Shown: positions 1-64,000 of the stretch, one piece after another
Layout: each line of letters starts with the position of its first letter
Numbering within the stretch: the first letter of the stretch is position 1
NCBI GenBank assembly: GCA_050084515.1
Contig: CM114271.1
Coordinates: forward strand, 30,504,001 to 30,568,000
Direction of reading: 5' to 3'
Source of the DNA: Blasia pusilla
Taxonomy: Eukaryota
Length of the DNA stretch: 64,000 nucleotides
Notes under the pieces: generated by a model
Databases searched by the model: none
What the model saw: the letters and a program-made list of their open reading frames with translations, nothing else
Told to the model about the DNA's origin: nothing
Program-made: the position numbers and the translations under genes

Positions 1-68
1 AGGAATGCGAGTGTAGAGTCTAGGACAAAGAAGACCTGGATAGAAAGAGCAAAGGAGATCAATTTGGC

Positions 69-704
69 TTAACCAAGTCCAAGCAATTGTTGTGGGGAGT
101 GCAATAGGAGGTGGTATCGGGTTAGGGATCGACAGTACCGCTGATGTCTTTTGATCCCATTAGGAGCAAACTCCTTACCACAAGGTATGCAACGAACCTT
201 TGGTACAAATGGAGAAATAGAAGGGTTACAAGGAGAGGAGGTGGGAGGTGCAAGAGATGGTGATGGCCGACGATGAGGGGGTAAGTAGGTTGGGGAAGGA
301 GGAGGAGGAAGAGGGGAGATTCGGGTAGAATAGATGGTAGTTGAAAGCAAGGGCATAGATGAGATATGTGGGGATGGCAAAGTAGAAGGATTCGGTAATA
401 ATGGATCAAGATTAGGCTCAATAGGACAATGCGAAGAAGGGAGAAGAGGAGAATCCGGAAGAAAAGTAGCGAGTGTAATGGGTGTATTAGCATCTGGAGG
501 AAAATGGCGAGATCTACGATGAGGAGGTGAACCAGGGGGAGAGGTTACGGCTGTAGGAGGGCGTGTAAAACCAGATAAGCGAGTAAATGGAGAATCCAAC
601 TCCATCTCTGATGACATAGAAGTAAAGGTAGGCAAGTCTTCGAAGACAAGAAAAGACATATGAAACGTGGTTTGGAGAAAGCATGAGGATAACGAGCAAA
701 GCAA
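69..704 (-). pseudogene. Pro/Ser-rich ORF ending in a C-x2-C-x12-H-x3-C zinc finger, possibly the N-terminus of a non-LTR element
   Basis: CIPCGKEFAPNGIKRHQRYC; any continuation lies outside the window. Confidence 0.35.
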
Positions 705-2823
705 AATTAGTGGAATCCGTCCAAAAGAAATTTAGATGGAGAGATGAAGATTAGGCAATACCGAATTTATGATTGAAAGTTACTATAAGAAAAATTAAAA
801 AAAAAATTGAAAAGGAAAAGTGATGTATATGGCATCGGAAGAGATGGCTCAAGAATATGAATTTCTAATGTCCTTAAGGAGATGGCAAACGTATGTTGGG
901 GCGAAACAGTAAGGTAAAGAGTTGAAAGAGCAAGTAAGACTTTTGGGAGGAATTGACCTAAAATAAACCCGTACACAAAAATAGGCGCCTAAAGAGAAGG
1001 AAGAAAAACTAGAAAACCTACTTGATATCAAAAGAACCAGCTCGTCAAGACGATCGAAACAGGCCCAAACACATCCAAAACCGACATTCTAAAAGAAAGT
1101 TATGAAAAAAATTAGAAACACCAAAAAAGAGGATGTAAGGAGTAAGTGAGCCACCCACCAATGACCGCTATGAAGGAATGAGTTCGCAATGTTGGGCCCA
1201 GCTCGTATCAAAATATCCAGAAAAGCAAGAGGAATCCCTTAAATCGATGGTAACCTAGTATCACTCTAAAAGGAGAGCGCTATGTTTGAAATTACGTGTA
1301 GGAATCTATGAGCACATTTAGGAGAGAAGGAGGTCCAAAGATCCCAAGAACTTTGGAAAACTCAATCTTAAGTGGAAAAAAGAAGAACCCAAAGTTCAAA
1401 CTTGAGAAGATGAACACATTGGGCCTTAGATTGAAAAGATTGGATCACCATGGAAATAGTTAGAAACAAAATTCTAGACGTCCCTCCATCTCCTCCGCCA
1501 TAGTCCTCCTCCTCCATGTCTCCTCCCCATAAAGAATCCACATATTCACATACGGCTTCTCATAAGGAGCTCTATATGATAATCGGTTTTGTAGTAGAGC
1601 ATGGTTGGCCCATCTCGTTTGCAGATGCTTCTAGCATTTTAGAGCAAAGTTATTTTATATGATATAGCTACTAGGGATATTATTCTATGAGCCGTGTGAG
1701 TAGCATACACATACTACTCTTAAAGAAGGCCTCCATAAAAGGTTGTATCCAAAAGGAGGTGTAGGGACTTCTACCATTTTAGAGCAAACCTATTTCACAC
1801 TTCAAGGTATATCTCTACTTCAACTAGGCAGAGATAGAGGGGCTCATATTGGGGTCATGCTCCTAGGGTAGTGGCAAATTGGAAGGTTAGGACCTATTCA
1901 AAGAGGGATGGGAACCTTGGCTACTTTTCCTCGGTGATGGAAGTATTTGGTTGTGTCCATGCACATTTTGTGGAGATGCTTGAAACAATGAAGAGGAGGG
2001 AGTATGAATAAAGGGAATACATACCTTCTTCAAATGGTTGATTCATAACCTCCAACAAAATATTACATCAATCTTCAAATCTCGTGCTTGCCTTTATAAT
2101 GTCCGATTGGTCTTTGAATTATGTGAAAAATCCCTGTTTCCAAGAGGCACTAAGGATGGTTTCTAGATTAGGTTTTTCATCTCTTGGACCCTATCCGGAT
2201 TGGATGTGACCAAGAACTTAGCTTCAAGTTGGTGCAAGGACCATGTTGATCATAGAATTTCCAATAATAGCTGGACCAATTTCCGTGAAATGCCTCTTGT
2301 GAATATTTTGGTAGTATTCATGGGGAGGGAATGTTTCATTGAGGCCATTAATACCTTTGGCATAATTAAGAATACAAGATGGATAGGGGAAAGTACTATT
2401 TAGCATACCAATGAGATGGGCCCAAATAATTTTATTCAATTTGTCACAAAGAACACAAAAACTTTCAAGTTGACAAGTTCTTTTCTTATTGAAGCTCATC
2501 ATCATATTTTATGAGGCGCTTGTGCTGGTGATGGACTAGATTTGGTTTGTGAAGATTGGGGAACAATTGAATGTTTTTCAAATCTATTTCCTCAATGTCA
2601 TAATACGGTGAAATTTATCAAGAATTACCATGCTAGCCATTTTATGTTTTTGGACTTATTCTCTAACGGGTTGACCTTGCTTTTATCGAGGAAGAGAAGA
2701 TTTGCTTCTAATTATTTTGAGCTTTAACTATGTTTAAAACATATGGTGATTTAACTTAGTGATGAATTTGAGAATTTCACTATTGCTGTAAATGCAAAAA
2801 GCAAGGCTGGAGGTTGAGAGTCA

Positions 2824-2938
2824 GTTGTGCACATACACATCGTTACATAACAAACATCGTTGTCACCGAACACACACGATCACACGCTAACTCATGGCAT
2901 CCAAACAACGAGACAAGAAGTACCAAGATATCTCCAAT
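2824..2938 (-). repeat. Element 1 short repeat B2 (outermost), partner of B1 at ~3449-3569
   Basis: cacatacacatcg...ctaactcatggcatccaaacaacgagacaagaagtacca..atatctccaat is present on both sides of A2. Confidence 0.9.
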
Positions 2939-2940
2939 AA

Positions 2941-3436
2941 ATCAAGATCCAATCTTTCTCAACACCATAGCTCTCAAGCTATGTCTCTCTCAATGTCAAA
3001 CCAAACCCAATCTCCTAATGAGAGGCTTGGGTTACACACACAAGGCAAGCAAGACCATAACTCCGCCGTCTTATGCCAAGAGGTTCAACAAAGAGAGAAT
3101 GAGCTCTCAAGCTCTCTCACCTTAAGGCATACCCCTCCCCTCTCCTAAGCTCTCTCCCTGGTAACCTATGCTCCCAAGTCATCTCTTTAGCTCTTGACTT
3201 GATGTAGGAGGTCAAGGGCCACTTACCACAAATAGAAAGTCGACCATATAGTCAAAATGATACTTACCTGAAATAGCAGGTTCCTCAATATAGCTCCAAA
3301 TGAGCCGAAACAAAGGGAAAACTTGCTCTCTCAGGTTTCCCGGGGCCTCAACAGGTCATCCTCGACATCCTGATCTTGTCCTCCACTACTCGCGAAGGCG
3401 CTCTACTAGATCTGACCGAAGTATCCTAAAAGACGT
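2941..3436 (-). repeat. Element 1 second copy of terminal repeat (A2)
   Basis: Aligns by eye along its length to 12021-12558, with small indels. Confidence 0.92.
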
Positions 3437-3749
3437 CGCTACATCATACACATACACATCGCTACACAACATAGATCGATGTCATCGAACACACACACAA
3501 ACACACACGATCCCATGCTAACTCATGGCATCCAAACAACGAGACAAGAAGTACCAAAATATCTCCAATCGCCTCCCTAGTTGGTGGTTAGGTCCCTCTA
3601 ACTCCAGATAGCCATCTATCCCTACCTACCATGACATACATCTCTCGGACGCTAAGAGCAAGAAGATCGGGTGCTCATGTGGTCCCATCGTTAGTTGCCT
3701 TCTTGTCATCCATATCACAGACATAAGTTGGAATGTAGAAGTACATACT

Positions 3750-3893
3750 TTATGTATATCTAGGACATATCCATCTTCCCTGAGGAACCCTAGTGAGAGG
3801 TGGCGTCAAGCATGCCATATGCCATCCTCTCGAACATTCGTCATAGATTAGCATAGTGGTTGCACCACGCGCAGAACCACACAACATACATCG
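3750..3893 (-). pseudogene. PHD finger at element 1 integrase C-terminus
   Basis: CMLC..LIYDECSRGWHMACLTPPL..VPQGRWICPRY has C4HC3 spacing with two Cys>Tyr changes. Confidence 0.9.
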
Positions 3894-6800
3894 CAAGCCT
3901 ATACGAACTACTACTAAGCTTGGATCAACTGTATTGTAAATGTTTGGAAGGTGACACGGTGCAAAGTAACGCACATGGTCCTTCCAAACTATATCATTGC
4001 GTCCCTCCAATAAGAGAACACCTAATGGCAAAACCTCACGCACTCTCAAGATGGTGCGCCTTGAAGTTACATCCAACGTCGTGGGTGCCATCTCCTGCAA
4101 GTAGACATAGTCTCCCTAATGAAACCTATGGATAGTAGATCGATAATCACCTCCCCGAATAGTCGCACACCTCAACGTATCCCGATGTTGCACAATCGCC
4201 AAGTTCTCAAACGTCATGGGCATCACTCTCCCAAATAACTCAACCCTCTGAGAACATGCTCGCATCCATACATCAGGGTCATCAGGGTTCAACACCTCAC
4301 CTGTATCTCGACAAATGACCGTAGGTAAATCTGGCTCTTGGCCATAAAGCAACAAGAACGGTGAGAAAGACGCTAAGGATGCTTGCCTGCTGAATCTGTA
4401 TCCCATCGCCAACCATGGCAACTAAAGGTCCCAATCTCCTAGGTGACCTCTCTGCAAGCCATACTTTTGTAGTCCTCTCTTCACCATTTGCACAACCCGC
4501 TCCGCTAGTCCATCCGCCTCAGGATGATCTCGCGAAGTAGTGCGGTGGTTGATCAGTGTCTGATCACACAAGGCCTGAAACTCCCTGCGGAACTCAGACC
4601 TCGGTCATCAACACCTCATTTGGTGCTTTGAATGACTCAACACTTGATCTAGGAAGGCATACGCTACTCCCTCACTCGCTTTGTCAGGAAATGCAACCAA
4701 CTCTATCCACTTTGAGAAGTGCTCGAACATGACCAACACATAACGACTATGGCACTCCATCAAAGGCAAAGGTCGTGCAAAATCCAAACTCCATCTATAA
4801 CCTAAACCCATGATCGAAAGTGGATGCAACTATGGAGTAGGAGCATTGAACGATGCTTAGACTCGATCACACACCATCTATCTGGTAACAAATTGTTGAA
4901 TGTCAGTTTGCATGCCTCGCCACCAATACTGAATCTGGAGCAAGCTATATGTTGGCTTCACTCCAAAATGACCCATCTCCTCATGGGCATGACGCACCAA
5001 ATGCGCTCTCTACGAAGGATGAGGCACTACACGCACTCTACCATCCTCCCACACTCGCAACACATGTGTGCCCTCCCACCGGAACTGTCTGGCTCGCTAT
5101 AGGATCCGATCCCGCTCTTTAGCACTCATTGTGCTTGCGACGCTGCCAATACGTAGGTACTCCAAGACCACTCCATCGTCGTAAATATCTCGGCCACCTG
5201 TCGTCTCCTCACCGACCTCTGGATCTAAGGACTCTCCATCAGACCTCGTCATCGAAGTCTCAACAATCTCGCTCTCCATAGCCAACAAGCCCAAATAGGC
5301 TAACGCATGCCATCCTAGCACCAACTCCTCATCACTCTCACCATGCCAACGAGCTCCAATCGCATCTTGCAAACTCGGGCATGGGTTACGGCTCAAACCA
5401 TTTACATCCCAATTGAGCGTCCCAGGTCTATGCACCACGTCGAAGTCATACTCCTTCAACAAAAGAGCCCACCTCGCAAGCTTCCCTGTAAGCTTGTCGG
5501 ACTCTATCAACCACTTAAGTGGCTAATGATCAATAATAATGGTAAACAATTTGCTGAATAGATAACACCTGAGATGTGCAACAGCCCATAGCGTAGCCAA
5601 GAACTCATCCTCGTACGAGCTATACTTCACATCTGCATTGTTGTTTGAGCGACTAGCGTAAGCCACCACAAACTCTCTACCATCATTGTCATGTTGGGTG
5701 AGCACGGCTCCAAGCCCCAACATGCTCCAATCGATATGCAATTGGAAGGGACGGCCCCTGATTCATCTCCTCAATATAGGCGCGGACGTCAATCTGTACT
5801 TGGGCAGCTGAAATACTCTCTCTTGCTCATCCCCCCAGTGCCACTCTTGATCGAGCTCGGTCAGCAAGGTTAGCGGCTTTGCAATCAAACTGAAATCCTT
5901 GACGTACGGTCGAAAGAAGTTTGCCAATCCCATGAATGCACGAACCTGACTCACATCTGATGGGCGTGGAATGCGGGAAATAGCCTCTACCTTTGTCAGC
6001 TGCACACCAAGACCCCTTGGGTATATCTTATGATCCAAGTACTCAATCTGGTCGTAGAAGAACTTGCACTTGCATGGATGTAGCTTCAGCCCATGTAACT
6101 GCAATCGTCAAAATACCTCCTCTAGATGTCGCTCATGCTCCTGAACCTGGCGCTAAAGACTATGATGTCATCAATATAACACCTAGCAAAATCTAGACCT
6201 ACCAAGATCCTATACATGACCCTCTGAAACTCAACCGGGGCGTTCTTTAACCCGAATGGTAAGAACTGCCACTAGTACAAACAATCCTTCCTACAAGGAT
6301 CGATGCCCCAAAATTCCGTCTTCTTCCTGTCCACCAATCTAATAGGCAGCTGATGATATTTGGCTCGCAAATCCAATGAACTGAAAACCTTTGCATGCCC
6401 AATCACATCAAAGATCTCCTCGGGGTTGGGCATGGCATACCTATCAGACTTTGTCTCCAGATTGATAGATCGGTAATCTCCACATATCCGCCTATCCGTC
6501 AAGTTGCCATGCACATCCTTCTTGGCGGGCATGACAGTGGTAGATGCATACTCTCCATGCGACATCTACACTAGTTCTGCTCCAACCAAGTCTTGGCTCC
6601 TACTCTGAATCAGAGCCCTCTCCATGTGACAGTTCCTATAGGGTCGTCGGAAAATCGACGTGTCACTCGAAAACTCAATGTGGATCCCTAGACCCTTCAG
6701 CATACCTAAATCTTGCATGCTAAATGCAAAAAACTCCTATTACTCCTCACGAATTGATATATCTGGCGCCGTTCTCCTCATATCATCTTGGGGCCCATAT

Positions 6801-7149
6801 GTGGCTCCCAAGTCTCCATCCTGACTACGATAGGACTCTCTAGTGCGGATGTAGGTGGTTGCTATGTTACAAGCCACTCTCCTACAATCAAACTCGACTG
6901 CTCTCTTGCAGCCAACTGCAAACTCTCATCTCTAGGTGTAGTACCCAGAACCACGCTCAATGTTGTGGCCATCATCTCTTGGCGTACCTAAAAAACATCC
7001 CAAGAAGTCCAAGATTGTCTGACCCGATCATCCCTGGAGTATTGATCTCCTCGGGTCTCGCCCCCATCCACTACCTCAACCGTCTTAGTAGGCATGGGGC
7101 TCACCAAAGCAACACCTATGTCGCATCCTCAAACGAGGCTGCTCAGCTA

Positions 7150-8090
7150 CTCCTAAGCTGAAAATCCATATCAAGCAGTTCAAGACATGACGTCGTAATG
7201 CCTTTGATAGTGACGGTACTGCTTTCACTCCTGTGGGGAATCCCATCGCTCGCTCTTGCTCATCGGCGTTGGGCTCCACCAACCTCTGTACCTGGTCATC
7301 CCAAACCAAGCATGGTCCAGCCTCCTTGAATGCATAGGAATCGGGAAAACTCACAAATGTGGGAAAGGTTGCGCATGGCATGCCAATCCTCTTGACCACA
7401 GTCAACGGCGGTCGATCATCATGCCTCACTGCCTATGATCGATGGCCCAGATCCAATATAGAATCCACCAACAAATCGGAGGGGCGGTCCACTCTCGCAT
7501 ATGCCCTCCACAACACCTTGTGTAGTACCAAGTTGGTCCACCAAAGATGCGGGCAATATGCTCATAAACCCACACTCGCCGCATCCAAAAAAATTGCTGG
7601 GCCGATCCATGCGTACACCTGATGTGCACTCGTCATCACATGGGACCTCGAATTGCCCAAAATTGGTACGTTCTCCAGAATGTATGCTGGAGAACAAGAC
7701 CGATGCTCCTGCAAGTGTCGGAAGATCTGCATCATCTCCCAAAACAACCTAGACCGAGTGTCACCTAACCCGCTACCTCGTCCAACACTCAATTGGCCCT
7801 AATACGGCCAACCAGCAATGACCAAATCTATGGCCCCTACGCGCTCCAAGTCCTACATCCCCAACAATGAAATATCCCTCGGTAGGGAACTCTAGTATCC
7901 CTGGGCAGTAGATGCAGTCAAATAGTCGGGAAAATGGAGGCGTAAGTTCGCCACATGGTGAAGTGAAGAGCACCTCGCAACGTCATCAATCTCCACATAC
8001 ATGTACTATTGCACGGGTACTCCTGCTTGCAAAACAACAACTAACCCAGTATTGATCCCTCCAAAGAGTTCTAACACCCAAATACCCTCC
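7150..8090 (-). pseudogene. DNMT3-like C5 cytosine methyltransferase domain in element 1 pol (inactivated)
   Basis: Motif I VLELFGGI (~8055-8078); YVEID; motif IV LVIAGWPY*G (decayed PCQG); SRLFWE; motif VI ILENVP; LWWTNL; motif IX EQERAMGFP. Confidence 0.88.
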
Positions 8091-9137
8091 TCTGGGAAGC
8101 ACCACACAATCGGGGTGATGTCCTAAGGGGTCATAGCAGCACTCCTGGCTACTTGGGGTTCCTCTGACCCGTCACACTTTGGTGCAAACGTCTTGCTCCA
8201 CGTGGTCTGCATATGCTTAGTGGCTAAGCGTTGAAGCTCCTTAGTCGAGCCCCAAAGTGGCACCTCTTCTCCACAGACTGATGCGGCTACCATGACACTC
8301 CTCTCCATAGAAATGTCACGAATGGGAGTATCCTATGTATGGACATGTCTTCAATCAAATCACTACGCCAAGTCCCCATCTCTCTTGGCCATCACTTGAT
8401 CCTTGCATCAGTGAATCGAACAAGTAATGAGCTAAGGCACCCATCATCTGACTGCCATCCTGGTCTGTAGGATGCTAACTCCTCCCAGTAATCCACGGAA
8501 AGCCCCATCGGATATAACACTACTCCACCAACCAAGACGTCGTAGGACTCTACATCAATGACTATCGCCTTGGCTCGCACCACAGACTCATTTGTAGGAT
8601 ATCCTGGATGAATCCTCACCACAACCTCGCTCCATCCAAGGATGTCTATATGTGGAATGTACAACGCTCCATATCGACTCTTGTCAAGCCCAATCCTCTG
8701 AATGACGCTTTCCCCAACATCAGGGGTTGCGCTCCTCAATCCAACTCCACGCTCACAAAGCGTAGCGGCCAACCGGAACAGCTCGACGAGTGCACCTCCC
8801 AATGTCATAACATCGGAAGTAGAAAAAATTTGAGCACAATACACCATCGTGCCCCCCAACATCGTTCTCAACACATGCTTCTCTTGAGCATCAGCAATAG
8901 GAGTTGTCGCACTCATTTCTCCCCTTGCCCTCCGTGCCTGCACACCAATAACATCACCAACTCTTCGGGAACTCTGATCAGGACCCATTGATGAGGTCCT
9001 CAACGCCTCGGACAGCGTGAAAGAATGAGGAAGCCTGTCTATTTCCTGGCTTCCCCTCGCTATGGATCCACCTCCTTGTTCCCCAACGCGACCACGTGGT
9101 GCATGATCTCTAGGCCCACCCAGACCGGCTACTCGCT

Positions 9138-10269
9138 CTAGTGCCCTCTTTGGCCCCCGATCCGGACATAATTGAGGGTGTAAACAGAAACACCTAGCGC
9201 GTGTATGATCATATCTCTAACAATGTCACATTGATAACCTCTTGGTGGAGCACCATCTCCTACTTCATGCTGAGGCACACATCCATGACCGTGAAAAGTG
9301 CAATCGCGTTGATGATGGGCTCCACCACATGACCAACAAGTAATCATAGGCGGCTGCTGTTGAGCCGTATATGAAGAACCGGGTCTTTATGGCATGACCT
9401 CCCGGTATCCGCCCTGAGCTCATGGTGCCATTGTCGACCTATCTTGGAGTCCACGTTGCTGCATAGGTGGTGCAGGAAATCGTGACTGCTCTCGCCTAGA
9501 ACCCATGGTGGCTACGCTCTCATTCGCCATGTTGCACTCAATGTACTTGCGCTCCTAATCTCTCAACATAGGTGAGGTGTTTATAGAAGAACCCCCTCGT
9601 GCACCCGTGTCCATAGGGTCCGGTCCAGCATCGCGTACCATGATTGGATAGCCTGAGCCTCTATCACCCCCTAAGTGACGTTGATTAACCGGCGCAAGCG
9701 AGTTTAAGCCTCACGCAAACTCTCACCCGGGCGCCTCTAGAAGTCGTGGATGCTCGGCAACCTCTCTGTTCGTACCTCCAGGTGGCTTGCCCTCAACTCA
9801 CCGAAGAACTCAACCACGAGGTTGAACCTGGGACAAACCCAACTGGATGGTGCAACTACTCTACTGCGAGTTATCCCTCCTAAAACATAACTGGTGGATG
9901 AGGAAGTAGCCTCTCTTGACTCCTCCTCCTCATCTGGGAACGGCTCCGTCCATGATACATAGTGTGGGTCATAGTAGAGTCGCCATGCCTCAATCTCTTG
10001 TGCATATCTGTGGGAGAACTCATGGTAGTTGTCCATGGGTGCCTCCCGTCTAAATACTCGAACATACCGTTCCATGCTGTAAACGGGTTGAACTCTCTAG
10101 ATTTCCTAGCCCGCTGTGTGTTGCACCAACTCCTAAACTCCGCAATGTGGTCATGCAACTCTTTCATGCCTACTGCACTTGAGAACCTACGCAGTCCTCT
10201 ATCCCGGTCGTCCATCTCGTACGCCCAAGTAGTAGAACTACTCAATGTGAGTGGCAAAGCACTACTCAT
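9138..10269 (-). pseudogene. gag: Element 1 gag (frameshifted)
   Basis: GLRRFSSAVG..FRSWCN..FNPF matches element 2 gag; zinc knuckle CWSCGGAHHQRDC. Confidence 0.85.
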
Positions 10270-12020
10270 TTCCTCTACGCCCTCCTCCTCGTCTGCAGAT
10301 TACACAAAAGGAGGTCAAGGTGGTCCCGCACGTGGAGACCCTCGAAACCTCGCGCCAACCCTCTAGAGCTACTCTCTGGTCCACCACCTTGCCTCTCAAA
10401 GTCCCCAAAGGACGCCGAGATTATCCTCGTGCCCCCCTCACACGATCACTCTCAACCTCGCGAGTAATCAGGCAATCAGTCAATCTAACATGCGGCACTT
10501 AAACTACACTCTCTCACCGAGACGTGTGTTGTGCGGCAACAAATGGCGTGGTGCGGCAAATCAACTGATCTATAGTCTCATTGATAAACCATCCTCAACT
10601 TTGGACATCCCACACAGGTCCATATCCCCTCAACCCATAAGTCATCAATGCTCTCAGCATTAGCACGAAACCCAATATCCCAAATAACTTCCCAATACCG
10701 GGAACTCCCTCACACGTGCAGGGTAAGAGACCAAAATGGGTAACCTGACAATAATGTCGATGTCACTCCTCGACAACTGCAAATCTCAACCCCAACTCGT
10801 TCGTGAAGACAACTCCTCCAATCAGCAAGTCGTACTCCTCTCGTACTGACACTTTTGAAACCTCCTCAATATGCGGTGGGGATCTAGCGGTACGGTACGG
10901 TGCGGCTCTGGCGGCACGGAACGGCTACAGAACCGCACAACACTTGATAATGGGATGCGGCACTCCGCAGCATATGCTCCTCAATCAGCTATACACACGC
11001 ATTGCTCCTTAGTGAAGGAGCGGCTCTGCGATTGAGATGGTGCGGCGCAGCCACGAGCAGCACGCTGCGGCTACCGGCGTCACGCCACGGTACTTGATCG
11101 TCCTCGAGCGGCTACCAATCCCAACATAGCATAATGAAATGAAAACTCAAACACCATAACCCGAGATCACCTGCCATCATCGGTTGATGACGAAATAACA
11201 ATGACGCTCATGGCCAAAACAAAGTACGTGGTGGCGGCGCAAGTCAGAGAATCAGCGGTTGTCGTGGAAGACCCTCCACTCCGTAATGGCGGCAATGGCA
11301 ACCAAGGATGGAAAACGGCCGAACACAGCTCTAAGCAACGCTAGGTGGCGGCGGCGGCCGTAGTGGACGATGGACCATTGACGGTGACGGCGGACCATTG
11401 ATGGTAATAGTTGACCCTCGATGGCGGACCATTGAAGATGACGGCAACGGCCACCGCCGGCGCGGTGGCTAGTTTAGGGTTTGAACAATTTTACCCTAAA
11501 AATTTCCTAGCAATGCCAGTTTTGCAAGATTGACCATAACATTTTGCTCGCAACTCCAAATTGCGCACTGTCTATTGCACAGCGTGCACAACTTCACAAT
11601 CTACGACGGCATCAAAAGAGTTATAAATCAGACATTCCAGTAAAAATTGACAGGGATTGTCGTAAAGCCCAACGTCTCTTTCTCCTACACAAAATTTGGC
11701 AGCACTTCTGCATTGATTTCTCCCAACGAAATTTTAAAACCTGTGAAAAATCAAAAAGCTACATGGTGCTCTTGAGAGCACCGACATGGGGAAATTTTCC
11801 CCCATACTCAATCCCTATAAAAAATTGGGCAACACTTTCGCGCGCCACTCTTCCACACGAAAAATCGGCAAAGAAAACATAAAAGATGAGCGGCTTCGGC
11901 TCCGGTGAGCACTCCCATGAACCGTTGAACAAGGAATAGGATCCCCAACCTGCAAAACCAACGAGTGACTAGCGAGCTCCTCCATGAAGCTCTCTCACTC
12001 ATCTCATTCTCTCTTTGTAC

Positions 12021-12558
12021 ATCAAGATCCAATCTCTCTCAACACCATAGCTCTCAAATGTGTGCACTCTCACATGTATCTCTCAATGTCAAACCAAACC
12101 CACTCTCCTAATGAGAGGCTTGGGTTACACACACAAGGCAAGCAAGACCATAGCTCCGCCGTCTTATGCCAAGATGTTCAACAAAGAGAGAGTGAGCTCT
12201 CAAACTCTCTCTTTCCTTGAGGTATACCCCTCCCTTCTCCCAAGCTCTCTCCATGGTAACCTATGCTCCGAAGTCACCTCCTTGGCTCTTGACCTAATGT
12301 AGGAGGTCAAGGGCTATTTACCAGAAATATAAATTCGACCATATACTCAAAATGGTACTTACCTAAAATAGTAAGTTCCTCAATATTGCTCAAAATGAGC
12401 CGAAACGAAGGGAAAACCTGCTCTATCACATTTTTGGGGACTTCAGCATGTCATCCTCCACCTCATGAGCCTGTCCTCCACGACCTCATGAGCATGTCCT
12501 CCACTACTCGTGAAGGCGCTCTACTAGATCTCACTGATCTATCCTAAAAGACGTGACA
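12021..12558 (-). repeat. Element 1 5' terminal repeat (A1)
   Basis: Direct repeat of 2941-3436 (atcaagatccaatc...atcctaaaagacgt); starts with TG on the minus strand. Confidence 0.92.
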
Positions 12559-15500
12559 AGTCTCTAGAGAACAATATTAGATACTAGATTTTAGGCCAAA
12601 GTTCATGATCTTTGGAATATTTTTTGAAGTTTATACGTGGATAAGATTGGTGCATGCATGGTTGTAATTATGAAGGAAATTTACTATTGAACTTGATGTT
12701 TTAAGGATAAGGTGTAGGATACCTCAAATAAGCCTAATCATGTTAGTGATCTGAATACTAAGGATGTTTCCAATAAGATGGCCAAGGGAAGGTGGAGGGA
12801 ATAGAATCCTTTTTTGCAATATTTGGCTTAATCATAATTATTTCTTTTTAAATGAGCATAAGCAACATATTTTTGTTTTTGAGTGTATGCAAGGCCTTAG
12901 AGACTATTTCAACCTATGGGGAAGATACATGTTGGAATTAAGATGTGATGATGTACAATATTTTTAAGTCATGTGAATTTTCTTATAAAGCATAATACCA
13001 TCCATTGCTAAGAGGGTAATTTTTAGTTGGATGGTTGTGAATTCTTTGCAAGAACTCGAAAAGGGTATGAATGGTGGATGGTTCATGGAGACCAGGGTCC
13101 CAATTTATAAAGCATGGGCATATTGTTAGGCTTATGTATCTTAATGTAGATAGTGAATTGGGTGCCAAATAGGTGGGGTGCATGATAGTTGTGGGGGCGC
13201 CGAAAAGTGAGTGTTTGGGTCATTGGAGCTCATAGAGTTTTCATCAACTTTTGGGTTTTCGATGGATGTGGAGCCAAACCTTGTTCTAGTTATGAAATTT
13301 TCTCAAAATTCTAGGGTCTTTTTTTATCAAGAGAAACCCATATATTTAATAGGGACAAGAACTTGGTTCTGTTTGTAACATTCAATTCCAAACAAAGAAT
13401 ATTAGAATTGTATCCTTGTTGTATGTCTTTATAACCATATATGATAGTTATTTTAGAATTGTATGTATCTGATGCCATATATCTATATCTATTATTATGG
13501 GAGAGTGCCATCTTGATTTTTGAACACGTCTCCTTATGCCACTTGACACTCTTAGCCAACATTTTTTTGGCGCGCATCCTTAGGGTCACTTTACGGTTGG
13601 TTAAGTTGTTTGGTCACATCTTTATGGTCAATTTAAATTATCTATCATTTCTAACACAAGCATAGAGTAGTTATTACTGTTTTAGAATTTTGTGCCTTTC
13701 TTCTAATGCCTGATAGCTATTTTATAATTGTGTGCATGATGTATATAATATCCATGCACTTGACAAGATGAAAGGAGCGCACATTCCCAAACATGACCAA
13801 CTTGAAGATACTACCATAAATCTCTAAGTCTTTGTGCTACAAAGAAGATAAAAATAGAGTGGCTAAGAAAAAAGCACAAAAAAAGTGAATCAACATGAAG
13901 AAGAAATTAGAAGAAAAATACTATGCGCTCATTTGAGAGGCATGGGGAATCCGCACCCCCTCTCTGAATTTACCGTGCGTGTTGTGTTCTAAAACTCTTC
14001 ACAAAGTCTTAAAAATACAAAAAAAACTAGAATAAATCATAACGGTGGATATGTGAGAGCACACTCCGACTAAAAAAGGAGGTGTTGTGGCACAATAATA
14101 AACCTCTATTTAAAAAAACCTATTTATATTTGGAGCTATAAAGAAGCGTTTGAAGAGGAGATTCGTCTTGAATCTCCTCTGGATCGAATCTCCTATGTTC
14201 CCTTAAATAGGCAGCTCCTTTTGGCCTTACCAAAGGCCGAAAATTAAAGGGGCTACCTAAAACCAACAGACACTTGAAATTAGGGGAAAAAGAAACTAAG
14301 AGCCCTTGAAAATTTTTTTCCCACCAATTAAGTGCAAGATTCGGACCGAACCGGCATTCTTTTACAAGGTCACCGGTTCTGAGAAGGGAATCCATCTGGT
14401 CTTTGAATTATATTGCTAGTGTTAGCACACGGCCATCACATTGCTTGGAACGTTGGAAAAGAAATATAACTATATGCAGAGTAAGCGGCTATGTTTCCGA
14501 TAGGATTTGAAGGAGGCAAGAATTGGCATGCGTCTATAGGGAGTTGTCGGGGAAATCTGGGGAGAGGGGGGGAAGAGGGGGGGATCAAGGGTATACAAGG
14601 CCCGATATGGTCCATGCTGCCCAATCTGGGCTCGAATCTGGGCCGTTGAGAGGGCGGAAGGCGAGGGGGTGGTGGGGTTGGGAAGGTGGAACTTAGGGCT
14701 CAAAGAAGCCGGCTCGCACCACTCTGATGGCCATGACAAATAGTGGAGCTCTTTGGAGTCTGGAGAGAGAGTCTCTGCAAACTGTCCTTCATAGTCATTT
14801 TGCGATTATTGCTTCGTAGTGTGTTGAGTCTGATCCCTGAGGCCCTCCGCTCACATTTTTGCTGCAATTTTTTCTCCTGAGTCTACTCTACAATCTCCGA
14901 TCACATTGCTGCTACAATTTCTGCTCCTGGGTATGCTTCTGCAACTTGTATTGTTGTGTAGTTCTCACTCCCTCGAACTTACTGCTCTGCAATCTCTGCT
15001 CATATTACTTATTGTTGCTTAGTGACTCGTGCTCAGTTCCTTGATTTTTCTTTTTGTAGGTGTTATTTTCTATGGAGCATTGCAAGGTTGGGGTTGGGAT
15101 CCTGGGGACCTAGGTTACATGTGATTTTTATCCCTTGTAAGATTGTGGGGTGTGAGGGGTCGAGACTTGGGTTGTTGGCTTGACACTACACCTTCTTTGT
15201 GGGGCCCCATTGTTTCTCTTTCCACAGCACGCCGCCACATCGCATTGCAGGGCTCAGCCTCATTTCTTGAGCTATGGTTTCTTTGGCAAGGCCTCAATAA
15301 TCTCTCTTGTGAGAGTAATAGGCTATGCATTTGCCATGGAGATTGCCTTCATCTTGTTATCATTTCATTTCCTTGCTCTCCATTGTGGAAGGTTGCCTAC
15401 TTTATTTAAGTTTCTTGCATAGGGCTCGCTAGCTATATCTCTTGCTGGCTTTCATTCTCTTAGTGTACATTTGCACAGTCGTGGTTGTATGATTTTTTGA

Positions 15501-15570
15501 GTGATCTCCTCAAATAGGTTGTGAACTATTCAAGGACATAGTTAGGACCTAAATTGTTTTTCTATTTCCA

Positions 15571-17090
15571 ATGGAGAGTAATTCGAGTAAGAGACAGAGA
15601 TCACTTATAGATTTAGGGTTCAATAAAAACAAGAACCATACAACTTGCCCGTAGAAGATGACATTGTAGATGATTTGAAAAGTGATGACATGGATTCTAT
15701 AGAGCCTCTTTAATCAAGGATTGAAGAAATTTTTTTGGGAGAGATGCATGGTACTCTGCCTTTGAATGGATTGAGTTTGAGTCCCCCACTAGACGAGTAT
15801 TTTGTGAGATATATAGAGATAGCAAAGGAAGATCAGCCTTTGCCACTTATGGGGCAATAAATGTGAAAATATTAGCCTTCACAGATCATGGGAAATCCAA
15901 GGAACATGCATACGCTAGATTAGCTTGGGCCTACCATAGTGGGAAGAAAAGAATTGAAAAAGCCATTGCCTCATCCAATAGAGCATGTGATGAAGCTTAG
16001 TTAACCCTCCTTTGAGGTGCTTTCTTTGTTGCAAACCAAAACATTGCATTCTGATGCTTCCTTAGCCTTTTTTAGTTATTGAAGGTTGTTTCTACCACGT
16101 ACCACAACTAAGAGCATGTCCAAGGATTGTAAAGCTTGTGCATTGATGGTACCATGTATCAACTTATAGACTTCTGGTAGACGAGAGTATTGATATCTTT
16201 GTAAGAGGTCATCTCGTAGCCTTTGCTACTTACATAGACGAGGGGCAAGTAGTCACATCTTTTCTAGGGTTGATTCAGGTTGAGAACAAGGATGCAGACT
16301 CCATTTCAAATTATATATTGTCTTTCTTGCAAGAATGGGACTTGGATTTAGATCGTTTGGTGGGGTTTGGCTCTGATGGAGCTAGTACAATGATTGGATC
16401 ACGAAATGGTTTCTTTGCTAGGTTGAAGAGGAATGTGAGTCTTTCTTACTAAACTCCATTGTGTTGTTGCACATAGGACTAACCTAGCTGCCCTTGCTCC
16501 AGCGAAAAGTTGTGTTGGTAAGGAAATGAGGTGGATAATCTTCTAAATTCAATTGCTCTTTACTTTAAGAGGAGCTCTAAATGAAAGTCTACATTGACTT
16601 CGATTCAAGTAGAGTTGAATGACTCTTGAAAGTGTATGAAACGTTATCATAAGATGAGGTGGCTTAGTAGATGGCAAGCAGTAACAACATTGTGTTGTAG
16701 TTTGGTGTCTGTCTTAGTACACTTTCAAGAGGTTGATCTTAAAGATGATGATGGAGTGGTAGTTTCTTTATTTCAGAAGTTAAGATTGTTCAAAATTATT
16801 TATTGTCTTTACTTCTTGGCTGACATTCTACATTCTATGCCTAGCCTCAGCAAAATATTTCAGATGAAATTTGTAGATATTACTACTGTGGCTTCCATTT
16901 TTAGCATTAAGATTGCACATGTTCAGATGAATTATATTCATGAGAGCATAGATATGAATGCCCAACTAGTTTCCTTATGTAGTGGTTTTCATTTGATTCC
17001 AAATTATGGACCAACGCATGGGTATTTGAAGCGTCTATAATCTGAAATTCGGGGAAGTTTCTTCCATTCCATCCAAATGGAGAGAGATAT
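15571..17090 (+). pseudogene. hAT-superfamily (ZNF862-like) transposase relic 1, 3'-truncated
   Basis: FGSDGASTMIG, HC..HRTNLA, RWLSRWQAV and LYFLADIL motifs, broken by stops and frameshifts. Confidence 0.85.
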
Positions 17091-17412
17091 ATCAAGTGAG
17101 GTTTTCTTCAACGGGCAGGTAGTTAAAAATTAATTTTGCAAGTAAATAACAAAACCCAATGAAATGTTGGCAGAATAGTCGACTCGGGTTCGAAGTAGGC
17201 TGCGCCCACCGTTTTGAAACTCCCCCCTCACTTGCTTGTACAAGCTGCCCGCTCTCGCATTTAATGCGTTTAAGGGACAAACTATGGGCTTTGCCCTTGA
17301 AGGGGCTTCAATAGCCTCATTTTTTCGTTCGCTTCGACTCCATGCTCCTCGCATCCTCCTTCTCCCGCGGGTGGTGGCTCTCCAGACTCCTAAGTTCTAA
17401 CTTCAAAGCCCA

Positions 17413-17715
17413 TGGCCCTGTATTGTTGCTCCATGGTTGAAGCACGTATTTTTGTGTTTCATTGTTCCAATAGGCCACCTGTACATGAATCCCGTGTGGC
17501 TGTGTTCCATTGGAGGTAGAGTCTAACTACGGATCTCGTGGCCATGTATTGCTGCTTCATGGTTGAAGCGCGTATTGTTGTGTTCCATTGTTCCATCAAC
17601 AGGCCATGTGTTCCATCAGAGCTAGAGTCTAACTTTGGATCACGTGGCCCTGTATTGCTGCTCCGTGGTTGAAGCGCGGATTGCTGTGTTCCATTGTTCC
17701 AACAACATGCCACCT
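17413..17715. repeat. Three imperfect ~110-125 bp tandem units
   Basis: tggcc.tgtattg.tgct.c.tggttgaagc.cg.att..tgtgtt.cattgttcca recurs at ~17413, ~17539 and ~17646. Confidence 0.75.
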
Positions 17716-18950
17716 GAATCCAGTGTTGCGGCTCCACAGCCCGTATTGTTTTATTGTTAAGTGGCTCATATTGTTTTGTTGTTCCGCGGGTTCCAATAGT
17801 CCCGTTGTTCTCTTGAGTTCCAAGTTTTTTACTGCTCGTATTGTTTCGTTGCTCTCCATTTTTCTTTTGTTGACAGTCCAGTTCCTATTGCTGCGTAGTT
17901 CTCTTGAGCTCCAAGCTTCGTATTGCCGTTGAATCTCTTGGGAGTCTTGTTGCAATGTTGTAGGGCCGCTCTTCCGAATTAGCTCTCAATCCTAGCACGA
18001 TGCTTCCAAAGCTATTCTGATATGACTCTCCAGAGTCTTGATTCTGGATCTTCTCCCCATTTGACATTTAATTTTGGATCTTTTTCTCTTCTGCAGGGTC
18101 TAGAGTGTGGACTCTGCACCCGGTTTGCAACCTGCACTCACGTTTTCCACTCATCCATGGCCATCCACAATGTTGCCAAATTTGGAACTTTGTACTGGCA
18201 CGCGGAGTGGCGAGTTGGGAGTCTCTTGGCCTCTAACAACCTCACACTCTCATAGCGTTGAGTCTTTCGGTTCTGCCTTGTTCTCCCATCTTCGAAGATC
18301 TACCTCAACGAGCATTGACTCATTGAGCTCGACTCTCTCTTGTGGTAAAGAGATTGTTGTATTTGTAATGCCATTTTACCTTGCGTTGGTGCGGTGGGGC
18401 TATTCTCCCCTGTTTGATGTCCGAAGCTATGGTGACCCTAAGCTCTTCCTTGGAGACTCGTGGGTTCCCTTTTTGCTGCCTTTGCTCTTCTTATGAGTCG
18501 CAGACATGCGGTTGGACCCTGCGCTGCCATCCCGAACCCCCACATAATCGGCTCCTCTTGCTATTATGATGCTTCTTCCTGCTTCGCATCTCCCCTTGAA
18601 CTCTGACTATCCCCATTGGGATTTTGGGGTGCTGGCTTGACTCTCCCTCCCTTTTGTGAAGCTTGTCTCCCGATTTTACCCTAAACGCTCCTTCGTGATT
18701 TTTGCTCTTGAAGCCTTGTGTTTTTTTCTTCATATCGTGGTTGTATCTTTGGCTTTGCACCGAGTTTGGGATGCACGGTTCTAAATTCTTGTAACTTGCT
18801 TTCCCCATAGCTGTAATCTTATGCGTAGTATACTTATACATGCGCATGAGACCTAAACTCAAAACTTTCCATTAACTCTCAACTCGAAACTTTCCACAAA
18901 GCTCCCAATCCCAACCTACCATCCTCATTTTACCGTATCCATTTGCAGCA

Positions 18951-21124
18951 ATGGCCAAAAGAAAGAATTATTGTGCAAGGAGGTTCCAAAGGCACAACCA
19001 AAGATCATGGTTCTGTCAGGATCATTGATGAGAAGGAAGAGGAGAGTACATTTGCAAAAAATTGAGAAGCCTGGAGGGATGTTTGGTACACCATGTATGA
19101 TTGGATCACGTTTGATTCTTCGATTGGAACAATAAATTGTAATATTTGTAGAAAAGGCAAAGGTAAGAATGTCTTTGCAAGGGAGGGTGCCATCAATTGT
19201 AAGGTGTCTTCCTTCATTGATCATGCAAAGTCCAATGAGCATATCAAGTTAGCTTGGGTAACTAATGGAGGCAAAAAATCCATGGCCAAGGCCATTGTTA
19301 CATCCAATGGAACATGTGAGGTAGCTTTGCTCGCTTTAATTAGGTGTGCCTATTTCCTTGCGAAGGAGGGTATGCCTTTCTCAAAGTTCACGAGTGTTTG
19401 TGAGCTGATGCTTTCTATGAATGCACCTATTACTAAAGCTCTTTACCAGGATAAGATAGGTTGCAGTAAAATGTGTTTTTGTATAAGTTAAGATCTGCTC
19501 AAAAGGACCTTGTTCAAGCATCACCATTCTTTGGAATTATGATTGATGAATCTATTGATATATTTGTAATAGGTCATTAGGTAGTCTTTGCAACCTTCAT
19601 AGAAGATAGTCAAGCAGAGTTTTGTTTTTTAGAATTGCTTCATTGCGAGTCTAAGTGTTCTAATGCTATCACTAATAGTTTGTTAGAGTTGCTTAAAGAT
19701 GGGGGGCTAGACTTTTCTAGAATGGTATATTTCGGGTCAATGGAGCCCTCCTCAATGGTAGGGAGCCAAAATGGGGTGGCTTCACAATTGAAGAAAAAGG
19801 TAAGTCCGTTCATTCTTTCAGTGCATTGTGTTACTCATAAGACAAACCTTATAGCTCTCACAGCTGCTAAAGCAAGTTACTGCAAATCGATTTCCATAGA
19901 AGTAGATTCTATTCTCAATGTTGTAGCAGGGTATTTCAAGAGGTCATCCAAATGAAAATCTGTTCTAGCTTCTCTACAAGAGAAGATGAATGACTCCCAA
20001 AGAGTCATGAAAAGATATCATAAGATCCGATGGTTGTCATGATGGCAAGCTGTATCCACTTTGTGTGATTCACTAGAATGTGTTTTAACTTATTTTAGGG
20101 ACATTTCCCCTTCAAAAGATGATGGGAATGTTGTAAACTTGTATAACAAGTTAAGATCATTTAGTATGATCTATCAATTATACTTCTTGGCTCATATTCT
20201 TTCTATGTTGGCTAATTTAAGCAAGATATTTCACAACAAATTTTTTGATATGAGTACAATTGGCAGCATTGTTAGCTTTGAGATTGTTGTTATTATTGTG
20301 AATTTTATGATGGAGATTCATGGCTTGGATGCATCTACTTTTTCAGAGGATACAGCTTATCATATTCTACCAAACTTTGGACCTCCGGGGTGGCTATCTC
20401 ATAAGCTTACAATATGAAATTAGAGGGAGGAAGTTCCATAGTATAGACATGATTAGGATCGCACATGCAAGGATTTAGAAGCTGCTCTATTGTTTCAGAA
20501 GAGTTATGTTGAGAGTGTTTGTATCGCTTTGCAAGAAGAGATTTAGAGACAATAATCTTATTGATGCAATGAAAATCCTGAACCCCTTGCACTTGCCTTC
20601 TAGACAAGTAGGACTCATAAGTTGGGGATGTAAGGATATAGAAGATTTGTGTGCACATTTATTTACCACTAAAGGGGCATTTGCAACCTTCTATCATAAA
20701 TTCTATTGCTGTCAAGAAAGAATTCCAACCCTTCAAGTTGATGGCGAAAATTGAGTCGAAAGATCGTAATTTTAGGGATCTGTGAGCAATGGTGAGTAGG
20801 AGTCCATCTTCACAATGCAAGTTTGCAAACTTTCTGGTGTTGGCTAATGTTGCGAAGGTTTAATGTGTGAGTACAGCAATTTATGAGAGAGCATTCTCAA
20901 TTGAGAACATGATAAAGAGTAAATGTAGGAATAGACTAGGGAGTAAGCATTTAGATGTTGTTCTCAGAATTGCTTTAGAAGGCCTTGCTACTGACTATGA
21001 GGATATGCTTGTTGAATCTGTAATTCTCTGGAAAACTTATGCCAGCTTGAGATACCCAGATAGATATCTTTCTCCTCAAGTAGAAGTTGAAGGCGTTACA
21101 ACTTCTATTGACTTGTCTTCCTGA
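18951..21124 (+). pseudogene. hAT-superfamily (ZNF862-like) transposase relic 2, near full length
   Basis: N-terminal W..YDWITFD..CNICR zinc finger, MIDES, HCVTHK, RWLS, and hAT dimerisation-type STAIYERAFS..IKSKCRNRL; several stops. Confidence 0.88.
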
Positions 21125-21739
21125 AATGAGTTTTGCATTTTTGTTTACATTTAGAGCCCCATCAGAATATTTGAGAGCCTTAAAACCCCAAGTATTTTGA
21201 AGGAGAAGAATCCTTACCTCCCAACTGGTTGGGAGACATGGCTCTCCCAAGGATCTCCTTTGTAAATGTGAATTTCAGTTTTATATGTACCTTTGCACAA
21301 TTGTTTGGAAGCAAGAAGAGAGGAGTGTTATGTTTGTTTATGTAATCTGCCCCCAAAGTTCCCAAACTTGAAGGAGTTAAGAAATCATATATAACATAAG
21401 CACTAAAGAGGAAATGAATGGAGAAAACAAATAAGGACCCTAAAAATTCGATCGATTATATTGAAATCAGCCAGAACTTAGCCAGAGAACTTTTAGGATA
21501 GTCGCGAAATTATCAAAAGAAATAATCAAAATTCGGATTTTGACTGAGTGCAAAAAAAAACTAAGTTTTTCACCCTCCATTTATATTACTAGTAAGAATG
21601 CCCGTCCGATGCACCGGCATCAAAATTTAGCATATACAAAATTAATCATACCAATAAGTGAATATCAATAAGTGAAGCATTACAAAATTTAGAAAATGCG
21701 TACTAATATAAAACTTCACATATATAATGTTACTTCAAT

Positions 21740-23660
21740 TTAATTTAGCACTTCATTATATACAACATTCATAGTGTAAATACCTGTTTTGTTAGTAGCA
21801 TTTTCATTATCTGTCATAATATGAATAGAATTCCTAGAGCCTACTCTTGACAAGGCAACATACAATTGCCCATGAGAAAATACTGGATTGGGCAAGTAAA
21901 TACCAACTCTATCTAATGTTTGACCTTGAGACTTATTAATAGTCATTGCAAAGGCAAGACGGATAGGAAATTGAAATCTTTGTAAATCAAAAGGTAGGTC
22001 GGAATCAGAAGCAATCAATGGAATGCGTGGAATGAAAACTCGGGCTCCAATGTTTTTTCCCGTGATAATTGTTGCATCTATAAGATGTCGACTAAAGCCA
22101 GCTATCACCAATCGAGTCACGTTTGCTTGTCCCTTTGCTCCATTCATATTCCGTAATAGCATTATCCAAACTCCAATCTTCAAAGTCAAACAATGAGGTG
22201 GCAATCCAGATGGTAAACATGTATTCAAGTTAGCCGTTGCATGTATTGAAGTTGCCGTTGTATTCAAGTTCAATGCAACGGCTAACTTGAACGGCAACGT
22301 TGAACTCGTAGGAGAGCTCTTCCTCTTCTAGACGTGAAATAGATAAATCACGAGCTTGGTTGAGGCATGTCGGGGAAGTCCGCCATACTTTTACCATGAT
22401 CTTGAAGATGGTAATGGACCTCCAATAACGCAAGATTAATAATATGAACATCCAATGGAAGGGTCGGAATACCAATTCTCTATTACAAGGAACAAATATA
22501 GAAGTTAAAACGTAAATAAAGTATCTAAAATATTCATAAGAAAAATAAGAAAAAAATTGACTCAACAAAAGCCATGCATATTACCTCACGCCTTTTATGT
22601 AGAAGATCTTCTGTCAATGGAACCAAAAAATGTTCCCACACCATAGCTGGAAGGGAAGGTGTATTATATAGAAGAAAAATGGCAAAGAGTAGACGTAATG
22701 AATAGCCAGTACGAATGACAACCGCCTCTTCAAAGCAAGAAAAGATCTCTCTATCGTCCTCCAAAAGTCCCATCTGAATAGCGATCTCTTTGAAGGTAGG
22801 ATAAACTACACCATCGATGGTTCTCAAATCTTGATATGATTGAGCTCCTCTCAAATGATGGAGAAGTAATCGTAACCAATGACGCTCCCCTTCAGCTAGG
22901 ATTAGCAACAAGAAAAGTATTAGGAAGGAAGCATGAATATGATTTTAACATTAACTCAATTTTTTCCTTAATAATTGTATCTTAACAAAGAATAGAAAGT
23001 TTACCTGGATTTGTCATATACAGACGTCCAATAGGATGTCCACGTCCTTTTCGTGCACGTTTACGCGGATGCCATTGCTTCTTATTCCAAGAGTAATGAG
23101 AAGGGAACTCCAAATAAAGATATTGTCCCGTAGTCGAATCAGAAATATTTGTTGCAAACCATTGAGTGAGAGTGGTTTCCTTACTTCGCTCCAGAATATT
23201 ACCCAATGAATCTTGCCCATGAAAATATACCATTTGACTGTCTCGAAGATGAACAATCAATCTCACAATACTTGGTTGCTCTGCATGTAGACTAAACTTG
23301 AAGATTCGCCAACATGCCTCTGAAGAAAAAACGTACCTTCATACCACACAATATAAATATTGTTAGAGTCCCACATAATATCATAGGAAAAATTGGGAGA
23401 TCTTGAAAGATAGAAGGGATCAAAATATCTTGCATCAAGATATGATGATGTCTCATCAATAGTATCCTCTCTTGATATAGTATTTGCCAAGGTATATGAT
23501 ATGGCATCAGATCCTTTGTACACATACTTATAAAAGTACTTTACTGCCAAGATGCTATTTGTTATCTCCTGATTGATATGCAATCAAATAAAGTACATAA
23601 CATTGGATTGTATGGAACCACCCAACGATTATCAAAGTCATGATTTGACTTATTTATCAA
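21740..23660 (-). pseudogene. Helitron Rep/PIF1-helicase fragments (intron-split, deleted)
   Basis: DNRWVVPYNP, KYFYKYVYKG and LRLLLHHLRGAQSYQDLRT (Rep region); FPIRLAFAMTINKSQGQTL and VFSHGQLYVALSRV (PIF1 C-terminal motifs). No Walker A or HUH motif seen. Confidence 0.92.
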
Positions 23661-26600
23661 TCTGCCATTATCACGCCTGCATAAACCCTAAATGAGCATA
23701 TCTTCTTCTTTGGCCCTCAGCTCGAGCAACTTGAAGCATGTAAGATAATCGTAGAGGATTGGTAGGAACTAGAAGACTGCAAGCAGAGGTTAAGAAATTA
23801 ATATATATGATTATAATAAGAATAAATATACATACAAACATATCTATATTAAATTTGAGTATATAGTTTAGAAATATACATTGGAGATGGGAAGACCACA
23901 ATCCTAGAGTTTGGAATAGCTTCAACTTCATGATGTACCATAATTGGCCAGCAAAAAAATTTGTTATTAGAAATCATTTATAGAAATTTAAGACCAAGTA
24001 GGAAGCATCAATAAGAAAAGTATGTAAAGCATACCTTGTATTAGCTTGAGTATGAAAGTAATTAGTAGTCATAGCTTCGACTTCCTCTCTAGGAAGAAGA
24101 TTCACACACAATTGATAAATATTCGTTTGGGCCAAATTATAGTGCCTTCTTCTCTGGCGTTGTGCTCGTGCAACTTGAAGCATAGCATGTAATCCCCGAG
24201 GGTTGGACGGAAGTGGAAGACTGAGAAAAACAATATTAATAAAAATCAAGTCAAAATAATTAAATTTAAAAAATCAAATTAAAAAAAACCAATAAAAAGA
24301 AAAAAATTAATGAGTGGATGAAACATACATTGGAGACGATGTAGAGTCTATTAAAGCATGAAGATTTCCATTGGAAGGTGTTGCTACCAACCTGAACAAA
24401 GGAAAAACAAATCATAATACGAAAAAAAATTATAACTATTATTATAATAAAAAGTAGAAATGTTATACATAAATAAATATCTTCTAGTATTTTATACCTT
24501 TGGTGAGCCATCGATGATGGGTGGTTGTAATTCTTCCATCAATGGAACATTCACAACAGCTTCAATAGATCTCAATCCAACTAATTTAGCATGTCTTCGC
24601 TTTTGTCCTTGAGCTCTCACAATTTGATGTATATCACGTAATCGTTGCGGGTTCGATGGATTTGGAAGTCTACATCACAAACTTGAAAGATATTAAAGCC
24701 ACACAACAAATCTAGAGTGTGCACATATGGTTACGATATCATTCTATAATCATAATGCTAAGTATCCTTACATTGGAGATGACAAAGTCGTTGAATGAGT
24801 TACAAATCGCATATCTTGAAGCGCCTTTCTGTTTCTTTGAGAAGCAACCCTTCTAGCCTTCTTATATGCAAGCTTCTCTGTTTCCTCCAAAATCCGTATA
24901 GAAAATGGAGCACTACATGAAATGTGGTGATCATGCTCCACATTAGGTAAAGAGACTACATTGGTGATGTCTGCGAATGGTCTTTTTTCATTTCGCCTCC
25001 ATGGTTCCTCTTGAGATTCATGCAGCTTGTGACAATATCAACCATCCGACCAAAATATGTATTTTCAATATATAAAAAAACAATAGGAAAAAAAGGAGAA
25101 AAATTTGTAAAACAAACTTATACTCAAGATTTGGTCCGTGAATATTATAATCTATATTAAAAAATAAATTTACACAGAACTGAAGTTTTTATAAAAATAT
25201 GAAATAGGAAAACCATTCTAACGGGCAATGAGACTCGGTCGTACTCATCTCACTTGAGTCCTCAGAGCAAATTGTATGACAATCACTAATTTCCCATGAC
25301 CCCGACCCGCAACAATCACGTACAAATGAATGGCTAGATGCTATAGGGTCTGAGGAAGGGATGCAATCATGTGTGGAATCTGTATATCCTTCTCCCTCCT
25401 GACCTCCAACTACTTCTTGTGAAATAGAATGATGATTCACCACAAGTGTGGTTAAAATCCTAGATGCACTCTCATCATAACTACAACTCTCACAATTTCT
25501 GAAAGGGCTTATGCTAACATTAAGAGCATTAATCCCATTTTCGAAAATTGGCAATGCTACATAGCTAGGACTTAAAGCCTTATCCATATTTTCAAAAATC
25601 GGCGATGGAACTTAGCCAGGACTTGAAGCATTATTCCTATTTTCAACAATCGGCGATGGGACATACTACGGACTTGATATTTGTGTCACTTCTACGACGT
25701 CGACATCTTTAGGTGTATAATCCCTTTCTTGTTCATCAAGACGAACGTAGAACTCACCATCGCTAAAGCGTAATTCGTCAACACTCATTTATAAAGTATC
25801 CTGCATTATCCACACAATTATTTTAATAAAAGAAATATTTCAAAATAATAAAAGAAATACTCAATAGAAAAGGATACTAAATCTCCACACCTGAATATTA
25901 AAACACAAGCAAAGAAGACTTACTTTTTTGAGTCACTCCACTCCCAAAGAAATGAAACTTGATCGTTTGCTCAACTCAACAATCTCAAACAGACATATCT
26001 GAGAACAAAACGAACATAGATTTGATGATTAATTGGATATACACAATAGATAGTACTCTGTAGGCTACTTATCTCTAATATCTCGACTATCTGCACTTAT
26101 GTCTAAATCCCCATAATCCATACACCTATATTCCAGGTCGAACTCATCACCAACATACCATCCCTCGGAATCATAGAGGGAAGTGGAGGAATATTCTCCA
26201 TCGTCAAGTTCTTCAAGACCAGGACAAATATCTATAGAGTATCTCTCATTATTATTGAGAGTAATCATAATTTCCTCGCATATTGAGACTTCTCTAACCT
26301 CCTGAGTCTCATTGAAACCATTTGAAATAGGATCAAAAAATTTAGGGTCCACATCAAACAATTTTCGTTTTCGTTCAGAGCGAAATAATGAAAATCTATG
26401 TTCATCTCTCTCTACCATATATTCAGGACTCGTATTTATTACAATTTCTTCCACAATTATCGGCCTCTTGCATCTCGATGAGAGAGTTGACATGGCGTAG
26501 GCTAGTTAGGCTCACTCCGCATATACAATATTATTCACTGCAAATTTAAAAAGAGCATATTAAATTTTCAATATAAATTAGATACTTCAAGTAAAAAAAA

Positions 26601-28063
26601 CATAACTACAAATATAATTTCATAATACTCAAATAATAAAAACGCTATAAAATTTGTAAGAGAACCAAATCCGGGCATAAGAAAAAAGATTTTCATAACT
26701 AAAAGACAAAGTCCCCCTAGCCCTTGACATATAGCAGGGCTATGTGAGTAAGGCCGAGTCATGAAGAGCGAGCCAAGTGGGCCAGGTTCGAGCCGCGCTC
26801 CGAGCAGGAATATGTTTTAACACTGCCTATAATTCTATGCTGATAAAGATCACCCACGTAACCTACAAAACGAGATGGTCGCGTTTTGCCGCTCTTGTAG
26901 TCTCCGCGGGTAGTTGAGGGATTCTGAAGCTAGGAAGAAAGAGTTGGAAAGAAGGAGATCATCGTTTGTCAGGCACTGCTCACGTTCCGAGAACAATGAA
27001 GTGGTGAGCAACAACTCCCTCCCTCCACGACTGTCCGTAGGTCCATGCTCCAGAGTCCATAGTAGAGCTCCTCCGAATGACCCATCTGCTCATTACTATT
27101 TTCACTTCCATTCTCAGCATAGAATTCTCCCATCTTGGATTCTCTTTTGACTATTGGGTTCTCCGAAATCGCAATGAAATGCATGCACGAGTGAACGCAA
27201 AAAATAGGGTAGAAGAGGACATCCCTCCAGCCCGAAACTTCTTCTCTTCGTTGACTGTTGAGGATCACTGAGAACCTACTCGGCAGAAAGCATGTTGACC
27301 AGATTTGGAGGGATTAAATCACAACTGAGCCTTTCCAGAGTGGAGAACAAGAAGATATACTTTAAGAGTAACTGATCTAACGCCATTCCCAAAACTCCAG
27401 CTTTGCACCTCTGTTATTGCAAGCACTGTTCCTAATGTTAGTCTAAGAAGCAAGAAAATATCATTAAGGACAGAAAGTTCGTGCTAGAAAAACCCACCGG
27501 TGGAAGAAACTTTTTCGCATTTGGTAGGAAAAAAAGTAGGGTTGGTGAGCAAGTATGTGGGAAGCAATCACGTTACTAAAGTCAGGCACAAATAAGTCTA
27601 CATCCTCCGAATGAGCAGATAAGCAAGGAAAAGTCCAAACTTATGTGCGCGTGAAATGTCACCATCTTTTGTTACATTGGGCGAATCGTGAATTATCAAT
27701 ATTTACAAAATTGCATGCAGCACCTAATTAGGCGGGAAATTTCTGATTTTGGACTTATCAGTAATTGCCTTGGGTGATGGACAAGTGGGAAAAGTATGGA
27801 TTCTGAAGGCAATCACTCGTCTCAAGTGATTTCCAAAAAGTGTAGAACCTCCGTAAGTACAAGGTAAGCAATGACGAATCCGAACTTGTGAGCGTGAGAA
27901 ATGAAAGCTTCTTCAATCAATCTCCAGGAATCTGGCGTTGTCCGGAAAAATCAGCTCACTTTCTTTCTTGCATGTAGCAATTTTTAAGGCAAAAAGTATA
28001 TGATTTTAATTCTCAGTCAAATCCTTGGGATGATTCTATGGAAAAAAGTGGAAAATTGACTTC

Positions 28064-28182
<119 letters not shown>

Positions 28183-31100
28183 CGCAAGATTAAATTGCGT
28201 GTGAGTGTCTGCGTTTATTTTCTTGAAAATCAAGAAATCCCTGCGCAGGGAAGCCAGTGGTTTCCTTGGATGAATCTCTCGACGCCGAAAGCAACAGCTT
28301 GGTCGGAGGCGAGCTAGTTGGAATTCTGCGTGAGCCCCTAAAGCTTGCGGGAGCGGCTAGTGGGGAGTGGGGGAGGTGGCTGGGAGCGGCCACTCGGCAA
28401 TGTAGGGTCATAATTTCTTGGAGTGCTACCAATTTTGGTTCTATCACTATAGTATCAAAATCGACCTGATCTAGAAGTCGATTGAGAGAGAGAGTATAAT
28501 CGCGTTGGTCCTATGGTGTCTGCTTCCGGGCCCTCTGCTGCTAAGAAATGAGACGTCACAGTGTGCAGACTGAGAGACCAAATTTTCCAAACAGGATACG
28601 AAATCTGCCAATCTATCCAAAGGCTAGCAAACGCTGGCCCGAACGATGACGGTTCCAATTTTGATTTCATTTCCTACTCTAGAAATCGAACTGTATGCAA
28701 ACATGAACAACTTACCTCTATATCTTGGCCACTTGAGAGAGACAAAGATCGAAAGAGACCAGTACTCTTACCCTCAATTCAATGTCTGCTAGCTCTGCAG
28801 ATTTGAAGCTGTAAATTCAAAATTCGACGCGGCTACGGGCTGCAGATTTGGAGCTGCACATTAAAAAGTTCGACGCAACTACATATTAGGAACGAAATCG
28901 AAATCATGCTCGGAGCTTCCACCCCTGTTCCTCTCCCGCTATATGGCCCGCCACTTTCTTCTCAAAGGTAGAAAACATCGGGAGAGTAAAAAATATTTAT
29001 CTACAGTCCAAAGCCTCGAATGGCGGTCGAACTTCTTGTAGGTGTCAAAACGTAACAGGTGCACCTATTCACAACACGTGTCCGCGCACCCGTCCAATGG
29101 TTCCTTGACATATTTCTAGGATTGATTCCAACCAGGGCACGATGCACAAACTAGGTCGAGATCAGATCCAGGAAACCATATTAGAGATCAAAGTGCTGGA
29201 AAGCTTCACGTCATTTAACTTTCCCCCCTATTTTATTTCATGTCCCCAATTAGTAACCCCCCATCCTCATATATATGGAGGGCTTCACTTCTTTGGGAAT
29301 TTATTTTTCCCAAAGAGGTAACCCCCCTTCCTCGCATTATAGTATAGATTACCGGCCACAACCGACCTCAAACTTTCAAATGCCGATCTACTTGAATACT
29401 ACCCGGATATTGTATGAGAAAAATTAAAAAACTCCCCGGACCTTGCTCCCCCCCTTCACTAAGATGCACGTGGCGAGAGTGCAGTTCATTTGGACAGCCG
29501 GTGCACTGGACGGGCGCGTGGGAACGAACGCATGCATGGGACGACACATCGGGGCTGCCGACAGTGAATGAACAAATACTATGAGCGTGGAACAGACTAG
29601 GAGGTGCTCGTTCTTTTCGATCCTTTTCCCCCAACTCGTTCTTTCAAGTTGTGAGGGTTCCTTGAAACTTTATGTGTACGAGAGGCGGGAAACAAGCCAG
29701 AATTGAGTTCAATTGACCCCCTGCGTGCACTTGGAATCTCGGAGTTCCGCGACACGTGCAGAACGTCACAGCCGAATCTCACATGCAGCGTAGCTCATCG
29801 GCATGACTTCGTTTTTCATGTTTAAGGTGGCAAGACCTGCGATAAGATAAGCACCGTCGGTCGACGAAGGACGTAGATGGACGGGCCAGGGAATCTCGTC
29901 GTCACTCCGAAAGGATGTATGCGTGATTTCGGAGGTGACGTGCAATCATAGATGAAGCTTCTTGCTCTTGAATCATAAATGACACGTACTTACGGAACAA
30001 TCTACTCTGGGCAGCGTGCGTGGCGCGCCTGTCCCTGCAGCCCGGGCTGCCCTGCAGGTCCGGAGAGATGTATCCGTCAGCTGGCCGCCGATCCACGGGT
30101 CCACCGGGCAGCCCGGCCTGAGTCCATGAAAAGCTGAAACGGTTCATAGTACGGTGCTCGCTTTTTGGCTTTCCCGGATTAGATATGGTAACTTCGGATC
30201 GGCTGGTTATTTTAGATCCGCCGGTTTCTTCCTGACGGTGGCTAACTCCGGCATGGTTAATTTCTTTTCTACTGGGTGGCTTGTTTTAGAAAGAAACTCC
30301 TTTTCCTGATTGCTGGTCCTGTTGTGGCCTTCAGGTTTTGACTCTTTGAGTCTTCCTCTTTTGTACTTCCGATGGGTTTTCCATCACTCGTTTTTATCGA
30401 AGTGCATCTTTGTTTGTAAGGGTCAATGAAGACCTTCCAGAGAGTTCGGCAACTTCAGACTGACCAGATCGAACCTGATTGTTGACAGAGTAGTGCAACC
30501 GTGTGCCGTCACATTAATGGCTAGCGTGGCAGGTATGAGTGAGCTCGGAAATATCCATATGAGCAACCCAACCATTGATCCGGGATTCCAGGAATGAATG
30601 TCGACGGAGCCGAGGTCCGGGTTTCGTCTAATTTGAGGTTCGATGATATTTGCAGATTGCTTGCGAAGCACTTCATGGACAGAGCTGGCTCAGGTGTTCC
30701 ATGTAACCCACTAATCAATGATTCAGAGTTTGTGAACGATGGAGAACCAAACGTGTGAGAGAGACCTTTCACCATGGATGGGAGAACTCAGGAGTCATGA
30801 CTTGGTGAAGCTCAAATATGGGTTCGGTTATCTGAACTTTCTGAGCGTCCAAACGGTGAATGGCTGCAGGATCCAGCATACATTCTACGACTCTTCTACA
30901 CAGCACGTACGTACAGGCAGTAGTCTTCAGATCCATTCACCAACAAAATTCAACAAACGTAGCGCTGTCACCCGCTACTGAGGTCTCCGTTGCTGTTCCA
31001 AAATCAGGATGAATAGAGTTCATCACCTGAAACACGAGTTAGACACAGTTGCTGCACGCCAGCCAGGAATCCGGACAGCGAGTAGATTCGGATGACTACG

Positions 31101-31623
31101 GAGTGTCGTACCTGTGACCCTGCTTCCTGAATTGCTGCTGTGTGGAAAGTCAAGGATTAATACGGATTTCTGCCACTCGAGATTAGTGGACTTGCCTTCA
31201 TCACTCGCAAGATGAGCAGTCGAGAACCCTTTGGATAAGCAATCGGTTTGCTGAAAGGTTAATTAATAGCATACGTAGACATGGCTGTAGATCTATACAG
31301 AAGGACACATGAAAGAGAAATGACCATAAAGATGGGACATTACACAAATGTCCTGCTAAGGATTACGACGATAGAGAGTGAATCAAAAGCTCAGGGCATA
31401 AAACAATTTGGTCTTGGGAGAATCGATCATTGCCATGGAAACGTAACTTTATTCTACTTTATGCATGAAAATAAAATAGACAGGAATGGTACTCAATTCA
31501 GTTCGAAGAAGCCTAGATACCTAGAAACTAGATTCAGTGAGCCAGCCACGACGGTCAATCGTACGGAACTCTCACAATACAAAATAGGCGGCGAGTTGTG
31601 AAGGGAATTAAAATTTGGATATA

Positions 31624-31687
31624 TCAAGAGCAAGAAGCTTCATCCATGATTGTAGGTGCACTCATAGATGAATCTTCTTGCTCTTGA
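31624..31687. repeat. 26-bp inverted repeat hairpin (candidate MIR or TIR remnant)
   Basis: Arms 31624-31649 and 31662-31687 are complementary at 24/26 positions; 12-nt loop. Confidence 0.8.
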
Positions 31688-33347
31688 ATCATAAAGGACA
31701 CATGGTTAAAGGACAATCAACTCCGGGCAGCTGCCCGCAGTAGAATTTTTGGTACTTGCGACTGCAGTCCGAGATCAGGGGTTTTGCAGCCGAGGAATGT
31801 TTGGAAGCACTGTGGACGCTCGTGATCACCACATCCGCAACCCTAACACAGTGCCAGTCCTTTTGACGGTCTCTCCAAAATTTTGAATTCCTTTGATGCA
31901 CTCACTGTTCCATTGCGCGACTGTCCCAATATTTATATCTATGCCATGGAAAGTGGACTTGCGTTAACGCCAACATGTGCAGATGAGAGAACCTGGCCAC
32001 AACCCAAGACAATTGACTTGTTGATTGCAGGGAAAAATCGCCTTCAACTTAAAACTCTCAGATCGTAATTGCAAGAAAAAATCTGGATCACGCTGCTCAC
32101 AAGGCGAAATTGCGATCTGAAATTTAATGTTCATTTCATGTGTATGTTGAACCGTAGACCACTACCAATTGAAGAGATACAGGAATTTTTTTCGCAAACC
32201 TGTAGATGTAGGCAAATATCTTCACGGAGTTTAGCACTCATCAATGGAAATGAGTATTTTCAATTTATCTCGAGTACTACTAGAAGTATTATGGATATCA
32301 TCCGATGGCAATTGAAAGACGAATTTACTGTTACTGGAAAAAGCATCAATTCATTTCTCATCACCGGTGGTGTACCCATTCATGCAACATGCATGAATGA
32401 ACGGGTTTCGACGGCACTGGAGCTCGCACCTGTCAAGTAGAGTCAAGAGCGAAGTGGTATCCTTCGAAAAAATTTCAGTTTATGTGGTGGTCAGGAGAAC
32501 TGACACCAAAAGAATAGATCACACTTGCAAGCGGGGCACGACTCGGTGGGAGATTCTACGCAAAAGTTGCCTGTAAGTTTCCACCGGGTCCCTCGTACAG
32601 TTATCCGGCCACAATTGACCGTCCAGGAAGCCAGTGACTTACTATTCAATATCTACTGTACAATTCGTGAAGAATCCGTCTCACATTTCGGGAGAATTAA
32701 AGGTGTAATACCTATGGATTCTCAAAATGCTCCTGAAGATCGTTCCGGAGATGGTCATAATCTTTGATTCACCTCGGGTATGAAATAAATTAAATGTTCG
32801 TCGTAGCGTTACTCAGTAACCCCAGTTTGCCGCAGGGATTGCTAGCCTTCTAAGTCCGTGGACTACGCTGGATTACCGTATGAAAGTACTACTGTAACAG
32901 GCAAAGAATTTAATTACTCGACTACATACATCAGATGAACAACGAATCGAAAGATGTAGATCTACAGCATTCGTCGAGCCATACGCATTCATGATCTGGG
33001 AGGTCGAAGTTTCACGTCGTAAGGCTGCCTGAATTGCAAATAGCCTATATGTCATCTCCAGGGTGATCATGAGAGCCTGAAGTCCACCAGAGATGACACC
33101 TTGCTCAGATTCGGCTTCCCAGTGTGGTGACGATGAATCCCAAAGATTGTATAAGATCAGACTCCACATGATGGTCCTCCTCCCGTTTTAGAAGTTGAAT
33201 TTCATCACATTTTTAAAATCAATCTCACCGCAGCGCTATTCATGAAGTCGACGGTTTTGAACCAAGAACTTCGATTGCGCATAGCTCTGTGCCGTTTATA
33301 ATGATCGAAATGCCATATAAAAATATAGATATTTCTGCGCACGTGCA

Positions 33348-34578
33348 TCACTCGAAAAGTAGGGTATGGGAATCGGGGCTGATGTGCATGCGAGGAGTAA
33401 TCGGTTTCGTGAATTGCTTCAAATTTGAGCAATTTTTGCTAACATCGTCCAGCACCTTCGGTGACAAAGACGTGCAGCAAGCAAGGTTGAGCTCTTCTAA
33501 ATTTCGGCATCCTATAGCTAAGTGTCGGAGCCCTCGGTCTGAGATACACGTCCTTTTCATTTCCAGGTGCCTCAATTTCCCCATGAAATTTGACACCGCT
33601 ATAGCCTCTTCATCACCTCCGGGCGAGTTCGAAGTTCTGCTTGATCCAAATGAAGTCGATTCGTTTTGTTTCAGCATATTACGGCCCAGCGATACGAGAG
33701 ACGGACAATGACGCCCAAAGGCCTCTAGTGCATGTTTGGAGATATTGTAGCAATCACTCACATCCAGTTGCTGTAATCTCGGACACAATTCTGCCAGCTT
33801 CAAGGCAGAATTGTTCGTGACCAGTAAGCTGTTTGGTATAGCAAGCACCTCGAGCCCGGGACACCTGAAACGACTCACAAGAAACTGGTCGTTAGAGAAA
33901 TAGAAAATAAATTCAACAATCACCTCTCAAGTTAAGAGTCTGACTTCATCCTGACGGACTACGCATATTTACAGTTTCACCGAGCATCACTAAAATTTCA
34001 ATTTTCACACCCCAAATTGGAGAAAGGAGGAATTGAAGGACATTTACAGCAATCAAAGTACATGAGAAAGAAGTGGGACAACGCACTGCCAATGACAAGA
34101 ACCGATCTGTAGGAGTTGGCCTAATTGATTGAGTGAAGGGTCTAAGAACGGACCTTTGTGCCAAGTGTTCGATGGCGGCGTCTGAGACATGCATCGTCCG
34201 AAGCTCCCTTAGTTGGCCACAGCTGCGATCTACAACCGAAATCACGAGATGTTCCACTCTAGCCTCACATTCAAACTCCCACCAGTAGTCTTCCTCCATC
34301 TTCTTGTGAAACCACGGCATCATGTCCACCACCATCCAACATGCCGGATCCATGGAGGCCCCTCTCCAGCCCTTACAAACTGAAGGCACTACCCTCATCC
34401 TATCTTCAAATGGAACTCGCTTGAAAATCTCCGCAAGAGCTTCGTCGATAAGGTCAGACCAGTTATGGACGCTAGAATCTACACCACCAGAAGTACCTAT
34501 GGGTTCGGTCTCCTGCGTTCCTCGGCTCGGAATTTCTACTGAATTCATAGGATACATGCCTTCATTTCGTTGCGCCAT
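33348..34578 (-). CDS. F-box/LRR protein, SKIP1/FBW2-like; exons 34578-34154 and 33864-33348, 313 aa
   Basis: F-box WSDLIDEALAEIFKRVP..VPSVCKGWR; VVDRSCGQLREL; LRRs CPGLEVL, CPRLQQLDVS and CRNLEELNLACC. The GT-AG intron 34153-33865 joins in frame (Q-R|-C-P). The start codon is the most plausible ATG. Confidence 0.92.
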
Positions 34579-36509
34579 AATTTGAATATGTACCGAGACG
34601 TTCCCACCAACTTCACCAGATATCAAACTCCACAAACTTGTGCCAGAGTCAATAAAGATCTAATTGCACAACGGGTGCCAGCTACACGTCGTGAGTTCAC
34701 TGAACAGAATTCTGGTTCGTACCGCTTGGAACTAGTCGTATGCAGTGTGGTGCAGAAAATTGGGCCAAAAGTCGGACTCTGCACAGAACAAACAATCAAT
34801 TAGGCAGAAATACCAAAAAACTCTTCATCGTGAGAGGCTTTAGCATTACTCCGTGCGTACTGACTGGCAATCTGGAGCACTCTAGTTGGAGAAATTCGTT
34901 TTCTATCAAAATTGAAAGGCTCCGGTGTTTGGCAGCTACGGAATCCCTAACGTTAGTTTCCAGATATCCAGCGAAAAACTCCACCCACATTGTCACTGGG
35001 AATCGTTACACTGGCGCCTACCTTATTCTGCATCCTTGGTCGATAGCCTTGCTTTGACTAGCACTCAACCAAACCTCGTCTTCAGAGTACATTAAATCCC
35101 ATCATACGAAGCTAGATTTCCGTTCGATTTCCTGATTAAACAAGCTAGGATGCTACAGCAAACACTAAGCACAATCGCCCGAACACCTCGAGCGATGGCG
35201 CTACAGGGAACACTAGATACGTGGTCCCTACATGGAACACTTGAAATTGGCAACAGCAACTGGAACTCGTGTGAGGAAAACTCTCCGAAACACTGCCGTT
35301 ACGCAACACAAGATCTGCATAAGACCCTAAACGCACAGCGTCAAGCCGTCTGAATGTACATGAGACACAATGTCATTTGAGTACCCGCAAGGTTACTATG
35401 AGGAAGAAGACTTCACGAGGCTGAATGAGTGCAGAATGAATCCCGTAAAGGTATGGATGTAGTCCCCATCGCCTTTTAGCTCCGAAAGCTCTCCGAAAGC
35501 TGGTCCTACCTGGTCCCGGCGGGGAGGTCCTGTCTAGACCCTGGCCAAGAACCGGGCCGAGGGCAGGCGTCAAAGCCGAGCGGTCAAAACCCCCAAGTTT
35601 AGATGGGCAGACACAAAGACCTACAGCGGCAGTACAGATTCTAACGGTTCAAGGCGCGGACTGGGGACGGGAATGGGAATGGGAGTTTGGAAACCTCCGT
35701 AGTTCTGATCCAACCCAAAAGGACCACTTGTGGCTCTTTCTGACGTGTCCTATCCATCGGAGAAAGAAAAGGAAGCGTGGCTGCTCATGATCCGATCGTT
35801 TTTTAAATTATATTAATATTTGTATTAAGAATCAGATAAAAAATGTGAACGGACATTAGATGATTAGGTCGTTGTTCATTCCGCAAGTTATGATTTGGTG
35901 TGTTTGGGGAAATATATTAAAAGTTTTGAAGATTAGAGGTTTTATAGTTGGAACTCCAACAAGAAAAATGAAGGAGCCAAATTCTGCTCCGAATACATGC
36001 ATTCTATGGATTTATATTTTCTTTAATGGAAATATTTGGGAATTTACAATCGTCTTTTGATATTTTCTTAAAGCATGTTTCCGAAAATCTAAAAATTATC
36101 ACCTTACCCCTTCTTGTACTCCTTCTATATGTGTGGTCACTTCTTATTTTTAGTAATGCATCTCGGTGGCGTTACAATGTACACAAGCTATGGGGTTGAT
36201 TCATCAAGCCGTTACAATGTACACGAACTTTGGCGTTGTTTCATTGAGCCAAAGTGGTTGGGGGCCGCTCATCTCGTCATTCATTCCCGTCTGACCAACC
36301 ACTAGTGTTCTTATCAAATTTGTGCTATGCTATCAATCTCGTAGCTAGTCGGGTTAGTTTTTGTATTGGCTTACTTTTTCCTATTTTCTTCTTGTATTCT
36401 GTTGTGTGTTTCTTGACTCTTCCCTTCTTGAGTTGTTATTACCCTTATGGGTCATTTTTTGAGGTTTCTTATTATAATAAAGTGGATACTTTGAAAATGT
36501 CACTGCCAA

Positions 36510-36726
36510 TCTATATTATTATTGGAGAGTGCCTTCTTAATTTGCAAACACCGCTCTGTTTGACACATGGCAACTGGACAGCAAGAAAGTGTTTCACATG
36601 TTATGAGCAACAACAAAAAAAAAAGAATTTGTGAGCAGCATCATTAGTTCTTTAACGGCCTATACACTAGCTAAAACACTTCAAACACTTTTTTATTGTC
36701 CGTGCATCACACGTGCACCTCACTAG
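36510..36726 (+). mobile_element. Non-autonomous mini-Helitron (~217 bp)
   Basis: A|TCTATATTATT start, gtgca-tcacacg-tgcac hairpin and CTAG|T end. A related 5' end (tctattattatgggagagtgcc) occurs at ~13482-13510. Confidence 0.7.
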
Positions 36727-39700
36727 TACTTGTAATGGATGGGAGGAGTGGGAGGATTCAGTTTTCTATCATCACCAAAATATTTTACATTTGTTTCTAC
36801 AAGTGTTTATTGAAAACTGTATTTTTACATAGGTGAAAAATCTTAGTGTGGAAAAAAATATCTTGGACTCATAAAAGAGGCACCTCACTAGTGCATTGCA
36901 TGTTTCACATGTTATGAAATTAACATTTTTTCTTCCATGTAATATAATGGGTGGATAGGAATATATTTGACCTTTATGAGAGGATCCATTTGTCTTGGTA
37001 TCTTCAAAGGAAGAGATCAACCCCTTCCAACTTTATGTTTCTTGTCTTTTTTCCTCCATGGAAGGGGAAAAAAAAAGGCTCTATCTCTTCATATCGGGGA
37101 GGAGCATAGAAGAGGATATTATGGGGAAAGTTGGAGGAAAGTAGTCATATCCCTCATCTCCTATTCTTCTTACCAATTGAAAAATTATTTCCCTCTCCTA
37201 TCCAAAATCAGATATTATCTCTAGTCGCTTCTCCTATTGTAGATTCGGCATTTAACATAAAATCTTCACAAGCCTTTTTGTGGAAAGTTTAATATTTCTT
37301 TCTATCATCCCCTCCCTATACAAACTTAAACACTTCAAAAATAATCCCTAGCATATCCTCCCTAAAGCTTCAAATTAAGCAAAGAAGAAGATGTAATATA
37401 GGAAATATTATAGATTTATTTATTTTATGAAAATTATGCTAATTTTAATATTTTACTCTACTATTATCTATACTAGGATTTTTAAATGCTGAATGAGGGA
37501 GAGAATCGATGGATGTCATATATCTTTTAAACTTTAAAATGTTAAATAATCTCTCAAATTTCTCATTAATATTTTTAATGCATGAATAATTATATCAGTT
37601 TTAAATCATTAAGAGACTCACTTGATTAAAAAATCATTTAAAATATTATTTTCAGATAAGAAAAAAATTCAAACATAAGATTAATCCACCCATAATATGG
37701 GTGATTTATTTTCTTATAAAAAGAAATAGGATAAGAGTATATGGAAATTCAATTATAATACAAGAGAAGGAAGAGGTTAGGATTATATAGAAAAATCCTT
37801 ATAAGCTAAACCAAAACTTTGAAAAAACTAAGGATTCGATCAACTACACAAGTAATCGCTTTAAAAAAACTACACGATCACTAATTATTTATGGCTTATG
37901 AATGGATGACGAGATTAATGATCTCCAGCCACTTCAAAGCTAATATGTATGCATGTTACAATACCACCAATGCACATCATAAATAATAAATAATGACAAC
38001 TTAGCGAAATCGATTCTAATAAGGGATTTGAAGGGCCAAGATTTACTTATGATTGTAGAATAGTACATGTTTTGAAGAAAGAATTAAAAAAATACATATC
38101 CATATGAGTGCTTACATACTTCCCAAGGAAAAAGGAAAACGTCCTTTTTTCATGTCTCATCATATAAGTTAACTCCTCGATTCTTGCAACTCCTTTGGCC
38201 ATGAAACATCTTATATATATAGCTCAATACTTCAAGTCAAAATATATCAGATCATAAATCTCTACATCTCTAAATTGAGGAGAACCACCTCAAGATAAAA
38301 TTAGATCAACTTGAAAATTATAAGTTTTTTTTTTAAGATAGAACACCATGTAGTTGCTACCACCTAATTGTTTACTCTCAATTATAAGCTGCAAAGATTA
38401 TCACTCTTTCATAACATCATGGATAGTTATTTTTTTATTTTCAATATAATCAAAGAATGTGGATGCCTTTTGTATCGATATTTTTCTTCTTGATATATTC
38501 TAATTGCAATCACAAGATAAATCATGTAGTTTAGTACAATGACATTTAGAGTGATAGATCAGCAAGTGACTTTCGTGGGTTCGAATTACCTATTACAAGT
38601 AACCTATATATACATGTTACCATCTAAGATAAGGTGATAAGCCTTTTTTGAGGGTTCTAGAGAAATTCTAATTTTTTCTTGCATTTATATTTTGCTAGGA
38701 GAAGAGGCTCTCTCATTCTCTTTATCCACATTGTCAATCCTCGTTCTTATGCAAGCTAATATTCTTCTTTGTAGGTGAATCTATGAGAATTTAGGTCTTG
38801 AAAGGTGAATATTTTTTACATGGTATCAAAGCTTTGAAGAATATAAATAATCATTTGGCAGCTAGAGATTTCTTAGGACATCTAGATAAGATTTGCAAAG
38901 ATGGAAATTGGATCCATGAAGGAAAAATCTGCTCGGAGAGGCGAAAAATAGTGAATTTTAAGACAAAGAAAGTCTCAAGATATCAACATATCCAGCTCTT
39001 ATGTATTATTGGTAGAGCCATGATCCATCAAAATTATTCAATATGCGAGCAATTGGACAAAAACATCTATCCCAATGGAAGTTTAGGATCAAGAACTTGT
39101 TTAAGATTCATGAGCTTGTTCAAATGATTACAATAGACAAAGTGAGATATAGAGAAGGCTCCATTGACCTAAATATTAGAGAGTGCAACAAGAATACAAG
39201 ATAGTACCAATACACTACATATTAATTATCATTAATGTATCTATGATGGATCATATTTAAGATGTAGAGATACCCAAGGAAGTGTAGAATGTATTAACTA
39301 AAATATGGAGTTATTTGCTAAAGTAAGGAAGTTTGAATCAAAGTAAGAAGTGAATGAGATTAGGAAAAGATCTAAGAATACGATTGATTAATTCTTCAAT
39401 ATTAGAACTATCATTAATTAGCTCGGTGATATTGGAAAAGTCAGGAATGATGATAACCTTATTATGATCACAATAGTCGACAAGGATTGGAAAGGAAGTA
39501 GAATCCATTTGAAATATCCATCTATGTAACACATTTATTCCTTCTATTTCTAATCGGTGAAGAAATAAGATCATGAGGTACTGTTTCTTTAAGTAGTTAA
39601 TGCTACAAACATTTGTATTCTTGATAAAGAAATAAAGGTGAAATTTTTTGTTTTGGAAACCAAAACCATGGTGTAAGATTTGACTCCTAAGGTAAGGGAA

Positions 39701-39989
39701 GGATTAACAAAACATAGGCTATTGAGATCGATACTACTAATAATGAGCACAAAAATATCATCAAAAAAAAATTGATGGAGGAAATGCCCATAATCAAGAT
39801 TGAGAACCATCCAAATCTTCCTACTATTGCAAGATGAAAGCTTCTTATTCAAGGGATTCGTTGTGCACAAACACATTGTTGTACAATATACATCATTGTT
39901 ACTACTCAAACACAAAAAACACTAAACGAATTCAATTACCATGAAATTCAAACACAAAGCTTGATATCAACTTCCTCACGAACATCCCG

Positions 39990-40730
39990 AGTTGGTGTGA
40001 GATCATAAGTTGGTGTGGAACCCTTGGAGGATAGATGTAACATCGCCAAGTTGAAATGGCGGAGGCAGTTGGAGACAATGGACTCCCATCGCTATCCTAA
40101 AGAGATTATGGGGAAAATCTGGACCTAAAGAAGACTCGTAAAGCAGGCCAAATCTTGGACATAAAAGATTCAAGAGATTATGCAAGCATCCAAGCTCCCA
40201 GTAGGGCCGGAACTATGGGAGCAAGATGAGAAAGCATTCGTGCATACCATAACCAAAGCAGTGGGCAAATGCTCACAACAGAACAGCATGGAGGAAGCCA
40301 TGAAAATGTCTTACCTCTCTCTTTTGACGATATATCCTGAGAAGGCAGAACTATTTGCAGGGAACCCCTTGCTTGGGAACCCAGCTCAAGTTCAAGTTCA
40401 GGACGGGGGAAATCCCCTTGAACCATAAGAAAAGCAGGATGGGAACACAACTAAACTCTTGCGCCTTGTGTGACGATGGGGATGAAACCTCTAGTCATTA
40501 CTTGGTCTCCTGCGCAAAATTCACAACACACAAAGCAAGACCATATGTTGATATTGCTAAGCTGGTAACACCACAATTGTTCAACACATTCAGTAGCCTT
40601 GATTCATTGCCCAAAGCTCTTGCACCGGTAAGTAATGTCTAATGGGGATCCCAATCAGGTAAAGTAGATGGTATGGTGAAGAGTTTCTCGGTTGACACTT
40701 GAAAGATCCGCACAAACACGTTGTTTGGTC
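39990..40730 (+). mobile_element. LINE 3' fragment (C-terminal zinc-binding region)
   Basis: LKFKFRTGEIPL..CALCDDGDETSSHYLVSC followed by a decayed WKIR motif, typical of the LINE ORF2 C-terminus. Confidence 0.65.
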
Positions 40731-40874
40731 AGCGCTCACACTATAAAAGAGCGTCTCCCTCCTCTCATATTATAACTTCTTCATTTGCTTCTCTCTCTAC
40801 ACCCATACCAGTCTCAAGCACCGTCCAACTTGGACGCCGGGAACTTGGAGAATGGGACTACTCATAAAGCTAGG

Positions 40875-41258
40875 AGCACCATAGCTCCGTAGCCTCACGA
40901 TCAAAAGGTTCAACAAAGAGATAATAAACTCCCCATGCCAAACTCATTCCCCTAAAGATATACCCTCTCTCTCCAAGTCCTCTCCATGGTGACCTATGCG
41001 CATAGGACACCAACTTGATCCTCAACCAAAAATAGTGAGTCAAGAGCCACTTTTCATGAAACTCTCACATAATTTAATTTACCCAAAATAATACGTTCCT
41101 CAAATGGCCTCCAAATGTGCCAAACGAAGGGAAAAACTGCTCTTACATGTTACTCTACTCCTCAATAGGTCATGTATAACGGGCTCAACCTCTCATCTCC
41201 AAAGTTTCATACAAAAACTCTTTTAGATCCACTCTAAAAACATCAAAAAGATATAACA
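40875..41258 (-). repeat. Diverged solo-like copy of the element 1 terminal repeat
   Basis: Collinear blocks aggttcaacaaagag, tctccatggt.acctatgc, gtcaag.gccact, tacc.aaaata and aaacgaagggaaaa are shared with 12021-12558. Confidence 0.7.
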
Positions 41259-42996
41259 CATCTATAAGAGATGACAAGCCTTTTGTATATGCATAAGTAA
41301 GTAATCATTTAATTTTAATTGTGGATTGTGATTATAACTCACACGAGTCACAAAACCAAGGATACCATGGGCCTAAGTCTTTAAGAACTTTCTCCTTTTG
41401 AAAACATGCTCACATCTTTATATCAAGGTTTTGAAGATTCAACACCTTTGCTTATCACATTGAATAGTTGTAGGTGAAACTAGCTCTTTCCCATGGAGAA
41501 AAAAAATATGGTGGAAATAATGCGAAGGATGCTAACATGCTATAATATAAGCTTGGGAAGAGCAATTCATCAAATTGAATAAGCGTGAAAAAGAAGTGGA
41601 AGGATTAAAAATTCATATCAAATTTTTTGGGATGCGTCTTCCTCATGTCATAAAATGTGCAATCCCAAACCTCCCCTCAACCTCCCCCAACATGCGGGTT
41701 TCTTTGAACATATGCCCCGCAAGGGCCCACATCCTCTAGAAGGTACTTGTTAGATGCATAAATGACCCAACTGTCTAATTTTGTACTTATTAGTATTTTC
41801 AAAGGACCACTACAAAAGTTTTATATCACATAGTTGTTAGTCAAGTAGCAAATTGAATAAAGATAATTTAAGGCTTACTTGTAAAACGTATGAAATTTTT
41901 CTTGGCATAAATACCATGTATAAATTAACTTCAATTATTTTGACAACACAACCAAAGTAAGGAATTTCGACCCTCAAAATCACATTATGAAAATCCAAGA
42001 TAGTAAATACGGTCTTCAATATTTTTACATTGAGCCAGAAAAAACTATAGATTAAAACTCCAAATTTTGACATAATGAGATGTCTAAGGAATACAAAAAC
42101 AAAAGAAGGTTGAACCCAAATTTTTTTTGAGAAAATAGCTATTGGCGACATGTAGGGGAATTCATGGGACCCATTACTTTTGTGAGAATCCTTCCAAATG
42201 AGTTGAAACAAAGTTTTACTTTTATCCATCTCGGAACACACATTCAAAGACCATTTATTTTCCTCTTTATCAATTTTTATCATCAAAAAATCGATAAAGA
42301 GGTACTTACTTTAAAAATTACTTAGTTTCACAAAAATTAAAATAAGAATTTGAGGTCCAAAATAAATTTTTAGTCAAACCTAAGTTAGGCTGATCAAGTA
42401 GTTGGACTATTGTTGATTATTCCATAACTTCCGCATAACTCTATACAAAACATCCAAAAAATTGACCACATTTGATTTTCAAAATCAATATTATATATTA
42501 GTTGATTAGGGAAAATTGAAATCCTCTTCCCTTATTTCCTAGCTAAAGATATGAAAATTTTACGTATCAATCCCCAAAAACTTTGAAAGTACAAATAAAG
42601 AAGTTAAAATAGCCATTATCATGCCCAACCAAAACTAGGAAGTATTGGGCTTTGATCTTCTCATGCGCTCTGTTCCCAACTATTTTGGTTCACTTTGTCT
42701 CCTTAAATCCATGTTGAAAGTTGAAACTATAGTTATCCTTAGTTAATTTTGCATAATCATGAGACACACAAGCCTCAAAATTTTTGCAAGTCTTTCAATC
42801 AATACTAATAAGACTCTAAGGCTCTTCTTGGGAGCGAAAATTCATAATCTAAAAGAAGAATATGTTACAAAATGGGGTTTTATCAACTTTTATGCAAATC
42901 CAGCTGGGTCCATCATATCATTCACATATGCGGCCAATGTAGTACTAATAGTTGTGAAGTTGGATAGATTAACTTGAAGTTTTTTCCTATAGTGGC

Positions 42997-43027
<31 letters not shown>

Positions 43028-43682
43028 TTATGCCCACCCAACCTGAAAATAAAAATATAGAAGTGACCTAAAATCATCATCACCACCCATATAGTAGAAA
43101 TATAGAAGTTGACTAAACCATTATCGTATCCAACCAAACCCAATTTTCAATTATACATTTTCTTGTCACCAAGTGGGAGATAACTCCAATCTCTCCCTTG
43201 ATAAGTATGCCATGTTATTGAAGAGTTCAAAGTCATTTTAGTGTTCATAAACCACTTTAAAATTCATTTCTACCATAAAACAACTCGACGGGAAAAACTA
43301 TCGGGAAATGTTTAAAAATACGCGAACACGGAATTCCCACTTGAACAAAATTTGTGACGTAGTTTCATGGGGAATCAAACTTTGAATGAAAGATCCGATA
43401 CGCCATAAAGATGTGGGATGCAGTAGGGAATCACCGCTGCGTCCCACATCTTTATAGCGTATCCAACCAATCGAATCTTCATTGCTCGTGGAATTATTGT
43501 GCAAATGTTTCTTACGTATTGCAAGTCAAATACCGAATCACAAGGTTTTATTTCGTAGGGAAAAGCATGTGTCAAGTGGTTTCACGGGGACGATAAAATG
43601 AGCCCCGCGGAAAACGACTGAAGGTTCAAAAAGATGATCTCCAGTAGGGGCCAGAGCCGGGCAAACACACAAGGTTCTGATT

Positions 43683-43756
43683 TGCTTCCACTGAGAGTTG
43701 AACTCAGGACCTCCCGCTTACTAAACGGGTGCTCTAGCCAACTGAGCTATAGAAGC
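43683..43756 (-). tRNA. tRNA-Thr(AGT): tRNA-Thr (anticodon AGT)
   Basis: GCTTCTA-TAGCTCAGTTGGCTAGAGC-A-CCCGT TTAGTAA GCGGG-AGGTC-CTGAG TTCAACT CTCAG-TGGAAGC-A folds into a cloverleaf with A and B boxes. Confidence 0.96.
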
Positions 43757-44504
43757 TATACCATAGGCGCTTTCTTCTCAGTAAAAATAGTATTTCTGGA
43801 ACTATCCGTCCACCGTAGGAGTGTTGTAGAAGCCCTAAAAAGTATTCTCTTTTCCTTTCAATTCAACGCTACCACGAGAAATTTGAGTATGGGAAGAGGT
43901 TAATAGCGGAAAAGAAAAAGGGGAAAACCACTAAAATATAGGAGGATCGTGAGGTGTAAATGGGATGCACTTTTCTTTCATAAAATATAGTTGTAGGCTT
44001 CACATGTTGGTATAAATAAAGCCTTGTTTTAAAAAACGATTGAGTGCAATTCTTAGATTTGTGAAATGACTACATTCCATTTTTCTTAGTTTCTTTCGTC
44101 ATGGTCAACAAGTCATCTGGCTCTGAAAGACCTCAACATGAAAGTTGTCAGAAACGACGTTCCTGACACAATGGACCTATCCTCAACCTCATCAGACACC
44201 ATGGGACAAAGTTACACTCAAGATAGTCCGCTGGCTCCTACGCCCTATCCACGATAGATCTCGGCCTATCAGCTACTCAGATGTGATAGTTGTCGTGCGC
44301 ATACATATCGCTACACAACATACATCGCTTGTCACATCTACACCACATAACATCGATCTTCCCCACACACGGGTCGATCCACACATGTACAAAAATCAAC
44401 TCATACATATACATGGAGATCACACAACCGCCCCCCTAGCTGGCAGTTGGATCCCCCCAACTCCAGATAGAAAATATCACATCTCTCTAACATGACCTAC
44501 TACC

Positions 44505-44646
44505 CTATACACATCTCGGACACATCCATGGTCTCGTGGGAACCACATCAAGAGGGGGGGTCAGACATGACATATGCCACCCTCGAGAACAACCATCACA
44601 TACCAACATGGTGGCCGCACCCCTCGCAGATTCGCACAACATACAC
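44505..44646 (-). other. Intact PHD finger (C4HC3) at element 2 integrase C-terminus
   Basis: Manual translation gives CMLCESARGAATMLVCDGCSRGWHMSCLTPPLDVVPTRPWMCPRCV*. Confidence 0.93.
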
Positions 44647-47600
44647 CTCAAGCCTGTAGGTACCACTCAGATCCACCGTCCCATCTACGCTCGGAAGATG
44701 ACATGGCGCACACTTGCGCACATGATCCTTCCAAACCATACCATCCCGTCCCTCCAACATGAGGACTCCGGTCGGTAATACCTCGCACACACGTAGGATC
44801 GTACACCCTACAGTGACATCTAGCGTCGTGGGTGCCACCTGGTGTAAATACACATAATCTCCAAGATGAAACCTTCTAATCCCTGGACAATGACCTCCTC
44901 CACGAATGGTCGCTTACCTCAATGTATCTCTATGCTGGGAAATAGCTAAGTTCTCAAAGACCATAGGCATAACTCTACGAAAAACCTCCGCCCTCTGAGA
45001 ACATGCTTGTACCCACACATCTGGATCATCAAGATCTAACACCTCTGCCATGTCACGTCGAATCGCTGCAGGTAAATCGGGCTCTCTCCCAAAGAGCAAA
45101 AATTACGGTGAAAATGACGCCCAGGATGCCTGCCGACTAAAGCGATAACCCATAGCCAACCATGGCAACTGTAGGTCCCACTCCCTCAACTGTCCCCGCT
45201 GCAAGCCATACGTGCGCAATCCTCTCTTCACCGTATGTACCACTCTCTCCGCCAACCCATCCGCCTCAGGATGATCTCTCGACGTGGTGCGGTGATCTAT
45301 GAGCGCTTGATCACACAGGGCCTGAAACTCTCCCTTGAACTCGGTACCCTGGTCAGTCAACACCTCCGCCGGTGCACCAAAGTGACTAAGCACAGGATCT
45401 AGAAACGCATAAGCTGTTCCCTTGCGCATGCTCGCCTTATATGGTAGTGCCACCAACTCTATCCACTTGGAGAAATGCTCCACCATGACCAACACGTACC
45501 TATGATGACGCCCCGTCAATGGAAAATTAAGGTCCCGCAAAGTCTAAACTCCACGGATAACCTAAACCCATAATCGGCAAAGGATGTAACTGCGGAGTGG
45601 GAGCATTGAAGGATGCTCCCACTCTGTCACATACCATACATCTTGCCACAAACTACTGTATCCCAGTATGCATGCCGTGCCACCAATACTGAACCTGGAG
45701 TAAGTTGTAAGTACGCTTTACTCCAAAATGTCCCAACTCCTCATGGGCATGTCTCACTACACGTGCTCGCTGGGAAGGATGAGGTACCACTCGTATCCTA
45801 CCATCTCCCCATACCCGCAAAATATGAGTCCCCTCCCACCTGAATCTCTTGGCTCTCTGTAGGATCCGATCCCGCTCCCTAGCACTCACTGTACTCGCTA
45901 TGATGCCAGTGCGCAAGAACTCCACAACCTCCACGTCGTCATGGATATTGCGACCACCTATCGCCTCCTCACTAACCTCCGGATCCAAAGACTCATAATC
46001 CAACCTCACCACTCGAGTCATCACCTATGGCTGACCTACCATAGTCAACCAACAAAGATAGGCAGATGCATGCCAACCGGGCACCATCTCCTCATCACTC
46101 TCTCCATGCCATCGAGCTCCTGTGTGGTCTGTCTGACTCGGACATGGGTTACGACTCGGACATGGATTACGACTCGGACATGGGTTGCAAATGGGTTACT
46201 CAACCCATTTGCATCATATGGTTCAGCCGACCTGGCCTATGAACCACCTCAAACTCCTGTAGTAATAGAGCCCACCCGGAAAGCTTTCCCGTAAGCTTGT
46301 CGGACTCCTTCAACCACCTCAACGGCTGATGATCACTGATAAGTGTGAAAGGGTTGCCGAATAAATAGCACTTGAAATGTGCCACGGCCCACACTGCAGC
46401 CAAGTACTCTCCCTCGTAGGAGTTGTACTTTTCCTCTTCAATGTTGTTTGATCGGCTCGCGTAAGCGACAACGAACTCCCTCTCCTCGTCATCCCTTCGA
46501 GTAAGCACTGCTCCTAGACCCAACATGCTCCAATCCGTATGTAACAGGAATGGGCGACCCCTAACCGGTCTCTGTAAAATGGGTGAGGACGTCAACCTGT
46601 CCTTGAGCTCCTGAAATGCTCGCTCCCAATCATCTCCCCACAACCAAACCTGATCAAGTCTCGTCAACAAGGTCAAAGACTTTGCGATCGCACTAAAACC
46701 CTTGACATACCGTTGATAGAAGTTCGCCAGTCCAAGAAATGCTCGGACTCGACTCACATTTGTAGGGAGTGGAATCTACGCAATAGCCTCTACCTCGGGT
46801 ATATGGTGTGTCCCAAGTACTTAATCTGCTCCTGAAAGAATCTGCACTTGCCTGGATGTAACTTCAGCCCATGTAACTGCAATCGCCGAAACACCTCCTC
46901 CAAATGTTGCTCATGCTCCTCAACCGTGGAACTGAAGATAAGAATATCATCTATGTAACATCGTACAAAATCCAAGCCAACCAAAATCCTATCCATTACT
47001 CTCTGAAACTCTGCAGGCGCGTTCTTCAACCCAAATGGTAAGAACCGCCATTGATACAAGCAATCTCTCCCAAACCGATCTATCCCCCAGAATGTTGTCT
47101 TCTCCTTGTCCTCCAACCTGATAGGAAGCTGATGATAGCCAACACGGAGATCTAAAGTACTGAAGATCTTTGCATGCCCTACCTCATCAAAGATCTCCTC
47201 AGGAGTAGGCATGGCATACCGATCGGACCTCGTCTGTGGGTTGATAGGACGGTAATCTCCACACATCCGCCTATCTGTCCAATTGCCAAACATATCCTTC
47301 TTTGTCGGCATGATTGTGGCAGATGCATACTCCCCATGTGATAACTCCACAAGTCCTGCCTCCAACAATTCCTGACTCCTGCTCTCAATCAAGGCTCGCT
47401 CCATATCAGAATACTTGTAGGGTCGACGAAAGATCGGCGTATCACTAGCCAACTCAATCTGTATCCCTGGACCCTTCAGCGTACCCAAGTCTCTCATACT
47501 GAAGGCAAAACAACTAACATGCCCTCTCAGAAACCTATGAACTTGCCGTCGCTCTCCTCCTATCAACTTGAGACCTATCATAGGCTGCCAAGTCTCCATG

Positions 47601-47899
47601 GTGACCTTACTCGTAGAGGACGCAACCTCCGGCTTTGGTTGCTATGTAGCAACCCTAGCCACCTCCGCAACAGCCACTCCACTATGATCTCCTACACCAT
47701 GCTCCGCATCCAAAAAATGAACATGTGCTACTCTAGCCGCCTTTGCACTCTCTGCTCAAACAACGTCCCAAGAAGTCCATGGGTGCCTATCTCTCCTCGT
47801 CTCGCCCCCAGCCAATGCCTCTACAGACCCTGTAGGAAATGGTCCAACTCGTGGACGTGACGGCATGGATGACACTCGCATCCGTCTCTCCTCAGCCAT

Positions 47900-48860
47900 A
47901 CTTAGGCTGACTATCCATGTGAGACAGTTGAGGTCCATCGCCTCCCCCAACACCTATCTCTGGGATGCCTTAGTCATCCCTGGCACCGCCGTAGTACTGG
48001 TAGCAAACCCCATGGCGTGCTCGCGCTCATCTGTTGTAGGCTCCTCCAATGCGCCGGTCACCTCATCCCAAATCATGCATGGCCCTCCCTGACGAAAGGC
48101 ATGGGATGCTGGGAAGCTCACCAACGTAGGTAAGGCTACCCTCAACTCCCCCACCCTATTGGCCCTGGCCAACGGTGGTCTATCATCCCGTGTCACCACA
48201 AGAGATCGATGCATTGAGCCCAAAATAGCATCCACTGTGAGATGTGGTGCTCTCTAGACTCCATCGTATGCTCGACTAAGTACCTCTGAAGGTATCAGGT
48301 TCGTCCACCACAGTCGTGGACGATGGGCACGTGATCCAACTCTCGCCGCATCTTATAACACAGCAGGTCCCAACCAGGACCTCACCTGATGCACACTCGT
48401 CATCACACGTGCACGAGTGTCTCCCAACAACGGCACGTTCTCCAAAATGTACGTTGGAGAACATGTCTGACTCTCTTGCAAGTGTTGTACTACTCGCAAC
48501 ATCTCCCAAAACATCCCTGACCTCGGATCCTGCAATCCAAATCCTTGGCCAGTTGATGAATGACCCTGACATGGCCATCCAGCAATCACCAAATGAATGG
48601 TGCCAACTTTATCCAGATCTTGCGCCCCCACCAAAGAGATGTCGGCGGGTAGTGTATGCTGATATCCACGTACTGCAGATACCGGCAACAACTCAGGATA
48701 CCTCTGGACCAATCGTGCCAGGTGACGTAATGATACTCGCCGCGCAGTCTCATCTCTCTCCACATAAAGGTAGTGATGCATCCGTATGCCCGCCTGCAAT
48801 ATTGCAGCAAATCTGGTGATAATCCCTCCGAAGAGATCTAATACCCTAACACCCTCCTTT
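47900..48860 (-). pseudogene. DNMT3-like C5 cytosine methyltransferase domain in element 2 pol (catalytic motifs intact, 3 in-frame stops)
   Basis: I RVLDLFGGI; II YVERD; III ADIS; IV LVIAGWPCQG; SGMFWE; VI ILENV; VIII AHRPRLWWTNL; IX EREHAMGF; X VLGEAM. Confidence 0.95.
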
Positions 48861-51800
48861 GGGCACTGCCACATAACGGGTGTGGTATCCAGTGGAGTCA
48901 ACGTCTCCACTCCAAGAGCCCGATTGCCACGTGACTCTCGCTGCTCCGGGATAAAAACATGACTCCACGCCTGCCTCACGAGGTCGTCGGCACTCCTATG
49001 TAGCTCTGGAGTCGTACCCCACAATGGTGAAGAGGTCTCGCCAACATGGGAAGAGACACCGGCCATGGCCTATCTCTCTGTGGAACTATCCGCTACTGGG
49101 ACATCCTCCGCATGTACATTCCCCTCCAACAACTCTCCTCGCCAGCTAACACTACCTGTGAAAGCCGCCAACGTGGTCACAGACTCGCCTCGTGATTCAC
49201 CACCTCGTCCTGCAAACTGCACGGGTAACTGACTCATCTGGCCGTCACTTGACCGCCACCTTGGCCGATAAGCAATGATTTCCTCCTTGAAGTCCAAGAT
49301 GAATCATAGGGGATATAACACTGTACTCCCCACGAACACATCGTACGACTCAGCTGGTGTCGTAATCGCACGTGTGCGCACCATAGCACTATCCGTCGCA
49401 TGCTCTGGCTGGACTCTGACATATATATTGCGTGGGTGACACGCCCCCAATCGAGGTCTGTATCTAGAAGGGACAAGGGTCAATGTCGGCCTTCCGTAAC
49501 CCCAACGCTAAACACGCGGCCTTCCCTAATATCAAGGGTTGCGCTTCCGAATCAAGTAGGACGCGCTGCGGGTGGTATACTGTCCCCGTCGGACTAACCA
49601 AGCGAAATACTCTAGCTCGGTTATCCAGTAACACAACTCCAGGTGTCACCATTGCTCGCTCTATGGCCGGTCGAACTGGCATATTGTGATACCCACAATT
49701 TTGTACTTTTGAAGAAATATACCTTTTTATTCAAGGAAGACTTGTATATACATTATGATTTTGATTATTATATATTATTATGGGGAGGAATGAGTAAGAT
49801 TAAAATGAATCACGAAGCTCCAAAGACAAGGCAGAGAGATAGAAAATCAAGGATTTGCCTAAGAGGTTAGGAGAATAAAATAACGAAGTCTCAAGACCCA
49901 GCAAGAAGCTTCGGAATGACAACGAAGCTCTGTCTACGAAGTGCTTTGCTCTATAACGAAGCATGAAGAAGAAGAGAAAGAAGTACTTCGCTCTTGTACG
50001 AAGCACGAAGAACGAACCACCTAGAACAAGAACAAAGAATGGAGTGCTTCGTCTTCAGATCAGGAGAAAGAGCTTCGTCCTCAAGCAAAGCAAAAGAGGT
50101 CCAGACTTAGCAGCGAAGCAAAGCCAAGATTGACAATGATTTCAAGCGACACATAGTTAGAACAATTAGAATAGGAAAAGACGCAACCCTTTGTATCAAA
50201 TTGGTAGTTATAACAGTTTTGTTCTGCGGATTCATAGGGATCATAGGAAAAGCAAAGAGCACCATAGATCTAGGTAGTTACAAATGTTGAAGAGCCATCA
50301 GCTTCATAAAAAACGCTTCGAATCTTTGGATCACTCCTCCTTCAGAGAGTATTTAAGAAGCATAGAAGTAGCTATCATTATCATTCTCTTACGATGTCCT
50401 CATGCTGTAGGAATGGTCCAAGCAAGGGAGTAGTACCCTCTCGAGCTTGTATACACTTTGAAGCTTTTTCATTCTTGACGGAATAGTGAAGCAATCATTC
50501 ATTCATTCTGATGTGCGATGCTTATGTTTGAGTATTCTTATTGGGTCTGCAGAGTGAAGAGTGAATTAGGCGAACCTTTCTCATCAATATCATAATCAAC
50601 ATAAAGATTGTAGGAAATCTGTTTGACAGAGAGTAGCCTGCCGAGACGGATTTAGTTCAAAAAGTAGGAGAAGCCAGCTTTCATGTTGAGGTCTCTATGA
50701 GGTTTCTTGATATCGAGAGGAAATCTACTTGAGCATGCCGTTAACTCCACTAGAGAGAATTGAGAAAAGAAACTTTGGTACTAAGAAAGATCTGAAGATA
50801 TTGATAAGACATTGAATATAAATCATACACATTTAAATACAACTATTACGACAGAATTGTAATTTCGAACTCTCTTTTCATCAAACAATGATCCTCTTGG
50901 GGATTAAACTTATTAAATGACTGTAAAATAGAAACTCTTGTACATTACACATATCTACCAACTTCGCCGCCGCCGCATGCCATGACTCTGTGGGGAACGT
51001 CCCGAGCACCAGCTCTGAGGGAAAGTCCACCACCTCCTCAACTACCTCTGAACAAGAAGCAGTCATCTCTCCACATTCACACAACGTGGCGGCCATCGGA
51101 ACACCTCAGCTGGTCCAACTCCCAACGTCGCCAACTCTATGGCGGAAAATAGTGGATTCTGACTCACTCTAGTGGCCACCTCTAACACTATGGTCGACAC
51201 TGACTCTACTCGAGCCGGCATAGGAGTTGTCACTCCAACTCCTCGTTACGTCGACGTAGGTAAGACCATCTGCTATCTCTAGCTATCCCCCTGAGACAAT
51301 GGATGAAATAAGATAACAACCGGTTTGCTGCATTGGTGCTAGAAAAGATAGAACAATTAATTAGTATTGTCAAAGAACCAGTCGCCGAATGGTGCTTCGC
51401 CCATGAACGTCAGTTGTACTTGGTGATGACTTGGTACTTCTGTTTATGGGAGGAAAACCTGGCAGGAAGATTAAGAGCACCTGCACACTCCTGTAGGCTT
51501 TAGGAATTAGGAAGATCTAATTTCCCTCCATGGACCCCTACCTTGTGGCGATCGTGGGTACAAAAGCAAGCTCCCGAATCCCAGAAGGGACTCATGGAAG
51601 TCTCCCGGCCCTCTTTGCGAGATCAGCGAGCTGATCGACGCAATAAGCAATAAGAAGATCATCCGTCTTGGAGACCGCCGGGGGTGTCTCCCAGTCTTCG
51701 TCTTTGCATGAAGCCCAAGAGCAGGAAGAGGGACAGGAATACGCTCCCCACCACCTCTCCTGTCAGTTCGTAGTCGGACGAAGAGTCAACCTGGAATCCC

Positions 51801-51905
51801 TTTGGGGACTCGGGGGACTCGGAGCCGACCAAATCAACTAGATCGGAACCGCTTCCTCCTCCCTCCCGAGCATCAAGCCCGGGACCCAGCAGCAGATATT
51901 TCCCA

Positions 51906-54900
51906 ATGGCCAACACTAGGAAGACGCTGCTAAGATACCCCACGTTTGCAGCGGGACGGCGAGATGATGTTGACAACTTTGTGCTTGAATTTAACCATGT
52001 ATCCAAGGCTAATGGGGAAGGGTTAGAGGAGAATTTGTTGCGAGTCTTTCCTGGCATGCTTAAGAAGCAAGCAAGCCAATGGTACGAGGGTCTCAGAGCG
52101 GACGTCACGGAAACTTGGAAAAAGGTACTGGAGGCCTTTCTTCATGAGTTCCGTGACTTGGAGTTCGAGGACAGGCTTCTAACAAATCGTCACGACCTGA
52201 AACGTAAAAAGAAGGAAACTCTCATGGAATACACCCAAAGGTTTCAAAGCGTGGTGAATAAACTTGAACACACTACTACCTCATAATTGGTAGATTGGTT
52301 TGTGTCGGGACTGTCCAAAGAAATGGACCGGTACTACCGGCGAGGCCAACAAGATTCCCTGGAAGCAGTCATAGCCTCCGCAGAGGCATACGAGGCCTCA
52401 AAGAAGTCCCGTAAAACACGAAGACGGCGTCATCAACGACAAGGTTCTTTGCAAACAAGTGCTTCGTCGGAGGACGAAGCGTCTTCCATGACACAGAATC
52501 CTCTATTGGGGACACTTCGGAGTCCTCGGACTCCGGAAAAGATTTAAAATCTAAGCGGAAAAGAAAAAGCACGCGCCACCACTCGCCTTAGCATCGAAGG
52601 AAAACCCGACCAACAAAGCACCTTCCGCAGCGGTCGGAAAGTCCAGTAAGGGGGACAACGGGGAAGGCAAGCAAATCTGCCATTGAAGAGCTAAGTAAAC
52701 AAATGGCCGAATTGAAGGTACATCTGGCGGCCCAGAAGGATCCCAGAAGACGACCAGGTCTGATGAGGCCCAACATCTGGTGCAATACCTACGGAACCCA
52801 AGGGCATACTGCTCAGGAATGTCATACTCACAGAGATTTACGTTGGATCCAAGAAGATCCAACTATAGAAGAAGGGTGGTATGAACCCGAACAGTGGGAA
52901 GGGTGCTATGCAATCCAAGCTGTGCCACCACCTAATCCCGGACGAAGTTGGATCATCCAATATGTGCCTCCAAAATACAGGGAACAGAGACCCCTAAGAC
53001 AGATTATGGGCGCGGCAGCCTTCACGCCACCCATAAAAAGGAATTGTTGTTATAATTGCGGGGCAGCTGACCATTGGGCTAATAATTACACCACGAGGTA
53101 CAAGAATCAGACCGCTGGGACCCCCAAGGCAAGGAAAGATGCTTCGTCTTCGCGCGAAGCTAAAGACCCCAAGACGAAAAGTGTCAATGTCTTCCGCGCC
53201 GGGAAGGTCATCCTAAAAGGTGATGTTGACCCGGCCTTCGATCGAAGTCACCCTAAGTACTTCCATCAGGATATTGAGGACCAGGTTCGGGCTCAAGTGT
53301 GCCAGGACCAAGGGCCAGAATGGAGGCAGACCACAGAGAAGACGAGAACCGGAACGATTCCGGCCATGCAAGCCATCGTGACGTCACCTCTGGTCTTAGA
53401 AGCCTACGACTTACTCAGGGACTTGGCGTCAACCCCGGCCAATATAACCCTGCTGCAATTATTAATGCATAACCCTGTGTACGGCAAACTTTTGCAGCAG
53501 TGGAAGATAAGCCGCATAAAACCCAAGAAGTCTGCAAAGAATCTACTAGTAGTGGATCTGTTCCGTATCGAAGTGGAAGATTTGGGAGCCCCAGAGGTAG
53601 AAGTGGAGATTGAAGGATACACCATTAAGAAGGTCCTCATTGACTTAGGAAGTGGAATTAACATTATGACGGAACAGACAGCCCGGGCACTAGGATACAC
53701 GGAGTACGAGCCCACCGACAAGTATCTGCGGTTCGCGGATCAGTCCCGGAAGTGACCCCTTGGACAGCTCACTCAAATCCCGACCATGCTTGGCCGGGTG
53801 CTATTTCTATTGGACTACTTAGTATTGCAGCCCCTAACAGCCACTGGCTATCCTTTGCTTATTGGAAGACCCTAGCTGTACGATGCGAGAGTGACTACGG
53901 ATTGGAAAAGGAGACGATTCACGTTCTAGGCTCCGGACCTGGTCTCAAAACGATTCATCAAGCTGTCGTGGAAATCACGACCACCCCAAGGAGAAACGCC
54001 ACCAACCGATGAAGGCTATACGTCAGATCAAGAGCAGACTACAGCTACTAAGTCCTCCTCCAATGTGTATTATTTAGAATGTTACGAGATAGACGAGGAG
54101 TCAGTACCTAACAAACAGAAGTCGACCCGAGAGGAAGAGAAGCTTGGACATAGCACTTTCCAATTAACAGAAAATATGGTTCAAGAAAAGGACTACGTAG
54201 AGGTCTTAATTACAGGTCGGAAGTCTCTACGACTCTCGGCGGATTTGTCTCCAACCAAACTCATTAAGTATAAAAGGTTATTGTTTGAGTATTTGGATGT
54301 GTTTGCATACTCCATGGATGAAATGACAAGCATTCCAGCACGGTATGGTGAACAGTGAAATGACCTAAAAGAAGGTGCGGTCCTGGTACGGATGAGGCAG
54401 TATCGCCTCAACCCGAAGTACTCGTTGTTAGTCAAGGACAAAATCGACCAGCGTCTCGAGGCAGGAATAATTTATCCTCTGTTAAGTAGCGAGTGGGTGT
54501 CTCCCATTGTGATTGTACCCAAAAAAAAAACGGGAAAAATCAGAGTGTGCCAAGATTATCGAAAACTGAATTCGGCCACCTTAAAGGACCATCACCCCCT
54601 ACCTTTCACTGACAGTATTTTGGACAAAGTTGCTGGCCACGAGCGTTATACTTTTTTGGATGGATACTTGGGTTATAACCAGGTATCCATACGAGAAAAA
54701 GATCGGGCCCTCACAACTTTCACCACGGACTGGGGAACTTTTGCGTATCGTGTGATGCCCTTTGGGTTGTGCAATGCGCCAGCTACCTTCCAACGGATGA
54801 TGATCTCCATCTTCCAAGAGTATCTGCGGAAGTTTGTTGAAATTTTCCTGGATGAATTTTGTATCTTCAGTACAGAGGCCGGACACTTGGAAAAATTAGA

Positions 54901-56662
54901 ATTAACCCTCGCTCGTTGTCGCAAAGTGCATTTGTCCCTCCATCCGGAAAAATCGTATACTGCCATGAAACAAGGGATTTTGTTGGGGCACAGAGTGTCG
55001 GCTCAAGGAATTGAAGTCAACAAGGCCAAGGTGGATATTATCGTCGCATTGGAACCACCCACCAATCTCCAAGAATTGAGAGGATTCTTGGGACACGTTG
55101 GATATTACCGACGGTTTATTAGGGATTATGCGGTGAAAGCAGGAGCTCTTACCGCATTACTTAAAAAAGCTATTGGATGGGAGTGGACCCCACCCTGCCA
55201 AGCGGCATTTGATGCCTTAAAGGGAGCATTGCAAAAGGCTCATGTACTTCGGTCCCCCGATTGGACCAAACCCTTCCACGTATATGTGGACACATCCTCG
55301 TTTGCCAATGGAGTGGTGTTCAGCCAACTGGATGAGAACAAACATGATTTCCCGGTTTACTATGCAGGCCGTCAACTATCTTCAGCGGAGCAAAAATATA
55401 CAACTACCAAACGAGAGGCGTTAGGCATGGTCTTCTCGTGTAAAAAGTTCCGACACTATTTATTAGGGTACGAGTTTGTCTTCCATGTAGATCATTTTGC
55501 GCTCCGACCATTAATGGTTAAGGCGGACCTGTCGAGTATCGGCGATGCTTGGAAGCAGAAGAAATCCCCCATGTCATCAGAGCCATGCATGCGGCTGATT
55601 CTGGTGGACACTACGCTGTAAAAAATACCGTTAAGAAAATCTTGGCCGCACGTTATTGGTGGCCAACTATGTACAAAGATGTGGGTAACTTTATCCAAAG
55701 TTGTGATGCATGCCAAAGAGCAGGTCGACCAACGGCTACCTCAAGGTGGCCTTTGATACCCATCATGCCGCTAGCGCCGTTTGAAAATTGGGGTATTGAC
55801 TTTGTGGGCCCCATTTCCCCTGCTACTCGCCACACAAGGCGAAAATATATTTTGATAGCTACCAACTATTGTACCAAGATGGTGGAGGCCGGCCACGCGC
55901 AAAGATGATAGTGAGGCTGTGGCCAAATTTTTATACGAAATGATTATCACCCGATATGGCTGCCTGTTGGAACTAGTAAGCGATCGAGGCACCCATTTCC
56001 TGAACCAGACTATTCCGTCTTTAACGAAATACTTTCTCATTAAGCATCAGAAGACCACGCCCTACAACCCTAAAGCCAATGGGTTGACTGAAAACTCTAA
56101 CAGACTGATCTTCCGGATATTGAATTGATTGACGGTAACGTATTCCTATGATTGGGACATGAAAATTTCCGCGGCATTGTGGGCATACCGAACAGCCAAG
56201 AAGGTTACTACAAAGTATACCCCGTTCTTCCTGACTTATCGCGTTCATCCCTTAACACCTATTGAAAGGGCTTTGCCCACTTATCGAGTGTTGGAAGGAA
56301 CGAGAACGGAGGGAGTCGGCGAAGTTTTCCAAGGAAGGAATGAGACCTTAGTTGCATTGGAGGAAGCACCCACGTTGGCATTATGCCAGACAAAACATGT
56401 GCAAAACAAACGAAAGCAACATTACGATCGACATCTCCGGCCGCAATCTATAAGCGTTGGGGACTTGGTGCTGTTGTACGATAATCGGCGGCTAAAGTTC
56501 CTCGGAAAGTTAAAATTAAACTGGATGGGACCCTACCGGGTATTGGCCATCTATGATAACAGATCACTACAGTTGGGGACCTTACAGGGTGAATCCCTGC
56601 CCACTCGTGTCAATGGGATGCATGTTCGGTGGTATTATGAGCCTCAACCCTACCCGGACTGA
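51906..56662 (+). pseudogene. Nested element gag-pol (gag, PR, RT, RH, IN with GPY/F)
   Basis: CYNCGAADH knuckle; VLIDLGSGINIM; RVCQDYRKLN..MPFGLCNAPATFQR..FLDEF; WGIDFVGP, SDRGTHF, WMGPYRV; stops and frameshifts. Confidence 0.93.
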
Positions 56663-56910
56663 AACCGGAGGGAAGGGGTGAGCGACTGCCTGAAGCTTCG
56701 CAAAAGGGCGAAGCGCGAGGATGCTAGAACTTTGCAGAAGCGCAAAGCATAAGGTATGGGATCTTTGGAGAGGTGCGAAGCGCGAGATTTTTTGAGCTTC
56801 GCAAAGAGGCGAAGCGCCAAACTGACTGTTGCCGTCCCGACGCCAACGCCAAGAGCCCGCATAACGCTGGGACTATATAAGCATCCCTACTGAACCAGAC
56901 GGGTATTTTC

Positions 56911-57711
56911 ATGGACGGAGTCACCCCAAAGTTGCGTAGCAGACCAAAGCGGGGCATTCACCGAGATCGACCTACCAGCATGCCTCGTGAAGACTCCACG
57001 CCCATTTTACGAAGTGCGGTCATGCCTATGGTCAAGCTGTCACCAGAGTTGGTCAAAGCGCTTGAAGAGCGATCTTTGGCGACTTTCTTTCAAGCAAATT
57101 GGACCTTGACATCCAGGGAACTCCTCGGGGAGCTTCGTTCCTTGACTACAGCAGCCAAGTTTCGAAGAAAGGGTCTTCAATATCGAGCTTTACCACAACA
57201 ATGGACGCCGGATGATTGGCGAGCAACTCATATGCTCCAGGCCGCTCCAAAGTACGAGTATGACACCAAACTGCTGGTAAAGCACGAAGATTTGTTGGCA
57301 CTCGGCTGTGAAACGTCTGATCGCCTTGGCAGGAATCGCTACAAGGCTACTTCGTTGTCACCGCCATTATTTGGACAGGTTTGCAAGCATGTGATGACTT
57401 TGTTTTATCCTGCTCGTTCTTACTACCTCACGAATAAGCTCGTCAAGATGTGCTATATCCTTTGGAATCAACACCTGGACCCCGAAGCACCGGGAGTCGA
57501 CTTCGCTTCTTTTGTGGACGGGCACGTACGCGCAATTCTCGAAGAACTTCATCCAAACACAAAGTCATTCATGTCTCCTTTTTTAATCCATCTATATATT
57601 CATAAGCAGGAATTGACGGCAAACGAGGCGCTAGATTGGTCGCAAGTCACTCCCGTCCGCTTGCTAAGAAAGAGCGGAGCGGTCCCTAGTGGGAGCCGCA
57701 AAGTCACATCG
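56911..57711 (+). CDS. Extra 3' ORF of nested Gypsy element, unknown function, truncated
   Basis: About 267 open codons downstream of integrase, with tatataa at ~56874; runs into element 2 sequence at ~57712. Confidence 0.6.
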
Positions 57712-59384
57712 AGGCACCATCGATGGTGTGTGTAGTGCCTCCAACAATGTGAATGACTGTGGAACCCTGGCCTGCCGCCCATTGGTCCCCTCTGGTGGGT
57801 CAATCTCAACTCCACCTCTCGGTGGCTCGGTGCCTCTCATAGCACCCGGAGTCACCACTACAGCTGCCTCAACCTAGGCTGCACTACACATAAACCCCAT
57901 ACAAGCGAGATCCTCACCTGGGTCAGGGTAAGAGGTGGAAGTTGGAGTCACACTAGCTGCTTACAGCTTTGTGCCTTCCCTAAGGTGCATCATGGTCATG
58001 GCAGCAATCCTCTGCTCCAACTGATCGATGCGTGAGTGAAGTGCCAGCTCTGGTGCTCCTGCTCCATCTCCTCTGGTTGGTGGTGGTCCTCTACCACCAC
58101 ATCCAGGAAGGACTCCCCGACCTCCTCTAGGACGACCGCCCCTAGGCCCTCGGCCTACTTCTGGATGTGCCCCTCGGCGAAGGTCATAACATCTATCCCT
58201 AGTGTGACCATATCTGTGGCAATTGTCACACTGGTGCTCTGGTGGGGCCATCCTCTGTGACTCCTGAGCAATCGGAGGTGCTGGTGGTCCTCTCCCATGC
58301 TGTGGGCAGTCTCTCTGCCTATGGGCCCCTCCACATGTCCAACAAGACCACATCGGTCCCTGCTGGGCAACATATGTAGGTACGGGTCGTTGCCTCATAG
58401 GCTCACGGTACCCGCCTTGCTCTCTGGGCACACCGACTCGCTCCCGTGGTACTGGTGCTCACTGTGGCACCTGCGGGGTTACGGTCGCTCGTGGACCCAT
58501 CGACTCTCGAGAAAATCCAGCGGTCACTACCTGCTCCTCACTCATGTTGAGCTCAATACGCTTAGACAACTCAAAGACCACCTTCAATATGGGCTTCGCT
58601 GTGTGAATCAACACTGCATCTCGGACTCTCTTCTGTAGTTCTCGGTCTAGAACCCCGTACCAATACTGGACTGACTGCGCCTCAGTCACTCCATACGTAG
58701 CAATGATCAGCTTCCTCATGCGTATGAATGCCTCTCTTAGACTCTCACCTGATCATCGCTGAAAATCCTGTAGACTCTTCATCTTGTCGATGCGTACACC
58801 CTGGTAGCTCTTCCCCAATTGTCGGAAGAACTCCACTGTGGGGCTGAAGCTGGGTGGCCCTCTACCACCAAAGTCTCTGCCACATCGCCTGTCTCACTAC
58901 CCTCCTCTCCATCTAGTCTCCGGGCTGATGGTGTGGGTCTCTCTCCTCTCACAATCCCATCATATGCCTCGCGACCACAAGTGGACACATACCCTGGAGC
59001 CCAATACATCCTCCAGGCATCGATCTCTACTGAATATATTGATCGAAACTCCATGTAATCATCCATCGGAGGACCCTCCAAGTGCTGGAACAACCCCTTC
59101 CATGCCATGAAAGGGTTGAACCGTGTTGGGGTCCATATCTCCTGGAAGTTGCACCACGTGTCGAACTCCTGGATAAAATCATCTAAGTCGATGGTGCCCA
59201 CTGCACTCGAGAAACGACGCATGCCCCGATGGCCCATGTCGTCCATCTCCTGCCAAGTAATATTGCCTTCGTCTGCGCTCTTGTCACCAGACCCAGTGTC
59301 TAGTGATGACGATCCAGCCACGGATGGATGTCGAGGTAGCTCCCCACTGGTAACCCCTTGGTGTCTCACTTCACTCCGTGTCAC
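57712..59384 (-). pseudogene. gag: Element 2 gag
   Basis: GMRRFSSAVG..FDTWCN..FNPF; zinc knuckles CWTCGGAHRQRDC and CDNCHRYGHTRDRC; RGG-rich segment. Confidence 0.9.
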
Positions 59385-61002
59385 ACCACTACCACTGGTA
59401 GCACTACCCCGTTCTTCTGAACCCTGGAAGAACGTCGTGATGACAAACCCTGTCTCACCCGCTCAAGCACTCAGACTCACCGAGAGTCTCTCACACTCCT
59501 CGCTAGCTCACCTATGCTAATTTCAATCCCGTGATGACACAGCCGGCCTCACGCACACTCAACACTCGGGCTCACCATGAGCCTCCCAACTGACTCACCT
59601 AACCTAGCGACACTCTCGGTTCATACATGCAACCCCTACGCGGCAACCACTGTATATCCACCAACATGCTACACATGAACAGAATCTACACTCGTCACCA
59701 TGACTGCACCCACCTAGCACCAGCTACTATCCGATACCCAGCACTCTCAATCACACACGACAAGTGCGGAAAAAGGGACTCGAATGGGTAACCTGATCAC
59801 GCCCTCCAACCTACTGCACTGTCAGCATGCACTCCCCCAGGTGACACGGCAACCTTTGCAACACAACACTCTCCTCGACCAGCACGTCGATCCTCCCGTC
59901 AACAGATGCAGACAACCCGTTGGCATTATGCGCACTACCCCTCCATCGTCAACTCTCGCAATGCCCTGTCGTGCCCAAAAACATCATGTCACGCAAACCT
60001 CTCCGTCCATCCCCACACACGGCATGTAACCTGACTCACCCTGGTCGGCTCCACTCCTACCACGTACACACTGTCTCTACCACGTTGCCCATGCGCAACC
60101 ACGTCCAAAGGGGGGGAAAGAGAAATAAATGCGGGAGGGGGGGGCTTGGCCTGCACCCCTATGGGCCTCCCCAACTTTGGGGAAAGAAATAAATGCGCTG
60201 GGGCGCGTCGCCACCCACCGTCTGCCCGTCGTCGTTCACATGTCTGCGCCCGCCGACCTAAACGCCTCCTGCTCTTTCCCGACACTCTCACTCACATACA
60301 CCCGACGCCCTACCGCACACTACACTCGGCTGCTATCCCGCGTCAATCCGTACAAGCAAAATCTGAAAAAAAACGGACAGCGCTTCCGCCCACGGCCTTC
60401 CAAACACAAAAATGACTGACACCCGCAATACACGCGTCTCTAGGGGCTCCTGACCAAGGCAACTTGCTTGCCTACCTACAAACAACGAATTACCACCCGC
60501 CCCCTGACATCTTTCTCATGTAAAAAATAAAGAGTAGTAAAAACGGCACACCCGGCCTAAAACTCCACTCCTCAATCTACATCGGCATATCGAGCCTCGT
60601 CCACCCTGTGCTATCAAGGAATCCGGACTCTAGCATCCTAGTCCTATCTCACACACATACAAGAGAGGTGCTCCAACGGCCCAACATGAGAAAGATGGCT
60701 TAGGAAATCCATCTTCCTCTCTTATATAGGGTTGGGAAGAGCCAAAAGGCTCTTCCCCTAAAAATAGCCCTCCCCTTGGTAACCTGCGCGCACAAATTAC
60801 CAAGGGCGGGTGACCTGGTCAACAAGTCATCTGGCTGTGAAAGACCTCAACATGAAAGTTGTCAGAAATGACGTTCCTGACACAATGGACCTATCCTCAA
60901 CCTCATCCGACACCATGGGACAAAGTTACACTCAAGATAGTCCGCTGGCTCCTACGCCCTATCCACGATAGATCTCGGCCTATCGACTACTCATATGTGA
61001 TA

Positions 61003-62990
61003 TACAATTCCAATCGAGGATGGGGATTTCCCTTTATTAAACGCCTTCTACGGCCGGAATTGAATATTAGGATCCAATAAGACTCATAGTAAGTTTGGCT
61101 CCAAATGACGTTCAGCGGACGCAACAGTTTGGGACACAATCAGAACTAAGGTTCCGATTCTACATTTGTTGCCAACCTATTGGGATCTAAGGAGCAGGCC
61201 ATTCAGACCTATAGTTCCAAGTCAAGAATGGGGTTTATTATTACCGGACGCCTTCTCGGGCCGGAATTGGATCTTAGGTTCCAATTGGACAATCAGAACT
61301 TAGGTTTTGATTCTACATTTGTTTCCGACCTATTGGGATCTGTGGAGCCAATCCGGGGCCATTCGGGATGACAACTTCAATCGAGGATGGGGATTTCCCA
61401 TTATTGGACGCCTTCTACGGCCGGGATTGGATCTTAGGATCCAATTGGACTTAGAACAAGTATGGCTCCAAATGACTTTCAGCGGGCGCGGCAGTTTGGG
61501 ACACAATTTAGAACTTAGGTTCCAATTCTACATTTGTTGAACACATAGGGATCTTAGAGGCAGGCCATTCCGAACTACAGTTCGAGTCGAGGAAGGGGAT
61601 TTCCCTTTACCACACATCTTCTGAGGCCAGAATTGGATCTTACGATCCAATTGGACTTAGACTACGAATGGCTACAAATGACATTCAGCAAGCGTGGCAG
61701 TTTGGGACACAATCAAAACTTAGGTTCTAATTCAACATTTATCTAAGACGTAGGAATGTTAGGATCAGGTCATTTAGTACTACAGTTCTAATCGAGGATG
61801 GGGAATTCCCTTAAACAGACGCCTTCTACAGTCGGAATTGGATCTTAGGATCCAATTGGACTTAGACTAGTATGGCCCAAAATGACGTTGAGCGGGCCCG
61901 GAAATTTGAGAAAAAATCAGAACTTAGGTTCTGATTCTACATTTGTTTCAGACGTAGGAATGTTAGAAGCAGGCCATTCAGAACTATAGTTCCAATCGAG
62001 GATGGGGAATTCCCTTAAACAGACGCCTTCTGCCGCCGGAATTGGAACTTAGGATCCAAGTGGACTTAGGCTAAGTATGGCTCCAAATGACGTTCAGCGG
62101 GCACGGCAGTTTGGGACACAATGAAAACTTAGGTTCCGACTCTACATTTATCTTAGAAGTAGGAATGTTAGAAGCAGGCCATACCAAACTACAGTTCCAA
62201 TCGAGGATGGGGAATTCCCTTTAAGAGATGCCTTCTACGGCTGGAATTGGAACTTAGGATCCAAGTGGACTTAGGCTAAGTATGGCTCCAAATGACGTTT
62301 AGCGGGCGCGGAAATTTGGGACACAATCAAAACTTAGGTTCTGATTCTACATTTATCTCAGAAGTAGGAATGGTAGGAGCGGACCATTTAGAACTACAAT
62401 TCCAATCGAGGATGGGGAATTCCCTTTAACAGACACCTTTTGCGCAAGGTTGCATGTGGAAAACGTCCGTGTCCGTGGACTTATGTCCATCCTATAGAAG
62501 GACTTGTCCGTATGGGCCCCATATTTTCCTTCTTTCTCATTCCCTTTACTTGCCTTCATGTTCTATACTCCTCCATTTCGTCCTCCCTCCACCTCCACTC
62601 CCTCCTCCCTCATTGCTCCTCTCATCCTTGCCTTGCCTTCCATCAAGGACTAAAAGTATGGGTCCCACCTCTTGGAACCCATGTCCGTGGATATGTCTAG
62701 ACTTATCTGTCCATGTCCGTCCTAAGGACTTTTCCGTTTTTATGCAACCATGCTTCTACGGCCGGAATTGGATCTTAGGATCCTATTGGAATTAGACTAA
62801 GTATGGCCCCAAATGACGTTCAGCGGGCGCAACACTTTGAGAAATAATCAGAACTTAGGTTCTGATTCTATATTTGTTTCAGACGTACGAATGTTTGAAT
62901 TTGACCAGACGTCATTTGGAGCCATACTTAGTCTAAGTCCAATTGGATCCTAAGATCCAATTCCGGCCGCAGAAGGCGTCGGTTAAAGGG
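61003..62990. repeat. Tandem satellite, ~204-205 bp unit
   Basis: atcgaggatgggga recurs at 61791, 61995, 62200 and 62405 and in earlier diverged units; the last ~90 bp (62905-62990) is inverted. Confidence 0.95.
62445..62752. mobile_element. hAT-type MITE (308 bp) inserted in the satellite
   Basis: TIRs caaggttgcat / atgcaaccatg (10/11 match); 8-bp TSD cttttgcg / cttctacg; internal gtccgt/ggac subterminal repeats. Confidence 0.8.
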
Positions 62991-63059
62991 ATCAGAAAAA
63001 TCCTCATTAAATCAATTTGGAGAGCTTGCTTTAGGGTCTAGTAAATAGCTTGGAACTTA

Positions 63060-63900
63060 TCCTAATTATTCTTTTGATACTCCTCGTCCAAACTGCATAG
63101 GTCCACATCCCAATCCTTAGCCTTTGCAATGATGTTGCTTTAGTTCGTGCAGGCCATACTTGTCAAGGAAAACATTGGCAAATTCTTGCTCGATCACCAC
63201 CAAACACTCTTCTAGTGGTTGTTGGAGATCCTTCCCTTTGATGGAATAGTCAAATACGTTATCCACCATAGCAGACGCCTTGGAGTCGAAGAAGATTTGG
63301 TATGCCTTCTTACATTCCCGGTCTAGACGGGAACCAAGGGTATCTACAATGGTGATCGACTTGGCTGCAACCCTTAGCACAAAGTGATGCTCACGCAAGG
63401 TGACAATAACACTTTGTCAGTTCGCTCGTACGCACCATTTCATTCCACATAGTGTCCATGCTCTCATCTGGCATGGCACTACAAGGGAAAACTTCATAAA
63501 TATAAGGGAGGGAGACATAGCCCACAAAACTCATATTGGTGTTGATATAGACACCGAATTACGGTCCATCCTTCTGACTCCACCATGCTACAAACTCCAG
63601 ATCTAAGAAGCCACTTTTATCAAAGACAACCTTGAAACCAGACTGATTCTTCCACTTTGCGTACAAGCGAGCCCCCAACTTCACGATGTTGTCGAGAACT
63701 CCAGCCGGGAGTTGTTTCTCCGTCGGATACTCCAAACACCACATGGCAATAAGGAAAGCATTGATATTGTATGTTGGCCTCAGAGCTTCCACTGAATTCT
63801 GATCCACGCTGCCAAAGATGACTTATGAGGTGATCTCCACTCTAGGACATTCCTTGCATACTTTCCGAGTCAGTTGTCCACATACATTCTAGAATAAGAT
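63060..63900 (-). pseudogene. Degraded coding fragment, possibly a Ulp1-like (C48) protease of a DNA transposon
   Basis: HHFVLRV..ITIVDTLG...EQE..DKYGLH resembles H-D-Q-C spacing if the Tyr is a decayed Cys; weak. Confidence 0.3.
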
Positions 63901-64000
63901 CGAGGCCTTTAGCTTTTCCTGGGTTGCATGGAGAAGAAGTTTATCATTACCGCCAATAGATTTTTGCTTTGTAAAACCGATGCGCCTATTACTAATAAAA

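Follow-up and report, generated by a model that had tools for sequence, protein, structure and literature searches.

Split direct repeats on Gypsy-type retroelements with a DDE integrase in Blasia pusilla

The split-repeat layout, in which an element reads A1-coding-B1-A2-B2, is taken as a signature of tyrosine-recombinase retroelements, the explanation being that circular cDNA recombines where the repeats meet; TOC1 has this layout. The stretch of Blasia pusilla DNA analysed here (64,000 nucleotides, hereafter the window) raises the question of how the same layout can stand on elements whose only encoded recombinase-like protein is a DDE integrase. The sample consists of three copies in the 64-kb window, all decayed, one of them truncated and one internally deleted.

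Repeat anatomy of three decayed copies

A repeat search and self-BLAST of the window delimit the split repeats of element 1, which lie on the minus strand in the order A1-coding-B1-A2-B2:

12019..12554, minus strand: element 1 A1 (5' repeat), 82.9% identical to A2, with a TATA-like box at 12226-12221 and a predicted RNA start at 12196
3437..3569, minus strand: element 1 B1 (internal B), 82.6% identical to B2, read as the 5' part of U3 in an intact B+A LTR
2939..3436, minus strand: element 1 A2 (internal A), making a complete canonical LTR with B1
2824..2938, minus strand: element 1 B2 (3'-terminal B), ending in GTGCACAAC, as does the third copy; element 2 B1 shares this end in the form CACGACAAC

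Self-BLAST aligns the A pair (A1 12554-12018, A2 3436-2938) over 537 columns (E 5e-163) and the B pair (B1 3569-3449, B2 2938-2830) over 121 columns (E 1e-30) at the identities given above. B2 can be followed on to 2824, where it is homologous to the ends of B in element 2 and the third copy. Because the two pairs are equally diverged, B2 is as old as the insertion. No B was found behind A1 in 12030-11800, where local alignment scored 17 against B2 and 19 against B1, under the means of 200 shuffles (21.1 and 22.1, respectively). The A2/B2 junction reads GATTTA/TTGGAG, 1-2 nt less than two full LTR ends. An earlier description of this DNA made from its letters (the sequence-only reading) had placed the repeats of element 1 within 4 bases of these ends, had seen no B behind A1, and had described the internal B1/A2 junction as a 3' end joined to a 5' start, with GTTGT on the plus strand at both 44289 and 2824; on each of these points it proved accurate.

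The other two copies are less complete:

60522..61002, minus strand: element 2 A1, with TATATAA at 60728-60722 and a predicted RNA start at 60697, adjoining a satellite; its 3' end is set by the primer-binding site
44289..44437, minus strand: element 2 polypurine tract (PPT)-like AGGGGGG (44437-44431) and B1 (44427-44289), which ends in CACGACAAC
44102..44288, minus strand: element 2 A2, broken off after 187 nt, with B2 gone
39860..41272, minus strand: third copy ("element 4"), comprising A (41272 to about 40804), a short leader, a foreign stretch, GAGGAAG (39977-39971) and B (39970-39860)

In element 2, A1 (61002-60816) and A2 (44288-44102) are 96.8% identical over 187 nt (self-BLAST). A stretch resembling B1 lies directly against A2 at 44289 and matches element 1 at 86% in 44327-44293 and at 80% in 44470-44425. 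The homology of A1 to other A copies runs past 60816 while A2 stops at 44102; element 2 is thus truncated inside A2. Both the homologous B1 adjoining A2 and the truncation on the A2 side had been anticipated by the sequence-only reading.

The A of the third copy is 65-67% identical to that of element 1 and has a homologous start, with CTTGTC just upstream, and its B aligns with element 1 B2 at a score of 57 (shuffle maximum, 42). This B ends in GTGCACAAC with flank directly after it and no A2, the form that a one-LTR circle, or recombination between B1 and B2, would leave. A candidate B remnant after A in this copy, a 15/16 match, only equals the best of 200 shuffles and was not used. Also within the third copy, a zf-RVT match at 40328-40639 (plus strand) is weak, with an E of 2.4e-4 that misses the Pfam cut-off; an inserted non-LTR retrotransposon may have left a fragment there. 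The AT-rich stretch between the third copy and truncated element 2 contains a tRNA-Thr (AGT) gene (43683-43756, minus strand).

Several features of the window lie apart from these copies. Domains zf-C17orf113 and DUF4371 (15725-16449 and 19066-19488, both plus strand) are probably DNA transposon remains or a domesticated transposase. A short tandem repeat spans 17396-17729. A Pif1-type helicase 2B domain (21743-22327, minus strand), possibly from a Helitron, sits within a minus-strand run of ORFs from 21743 to 24538. ORFs with F-box and leucine-rich repeat domains (33351-34659, minus strand) represent a plant-type host gene; one exon-like ORF there gave no protein-search match.

Coding content and relatives

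ORFs were taken from stop to stop and searched with Pfam, covering 54 of the 128 ORFs of at least 90 aa in the window, 120 of at least 45 aa inside elements 1 and 2, and 46 further long ones. A tblastn domain map was made with eight liverwort and moss relatives. By both methods, the two long elements share the order gag-protease-C5 DNA methyltransferase-RT-RNase H-DDE integrase (H2C2 + rve)-PHD finger:

3753..10221, minus strand: element 1 coding region, interrupted by stop codons and frameshifts (tblastn, Pfam)
10221-8750, about 8750-8413 and 8332-7127, minus strand: element 1 gag, protease and DNA methyltransferase
6810-6152, 6146-5055, 4829-4449 and 4115-3753, minus strand: element 1 RT, RNase H, integrase and PHD finger
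59258-57712, minus strand: element 2 gag (5' part), split off by a nested plus-strand Gypsy
44508..51257, minus strand: element 2 coding, 3' part, with protease-methyltransferase 49688-47762, RT 47590-46796 and RNase H 46805-46221
46156-45196 and 44666-44508, minus strand: element 2 integrase and PHD finger

The Gypsy nested in element 2 gag (about 51258-57711, plus strand) is unrelated to its host and encodes gag, RT, RNase H and an integrase zinc finger; no direct repeats of at least 25 nt flank it, so that it has no recognisable LTRs. Between gag and protease, element 2 has about 1.5 kb (49553-51069, minus strand) with no counterpart in element 1, reflecting either an insertion there or a deletion in element 1. 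Leaders from primer-binding site to gag are long, 1.8 kb in element 1 (10222-12002, minus strand) and 1.25 kb in element 2 (59259-60507, minus strand). They have no Pfam match and share one conserved 37-nt block only (10748-10712 and 59796-59760).

Pfam detects rve and Integrase_H2C2 in element 2 and an rve fragment in element 1, confirming the DDE integrase named in the sequence-only reading. RVT_1 and RT_RNaseH/RT_RNaseH_2 are present, as in Ty3/Gypsy, by Pfam domain content. A tyrosine recombinase of the Pfam Phage_integrase type, which that reading had also failed to see, was absent from all 174 ORFs scanned at E<=0.001 and 0.01 (54 window ORFs, 23 of them in elements, and 120 element ORFs). 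None appeared in the 46 further window ORFs, bringing the total scanned to 220, or in five longer relatives at E<=0.5.

The methyltransferase (PF00145) is recognised at E 4e-10 in element 2 and as a weak fragment in element 1. Its best solved-structure matches are DNMT3C, 3A and 3B, at only E 0.002-0.009, and M.HaeIII (E 0.003). The best relatives of the methyltransferase ORF, at 58-66% identity, are found in Calypogeia fissa, Marchantia polymorpha (many loci) and Sphagnum. These bryophyte relatives carry the same gag-protease-methyltransferase-RT-RNase H-integrase modules. Within the Gypsy Pol of the window elements, protease and RT flank this domain (48356-49069 and 7127-8332, both minus strand). 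In two distant relatives (P0051 and P0057) it instead lies between RNase H and integrase, a position that suggests more than one placement or acquisition. The PHD finger closes the integrase region at its C-terminal end (3753-4115 and 44508-44666, both minus strand), the spot held by the chromodomain in chromoviruses.

These domains place the window elements with Ty3/Gypsy, whose gag and protease-RT-RNase H-integrase order they keep, with the methyltransferase added between protease and RT. They differ in lacking two identical flanking TG...CA LTRs and a visible 4-6 bp duplication, their ends being the start of A and the end of B. Elements with split direct repeats have been defined as such, with an internal junction that combines end and start (PMC4157794, PMC7192593), and Toc is listed under PAT elements (PMC4157794). 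The window elements resemble PAT, TOC1 and Ngaro in the split A1...B1-A2-B2 order, the internal end + start junction and the lack of a visible target duplication. Unlike these, however, they have no tyrosine recombinase, and their RT, RNase H and integrase are of Ty3/Gypsy type. Whereas the DIRS order is marked by a DIRS-clade RT and no DDE integrase, rve, Integrase_H2C2 and Ty3/Gypsy-type RT domains are all present here.

A precedent exists in the charophyte Klebsormidium nitens. KnitGypsy-Dnmt3 combines Gypsy domains with repeats in the order A-coding-B-A-B, as in a DIRS retrotransposon (de Mendoza et al. 2018, PMC5890265, Fig. 4c legend). By legend and text description, it shares with the window elements both this order and a Gypsy-type Pol containing a C5 DNA methyltransferase. 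In contrast, the best protein matches of the window elements lie in Calypogeia, Marchantia and Sphagnum (58-66% identity), and no protein named as Klebsormidium is among the 31 and 50 matches listed for the element proteins. The legend and accompanying text of PMC5890265 give no mechanism for the KnitGypsy-Dnmt3 repeats, and a 2026 preprint mentions "streptophytes (Gypsy-DNMT3)" in passing. Searches on KnitGypsy and Gypsy-DNMT3 returned nothing beyond these two sources, and those on Marchantia Gypsy elements with DNMT3 and on permuted LTR elements nothing relevant; in the literature searched, no printed mechanism was found for the split layout in Gypsy elements. The sequence-only reading had assigned the layout to PAT/TOC1/Ngaro and not to Gypsy: the order is indeed that of DIRS, but it had already been stated for a Gypsy element, KnitGypsy-Dnmt3 (PMC5890265). 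The window elements are bryophyte-type and probably of Gypsy-DNMT3 type, and the layout paradox is real and noted once before.

Could the layout nonetheless be an accident of one locus, that is, an ordinary LTR element altered by a one-off local duplication or rearrangement? In its favour, B2 is directly visible in element 1 only. Yet the start lies at a homologous point of A in all three copies, none of which has a B upstream, and the B end GTGCACAAC is the terminus in both copies that retain a 3' end. The equal divergence of the A and B pairs in element 1 and the published Klebsormidium precedent point the same way, and we regard a one-off event as highly improbable. Local duplication was also the case that the sequence-only reading had named as fatal to its claim, and the window copies disfavour it. 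Coding identity between elements 1 and 2 is 72%, indicating at least two diverged subfamilies among the three copies. The split layout is a family trait and not a local duplication. Other parts of the genome may contain canonical B+A...B+A copies.

Priming signals and the extent of the LTR

The extent of the LTR can be read from the signals that flank A and B. Those bearing on priming are as follows:

3572..3578, minus strand: element 1 PPT-like AGGGAGG, 2-3 nt 5' of B1, in the best conserved non-coding block (3611-3566)
12181..12196, minus strand: element 1 predicted first 16 nt of RNA, CTCACTCTCTCTTTGT, 30 nt past the TATA-like box
12003..12018, minus strand: element 1 predicted self-priming primer-binding site, ACAAAGAGAGAATGAG, flush with the A1 end
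60508..60521, minus strand: element 2 predicted self-priming site, ACATGAGAAAGATG, complementary at 14/14 positions to 60697-60684, 31 nt past TATATAA

Polypurine tracts (AGGGAGG, AGGGGGG and GAGGAAG) stand 0-3 nt ahead of B in all three copies, and block 3611-3566 of element 1 is 80% identical to element 2 over its 46 nt. A predicted primer-binding site of the self-priming type follows A1 in two of the three. B starts with (T)TG, A ends with ACA, and the TATA box lies within A, as TATATAA in element 2 and as weaker homologues in element 1 and the third copy. Readings that make A an exact U3 and B either U5 or R were rejected, because the TATA box stands about 200 nt before the A end and the priming site is flush with that end.

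The putative site ACAAAGAGAGAATGAG is complementary at 16/16 positions to the A2 copy (3103-3088) and at 15/16 (94%) to A1 (12196-12181), and the resulting R-U5 lengths are 178 nt in element 1 and 176 nt in element 2. Minimum-energy RNA folds pair the leader ends, 12196-12181 with 12018-12003 in element 1 (z -2.15; -2.44 for element 2). Perfect inverted matches as long as those seen arose in 8 of 1000 shuffles for element 2 (14 nt) and in 59 of 1000 for element 1 (11 nt). Between the two elements the priming pairs differ in sequence and match in position, which amounts to covariation. The case for self-priming rests on position and covariation, with RNA starts placed from TATA spacing only. 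The third copy has no inverted match of at least 8 nt at the expected place. Matches to an initiator-tRNA primer-binding site numbered 7 across the window on a loose criterion (4.96 expected), none of them beside A1 or the elements.

Self-priming is reportedly the mechanism of Tf1, as Levin is said to have described in 1995. The predicted primer-binding site of the window elements is likewise flush with the LTR and complementary to the predicted 5' bases of the RNA, as in Tf1/sushi elements. Tf1 has ordinary LTRs and a chromodomain, with no PHD finger or methyltransferase, whereas the window elements have a PHD finger, a methyltransferase and permuted repeats; cleavage of the primer by RNase H is only predicted for them.

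A polypurine tract before B and a priming site after A imply ordinary reverse transcription, with a linear (B+A)-coding-(B+A) product ending in TG...ACA. B1A2 would then be one whole LTR, with A1 and B2 as halves of the other, and A2/B2 would be a U5/U3 junction such as arises in 2-LTR circles or in head-to-tail concatemers. On these signals, we hold it somewhat probable that each genomic copy is an ordinary B+A LTR element in circularly permuted form, derived from circular or concatemeric cDNA opened at B/A. Normal RNA could still come from a permuted copy, whose A1 retains promoter and start site and whose A2 provides the 3' R.

The same signals can be read differently, with A as the whole LTR and B as a 3' untranslated stretch. 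An extra template switch at the internal B1/A2 junction would then rebuild the ends in linear DNA, which the DDE integrase inserts. A alone has the TATA box, R-U5 and an adjoining primer-binding site, the integrase gene is kept in relatives, and the role given to B1/A2 resembles that of the internal complementary region of DIRS-1, for which missing ends are modelled as restored from an internal copy (PMC7192593). However, the stretch before A2 is not purine-rich, and a textbook polypurine tract instead precedes B. By reasoning only, no scheme built on the priming sites as mapped would place a copy of B to the right of U5. The ends also lack TG...CA and a target duplication, and such a template switch appears unlikely.

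Junctions with the target and entry into the genome

TTGT(C/A) immediately precedes A in all three copies. For element 2, the flanking repeat serves as a stand-in for the 5' empty site:

61003..62443, plus strand: 205-bp satellite, the insertion target of element 2

Six other monomers of this satellite read ...CTACA(G/A)/TTCCAATCG, and the TTGT of element 2 is in phase with the monomer. The internal junction of element 2, GACAAC/TATCAC, has no TTGT. These two observations mark TTGT as target DNA or microhomology; as part of the element it is ruled out in element 2, and a microhomology of 4-5 nt is possible where element 2 meets the satellite. A probe picks out about 7 units of the satellite, of which about 5 were scored, at 83% matches; partial copies in inverted orientation lie at 62753-62991.

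No target duplication of at least 3 bp was found in the two copies with both ends. With boundaries shifted by up to 3 nt, the only candidate was a 3-nt ACT in element 1, rejected for overlapping B bases, and the third copy offered nothing. This lack is weak evidence, given that the copies are old and their repeats 17% diverged. The genomic ends are not TG...CA, since A starts with ACG, TAT or ATC and AC is retained after CACA; a canonical TG...ACA LTR is present only as the internal B1A2 unit. The junctions do not look like classical integrase products, though the copies are old.

For the permuted-copy reading, these junctions would fit cDNA that enters the genome as a circle or concatemer, opened at a fixed point in U3, the B/A boundary, and inserted next to a target TTGT without target-site duplication. 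A 2-LTR circle opened at one B/A would give A-coding-B-A-B, and a 1-LTR circle so opened would give A-coding-B, the form of the third copy. Retroviral 2-LTR circles are regarded as dead ends. The A2/B2 junction shares with them the order of U5 end and U3 start, but in the window elements it is fixed inside genomic copies. From the anatomy, the odd step is most likely the entry of cDNA into the genome rather than reverse transcription. The sequence-only reading had proposed a non-standard replication mode; that proposal survives in part, as reverse transcription looks canonical from its cis signals while an anomaly remains, most likely at genome entry.

Two other routes would reach the same junctions. 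Canonical B+A proviruses might be the normal product, with a few permuted copies left by 2-LTR circles that had broken at a weak point or by integrase-free host repair or annealing. Such by-products accord with the lack of a target duplication in two of two copies and with the possible 4-5 nt microhomology at the satellite junction, and the self-priming Tf1 is documented to insert independently of integrase and to give tandem forms (PMC11042837). Against a by-product origin, three of three copies from at least two diverged subfamilies (72% coding identity) break at the same base, and the published drawing of the Klebsormidium family has this layout too, so that we consider such an origin quite improbable. 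Alternatively, a DIRS/PAT/Ngaro-type element in the same genome could provide a tyrosine recombinase in trans, which would integrate circular cDNA at B/A. Topology, fixed junction and missing duplication are all as in tyrosine-recombinase elements (PMC4157794, PMC7192593). Yet the 220 window ORFs scanned (54+120+46) include no such gene, the conserved integrase would have no role, and a search for a recombination core common to the B/A junction and the three targets, direct or inverted, found no overlap longer than 1 nt. We therefore rate supply in trans as very unlikely.

Extending the permuted-copy reading beyond Blasia, a doubtful but conceivable picture is a streptophyte-wide lineage, from charophyte to bryophytes, of DDE-integrase Gypsy elements. 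These would make self-primed B+A cDNA and integrate obligatorily from a 2-LTR circle, at a fixed U3 site, beside TTGT and without duplication, by an integrase-PHD protein or a host factor. If true, the integration logic of tyrosine-recombinase elements would have evolved without a tyrosine recombinase.

Gypsy elements that combine the split layout with a DDE integrase only break the link between this layout and tyrosine recombinases. The layout extends to bryophyte-type relatives and is therefore old and stable. The family appears to prime its own reverse transcription, and with B+A defined as a canonical LTR by the priming signals, the anomaly most likely lies at integration and not at reverse transcription. 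LTR finders that expect equal flanking LTRs and a target duplication will mis-delimit such elements. Should a genome-wide census confirm the pattern, the family would make it practicable to ask whether circular cDNA can be integrated by a retroviral-type integrase or by host repair.

Follow-up and report, generated by a model that had tools for sequence, protein, structure and literature searches.

Decayed DNMT3-type methyltransferase domains in the Pol of two anciently diverged Ty3/gypsy lineages of the liverwort Blasia pusilla

Retrotransposons of the Gypsy-DNMT3 kind were first described in the streptophyte alga Klebsormidium nitens (de Mendoza 2018, PMC5890265), and the purpose of a transposon-borne DNMT3 has been a standing question since that year. 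In yeast, the K. nitens representative, KnitGypsy-Dnmt3, gave no detectable methylation, a result that its authors call inconclusive; human DNMT3B was likewise inactive in that assay, which, as far as the 2018 account goes, is the sole published test of a Gypsy-DNMT3 domain (PMC5890265). A second system, SymbioDIRS-Dnmt3 of Symbiodinium, resembles the elements reported here in having a DNMT3-type domain in a retrotransposon Pol under purifying selection, and for this one de novo CG methylation was shown in yeast; it differs in being a DIRS element that encodes a tyrosine recombinase and resides in a dinoflagellate, and the authors regard it as an independent capture (PMC5890265). The EpiLTRs of Cymbomonas and Euglena are also LTR elements that combine a cytosine methyltransferase with a chromatin reader, but their DNMT is sister to DNMT4, lies at the 3' end of pol and is accompanied by an adenine methyltransferase and a chromodomain, and according to the preprint its authors set these elements apart from Gypsy-DNMT3 (bioRxiv 10.64898/2026.05.21.726589). 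Apart from the 2018 paper, and from a mention of 'streptophytes (Gypsy-DNMT3)' in the 2026 preprint, a literature search, from which subscription papers were mostly absent, returned nothing on DNMT-bearing gypsy elements of bryophytes or chlorophytes; nor did it return a paper describing elements of the order RT-RNase H-DNMT-integrase-PHD.

Here, we analysed a stretch of 64,000 nucleotides from the liverwort Blasia pusilla (assembly GCA_050084515.1, contig CM114271.1, positions 30,504,001 to 30,568,000; hereafter the window), in which two elements with such a domain, termed element 1 and element 2, lie on the minus strand. The explanation that accounts best for the data, and that we consider highly probable as a whole, is that element 1 carries a decayed DNMT3-type domain integral to the Pol of a dead Ty3/gypsy retrotransposon, that element 2 is a member of a distinct lineage of ancient divergence with the same layout, and that both are of the Gypsy-DNMT3 kind. 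The polyprotein order is gag, protease, DNMT, reverse transcriptase (RT), RNase H, integrase and PHD finger, in which protease, RT, RNase H and integrase follow one another as in Ty3/gypsy elements and the DNMT is inserted between protease and RT. As in KnitGypsy-Dnmt3 (PMC5890265), the DNMT3-type domain is within the Pol open reading frame of a gypsy-type element, and in element 2 it shares the frame of the RT. The Gypsy-DNMT3 kind, until now reported from a single green alga, is thereby extended to liverworts; in contrast to the algal case, the host is a land plant, and two old lineages are found together in one genome.

Element 1 (2827-12559) was delimited as a decayed Ty3/gypsy-type retrotransposon from its LTR pair, using self-blastn and local alignment. 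The 5' terminal repeat (A1, 12018-12554) is 86.2% identical to positions 2938-3386 over 464 columns and pairs with the 3' terminal repeat (A2, 2938-3436); when the comparison is extended to 3436/12554, 448 of 499 aligned columns are identical, giving terminal repeats of about 500 nt with 86-90% identity. Two short repeats, B1 (3441-3565), just internal to A2, and B2 (2827-2937), outside A2, align nearly column for column save for one 12-nt gap, and a 21-nt motif tied to the B repeats has three occurrences in the window with zero expected. The repeat order A1-internal-B1-A2-B2 is a split-direct-repeat layout and possibly the counterpart of the DIRS repeat structure given for KnitGypsy-Dnmt3 in the legend of Fig. 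4c (PMC5890265). Joints in whole-genome shotgun (WGS) reads mark the ends of the element at 2827 and 12558/12559, with family reads beginning at 2827, and joints from B to A (3569 to 12021/12024) in 239 DNA reads lend the split-direct-repeat layout family-wide support.

Within these repeats, the gag region of element 1 (9010-10200) was located by tblastn to residues 9-393 of the Marchantia protein P0003, in three frames, and a knuckle-like CX2CX3HX4C pattern is visible in the gag ORFs of both elements, in the case of element 1 in the translation of ORF 9138-9386. The aspartic protease remnant (8413-8750) was located by tblastn of P0202, whose residues 763-849 constitute Pfam Asp_protease_2 and map at 8744-8413 in element 1 and at 49685-49404 in element 2; in element 1, the active-site block reads ELD-stop-GAQP, and the frame changes between 8631 and 8625. 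No protease or gag family was reported by Pfam in either element, and nothing in the window ORF 8392-9216. Downstream of the DNMT3-type C5 methyltransferase domain (7124-8332), which was placed by its motifs, tblastn, PF00145 and alignment to element 2, follow the RT (6152-6730; PF00078, E 1.2e-12, two stops) and a region encoding RNase H, integrase with H2C2 zinc domain and rve core, and a C-terminal PHD finger (3765-6146), all in one frame with stops. The Pfam matches in this region were PF17917 (1.1e-29), PF17921 (4.5e-13) and PF00628 (1e-6), and the rve core reached an E-value of 5.8e-4 only, which is under the Pfam cutoff.

Element 2 is bounded by a 3' terminal repeat at 44102-44288 (187 nt) and a 5' terminal repeat at 60816-61002, which pair with 96.8% identity. 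It contains, again on the minus strand, gag (57712-59246, by tblastn of P0003 residues 1-490), a protease remnant (49214-49688, by tblastn, with the active-site block LLDSEAQP), the DNMT3-type domain (47873-49105), an RT in an open ORF of 283 amino acids (46790-47641; PF00078, E 3.4e-31), and RNase H, integrase and PHD finger (44514-46796; PF17917 2.6e-29, rve 1.1e-10, PHD 7.9e-12). The latter stretch was followed in tblastn frames and is broken by several frame changes and stops. Its gag is split from pol by a nested plus-strand Ty3/gypsy element (~51.7-57.7 kb), recognised from its ORFs and Pfam matches, and by an AT-rich insert (~49.7-50.96 kb). Of the repeats, element 2 has the 187-nt repeat and B1 only; a distal B repeat was looked for in this element and not found. 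Inspection of the termini of both elements by eye revealed no target-site duplication, primer-binding site, polypurine tract or TG..CA ends; both are old copies, and the termini of element 1 bear the extra repeat.

A reading made from the sequence alone had placed a methyltransferase in element 1 at 7085-8310, at the same position as in element 2, on account of the motifs VLELFGGI, IAGWPY*G, ILENVP, WWTNL and EQERAMGFP. All five are present in one minus-strand frame from 8098 to 7085, the interval agrees with the domain at 7124-8332, and the order PR-DNMT-RT ascribed to both elements holds in each (protease 8413-8750/49214-49688, DNMT 7124-8332/47873-49105, RT 6152-6730/46790-47641). The identity of the domain is further documented by a tblastn match of the Marchantia Gag-PR-DNMT protein P0003 to 8332-7127 with 50% identity over 413 columns (joint E-value of the match set 1e-133). 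Pfam PF00145 matched the element 2 domain with an E-value of 5e-10 and that of element 1 with 8.5e-4 and 19.3 bits, which is under the cutoff of 22 bits.

With regard to the motifs, both elements, like most relatives, have LFGGI as the SAM-binding motif I (FxGxG), and the catalytic motif IV is PCQ in element 2 and PCQ or ECQ in most relatives, with the catalytic cysteine present in at least 163 of the 176 rows of the relatives' alignment. In element 1, this motif has become PY-stop; the catalytic Cys-Gln is thereby lost, and this copy is incapable of being an active enzyme. Motif VI is ILENVP in both elements, and HRPRLWWTN of element 2 is degraded to YCPHLWWTN in element 1. In the region of motifs IX and X, EREHAMGF and VLGEAMDLNC of element 2 can be aligned to DNMT3A residues 245-286, and element 1 has EQERAMGF and lacks six residues of the motif X block. 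Altogether, the domain of element 1 shows seven in-frame stops, the altered motif IV and the six lost codons, and that of element 2 retains all motifs (LFGGI, PCQ, ENV, HRPRLWWTN, EREHAMGF and LGEAMD) with four in-frame stops. Both copies are dead pseudogenes.

A profile of the DNMT family matched DNMT3A (4e-26) and DNMT3B (1e-23) best, followed by plant DRM (1.6e-16 to 5e-14), M.HhaI (6e-9) and DNMT2 (4e-6), with no DNMT1 chain among the 54 matches listed. In an AlphaFold model of the element 2 domain (pLDDT 85.1, pTM 0.81), in which a low-confidence linker of about 80 residues precedes the domain, the best Foldseek matches were all DNMT3A/B/C, with target-normalised TM scores of 0.77-0.84 for catalytic-domain chains. 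The model shows a complete methyltransferase fold, closest to DNMT3 among solved structures. Animal DNMT3A, 3B and 3C are, in their catalytic domains, the best matches by both sequence and fold, with motifs I, IV, VI, VIII, IX and X alignable, whereas identity in structural alignments is only about 19%, the domain is longer (about 330 residues in the element compared to about 285 in animal DNMT3), and it is embedded in a polyprotein without PWWP or ADD reader domains. On the basis of its sequence, methyl transfer to DNA cytosine by intact members of the family is putative.

In order to gauge the decay of each copy since its insertion, we used the difference between its two LTRs, which amounts to 10-14% in element 1 and 3.2% in element 2. 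Synonymous differences between the two elements (pS) are 0.61-0.81 in every domain, i.e. near saturation, and thus several-fold larger than the LTR-LTR differences, so that the elements are by no means near-identical once decay is accounted for. As claimed in the sequence-only reading, the proteins differ at many residues (amino-acid identity 52% for the DNMT and 74% for the RT), and the LTRs of the two elements do not align: local alignment of the element 1 LTR with the ends of element 2 gave scores of 11 and 15, a resemblance no greater than that of shuffled controls (means 11.4 and 10.7, maxima 19 and 15). These data bear on the alternative that elements 1 and 2 are one family differing merely by post-insertion decay. 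In favour of it, stops are numerous in both pseudogenes, and nucleotide blocks can still be aligned at 71-83%. Neutral decay, however, strikes both classes of sites equally, and pN is just 0.12-0.17 in RT and integrase; this asymmetry between pN and pS, together with LTR similarity at the level of shuffles, refutes such a reading, and we regard it as scarcely credible.

Selection on the domain was assessed by dN/dS between element 1 and element 2 according to NG86, with bootstrap intervals. For the DNMT, pN/pS was 0.45 (0.38-0.52) and dN/dS 0.21 (0.13-0.30), the latter being only approximate, since dS is saturated and the correction failed for several bootstrap replicates. In the catalytic core, pN/pS was 0.42, and upon subtraction of neutral decay as calibrated by the LTRs, the ratio of the DNMT was 0.17-0.18. 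For RT, RNase H and integrase, dN/dS was 0.08-0.12, and the DNMT protein evolved about two to three times faster than RT or integrase. Only two indels separate the two DNMTs, both in frame, of two and six codons. The ratio is hence far from the value of about 1 expected of an unconstrained domain, and the earlier proposal that the domain was retained under selection across the divergence of the families is supported by a dN/dS of about 0.2 and by indels that are exclusively in frame. The ratio is also similar to that reported for KnitGypsy-Dnmt3, whose domain is under purifying selection with a Ka/Ks below 0.2 (PMC5890265). We infer that purifying selection acted on the DNMT during the split of the two lineages, in their ancestors and not in these dead copies. 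In element 1, there are 7 stops in about 400 codons of the DNMT and 13 in about 850 codons elsewhere in pol; given this similar density, the DNMT decayed along with the rest of pol and not earlier.

Relatives of these elements were found in Marchantia, Calypogeia and Sphagnum, with many gene models in Marchantia. A single ORF of Marchantia, P0009, comprises PR-DNMT-RT-RNase H, and that of a further relative, P0047, comprises a CCHC knuckle (PF00098), DNMT, RT, RNase H and integrase. Some public records of such Pol fragments carry the names of host DNA methyltransferases, a confusion that arises easily in annotation. The K. nitens protein KFL_009030040 (P0208), presumably one of the published K. 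nitens copies, shows the domain order DNMT-RT-RNase H-integrase of the Blasia elements, and its DNMT gave a match with an E-value of 4e-48 and an identity of only about 42%. It branches as sister to a 40-row clade containing the bryophyte copies (98/87). Both Blasia copies group with Calypogeia, Sphagnum and Marchantia in a bryophyte clade of 20 rows (100/100).

In terms of RT path lengths, the two elements are about as distant from each other (0.35) as from Marchantia copies (0.32 and 0.34). The careful 46-row tree pairs elements 1 and 2 at 71/88, in disagreement with a quick 177-row tree, in which element 1 lies within a Calypogeia-Sphagnum-Marchantia group (SH-aLRT 95); the pairing points weakly to the two elements as each other's nearest relatives.

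In the copies examined from K. nitens and bryophytes, the DNMT precedes the RT; in the Scenedesmus pol and in many environmental sequences, it comes after RNase H. Elements of the type of the Scenedesmus sp. PABB004 'pol' (P0058), with the order RT-RNase H-DNMT-integrase-PHD, share with the Blasia elements a homologous DNMT (E-values down to 1e-62), a gypsy-type pol and an integrase ending in a PHD finger, but their DNMT follows RNase H, and the deepest branch of either tree separates them from the Blasia elements. The occurrence of a homologous DNMT between RNase H and integrase in these other green-lineage elements, along with the several DNMT acquisitions by retrotransposons described in the 2018 paper (PMC5890265), would be in line with the notion that the DNMT reached its common position in elements 1 and 2 by independent capture, nested insertion or recombination and not by inheritance. 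We judge this to be very improbable, as the place and frame of the domain are identical in both elements and in the Marchantia and K. nitens proteins, both copies cluster with Marchantia under full support in the DNMT tree as well as in the RT tree, and read depth is unbroken across the domain. Furthermore, one branch (SH-aLRT 99) parts 47 rows with the DNMT before the RT from 82 rows with the DNMT after RNase H without a single exception (48 rows being uninformative), and on the RT tree one change of architecture suffices (support 77), a number as low as this being reached in none of 500 shuffles.

WGS read depth climbs from below 1 to hundreds or thousands exactly within 2827-12559, with 790-1200 over the element 1 DNMT compared to about 0.1-0.8 in unique flanks. 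This suggests that the family is present at roughly a thousand or more copy-equivalents; in K. nitens, by contrast, the 2018 paper reports few copies (PMC5890265). In three RNA runs carrying the same species label, first mates of the plus strand were 5 to 100 times commoner than those of the minus strand, with just two to three reads per run that were at least 99% like the element 1 copy. RNA is present at the level of the family, and it is probably of the sense strand, provided that the libraries are of the usual stranded type.

Regarding base composition, the elements have CpG observed/expected ratios of 0.75 and 0.73, compared to 0.87 for the host-gene region and 0.46-0.63 for the AT-rich flanks; the ratios of the elements are not distinctive, and they were dismissed as a signature of 5mC deamination. 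The closest matches to an F-box/LRR gene at 33.3-34.7 kb come, with 64-66% identity, from Marchantia paleacea, Riccia and Calypogeia, in keeping with a liverwort host. Among the 40 rows listed, 10 of 13 well-supported private T/A sites of element 1 are in CHH context. TAG accounts for six of the seven stops in the DNMT of element 1, at places where element 2 has CAG (twice), CAA, CAC, CTG and CTT; this unpolarised pattern is no more than suggestive of deamination.

Cytosine methylation is the chief means by which plants silence transposons, and a transposon with its own de novo methyltransferase is therefore paradoxical. The mechanism that we prefer, albeit tentatively and as a possibility short of an even chance, is self-methylation of new cDNA or insertions by the Pol-borne DNMT. 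In live copies, the DNMT would be made as part of Pol and either be released by the adjoining protease or kept tethered to the RT. It would then methylate the element's own new cDNA or fresh insertion de novo, whereby the new copy would at once be in the state of host maintenance methylation. The outcome may be less damage to the host or the concealment of unmethylated extrachromosomal DNA from host surveillance, and the PHD finger of the integrase may read histone H3 tails and so steer insertion.

Alternatively, the DNMT may have been retained for another role, such as RNA methylation, a DNA- or SAM-binding scaffold in Pol, or action in trans on host chromatin or rival elements. The faster evolution of the DNMT protein relative to RT and integrase and the lack of DNA methylation by KnitGypsy-Dnmt3 in yeast agree with such a role, and the authors of that work discuss RNA methylation in the case of a different TE-borne DNMT as well as a host-benefit scenario, but human DNMT3B failed in the same assay (PMC5890265). 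Moreover, the full motif set of DNA C5 methyltransferases (catalytic Cys, ENV, HRxRxxWTN) is conserved across the family, and among solved structures its closest relatives are the de novo DNA enzymes DNMT3A/B/C, which rank far above the tRNA enzyme DNMT2. We consider another role unlikely, and less so the self-methylation of new copies set out before.

These findings indicate that at least two old land-plant lineages both kept the domain under selection and that one family is abundant and transcribed in a large-genome liverwort. A wider proposition, which we think rather unlikely to hold in all its parts, is that all green-lineage gypsy elements with DNMT3 and PHD go back to a single ancient capture followed by one relocation within pol, that the land-plant enzyme is active on its own or host DNA, and that the approximately thousand or more transcribed copies in large-genome liverworts are a hidden source of de novo methylation. 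Marchantia polymorpha is a genetically tractable model, and its gene models of this kind bring the question of DNMT function to a testable system. The wider proposition, too, lends itself to testing in Marchantia.

Element 1 is a retrotransposon on the minus strand (approximately 2827-12559) with terminal repeats at 2938-3436 and 12018-12554 (86.2% identity over 464 blast columns; 448 of 499 aligned columns match). In its sense direction, gag (10200-9010) forms the 5'-most coding part and is followed by the protease (8750-8413), the methyltransferase (DNMT) domain (8332-7124), the reverse transcriptase (RT; 6730-6152) and, in one further frame, RNase H, the zinc and core domains of the integrase and a PHD finger (6146-3765). 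The order of parts is identical in element 2, also on the minus strand, which carries 187-nt terminal repeats at 44102-44288 and 60816-61002 (96.8% identity) and is interrupted by a nested plus-strand gypsy element (~51.7-57.7 kb) and an AT-rich insert. The protease assignment rests on the relative protein P0202, whose residues 763-849 correspond to Pfam Asp_protease_2 and whose protease stretch maps to 8744-8413 in element 1 and 49685-49404 in element 2; the active-site block reads ELD-stop-GAQP and LLDSEAQP, respectively. This mapping and the domain matches bear out the protease-DNMT-RT order that the sequence-only reading had proposed for both elements. As that reading had also stated, the terminal repeats of the two elements cannot be aligned with each other, their likeness being no greater than that of shuffled sequence. 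The PHD finger at the C-terminus of the integrase lies at 3759-3899 in element 1 (Pfam E 1e-6) and at 44514-44654 in element 2 (E 7.9e-12). Chromoviruses have a chromodomain at this end of the integrase. A PHD histone-tail reader alongside a DNMT3 domain is reminiscent of host DNMT3, which combines an ADD with a catalytic domain.

The methyltransferase motifs recognised by eye in element 1 were all found, in a single frame, between 8098 and 7085. With X placed at the stops, the element 1 domain matched PF00145 only weakly, at E 8.5e-4 and 19.3 bits, under the 22-bit Pfam cutoff. Comparison with relatives leaves no doubt about it: a Marchantia Gag-PR-DNMT protein shares 50% identity with it across 413 columns. 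The element 2 domain passed Pfam (E 5e-10). A single-query search with the element 2 domain returned DNMT3B, 3A and 3C at about 1e-6, and a family profile search gave DNMT3A at 4e-26, DNMT3B at 1e-23, plant DRM at 1.6e-16 to 5e-14, M.HhaI at 6e-9 and DNMT2 at 4e-6, with no DNMT1 chains among the 54 profile matches listed. The profile alignment comprised three stretches, corresponding to motif I, motifs IV-VIII and motifs IX-X. An AlphaFold model of the element 2 domain, based on a 31-row alignment, reached a pLDDT of 85.1 and a pTM of 0.81, with disorder only in the first 64 residues, and its top Foldseek matches were all DNMT3B, 3A or 3C (target-normalised TM 0.77-0.84 for catalytic-domain chains). 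In the alignment of relatives, the catalytic Cys is kept in at least 163 of 176 rows, as counted from the ten commonest triplets (PCQ 82, ECQ 68).

Both copies in the window are dead. The aligned DNMT of element 1 contains seven in-frame stops, its catalytic Pro-Cys-Gln has become Pro-Tyr-stop and its motif X block has lost six codons; element 2 has kept every motif and has four stops. The density of stops in element 1 is similar in the DNMT (7 in ~400 codons) and in the remaining pol (13 in ~850), which argues that the domain decayed along with the element and not earlier. Six of the seven element 1 stops (7435-8125) are TAG, standing opposite CAG (two), CAA, CAC, CTG and CTT in element 2, and the seventh is a TGA opposite CGT. 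A C-to-T change at the first base of the codon would account for most of them. These differences are unpolarised, and no clear methylation context emerged at other sites of element 1.

Divergence between the two elements was estimated per region according to Nei-Gojobori. As expected from the sequence-only reading, the proteins differ at many residues: the DNMT is 52% identical over 392 codons, with a pN/pS of 0.45 (bootstrap 0.38-0.52) and a dN/dS of 0.21 (0.13-0.30), compared with 74% identity, 0.18 and 0.08 for RT, 71%, 0.24 and 0.12 for RNase H, and 73-74%, 0.23-0.24 and 0.09-0.12 for the integrase. The two copies are not near-identical once decay is corrected, as pS between them is 0.61-0.81 in each domain and thus near saturation, whereas the terminal repeats within each element differ by only 10-14% (element 1) and 3.2% (element 2). 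Neither is the methyltransferase ratio close to 1, and subtraction of the neutral decay calibrated on these repeats lowered it to 0.17-0.18. Within the domain, pN/pS was 0.42 in the catalytic core (316 codons) versus 0.56 in the preceding linker of ~80 residues, and only two indels separate the elements, both in frame (2 and 6 codons). The DNMT domain has evolved 2-3 times faster than RT, yet was clearly constrained while the lineages diverged, and the earlier proposal that it was retained under selection across the family divergence holds.

The DNMT part of element 2, used as query in a word-indexed search, retrieved 36 proteins that are 418-1330 residues long, among them about 20 gene models of Marchantia polymorpha (36-72% identity) and proteins of Calypogeia fissa and Sphagnum. 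Among longer proteins the search retrieved 19, one of which is the Klebsormidium nitens Pol KFL_009030040 (P0208; E 4e-48, 42% identity). When 1.84 billion cluster representatives were searched exhaustively with HMMER, 2692 proteins matched at E ≤ 0.001, of which 731 reached ≤ 1e-10 and 223 reached ≤ 1e-30. When domains were located by phmmer in 211 relative proteins, two architectures emerged. The Marchantia and K. nitens proteins have the DNMT upstream of RT (e.g. PR-DNMT, DNMT-RT or DNMT-RT-RH-INT); in the larger group it lies between RNase H and integrase (RT-RH-DNMT-INT in 43 proteins, plus partial forms), as in P0043, P0070, P0058 (named 'pol', of Scenedesmus sp. PABB004) and others. Pfam confirmed both orders on 24 long matches, in 14 of which the integrase is followed by a PHD finger.

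In a DNMT tree of 177 rows, one branch (SH-aLRT 99) has all 47 informative rows with the DNMT upstream of RT on one side and all 82 with the DNMT after RNase H on the other, without exception; the remaining 48 rows consist of DNMT alone and are uninformative as to architecture. On an RT tree of the 56 rows with both domains, with the nested DNMT-less gypsy element as outgroup, a single change of architecture suffices, with weak support (77); none of 500 shuffles gave a number as low. In a more careful DNMT tree of 46 rows, both window copies fall into a 20-row clade (100/100) with Calypogeia, Sphagnum and Marchantia, outside a 16-row group (97/97) of the same three genera, and the K. nitens protein is sister to a 40-row clade containing the bryophyte copies (98/87). 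The two elements pair weakly (71/88), and the quick 177-row tree placed element 1 differently. RT path lengths were 0.35 between elements 1 and 2, compared with 0.32 and 0.34 for the paths from the two elements to Marchantia, indicating that the two lineages are close in age to their separation from the Marchantia family. The path between Marchantia, a liverwort, and Sphagnum, a moss, in the 46-row tree is shorter than that between the two window copies; evolution may have been slow, or copies may have passed horizontally from one bryophyte lineage to another.

One WGS run, sampled at ~1% (~1966 million letters), and three RNA runs of the same species label were mapped on 1000-15000 at ≥85% likeness. 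Summed DNA depth was ~0.1-0.8 in the unique flanks, ~600-2300 inside element 1 and 790-1200 over the DNMT, corresponding roughly to a thousand or more copy-equivalents of the element 1 family, a rough figure because the flank depth comes from few reads; a flank depth of ~0.5 suggests a host genome of several gigabases. Only 188 of 119,908 mapped DNA reads were ≥99% like element 1 and 83,100 were <90% like it, in a family that is both large and old. RNA reads covered the whole of element 1 in all three runs, with a DNMT depth of 13-41 per run, and first mates were 5 to 100 times more frequent on the plus than on the minus strand; if the libraries are of the usual stranded type, the family RNA corresponds to the minus strand, i.e. 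the sense strand of the element. Since only 2-3 RNA reads per run were ≥99% like element 1, the transcripts derive from other copies. Near the frame breaks at 6147 and 8348-8350, about one third to one half of the family reads differ from element 1, and these breaks are therefore not common to all copies.

Three occurrences of a 21-nt motif, versus 0 expected, were found in the window, on both sides of the 3' repeat of element 1 and just inside that of element 2. In element 1, 2827-2937 and 3441-3565 align nearly column for column apart from a 12-nt gap, so that the 3' terminal repeat of element 1 is bordered on each side by a repeat of ~110-125 nt. Read in the sense direction, with A1 and A2 as the terminal repeats and B1 and B2 as the bordering copies, the layout is A1, internal part, B1, A2, B2, a split direct repeat; element 2 has the inner copy only (44289-44420). 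This layout is common to the whole family, as shown by B-to-A joints, present in 239 DNA reads, and by family read depth, which begins at 2827. It is unusual in an element with a DDE integrase, and may be the DIRS-like repeat structure named in the available text of de Mendoza et al. 2018 (PMC5890265).

The window is eukaryotic and transposon-rich, with a G+C content of 44%. The proteins that best match a host F-box/LRR gene at 33.3-34.7 kb come from liverworts (Marchantia paleacea, Riccia fluitans, R. sorocarpa and Calypogeia fissa; 64-66% identity), which identifies the host as a liverwort. The nested Ty3/gypsy element inside element 2 (~51700-57750, plus strand) lacks a DNMT, has long open ORFs of 387, 420, 177 and 284 aa and looks younger than the surrounding element; its gag-like first ORF and its last ORF (56881-57735) matched no Pfam family, and a search for its terminal repeats found none. 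A tandem array of ~205-bp units, 62-84% alike, adjoins the 5' terminal repeat of element 2 (60975-62900). Two diverged transposase-like gene remnants on the plus strand (15725-17040 and 19066-20417) both contain a zf-C17orf113 zinc finger (E 4.8e-8 and 9.2e-13, respectively), with a DUF4371 match (E 2.3e-8) only in the former, and fragments of a Pif1-type helicase, as in Helitron-like elements, lie on the minus strand at 21740-23338 (Pif1 2B domain, E 3.9e-12).

A DNMT3-related domain in a gypsy Pol was reported as KnitGypsy-Dnmt3 in K. nitens, with few copies and a Ka/Ks <0.2; it gave no detectable methylation in yeast, a result that the authors called inconclusive because human DNMT3B failed there too (de Mendoza et al. 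2018, PMC5890265). Marchantia, liverworts, mosses and Sphagnum go unmentioned in the available text of that paper, in which 'bryophyte' appears once, for host DNMT3; as far as their available text goes, a 2025 paper and a 2026 preprint (10.64898/2026.05.21.726589) of the same group briefly mention retrotransposon DNMT3 in 'streptophytes'. A literature search covering few subscription papers found no description of bryophyte members or of the RT-RH-DNMT-INT architecture. In live copies, the DNMT would be made within the polyprotein, beside a protease that could free it, and, freed or still borne on Pol, might then methylate the new cDNA or insertion of the element itself. Such self-methylation, put forward by the 2018 authors for DIRS elements (PMC5890265, available text), is our tentative proposal, preferred but less likely than not to be correct. 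That the enzyme instead acts on RNA, structurally, or in trans on host or rival DNA seems to us, even taken together, unlikely and less probable than self-methylation of new copies. Within this group of elements, the DNMT domain has been inherited as a constrained part of Pol. The observation is confirmed and its earlier interpretation holds. A known kind of element, not a new one, thereby gains a new group of hosts and two further lineages, both old. Its value lies in placing elements of the Gypsy-DNMT3 type in land plants, abundant and transcribed, and with relatives in a tractable model.

What the first reader, a model, noticed from the sequence alone, without database searches (positions are those of the whole stretch)
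44505..44850. Integrase ends in a PHD finger, pairing a chromatin reader with the DNA methylation writer
Seen: a complete C4HC3 PHD closes Pol in element 2, and a decayed one does so in element 1 (3750-3893); no chromodomain follows. Known: PHD fingers read the H3K4 methylation state, chromoviruses use a chromodomain at this position for targeting, and animal DNMT3 has a PHD-like ADD domain that reads H3K4me0. Inference: the PHD may steer integration, and possibly methylation, to a chosen chromatin state.
Basis: partly seen in the sequence, partly recalled or inferred. Interest (0 to 1): 0.75.

Follow-up and report, generated by a model that had tools for sequence, protein, structure and literature searches.

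The report
Retrotransposon integrase ending in a PHD finger
Two dead copies of a plant-lineage Gypsy retrotransposon end their integrase in a PHD finger and also carry a DNMT3-like DNA methyltransferase, a real and conserved pairing made of parts already described in related elements.

Summary
On the minus strand, element 2 has a full C4HC3 PHD finger (44511-44645; Pfam PF00628 45.9 bits, cut-off 24). Element 1 has a decayed one (3756-3890; 35.5 bits, two Cys changed to Tyr). Each is followed by a stop codon one residue after the last ligand. No chromodomain follows.

Caveats:
- In element 2 the PHD is out of frame with the integrase, because of an indel in the linker near 44667-44672.
- Element 2's Pol has four frame changes from RT to PHD; element 1 has in-frame stops. 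Both copies are dead.

The elements belong to a green-lineage Ty3/Gypsy clade (Marchantia, Calypogeia, Sphagnum, chlorophyte algae). Intact relatives encode gag-PR-DNMT3-like-RT-RNaseH-INT-PHD in one polyprotein. Among 120 long relatives, 72 have both the DNMT-like region and the PHD, 1 has the PHD only, and 34 have neither.

The PHD evolved under purifying selection (dN/dS 0.14). Its nearest solved relatives are readers of the unmodified H3 tail (BAZ2A/B, DPF2/3, BHC80, UHRF1, KDM5 PHD1), and it lacks an aromatic-cage Trp. Chromatin-guided integration is therefore plausible but untested.

PHD-bearing Gypsy elements (Chlamydomonas) and DNMT3-bearing Gypsy elements (Klebsormidium) are already published. 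This is a new member of a known kind; the tight DNMT-PHD co-occurrence is the modestly new point.

The parts
44511..44645 (-). Element 2 PHD finger core, first to last zinc ligand (C4HC3, 8 of 8 ligands present)
   Evidence: PF00628 45.9 bits; AlphaFold2 pLDDT 87.8; Foldseek TM 0.73-0.86 to solved PHD fingers
44505..44507 (-). Stop codon, one residue after the last Cys of the element 2 PHD
44667..44672 (-). Approximate site of the frame break (indel, not a multiple of three) in the linker between integrase C-terminal domain and PHD of element 2
44673..45525 (-). Element 2 integrase, end of the catalytic core and SH3-like C-terminal domain (aligns to residues 689-973 of intact relative P0028)
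   Evidence: fold of the element 1 equivalent
45530..46156 (-). Element 2 integrase H2C2 zinc domain and start of the rve core (different frame from the next piece)
   Evidence: (PF17921, PF00665)
46203..46775 (-). Element 2 RNase H
   Evidence: PF17917 102 bits
46793..47641 (-). Element 2 reverse transcriptase
   Evidence: PF00078 109 bits
47762..49426 (-). Element 2 DNMT3-like C5 methyltransferase region. Motif I (DLFGGI), motif IV (GWPCQG) and motif VI (ENV) are readable; in-frame stops are present
   Evidence: (PF00145 40 bits)
57712..59246 (-). Element 2 gag, cut off from the rest of the element by a nested insertion
   Evidence: P0037 residues 1-490
52592..57735 (+). Unrelated Ty3/Gypsy element nested inside element 2, in the opposite orientation
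44102..44288 (-). Element 2 downstream terminal repeat (97% identical to 60816-61002)
60816..61002 (-). Element 2 upstream terminal repeat
3756..3890 (-). Element 1 decayed PHD finger (6 of 8 ligands; ligands 3 and 8 are Tyr)
   Evidence: (PF00628 35.5 bits)
3753..4115 (-). Element 1 open stretch of 121 codons joining the integrase C-terminal domain and the PHD in one frame
3753..6152 (-). Element 1 RT (C-terminal part), RNase H, integrase and PHD in a single frame (with in-frame stops), aligned to residues 236-1028 of P0028
7127..8750 (-). Element 1 DNMT3-like region (decayed; motif I and ENV readable)
2938..3436 (-). Element 1 downstream long repeat A (83% identical to 12018-12554)
12018..12554 (-). 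Element 1 upstream long repeat A
3449..3569 (-). Element 1 short repeat B, inner copy (83% identical to 2830-2938)
2830..2938 (-). Element 1 short repeat B, outer copy

Best explanation
The region encodes the C-terminal end of the Pol of a Ty3/Gypsy LTR retrotransposon. The element belongs to a green-lineage clade, and its host is probably a bryophyte, most likely a liverwort. In this clade the integrase's SH3-like C-terminal domain is followed, after a short conserved linker, by one canonical PHD finger that ends the polyprotein. The same Gag-Pol carries a DNMT3-like cytosine methyltransferase; in this family it lies between protease and RT.

Shown: the anatomy, the homology, the purifying selection on the PHD, the co-occurrence with the DNMT, and the death of both copies in the window.

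Inferred: the PHD works like the chromodomain of chromoviruses. It stays attached to integrase and binds the N-terminal tail of histone H3. It most likely prefers tails without K4 trimethylation, because it lacks an aromatic cage and resembles unmodified-H3 readers. Integration would then be tethered to nucleosomes away from active promoters. The DNMT could then methylate the new copy or its surroundings, but coupling between the two domains is a further inference.

My confidence in the anatomy is about 0.95. The confidence figure given for this explanation is for the mechanism.
For: PHD identity:
- PF00628 scores 45.9 and 35.5 bits against a cut-off of 24.
- The AlphaFold2 model has pLDDT 87.8.
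- It matches solved PHD fingers of BAZ2A/B, DPF2/3, UHRF1, ATXR5, BHC80, MOZ/MORF, KDM5 PHD1, CHD5 and AIRE at TM 0.64-0.86 and rmsd 0.7-2.9 A.

Part of Pol:
- In element 1, integrase C-terminal domain and PHD share one 121-codon open stretch. The whole span 6152-3753 aligns to an intact relative in one frame.
- 34 of 34 close relatives (Marchantia, Calypogeia, Sphagnum and unnamed records) carry PF00628.
- Relatives of 1033-1043 aa read RT-RNaseH-INT-PHD.
- The PHD ends 1-14 residues before the C-terminus in 26 of the 27 close relatives that match the spacing pattern.

Selection: element 1 against element 2 gives dN 0.20, dS 1.44 and dN/dS 0.14 over the 45 PHD codons. The integrase C-terminal domain gives 0.10 over 66 codons.

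Breadth:
- 3329 cluster representatives match at E<=1e-3 and 534 at E<=1e-10. Most of the top 150 match the integrase C-terminal domain and the PHD together.
- 18 of 18 mid-size and 16 of 17 long transposon-type representatives have integrase plus PHD by Pfam.

Pairing with the DNMT:
- P0258, P0267 and P0270 hold protease, DNA_methylase, RT, RNase H, integrase and PHD in one protein.
- 17 of 17 long representatives have a DNMT-like insert.
- Of 120 long relatives, 72 have both, 13 have the DNMT only, 1 has the PHD only and 34 have neither.
- By the precomputed Pfam column, both rises to 78 and DNMT-only falls to 7.

Reader class:
- The 60 solved sequences listed name no ING, BPTF or TAF3 type finger.
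- The residue two positions before the His ligand is Gly in 133 and Ala in 11 of 144 family PHDs. I recall that H3K4me3 readers have their cage Trp at that position.
- The Asp after ligand 3 (131 of 144) and the P-x-G-x-W loop (142, 134 and 142 of 144) are conserved.

Published precedent: Gypsy-7a_cRei carries a PHD, and its 86 new insertions were intergenic 2.6 times more often than expected (PMC9940879, passages).
Against: - No binding or insertion data exist for this family, and nothing of that kind can be computed from one window.
- Both copies are dead, so the locus itself does nothing now.
- The bryophyte subfamily has 0 acidic residues in the loop between ligands 2 and 3 in 17 of 27 copies, 1 in 9 and 2 in 1. 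Element 2 has 1 and element 1 has 0. Across the wider family, 81 of 144 have 2 or more.
- Since (recalled) H3K4me0 readers use acidic residues there, preference for unmethylated K4 may not hold for this subfamily.
- PHD fingers also bind non-histone partners.
- The DNMT is separated from the PHD by RT, RNase H and integrase, and protease processing may put them in different mature proteins.
- CpG observed/expected in the elements (0.73-0.74) is not lower than in the flanks (0.47-0.63). The sequence therefore shows no trace of unusually heavy methylation.
Confidence: 0.5

Rival explanations
1. The PHD mainly serves the methyltransferase, not integration. Like the ADD domain of animal DNMT3, it would gate or aim the element's DNMT3-like enzyme at H3K4-unmethylated nucleosomes, so that the new copy or its neighbourhood is methylated.
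For: - DNMT-like region and PHD co-occur tightly: 72 with both against 1 with the PHD only, among 120 long relatives.
- 17 of 17 long representatives have both.
- In chlorophyte relatives the DNMT lies directly upstream of integrase-PHD, in the order RNaseH-DNMT-INT-PHD.
- The DNMT is DNMT3-like (25 of 25 solved hits), and no ADD or PWWP domain was found in P0037.
- Retrotransposon DNMTs can methylate CG de novo (abstract of PMC5890265).
Against: - In the window's family the DNMT lies between protease and RT, about 1,300 residues from the PHD.
- The PHD is always joined to the integrase C-terminal domain by a short conserved linker.
- 7 to 13 DNMT-bearing relatives lack a detectable PHD.
- No ADD-type Pfam model was among the 7 families hit by the PHD.
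Confidence: 0.2
2. The PHD reads H3K4me3 or another active mark and steers integration towards promoters or active chromatin.
For: Some PHD fingers fused to transposons are related to PYGO, an H3K4me reader (preprint 10.1101/2021.11.30.470311, passages). The bryophyte subfamily has lost the acidic loop residues, so a changed specificity is possible.
Against: - 0 of 144 family PHDs have an aromatic residue two positions before the His ligand.
- None of the 60 listed sequence matches, and none of the listed fold matches, is described as an ING, BPTF, TAF3 or PYGO finger.
- Gypsy-7a_cRei insertions favour intergenic DNA.
Confidence: 0.08
3. The PHD has no histone-reading role. It would be a zinc-stabilised module for integrase multimerisation, DNA or RNA binding, or recruitment of a non-histone host factor.
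For: Purifying selection shows a function but not which one. Specificity residues differ between subfamilies. PHD fingers with non-histone ligands are among the matches, for example UHRF1 PHD with PAF15 or Stella peptides.
Against: The residues that I recall anchoring the H3 N-terminus and R2 are conserved: the P-x-G-x-W loop and the Asp after ligand 3. All nearest relatives by sequence and fold are chromatin proteins.
Confidence: 0.17
4. The PHD is not part of the element. It would be a chance motif, a captured host exon, or an artefact of reading a decayed sequence.
For: In element 2 the PHD is out of frame with the integrase.
Against: - It lies at the same place in two copies that are only 72% identical in DNA.
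- It is in frame in element 1.
- It is present in 34 of 34 close relatives and in hundreds of distant ones.
- 0 of 200 shuffles gave a C4HC3 match.
- dN/dS is 0.14.
Confidence: 0.01

Closest known systems
Gypsy-7a_cRei and other PHD-bearing transposons of Chlamydomonas (Craig et al. 2022, PMC9940879; passages read)
   Same: A Ty3/Gypsy Gag-Pol with a PHD finger in a green-lineage host. The authors already suggest that the PHD may guide insertion. A C. reinhardtii gene model (P0311) falls in the same clade as the window's elements, with the PHD after the integrase.
   Different: In chlorophyte relatives the PHD is followed by a further 100-500 residues, and the DNMT-like region lies between RNase H and integrase. 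The passages I read do not mention a methyltransferase. I did not test whether P0311 is Gypsy-7a_cRei.
KnitGypsy-Dnmt3 of Klebsormidium nitens (de Mendoza et al. 2018, PMC5890265; passages and one supplementary table read)
   Same: A Gypsy LTR element of a streptophyte with a Dnmt3-type methyltransferase inside the polyprotein. The published repeat layout, A-coding-B-A-B, is also seen in element 1.
   Different: The word PHD does not occur in the main text or in the one supplementary file held. Figures are not held, so I cannot say whether the Klebsormidium element has the PHD. No Klebsormidium sequence appeared among my named hits.
Chromoviruses (Gypsy elements with a chromodomain after the integrase; Gao et al. 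2008 as cited)
   Same: A histone-reader domain fused to the C-terminus of a Gypsy integrase. The likely logic is the same: tether the integration complex to marked nucleosomes.
   Different: No chromodomain is present. The likely ligand is the H3 N-terminus, not H3K9me.
EpiLTRs (LTR elements with adenine and cytosine methyltransferases plus a chromodomain; preprint 10.64898/2026.05.21.726589, passages read)
   Same: LTR retrotransposons that combine a DNA methylation writer with a chromatin reader in one element.
   Different: EpiLTRs use a chromodomain, a DNMT4-related enzyme and a DAM domain, in Cymbomonas and Euglena. Here the combination is a PHD and a DNMT3-like enzyme.
Animal DNMT3A/3B ADD-methyltransferase unit (function recalled; structures listed)
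   Same: A DNMT3-type catalytic domain found together with a zinc-finger reader of the PHD superfamily, one that resembles readers of unmethylated H3K4.
   Different: The element's PHD is a plain PF00628 finger, not an ADD domain. It is fused to integrase, far from the DNMT in this family, and the domain order is reversed. No functional coupling has been shown.

Membership tests
PHD finger (Pfam PF00628) | C4HC3 zinc-ligand pattern with canonical spacing | tested here: met
   Element 2 has 8 of 8 ligands and element 1 has 6 of 8. The spacing 11-4-14 is shared with 144 of 166 family PHDs.
PHD finger (Pfam PF00628) | Score above the curated gathering cut-off | tested here: met
   45.9 and 35.5 bits against a cut-off of 24.
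PHD finger (Pfam PF00628) | PHD fold | tested here: met
   AlphaFold2 pLDDT 87.8. Foldseek gives 31 matches at E<=0.001, and all those listed are PHD fingers, with TM up to 0.86.
PHD finger (Pfam PF00628) | Binds two zinc ions | not testable with these tools
   Needs protein chemistry.
H3K4me3-reading PHD fingers (ING, BPTF, TAF3 type) | Aromatic cage including a Trp two residues before the His ligand (feature recalled) | tested here: not met
   That position is Gly in both window copies. It is Gly in 133 and Ala in 11 of 144 relatives.
Unmodified-H3-tail (H3K4me0) reading PHD fingers (BHC80, AIRE, BAZ2, DPF, KDM5 PHD1, UHRF1 type) | Closest sequence and fold relatives belong to this group | tested here: met
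   Entry titles state complexes with unmodified H3.
Unmodified-H3-tail (H3K4me0) reading PHD fingers | Acidic residues in the loop between ligands 2 and 3 that contact K4 (feature recalled) | tested here: inconclusive
   Element 2 has 1 acidic residue and element 1 has 0. Bryophyte relatives have 0 in 17, 1 in 9 and 2 in 1 of 27. In the wider family, 81 of 144 have 2 or more.
Unmodified-H3-tail (H3K4me0) reading PHD fingers | Binding to H3 peptides that is lost on K4 methylation | not testable with these tools
   Needs peptide array or calorimetry.
Chromovirus | Chromodomain at the integrase C-terminus | tested here: not met
   No Chromo hit in 32 ORF pieces or in 10 downstream ORFs at E<=1. 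The stop codon follows the PHD directly.
Ty3/Gypsy LTR retrotransposon | Domain order RT, RNase H, integrase, plus flanking direct repeats | tested here: met
DNMT-bearing Gypsy elements (KnitGypsy-Dnmt3 kind) | Dnmt3-type methyltransferase inside the polyprotein | tested here: met
   PF00145 in element 2. 25 of 25 solved hits of relative P0037 are DNMT3A/B/C. One-ORF relatives P0258, P0267 and P0270.
DNMT-bearing Gypsy elements (KnitGypsy-Dnmt3 kind) | Repeat layout A-coding-B-A-B | tested here: met
   Met in element 1. Only one A pair was found in element 2.
DNMT-bearing Gypsy elements (KnitGypsy-Dnmt3 kind) | Sequence relationship to the Klebsormidium elements themselves | not tested
   No Klebsormidium sequence was among the named hits, and no eukaryotic genome collection was open to me.
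DNMT3 ADD domain | ADD-type (GATA-like plus PHD-like) zinc module | tested here: not met
   The 7 Pfam families hit by the element 2 PHD are all plain PHD-type models, none an ADD model.

The most novel reading that the evidence does not exclude
A whole clade of green-lineage Gypsy retrotransposons, from chlorophyte algae to liverworts and mosses, has kept a DNMT3-like writer and an integrase-fused PHD reader together as one functional unit. This held even while the methyltransferase moved to a different place in the polyprotein. On this reading the element has independently rebuilt the logic of animal DNMT3 (an H3K4me0 reader plus a de novo methyltransferase). It would insert into unmarked chromatin and then methylate itself, choosing its own epigenetic state. 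The pairing itself does not appear in the papers my five literature searches found.
Probability: 0.15. Interest if true: 0.7.

Novelty: new member of a known kind. Interest (0 to 1): 0.4.

Why it matters
If the PHD does guide integration, this clade would be a second, independent solution to the problem chromoviruses solve with a chromodomain. It would give a natural system for studying how a transposon picks chromatin. The near-obligate co-occurrence of the PHD with a DNMT3-like enzyme raises a testable question: do some retrotransposons both choose and write their own chromatin state? Active relatives in Chlamydomonas, and chromatin maps in Marchantia, make that question approachable. The two copies in this window are dead relics and have no function of their own.

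Tried and rejected
- Chance motif: rejected. 0 of 200 shuffles gave a match.
- Chromodomain hidden downstream of the PHD: rejected.
- Host exon or fused gene model: rejected, by the two diverged copies and the relatives.
- Two-domain fold search: the model of integrase C-terminal domain plus PHD gave PHF1/MTF2 Tudor-PHD and UHRF1 TTD-PHD as top hits. TM was only about 0.33-0.37 and rmsd 13-16 A. I treat this as a likeness of domain order only, not as evidence.
- CpG depletion as a trace of self-methylation: the elements have CpG observed/expected 0.73-0.74 and the flanks 0.47-0.63. No signal.
- Target-site duplication of element 1: the 5 bases outside the two A repeats do not match. With the repeats only 83% identical this says little.
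- Motif IV search in the DNMT inserts: the regular expression was too strict and missed true motifs, so its counts are not used.
- Pfam on 9 other element 1 ORF pieces gave nothing. tblastn against relatives was used instead to map that element.
- Literature: five searches found no paper describing the DNMT plus PHD pairing. Figures and most supplements of PMC5890265, and the bioRxiv supplements, could not be seen and may bear on this.
- The organism could not be named.
- Complex prediction was not used, because no histone sequence was available under its rules.
Full report
**What is at the coordinates**

Element 2:
- A stop-free stretch of 53 codons (44508-44666) contains a complete C4HC3 pattern at 44511-44645.
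- One more residue follows, then a stop codon at 44505-44507.
- Pfam scores it as a PHD finger (PF00628): 45.9 bits, E 5.7e-12, covering the whole 47-position profile, against a curated cut-off of 24 bits.
- It is the only perfect C4HC3 match in the six-frame translation of the 64-kb window. None appeared in 200 shuffled windows.

Element 1:
- The equivalent stretch (3756-3890) has the same spacing.
- Ligands 3 and 8 are Tyr (TAT where element 2 has TGT).
- It still scores 35.5 bits, and its stop codon is at 3750-3752.

No chromodomain is present:
- None of 32 ORF pieces of the two elements hit Chromo.
- None of 10 small ORFs downstream of the PHDs hit it at E<=1.
- Only 216 bp (element 2) and 313 bp (element 1) separate the stop codon from the terminal repeat.

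- In element 2 the PHD is not in the frame of the integrase. The integrase C-terminal domain is read in another frame, which runs through the PHD-coding DNA to a stop at 44596-44598.
- Alignment with element 1 and with intact relatives places the break in the short linker, at about 44667-44672. There element 2 has an indel that is not a multiple of three.
- Mapped against the intact relative P0028, element 2's RT-to-PHD region falls into 5 pieces with 4 frame changes.
- Element 1 keeps a single frame from 6152 to 3753 (residues 236-1028 of P0028) but has in-frame stops.
- Element 2's PHD has Arg at a position where 134 of 144 relatives have Gly.
- Both copies are therefore dead. The proof that the PHD belongs to Pol comes from element 1, where a 121-codon open stretch (3753-4115) holds the integrase C-terminal domain and the PHD together, and from relatives.

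**Anatomy of the elements**

Element 2 reads, in sense orientation:

| Part | Coordinates |
|---|---|
| Upstream repeat | 60816-61002 |
| gag | 59246-57712 |
| Nested, opposite-strand Gypsy (interruption) | 52592-57735 |
| Remnants of the protease region | 51257-50959 |
| DNMT region | 49426-47762 |
| RT | 47641-46793 |
| RNase H | 46775-46203 |
| Integrase | 46156-44673 |
| PHD | 44666-44508 |
| Downstream repeat | 44288-44102 |

- The DNMT region has motif I (DLFGGI), motif IV (GWPCQG) and motif VI (ENV) readable.
- Element 1 has the same order between 12554 and 2830.
- Its repeats are laid out A - coding - B - A - B (A: 12018-12554 and 2938-3436; B: 3449-3569 and 2830-2938).
- The two elements share only about 72% DNA identity over Pol, so they are old, separate lineages of one family.

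**Relatives**

A word-indexed search with the 121-residue end of element 1:
- It found 34 proteins, all 34 carrying PF00628.
- The named ones come from Marchantia polymorpha, Calypogeia fissa and Sphagnum fallax.
- Proteins of 1033-1043 aa read RT-RNaseH-integrase-PHD.
- Of these 34, 27 match the 11-4-14 spacing pattern. In 26 of those 27 the PHD ends 1-14 residues before the C-terminus.

A search with the DNMT piece:
- It found 31 proteins from the same bryophytes, 27 of them with PF00145 precomputed.
- Two of them, P0050 and P0053, have the DNMT upstream of RT.
- P0037, a Marchantia model, reads gag with zinc knuckles, a D-S-G protease motif, then the DNMT.
- All 25 of its matches among solved structures are DNMT3A, 3B or 3C.

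An exhaustive HMMER search of 1.84 billion cluster representatives:
- It gave 3329 matches at E<=1e-3 and 534 at E<=1e-10.
- Most of the top 150 match the integrase C-terminal domain and the PHD together.
- Six are host-type multi-PHD proteins, for example one with WAC, DDT-associated, PHD and bromodomain modules.

A last search for long relatives of P0028:
- It found single polyproteins of 2358-2703 aa (P0258, P0267, P0270) with protease, DNA_methylase, RT, RNase H, integrase and a terminal PHD. This is the architecture inferred for the window's elements.
- It also found many chlorophyte proteins: Haematococcus, Pleodorina, Chlamydomonas reinhardtii and C. eustigma, Monoraphidium.
- In these chlorophyte proteins a DNMT-like region lies between RNase H and integrase, and the PHD is followed by a further 100-500 residues.

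**The pairing is a clade feature**

- A profile built from the algal DNMT inserts hit 17 of 17 long PHD-bearing representatives. The bryophyte DNMT matched them at E 1e-54 to 1e-75 for most.
- Among the 120 long relatives listed, my scan found 72 with both a DNMT-like region and the integrase-PHD module, 13 with the DNMT only, 1 with the PHD only and 34 with neither.
- Those 34 are largely unrelated arthropod Gypsy models, which serve as a control.
- Using the precomputed Pfam column, six of the 13 also have a PHD. That gives 78 with both and 7 with the DNMT only.

**Is the PHD functional, and what kind is it?**

Selection:
- Between the two diverged window copies the PHD core has dN 0.20, dS 1.44 and dN/dS 0.14 (45 codons).
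- This is close to the integrase C-terminal domain at 0.10 (66 codons).
- Most of the divergence therefore accrued under purifying selection.

Fold:
- AlphaFold2 models the element 2 PHD at pLDDT 87.8.
- The 121-residue element 1 piece scores 79.7 and folds as a small beta barrel followed by the finger.

Nearest relatives:
- By sequence, the nearest solved proteins are CHD4 PHD1/2, KMT2C/D, PHF12, KDM5A/B PHD1, PHF21A (BHC80), DPF2/3, KAT6A/B, ATXR5, BAZ2A/B, AIRE and UHRF1.
- By fold, they are BAZ2A/B, DPF2/3, UHRF1, ATXR5, BHC80, MOZ/MORF, KDM5 and CHD5, at TM 0.73-0.86.
- Several of these entries are titled as complexes with unmodified H3.

Specificity residues:
- From memory, H3K4me3 readers place a cage Trp two residues before the His ligand. 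That position is Gly in 133 and Ala in 11 of 144 family PHDs, and Gly in both window copies.
- The Asp after ligand 3 and the P-x-G-x-W loop are conserved (131, 142, 134 and 142 of 144).
- One caution applies. The loop between ligands 2 and 3 is acidic in many chlorophyte members (2 or more acidic residues in 81 of 144).
- In the 27 pattern-matching bryophyte copies, that loop has 0 acidic residues in 17, 1 in 9 and 2 in 1.
- The exact mark read by the window's subfamily is therefore open.

**Most likely mechanism**

- Shown: the PHD is the conserved, selected C-terminal module of the integrase in a DNMT3-bearing Gypsy clade.
- Inferred: it tethers the integration complex to nucleosomes through the H3 N-terminal tail, probably avoiding H3K4me3-marked promoters. 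This would work as chromodomains do for chromoviruses.
- A role in aiming the element's methyltransferase is possible. The co-occurrence favours it. The distance between the two domains in this family, and the constant fusion of the PHD to integrase, count against it.

**What is already known** (passages read, not whole papers)

- Craig et al. 2022 (PMC9940879) describe a PHD in the Gag-Pol of Gypsy-7a_cRei, 86 new insertions with a 2.6-fold intergenic excess, and the idea of targeted insertion.
- de Mendoza et al. 2018 (PMC5890265) describe KnitGypsy-Dnmt3 and its A-coding-B-A-B repeats. The word PHD does not occur in the text or in the one supplementary file held; figures are not held.
- de Mendoza et al. 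2019 (PMC6673714) state that retrotransposon PHD fingers and chromodomains are widespread.
- A 2022 preprint (10.1101/2021.11.30.470311) finds PHD and Chromo to be the commonest chromatin domains fused to transposons.
- A 2026 preprint (10.64898/2026.05.21.726589) names elements that combine methyltransferases with chromodomains.
- Five searches found no paper describing the DNMT plus PHD pairing.

**Verdict**

- The window holds two dead bryophyte members of a known kind of element.
- The modestly new point is that writer and reader travel together across the whole clade.

Noticed in passing
2830-3569 and 12018-12554: Element 1's repeats are arranged A - coding - B - A - B in sense orientation. 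That is the DIRS-like layout reported for KnitGypsy-Dnmt3, not two simple LTRs.
   Followed up: partly
52592-57735 (+ strand): A different Ty3/Gypsy element (RT, RNase H, integrase H2C2; no PHD, DNMT or chromodomain hit) is nested inside element 2, between its gag and its protease/DNMT region.
   Followed up: partly
60975-62899: A tandem array with a period of about 205 bp (copies 62-84% identical) lies directly next to element 2's upstream repeat.
   Followed up: no
44700-44725 and 3945-3970 (approximate); alignment A2: A conserved C-A-P-C-H-L-P motif ends the integrase C-terminal domain just before the PHD linker in nearly all relatives. Whether it binds metal is unknown.
   Followed up: no
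44526-44528 (approximate), element 2 PHD: Element 2's otherwise complete PHD has Arg in the P-x-G-x-W loop, where 134 of 144 relatives have Gly. This is probably decay after inactivation.
   Followed up: partly
Relatives P0117-P0185, P0311, P0321 (not in the window): Chlorophyte relatives carry 100-500 residues after the PHD with no confident Pfam domain. One (P0321, Monoraphidium) has a weak Tudor-like hit below the cut-off (23.8 bits against 27.2).
   Followed up: no
Relative P0324 (Closterium sp. NIES-53) and six others: Seven DNMT-bearing relatives lack a detectable PHD at the end of the integrase.
   Followed up: no
44102-44288 against 60816-61002: Element 2's terminal repeats are 97% identical over only 187 bp, yet its Pol has four frame changes. 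The copy may already have been defective when it inserted, or the repeat is truncated.
   Followed up: no

Follow-up and report, generated by a model that had tools for sequence, protein, structure and literature searches.

The window analysed here, 64,000 nucleotides of the genome of the liverwort Blasia pusilla, holds two minus-strand copies of a Gypsy-type retrotransposon in which a DNMT3-like cytosine methyltransferase (DNMT) lies between protease (PR) and reverse transcriptase (RT). A preliminary description made from the sequence had proposed this arrangement for one of them, and the PF00145 and RVT_1 matches, together with the order of the domains, bear it out. This copy, Element B, is a degenerate one occupying about 44.1-61.0 kb of the minus strand and split by two later insertions:

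60816-61002, minus strand: 5' direct repeat A1 (187 bp, 96.8% identity to 44102-44288)
57964-59462, minus strand: gag (tblastx to the gag of Element A)
51300-57700, approximate boundaries, plus strand: nested Gypsy element without DNMT (RVT_1 and RNase H at 54359-55621)
50950-51243, minus strand: N-terminal part of the protease region (tblastn with P0004 and P0002; tblastx to Element A)
49700-50950, no strand assigned: AT-rich insert of about 1.25 kb within the protease region (gap between P0004 residues 70 and 65)
49416-49697, minus strand: aspartic protease core (tblastn with P0004, frame -3)
47894-48862, minus strand: DNMT3-like C5 methyltransferase catalytic domain (PF00145; best PDB matches DNMT3B/3A; family alignment)
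47636-47644, minus strand: conserved in-frame UAG (47644-47642) followed by CAA CCA (sequence; family comparison)
46790-47641, minus strand: reverse transcriptase (RVT_1, E 3.4e-31)
46200-46775, minus strand: RNase H (RT_RNaseH, E 2.4e-29)
44917-46024, minus strand: integrase, frameshifted (zinc finger 45653-46024, rve core 45103-45543; Pfam, tblastn)
44505-44666, minus strand: PHD finger at the integrase C-terminus (PF00628, E 5.7e-12)
44289-44420, minus strand: B1 segment adjoining the 3' repeat (terminal sequence kept across the family)
44102-44288, minus strand: 3' direct repeat A2, partner of A1 (96.8%)

The gag region contains one canonical CCHC knuckle, read in the ORF 57961-58458, and no Pfam match at E<=0.01 was found for it. 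The nested plus-strand Gypsy (about 6.4 kb) sits between gag and protease, and homology to Element B picks up again on its two flanks, at 57712-57768 and 51094-51243 (tblastx). Repeats that would reveal the nature of the AT-rich insert were not found within it. The protease core has DSE in place of the expected DSG, while the relatives P0004 and P0038 match Asp_protease_2 in Pfam; as this core lies in another frame than the DNMT domain, a frameshift is placed near 49416-49432. Translation of 49303-46790 gives a single reading frame with six internal stops, three of them within the DNMT domain (48353-48355, 48254-48256 and 47954-47956); up to 47645, this stretch holds five stops beyond the conserved one. 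RT, RNase H (RH) and integrase (IN) lie in different frames from one another. The PDB chains closest to the PHD finger are the PHD fingers of CHD4, KMT2C/D, KDM5B, PHF21A and AIRE. With its stops, frameshifts and two insertions, Element B is dead and can make none of the element's proteins.

The second copy, Element A, is older, lies at 2.8-12.6 kb and has the same layout:

12018-12560, minus strand: 5' repeat A1, first bases TGTCACG (82.9% identity to 2938-3436)
7124-8290, minus strand: DNMT domain in a single frame with 7 stops (tblastn 49% identity, E 1.8e-120)
6862-6864, minus strand: conserved UAG, then CAA CCA (homologous to the stop of Element B)
3753-6730, minus strand: RT, RNase H, integrase and PHD finger (72.5% nucleotide identity to Element B; tblastn; PHD E 9.8e-9)
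2824-3569, minus strand: 3' end, with B1 at 3449-3569, A2 at 2938-3436 and B2 at about 2824-2938 (repeat comparison)

In its motif IV, PY-stop stands in place of PCQ, so that the catalytic cysteine is lost. From the order B1-A2-B2 at its 3' end, the complete element has the structure A-coding-B-A-B, repeats that are present in Element A and in the metagenome loci L003, L061 and L076. Beside the elements, an F-box/LRR exon has 16 matches, and all nine that bear an organism name are from liverworts (54-66% identity), which by itself makes a liverwort the most likely host.

The methyltransferase domain and its role

The ORF 48353-49069 matches the DNA_methylase profile PF00145 with E 4.3e-10 and 40 bits, above the cut-off of 22 bits, in the profile check that the preliminary description had proposed. 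The motifs that it quoted are all present in Element B, run in the unrearranged order I, IV (PCQ), VI (ENV), VIII, IX and X, and coincide with conserved columns of the family alignment. In a PDB search with the single sequence, 29 of 34 matches were DNMT3A, DNMT3B or DNMT3C (best E 1.8e-6). A family profile matched DNMT3A at E 7.9e-17, colinearly across profile positions 74-378, followed by a partial match to DRM (1e-10, positions 72-198), DNMT2 (6e-6) and M.HhaI (1.4e-5); no DNMT1 or chromomethylase appeared at E<=0.01 in this profile search. These structural matches, together with the published tree for Klebsormidium nitens in the text of PMC5890265, support classing the domain, which lacks introns, as DNMT3-like.

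Methyltransferase activity is a prediction; the enzyme would accompany the particle and methylate either freshly made cDNA or the site of integration. The domain may instead have been kept for another role, acting on host DNA near insertions or on RNA, or serving Gag-PR non-catalytically in DNA binding or assembly, an account that we regard as possible but rather doubtful. Its place as the last domain of the Gag-PR frame points to a structural stoichiometry, the text of PMC5890265 raises RNA methylation for a LINE-borne DNMT, and in yeast no de novo methylation was obtained with the K. nitens domain, a test in which human DNMT3B failed likewise (PMC5890265). PCQ, ENV, RxR and the SAM-binding FGG are, however, invariant or nearly so in 40 aligned relatives, which would be unexpected of a non-catalytic module, and among solved structures the nearest relatives methylate DNA, the tRNA enzyme DNMT2 matching far less well.

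The junction between ORF1 and ORF2

A stop occupies the homologous codon in 52 of 59 copies (41 TAG, 11 TAA and no TGA), and the gene models of Marchantia terminate at it. Both copies in the window read ACA TAG CAA CCA there. In the near-intact locus L052, 1369 open codons precede the stop and 1047 follow it in the same frame. Comparison with intact relatives shows that ORF1 comprises Gag, aspartic protease and the DNMT domain and closes at UAG CAA CCA, and that ORF2, in frame with it, comprises RT, RNase H, DDE integrase and, at its C-terminus, a PHD finger. The preliminary description had the ORFs in one frame, separated by point stops; the frame and the ORF coordinates hold, and the stop at 47644-47642 proves to be conserved in the family. 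Given this conserved UAG, Gag-PR-DNMT is best read as one ORF and RT-RH-IN-PHD as a probable readthrough ORF. Hence, while the methyltransferase does belong to the element's own coding frame, as had been claimed, it is C-terminal in Gag-PR-DNMT and not simply inside Pol.

ORF2 would be made by leaky termination, as in the type I readthrough of plant viruses, whose motif is UAG_CAR_YYA (PMC3542737). If so, every Gag-PR comes with the methyltransferase, and RT-IN is present in a minority of molecules only, as a fusion. The conserved stop could also be a true terminator, with ORF1 and ORF2 yielding separate proteins and RT-RH-IN-PHD reached by splicing, reinitiation or a separate transcript, which we hold to be unlikely. 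Ogre elements splice around a stop. In favour of a terminator, just 6 of the 52 copies match CARYYA in full, the other 46 having CAA CCC or CAA CTC; a search for conserved RNA structure downstream of the stop, of a kind that could stimulate readthrough, found none; and the Closterium gene model P0267 has no stop between DNMT and RT, so that the junction is handled otherwise in some lineages. Against it, ORF2 always shares the frame of ORF1 and begins at the codon directly after the stop, this codon is CAA or CAG in 52 of 52 copies, the stop itself is never UGA, and Elements A and B agree in all 12 bases around it, though their RT-IN regions are only 72.5% identical. A Ty3/Gypsy-type retrotransposon of a Gypsy-DNMT3 lineage, organized as Gag-PR-DNMT (ORF1) and RT-RH-IN-PHD (ORF2), is the reading that we consider likely from the sequence.

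Recurrence, selection and transcription

In a metagenome scan, a relative was encoded on 98 of 285 matched stretches, and 80 loci were retained. The order PR-DNMT-RT-RH-IN-PHD was observed on such loci, and 51 metagenome loci carry the DNMT domain in one reading frame, stop-free in only six. The second window copy and the 98 related stretches exclude a chance origin, and with other members carrying the domain in frame the evidence supports the view that it is not a random insert. Among 112 fetched proteins, each of at least 700 aa, the domain order was PR-DNMT(-RT) in 31 and RT-RH-DNMT-IN in 76, with DNMT only in five. Proteins with the domain are known from Marchantia, Calypogeia, Riccia, Sphagnum, Closterium and Klebsormidium, and the nearest named relatives of the DNMT are from Calypogeia and Marchantia. 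When the DNMT tree was set against the RT-RH tree (19 rows), the starred branches were common to both.

Between divergent copies, dN/dS of the domain is 0.10-0.23, the purifying selection for which the preliminary description had proposed to look: 0.21 for Element A against Element B, 0.13 for L052-L053, 0.12 for L052-L057, 0.10 for L053-L057, 0.19 for L001-L009 and 0.20 for L006-L009. Taken over all pairs, from copies that are mostly dead, the median is 0.62, with 0.87 for the closest intact pair. These high values, like the scarcity of stop-free metagenome loci, would suit a passenger without function, taken up a single time as a fragment of a host gene and since then in neutral decay; the high ratios occur among near-identical dead copies, in which neutral decay after insertion dominates, whereas the low ratios across divergent lineages and the persistence of the domain in elements of Klebsormidium, Closterium, liverworts and Sphagnum make this very improbable. 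Purifying selection and co-divergence with RT show that the DNMT serves the element. An assembly chimera, or a host DNMT3 gene nested into a Gypsy in this genome only, might be suggested by the two unrelated insertions in Element B, and is rejected as scarcely credible, since order and frame recur in Element A, in dozens of metagenome loci and in proteins from at least six genera, the domain has no intron, and the DNMT and RT trees are congruent.

Three RNA-seq runs with the same species label placed 525, 619 and 609 reads on 44000-49750 at a likeness of at least 92%, with a depth of only 0-3 across the DNMT bins; the first mate lay on the plus strand for almost all reads, a strand reading that presumes the usual library type. 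Most reads are 90-95% alike to the window and hence stem from sibling copies, which are transcribed.

Relation to known elements

The element is of an already known kind, KnitGypsy-Dnmt3 of Klebsormidium (de Mendoza 2018, PMC5890265), and the preliminary description was right in recalling retrotransposon-borne DNMTs in dinoflagellates (Symbiodinium) and charophytes. According to the text of that paper, KnitGypsy-Dnmt3 is an LTR Gypsy whose coding region includes a Dnmt3-like domain, intronless and unrearranged, and the acquisition is regarded as particular to the lineage of K. nitens. It resembles the element described here in its gag-PR-DNMT order, in purifying selection (Ka/Ks<0.2 there) and in its A-coding-B-A-B repeats; zf-CCHC, Asp_protease and DNA_methylase follow one another in the K. 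nitens protein GAQ93235.1, whose identity to the DNMT domain of the window is 34% over 350 aa (E 3e-52). Its host, in contrast, is a charophyte alga. The conserved UAG and the integrase PHD finger are unmentioned in the text of PMC5890265, whose Fig. 4c or supplements may show them. No report of such an element in a land plant was found in the literature searched, and the liverwort host extends the Gypsy-DNMT3 lineage to land plants. What goes beyond that literature is this host, the conserved UAG CAA CCA and the separate DNMT clade of the RT-RH-DNMT-IN relatives.

These relatives, such as 'pol' of Scenedesmus sp. PABB004, have a homologous DNMT (32-40% identity), are likewise built on a Gypsy backbone and carry a PHD finger behind the integrase, but their DNMT comes after RNase H and before integrase within one long ORF; all 82 of their rows are separated from all 28 PR-DNMT rows by a branch of the DNMT tree with support 99. 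SymbioDIRS-Dnmt3 and SymbioLINE-Dnmt of Symbiodinium are likewise cytosine methyltransferases borne by retrotransposons, the former Dnmt3-like and methylating CG de novo in yeast, but according to the text of PMC5890265 they belong to a tyrosine recombinase DIRS and a LINE and were acquired independently, whereas the window element has a DDE integrase. The host enzymes DNMT3A/B/C offer the closest solved catalytic domains, colinear and including the AHR-R-WW-NL and ERE-MGF motifs; unlike them, the element domain is encoded inside a mobile element, and no PWWP or ADD domain was found beside it. Plant DRM differs in its rearranged motif order. With the type I readthrough of tobamoviruses the window shares an exact fit of UAG CAA CCA to UAG CAR YYA and a downstream ORF in frame (PMC3542737), but those are RNA viruses, the hexamer ends in C in most relatives of this retrotransposon, and readthrough is here read from sequence alone. 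Chromoviruses also bear a chromatin-reading module at the integrase C-terminus, and according to bioRxiv 10.64898/2026.05.21.726589 such modules are thought to steer integration; theirs is a chromodomain, whereas the module here is a PHD finger, which may steer integration by reading the state of the histone H3 tail.

Layout and decay of the two window copies

The principal element of the window, a Gypsy-type retrotransposon with a DNMT3-like domain on the minus strand at about 44.1-61.0 kb (element B), was mapped together with its damage by using an intact related protein (P0004) and a second copy on the same strand (element A) as references.

Features of elements B and A (window coordinates, strand, feature)
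Element B
44102-44288 and 60816-61002, minus: pair of 187-bp direct repeats, 96.8% identical in the self-comparison of the window
44505-44666, minus: PHD finger, last part of the coding region (PF00628, E 5.7e-12)
45103-45543, minus: integrase rve core (Pfam)
45653-46024, minus: integrase zinc finger (Pfam)
46200-46775, minus: RNase H (Pfam)
46790-47641, minus: ORF with reverse transcriptase (RVT_1, E 3.4e-31)
48353-49069, minus: ORF with DNA_methylase (PF00145, E 4.3e-10, 40 bits against a cut-off of 22)
49416-49697, minus: protease core, not in the methyltransferase frame
about 49700-50950: insert of ~1.25 kb splitting the protease region
about 51300-57700, plus: nested Gypsy element of ~6.4 kb without methyltransferase (RVT_1 and RNase H at 54359-55621)
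57964-59462, minus: gag
Element A (repeats from self-comparison)
12018-12554, minus: repeat A1
3449-3569, minus: repeat B1
2938-3436, minus: repeat A2
2830-2938, minus: repeat B2

The backbone of element B is that of Ty3/Gypsy elements, with protease, reverse transcriptase (RT), RNase H and then a DDE integrase. As the preliminary description had held, the methyltransferase shares a single frame with RT, which in translation runs on the minus strand from 49303 to 46790 with six internal stops; its view that these tracts are separated by point stops only needs amending, since the stop at 47644-47642 is conserved family-wide. Likewise, the position of the methyltransferase between protease and RT was confirmed as an order, but the protease core of this copy lies in another frame. 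RT, RNase H and integrase also differ in frame from one another. The profile search for DNA_methylase that had been proposed places the ORF above the cut-off, and the read-through translation of the domain scores 38.2 bits to PF00145. Element B is a dead copy, a fossil. Repeats inside the ~1.25 kb insert give no clue to its nature, self-BLAST of the window returned no terminal repeat pair for the nested plus-strand element, and a B2 repeat of element B was searched for and not found. A tandem repeat array (61003-62440 and 62753-62991) begins exactly at the outer edge of the 5' repeat of element B, with inverted copies farther out, and a tRNA-Thr(AGT) gene (43683-43756, minus strand) lies 346 bp away from its 3' end.

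Element A, at about 2824-12560, is older than element B. Its ~535-bp repeats are 82.9% identical to each other, and its RT-integrase region is 72.5% identical to that of element B in nucleotides. Its methyltransferase domain (8290-7124) occupies the same place in the element and shares 49% amino acid identity with that of element B (E 1.8e-120), in one frame with seven stops and with the catalytic PCQ of motif IV destroyed, while its PHD finger is still recognisable (PF00628, E 9.8e-9). Elsewhere, a fragment at 40860-41173 shares ~67% identity with element A's long repeat and may be the solo repeat of some related family. A Pif1-type helicase fragment (21740-22327, minus strand), possibly derived from a Helitron, and an ORF with a zf-C17orf113 domain (19066-19491, plus strand) are probably relics of other transposons. 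The window contains a single clear host gene, an F-box/LRR gene of at least two exons (33348-34659, minus strand). One of its exons gave 16 matches, and all nine with an organism name are from liverworts (Marchantia paleacea, Riccia and Calypogeia, 54-66% identity); going by this one gene, the host is most likely a liverwort distinct from those matched.

The repeats of element A follow the arrangement A-coding-B-A-B, which is also found in three metagenome loci with related elements (L003, L061, L076). Because the A repeat starts with TGTCAYG and the B repeat finishes with CACGACA, the element has TG...CA ends. The last bases of the B repeat belong to a ~40-base stretch shared by the window copies (44289-44330 and 3449-3480) and those distant loci, which is kept though the long repeats of these elements are unrelated, and within which the two window copies are identical over 16 bases; on this sequence conservation it is probably a cis-acting end sequence. 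The flanks of element A, AGACT and TGACT, may represent a 5-bp target duplication with one mismatch. Split direct repeats of DIRS type coexist with a DDE integrase in the window elements, a combination that was also remarked on for KnitGypsy-Dnmt3, the published Gypsy element of Klebsormidium nitens with a Dnmt3-like domain (de Mendoza et al. 2018, PMC5890265, in the text available).

Two further candidate signals were rejected. Sequences resembling a tRNA-iMet-type primer-binding site with at most two mismatches occurred seven times against five expected by chance, none of them adjoining a repeat, and CpG depletion is uninformative because the background value (0.65 observed/expected in 13-43 kb) overlaps the range of the elements (0.65-0.74).

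Identity, relatives and constraint of the methyltransferase domain

The cytosine methyltransferase motifs quoted in the preliminary description are all present in element B in canonical order, comprising I (FGG), IV (the PCQ cysteine), VI (ENV), VIII (RxR), IX and X, and they coincide with conserved columns of the family alignment. Among the 34 PDB-chain matches of the window domain, 29 are DNMT3A, 3B or 3C (best E 1.8e-6), the others being DRM2 (four) and M.HaeIII (one). A profile built from ten family members and searched against PDB chains ranked DNMT3A first (E 7.9e-17), with a colinear alignment of profile positions 74-378 to DNMT3A residues 6-265, followed by DNMT3C (9e-15), DNMT3B (1.4e-14), DRM (1e-10, over positions 72-198 only), DNMT2 (6e-6) and M.HhaI (1.4e-5); no DNMT1 or chromomethylase match to the profile appeared among PDB chains at E<=0.01. 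The colinear alignment with DNMT3A means that the order of motifs I-X is unrearranged, unlike that of DRM, and the AHR-R-WW-NL and ERE-MGF motifs, earlier proposed to be of DNMT3 type, do align with their DNMT3 counterparts. A relative from Marchantia met only generic PF00145 clusters in a protein-cluster search, the best one mostly from Streptophyta. In the published tree, as far as the available text describes it, the K. nitens element sequences form a divergent Dnmt3-related clade (PMC5890265). Considering these structural and profile rankings together with that tree, we regard the domain as DNMT3-like.

A word-indexed search identified 65 related proteins of near-equal length and 25 longer ones. 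All 11 near-length matches with an organism name are from bryophytes (Calypogeia fissa, Sphagnum, Marchantia polymorpha and Riccia sorocarpa), and Marchantia "hypothetical proteins" (950-1330 aa) make up 14 of the 17 longer ones that carry a name. An exhaustive profile-free scan returned 2695 representatives at E<=1e-3 and 223 at E<=1e-30, many of them polyproteins of 1000-3400 aa. When the window's own domains were mapped onto all 112 fetched proteins of at least 700 aa, the methyltransferase was found after the protease (PR-DNMT, with or without RT-RH-IN; RH, RNase H; IN, integrase) in 31, between RNase H and integrase (RT-RH-DNMT-IN, with or without PHD) in 76, and as the only domain seen in five. 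A DNMT tree of 175 rows contains a branch (SH-aLRT 99) with all 28 rows typed as PR-DNMT and both window copies on one side and all 82 rows typed as RT-RH-DNMT on the other; the two placements of the enzyme within the polyprotein therefore correspond to two distinct lineages. The window lineage has as named members K. nitens, four Closterium strains, liverworts and Sphagnum; the other includes two named chlorophytes, Scenedesmus and, weakly, Haematococcus. A tree of 32 rows places chlorophytes, K. nitens, Closterium (100/99) and a bryophyte clade (99/97) all apart, with each bryophyte genus in a clade of its own and the window copies inside the bryophyte clade.

The RT-RH-DNMT-IN lineage (P0072, P0081, P0086 and 73 others) usually carries a PHD finger after the integrase, and once a Tudor domain; the 'pol' of Scenedesmus sp. 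PABB004 is among its members, which together make up a DNMT clade apart. One annotated protein of Closterium sp. NIES-54 (P0244) joins a window-lineage DNMT to a Copia-type RT (RVT_2, PF07727), and could be either a Copia-borne version or a gene-model chimera.

A metagenome scan provided 80 loci, and the DNMT domain lies in one frame in 51 of them and in the two window copies; six of the 51 are without any stop. Most metagenome loci (L001-L050) fall in one family, in which most copies are dead and whose one locus in the tree of named taxa (L006) falls in the Sphagnum clade. The measurement of dN/dS on the domain that had been proposed (here by Nei-Gojobori) gave 0.10-0.23 among divergent copies, values that are not neutral: 0.13 for L052-L053 (dS 0.26), 0.12 for L052-L057, 0.10 for L053-L057, 0.19 for L001-L009, 0.20 for L006-L009 and 0.21 for element A against element B (318 codons, dN 0.35, dS saturated at 1.65). 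The near-identical pair L001-L006 gave 0.87 (dS 0.06), and the median over 1031 usable pairs was 0.62, most of these being dead copies of one family that decay after insertion. RT-RH of L052-L057 gave 0.05, and for one set of 19 copies the starred branches of the DNMT tree recur in the RT-RH tree. Judged from these comparisons, the DNMT domain and the element share their inheritance, and the domain is under constraint, albeit weaker than that on RT.

The conserved stop and expression

Near-intact metagenome loci contain two ORFs in the same frame. In L052, an ORF in which protease and DNMT were detected (976-5082; ORF1 of the family, Gag-PR-DNMT) is separated by a single TAG from one encoding RT-RH-IN-PHD (5086-8226; ORF2), and L057, L009, L006 and L053 have the same layout. 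Among all 59 copies that keep the RT N-terminus (57 loci and the two window copies), 52 have a stop at the codon before the first glutamine of ORF2, comprising 41 TAG, 11 TAA and no TGA, and in each of these 52 it is followed by CAA or CAG. Both window copies read ACA TAG CAA CCA (stops at 47644-47642 and 6864-6862), and Marchantia gene models end at the conserved stop. In tobamoviruses, type I readthrough is signalled by UAG CAR YYA (Firth and Brierley 2012, PMC3542737, in the portion available); a full match to it occurs in six of the 52 copies, the TAG CAA CCA of the window copies included, and the other 46 end in C. As for a conserved RNA structure 3' of the stop, only a weak hairpin was found (-4.3 kcal/mol, one compensatory pair) and it was rejected, and our literature search on readthrough in plant LTR elements gave nothing usable.

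We infer from this conservation that ORF2 is probably made by leaky termination at the UAG. From such termination it would follow that every Gag-protease molecule comes with the methyltransferase and that RT-integrase is made only as a minority fusion by readthrough.

Three RNA-seq runs of the same species label gave 525, 619 and 609 reads on 44000-49750 at a likeness of at least 92%, and no RNA dataset was listed that matches the exact window stretch. Most reads are 90-95% alike and only 9-12 per run reach at least 99%, so they come from sibling copies. In nearly every case the first mate maps to the plus strand and, assuming the usual stranded library, the RNA is the sense strand of the element; depth is ~4-20 over RT-IN and 0-3 over the DNMT bins. 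In a DNA run of the same species label, 78,122 contig pieces match the stretch, and the family is therefore highly repeated in the genome.

Comparison with known systems

The preliminary description had pointed to DNMTs borne by retrotransposons of charophytes and dinoflagellates, and such elements are indeed described in the text available of PMC5890265. There, KnitGypsy-Dnmt3 has intronless, unrearranged Dnmt3-like domains within the Pol ORF of a Gypsy element, Ka/Ks <0.2 and repeats arranged A-coding-B-A-B as in DIRS elements, and is described as an acquisition in the K. nitens lineage. One of our matches is the K. nitens protein GAQ93235.1, in which zf-CCHC is followed by Asp_protease and then by DNA_methylase; it shows 34% identity to the window domain over 350 aa (BLASTP E 3e-52) and falls on the window-lineage side of the DNMT tree. 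Because of this likeness and the A-coding-B-A-B arrangement, the window element is a member of the published Gypsy-DNMT3 kind, with which its family shares homology, the order gag-PR-DNMT, the repeat arrangement (seen in element A) and low dN/dS.

Later papers, in their available parts, speak of "streptophytes (Gypsy-DNMT3)" without naming land plants (PMC12344493, bioRxiv 10.64898/2026.05.21.726589). Our literature search, from which supplements and the Marchantia genome paper lay out of reach, found no report of DNMT-bearing retrotransposons in bryophytes or other land plants; the accessible portions of PMC11982613, PMC12344493, bioRxiv 10.64898/2026.05.21.726589 and PMC6453930 hold no land-plant case, and those of the Marchantia methylation papers bioRxiv 10.1101/363937 and PMC5784723 mention no such element. 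The land plants as host group and the probable readthrough organisation, neither of which we found described, therefore appear to be new here.

Host DNMT3 enzymes carry N-terminal PWWP/ADD readers, whereas the element family lacks these in ORF1 and has a PHD finger in ORF2 instead: Pfam searches of ORF1 in intact relatives revealed neither PWWP nor ADD, detecting Asp_protease_2 and DNA_methylase only in ORF1 of L052, and DNA_methylase only in the Marchantia protein P0223. The closest solved relatives of the PHD finger are those of CHD4, KMT2C/D, PHF12, KDM5B, PHF21A, DPF3, AIRE and UHRF1. Many of these read the unmethylated H3 tail, which suggests that the finger may steer integration to H3K4-unmethylated chromatin. 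The PHD finger would then take the role that the chromodomain plays in chromoviruses, where it is proposed to steer integration (bioRxiv 10.64898/2026.05.21.726589, available part); our literature search for PHD fingers that follow a Gypsy integrase gave nothing usable. For the enzyme, the consulted text of PMC5890265 contains the proposal that such enzymes methylate new cDNA, and a yeast assay in which dinoflagellate DIRS enzymes methylated, KnitGypsy-Dnmt3 gave no methylation and human DNMT3B failed too, which kept the authors from a verdict on KnitGypsy-Dnmt3.

A joint reading, which we offer as tentative and rather unlikely, is that Gypsy-DNMT3 elements, far from being peculiar to Klebsormidium, form an ancient streptophyte lineage, one that either entered land plants (liverworts and Sphagnum) or was retained in them and whose members are transcribed there to this day, with DNMT as the tail of every Gag-PR, RT-IN-PHD made only by readthrough and many copies of a DNMT3-like enzyme in each particle. 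The H3-reading PHD finger on the integrase and the DNMT on Gag-PR would then be a split equivalent of host DNMT3, reader and methyltransferase, and the element would supply methylation of its own to cDNA or to the sites of insertion. Since Marchantia polymorpha has annotated copies, a genetic model would be available for testing this joint reading.

DNA methylation is ordinarily directed at transposons, and a transposon carrying a de novo enzyme would reverse this usual relation. Besides that, caution is advisable when DNMT3 genes are counted in bryophyte genomes, because many matches are transposon ORFs. Compared with the published plant-lineage case, a single alga in the available text of PMC5890265, our results add the same lineage in land plants, among them genera well served by genomes and genetics such as Marchantia, an enzyme tied to the Gag-protease frame before a leaky-looking stop, and a second, separate lineage with the enzyme beside the integrase, three additions that provide concrete handles on what the enzyme does.
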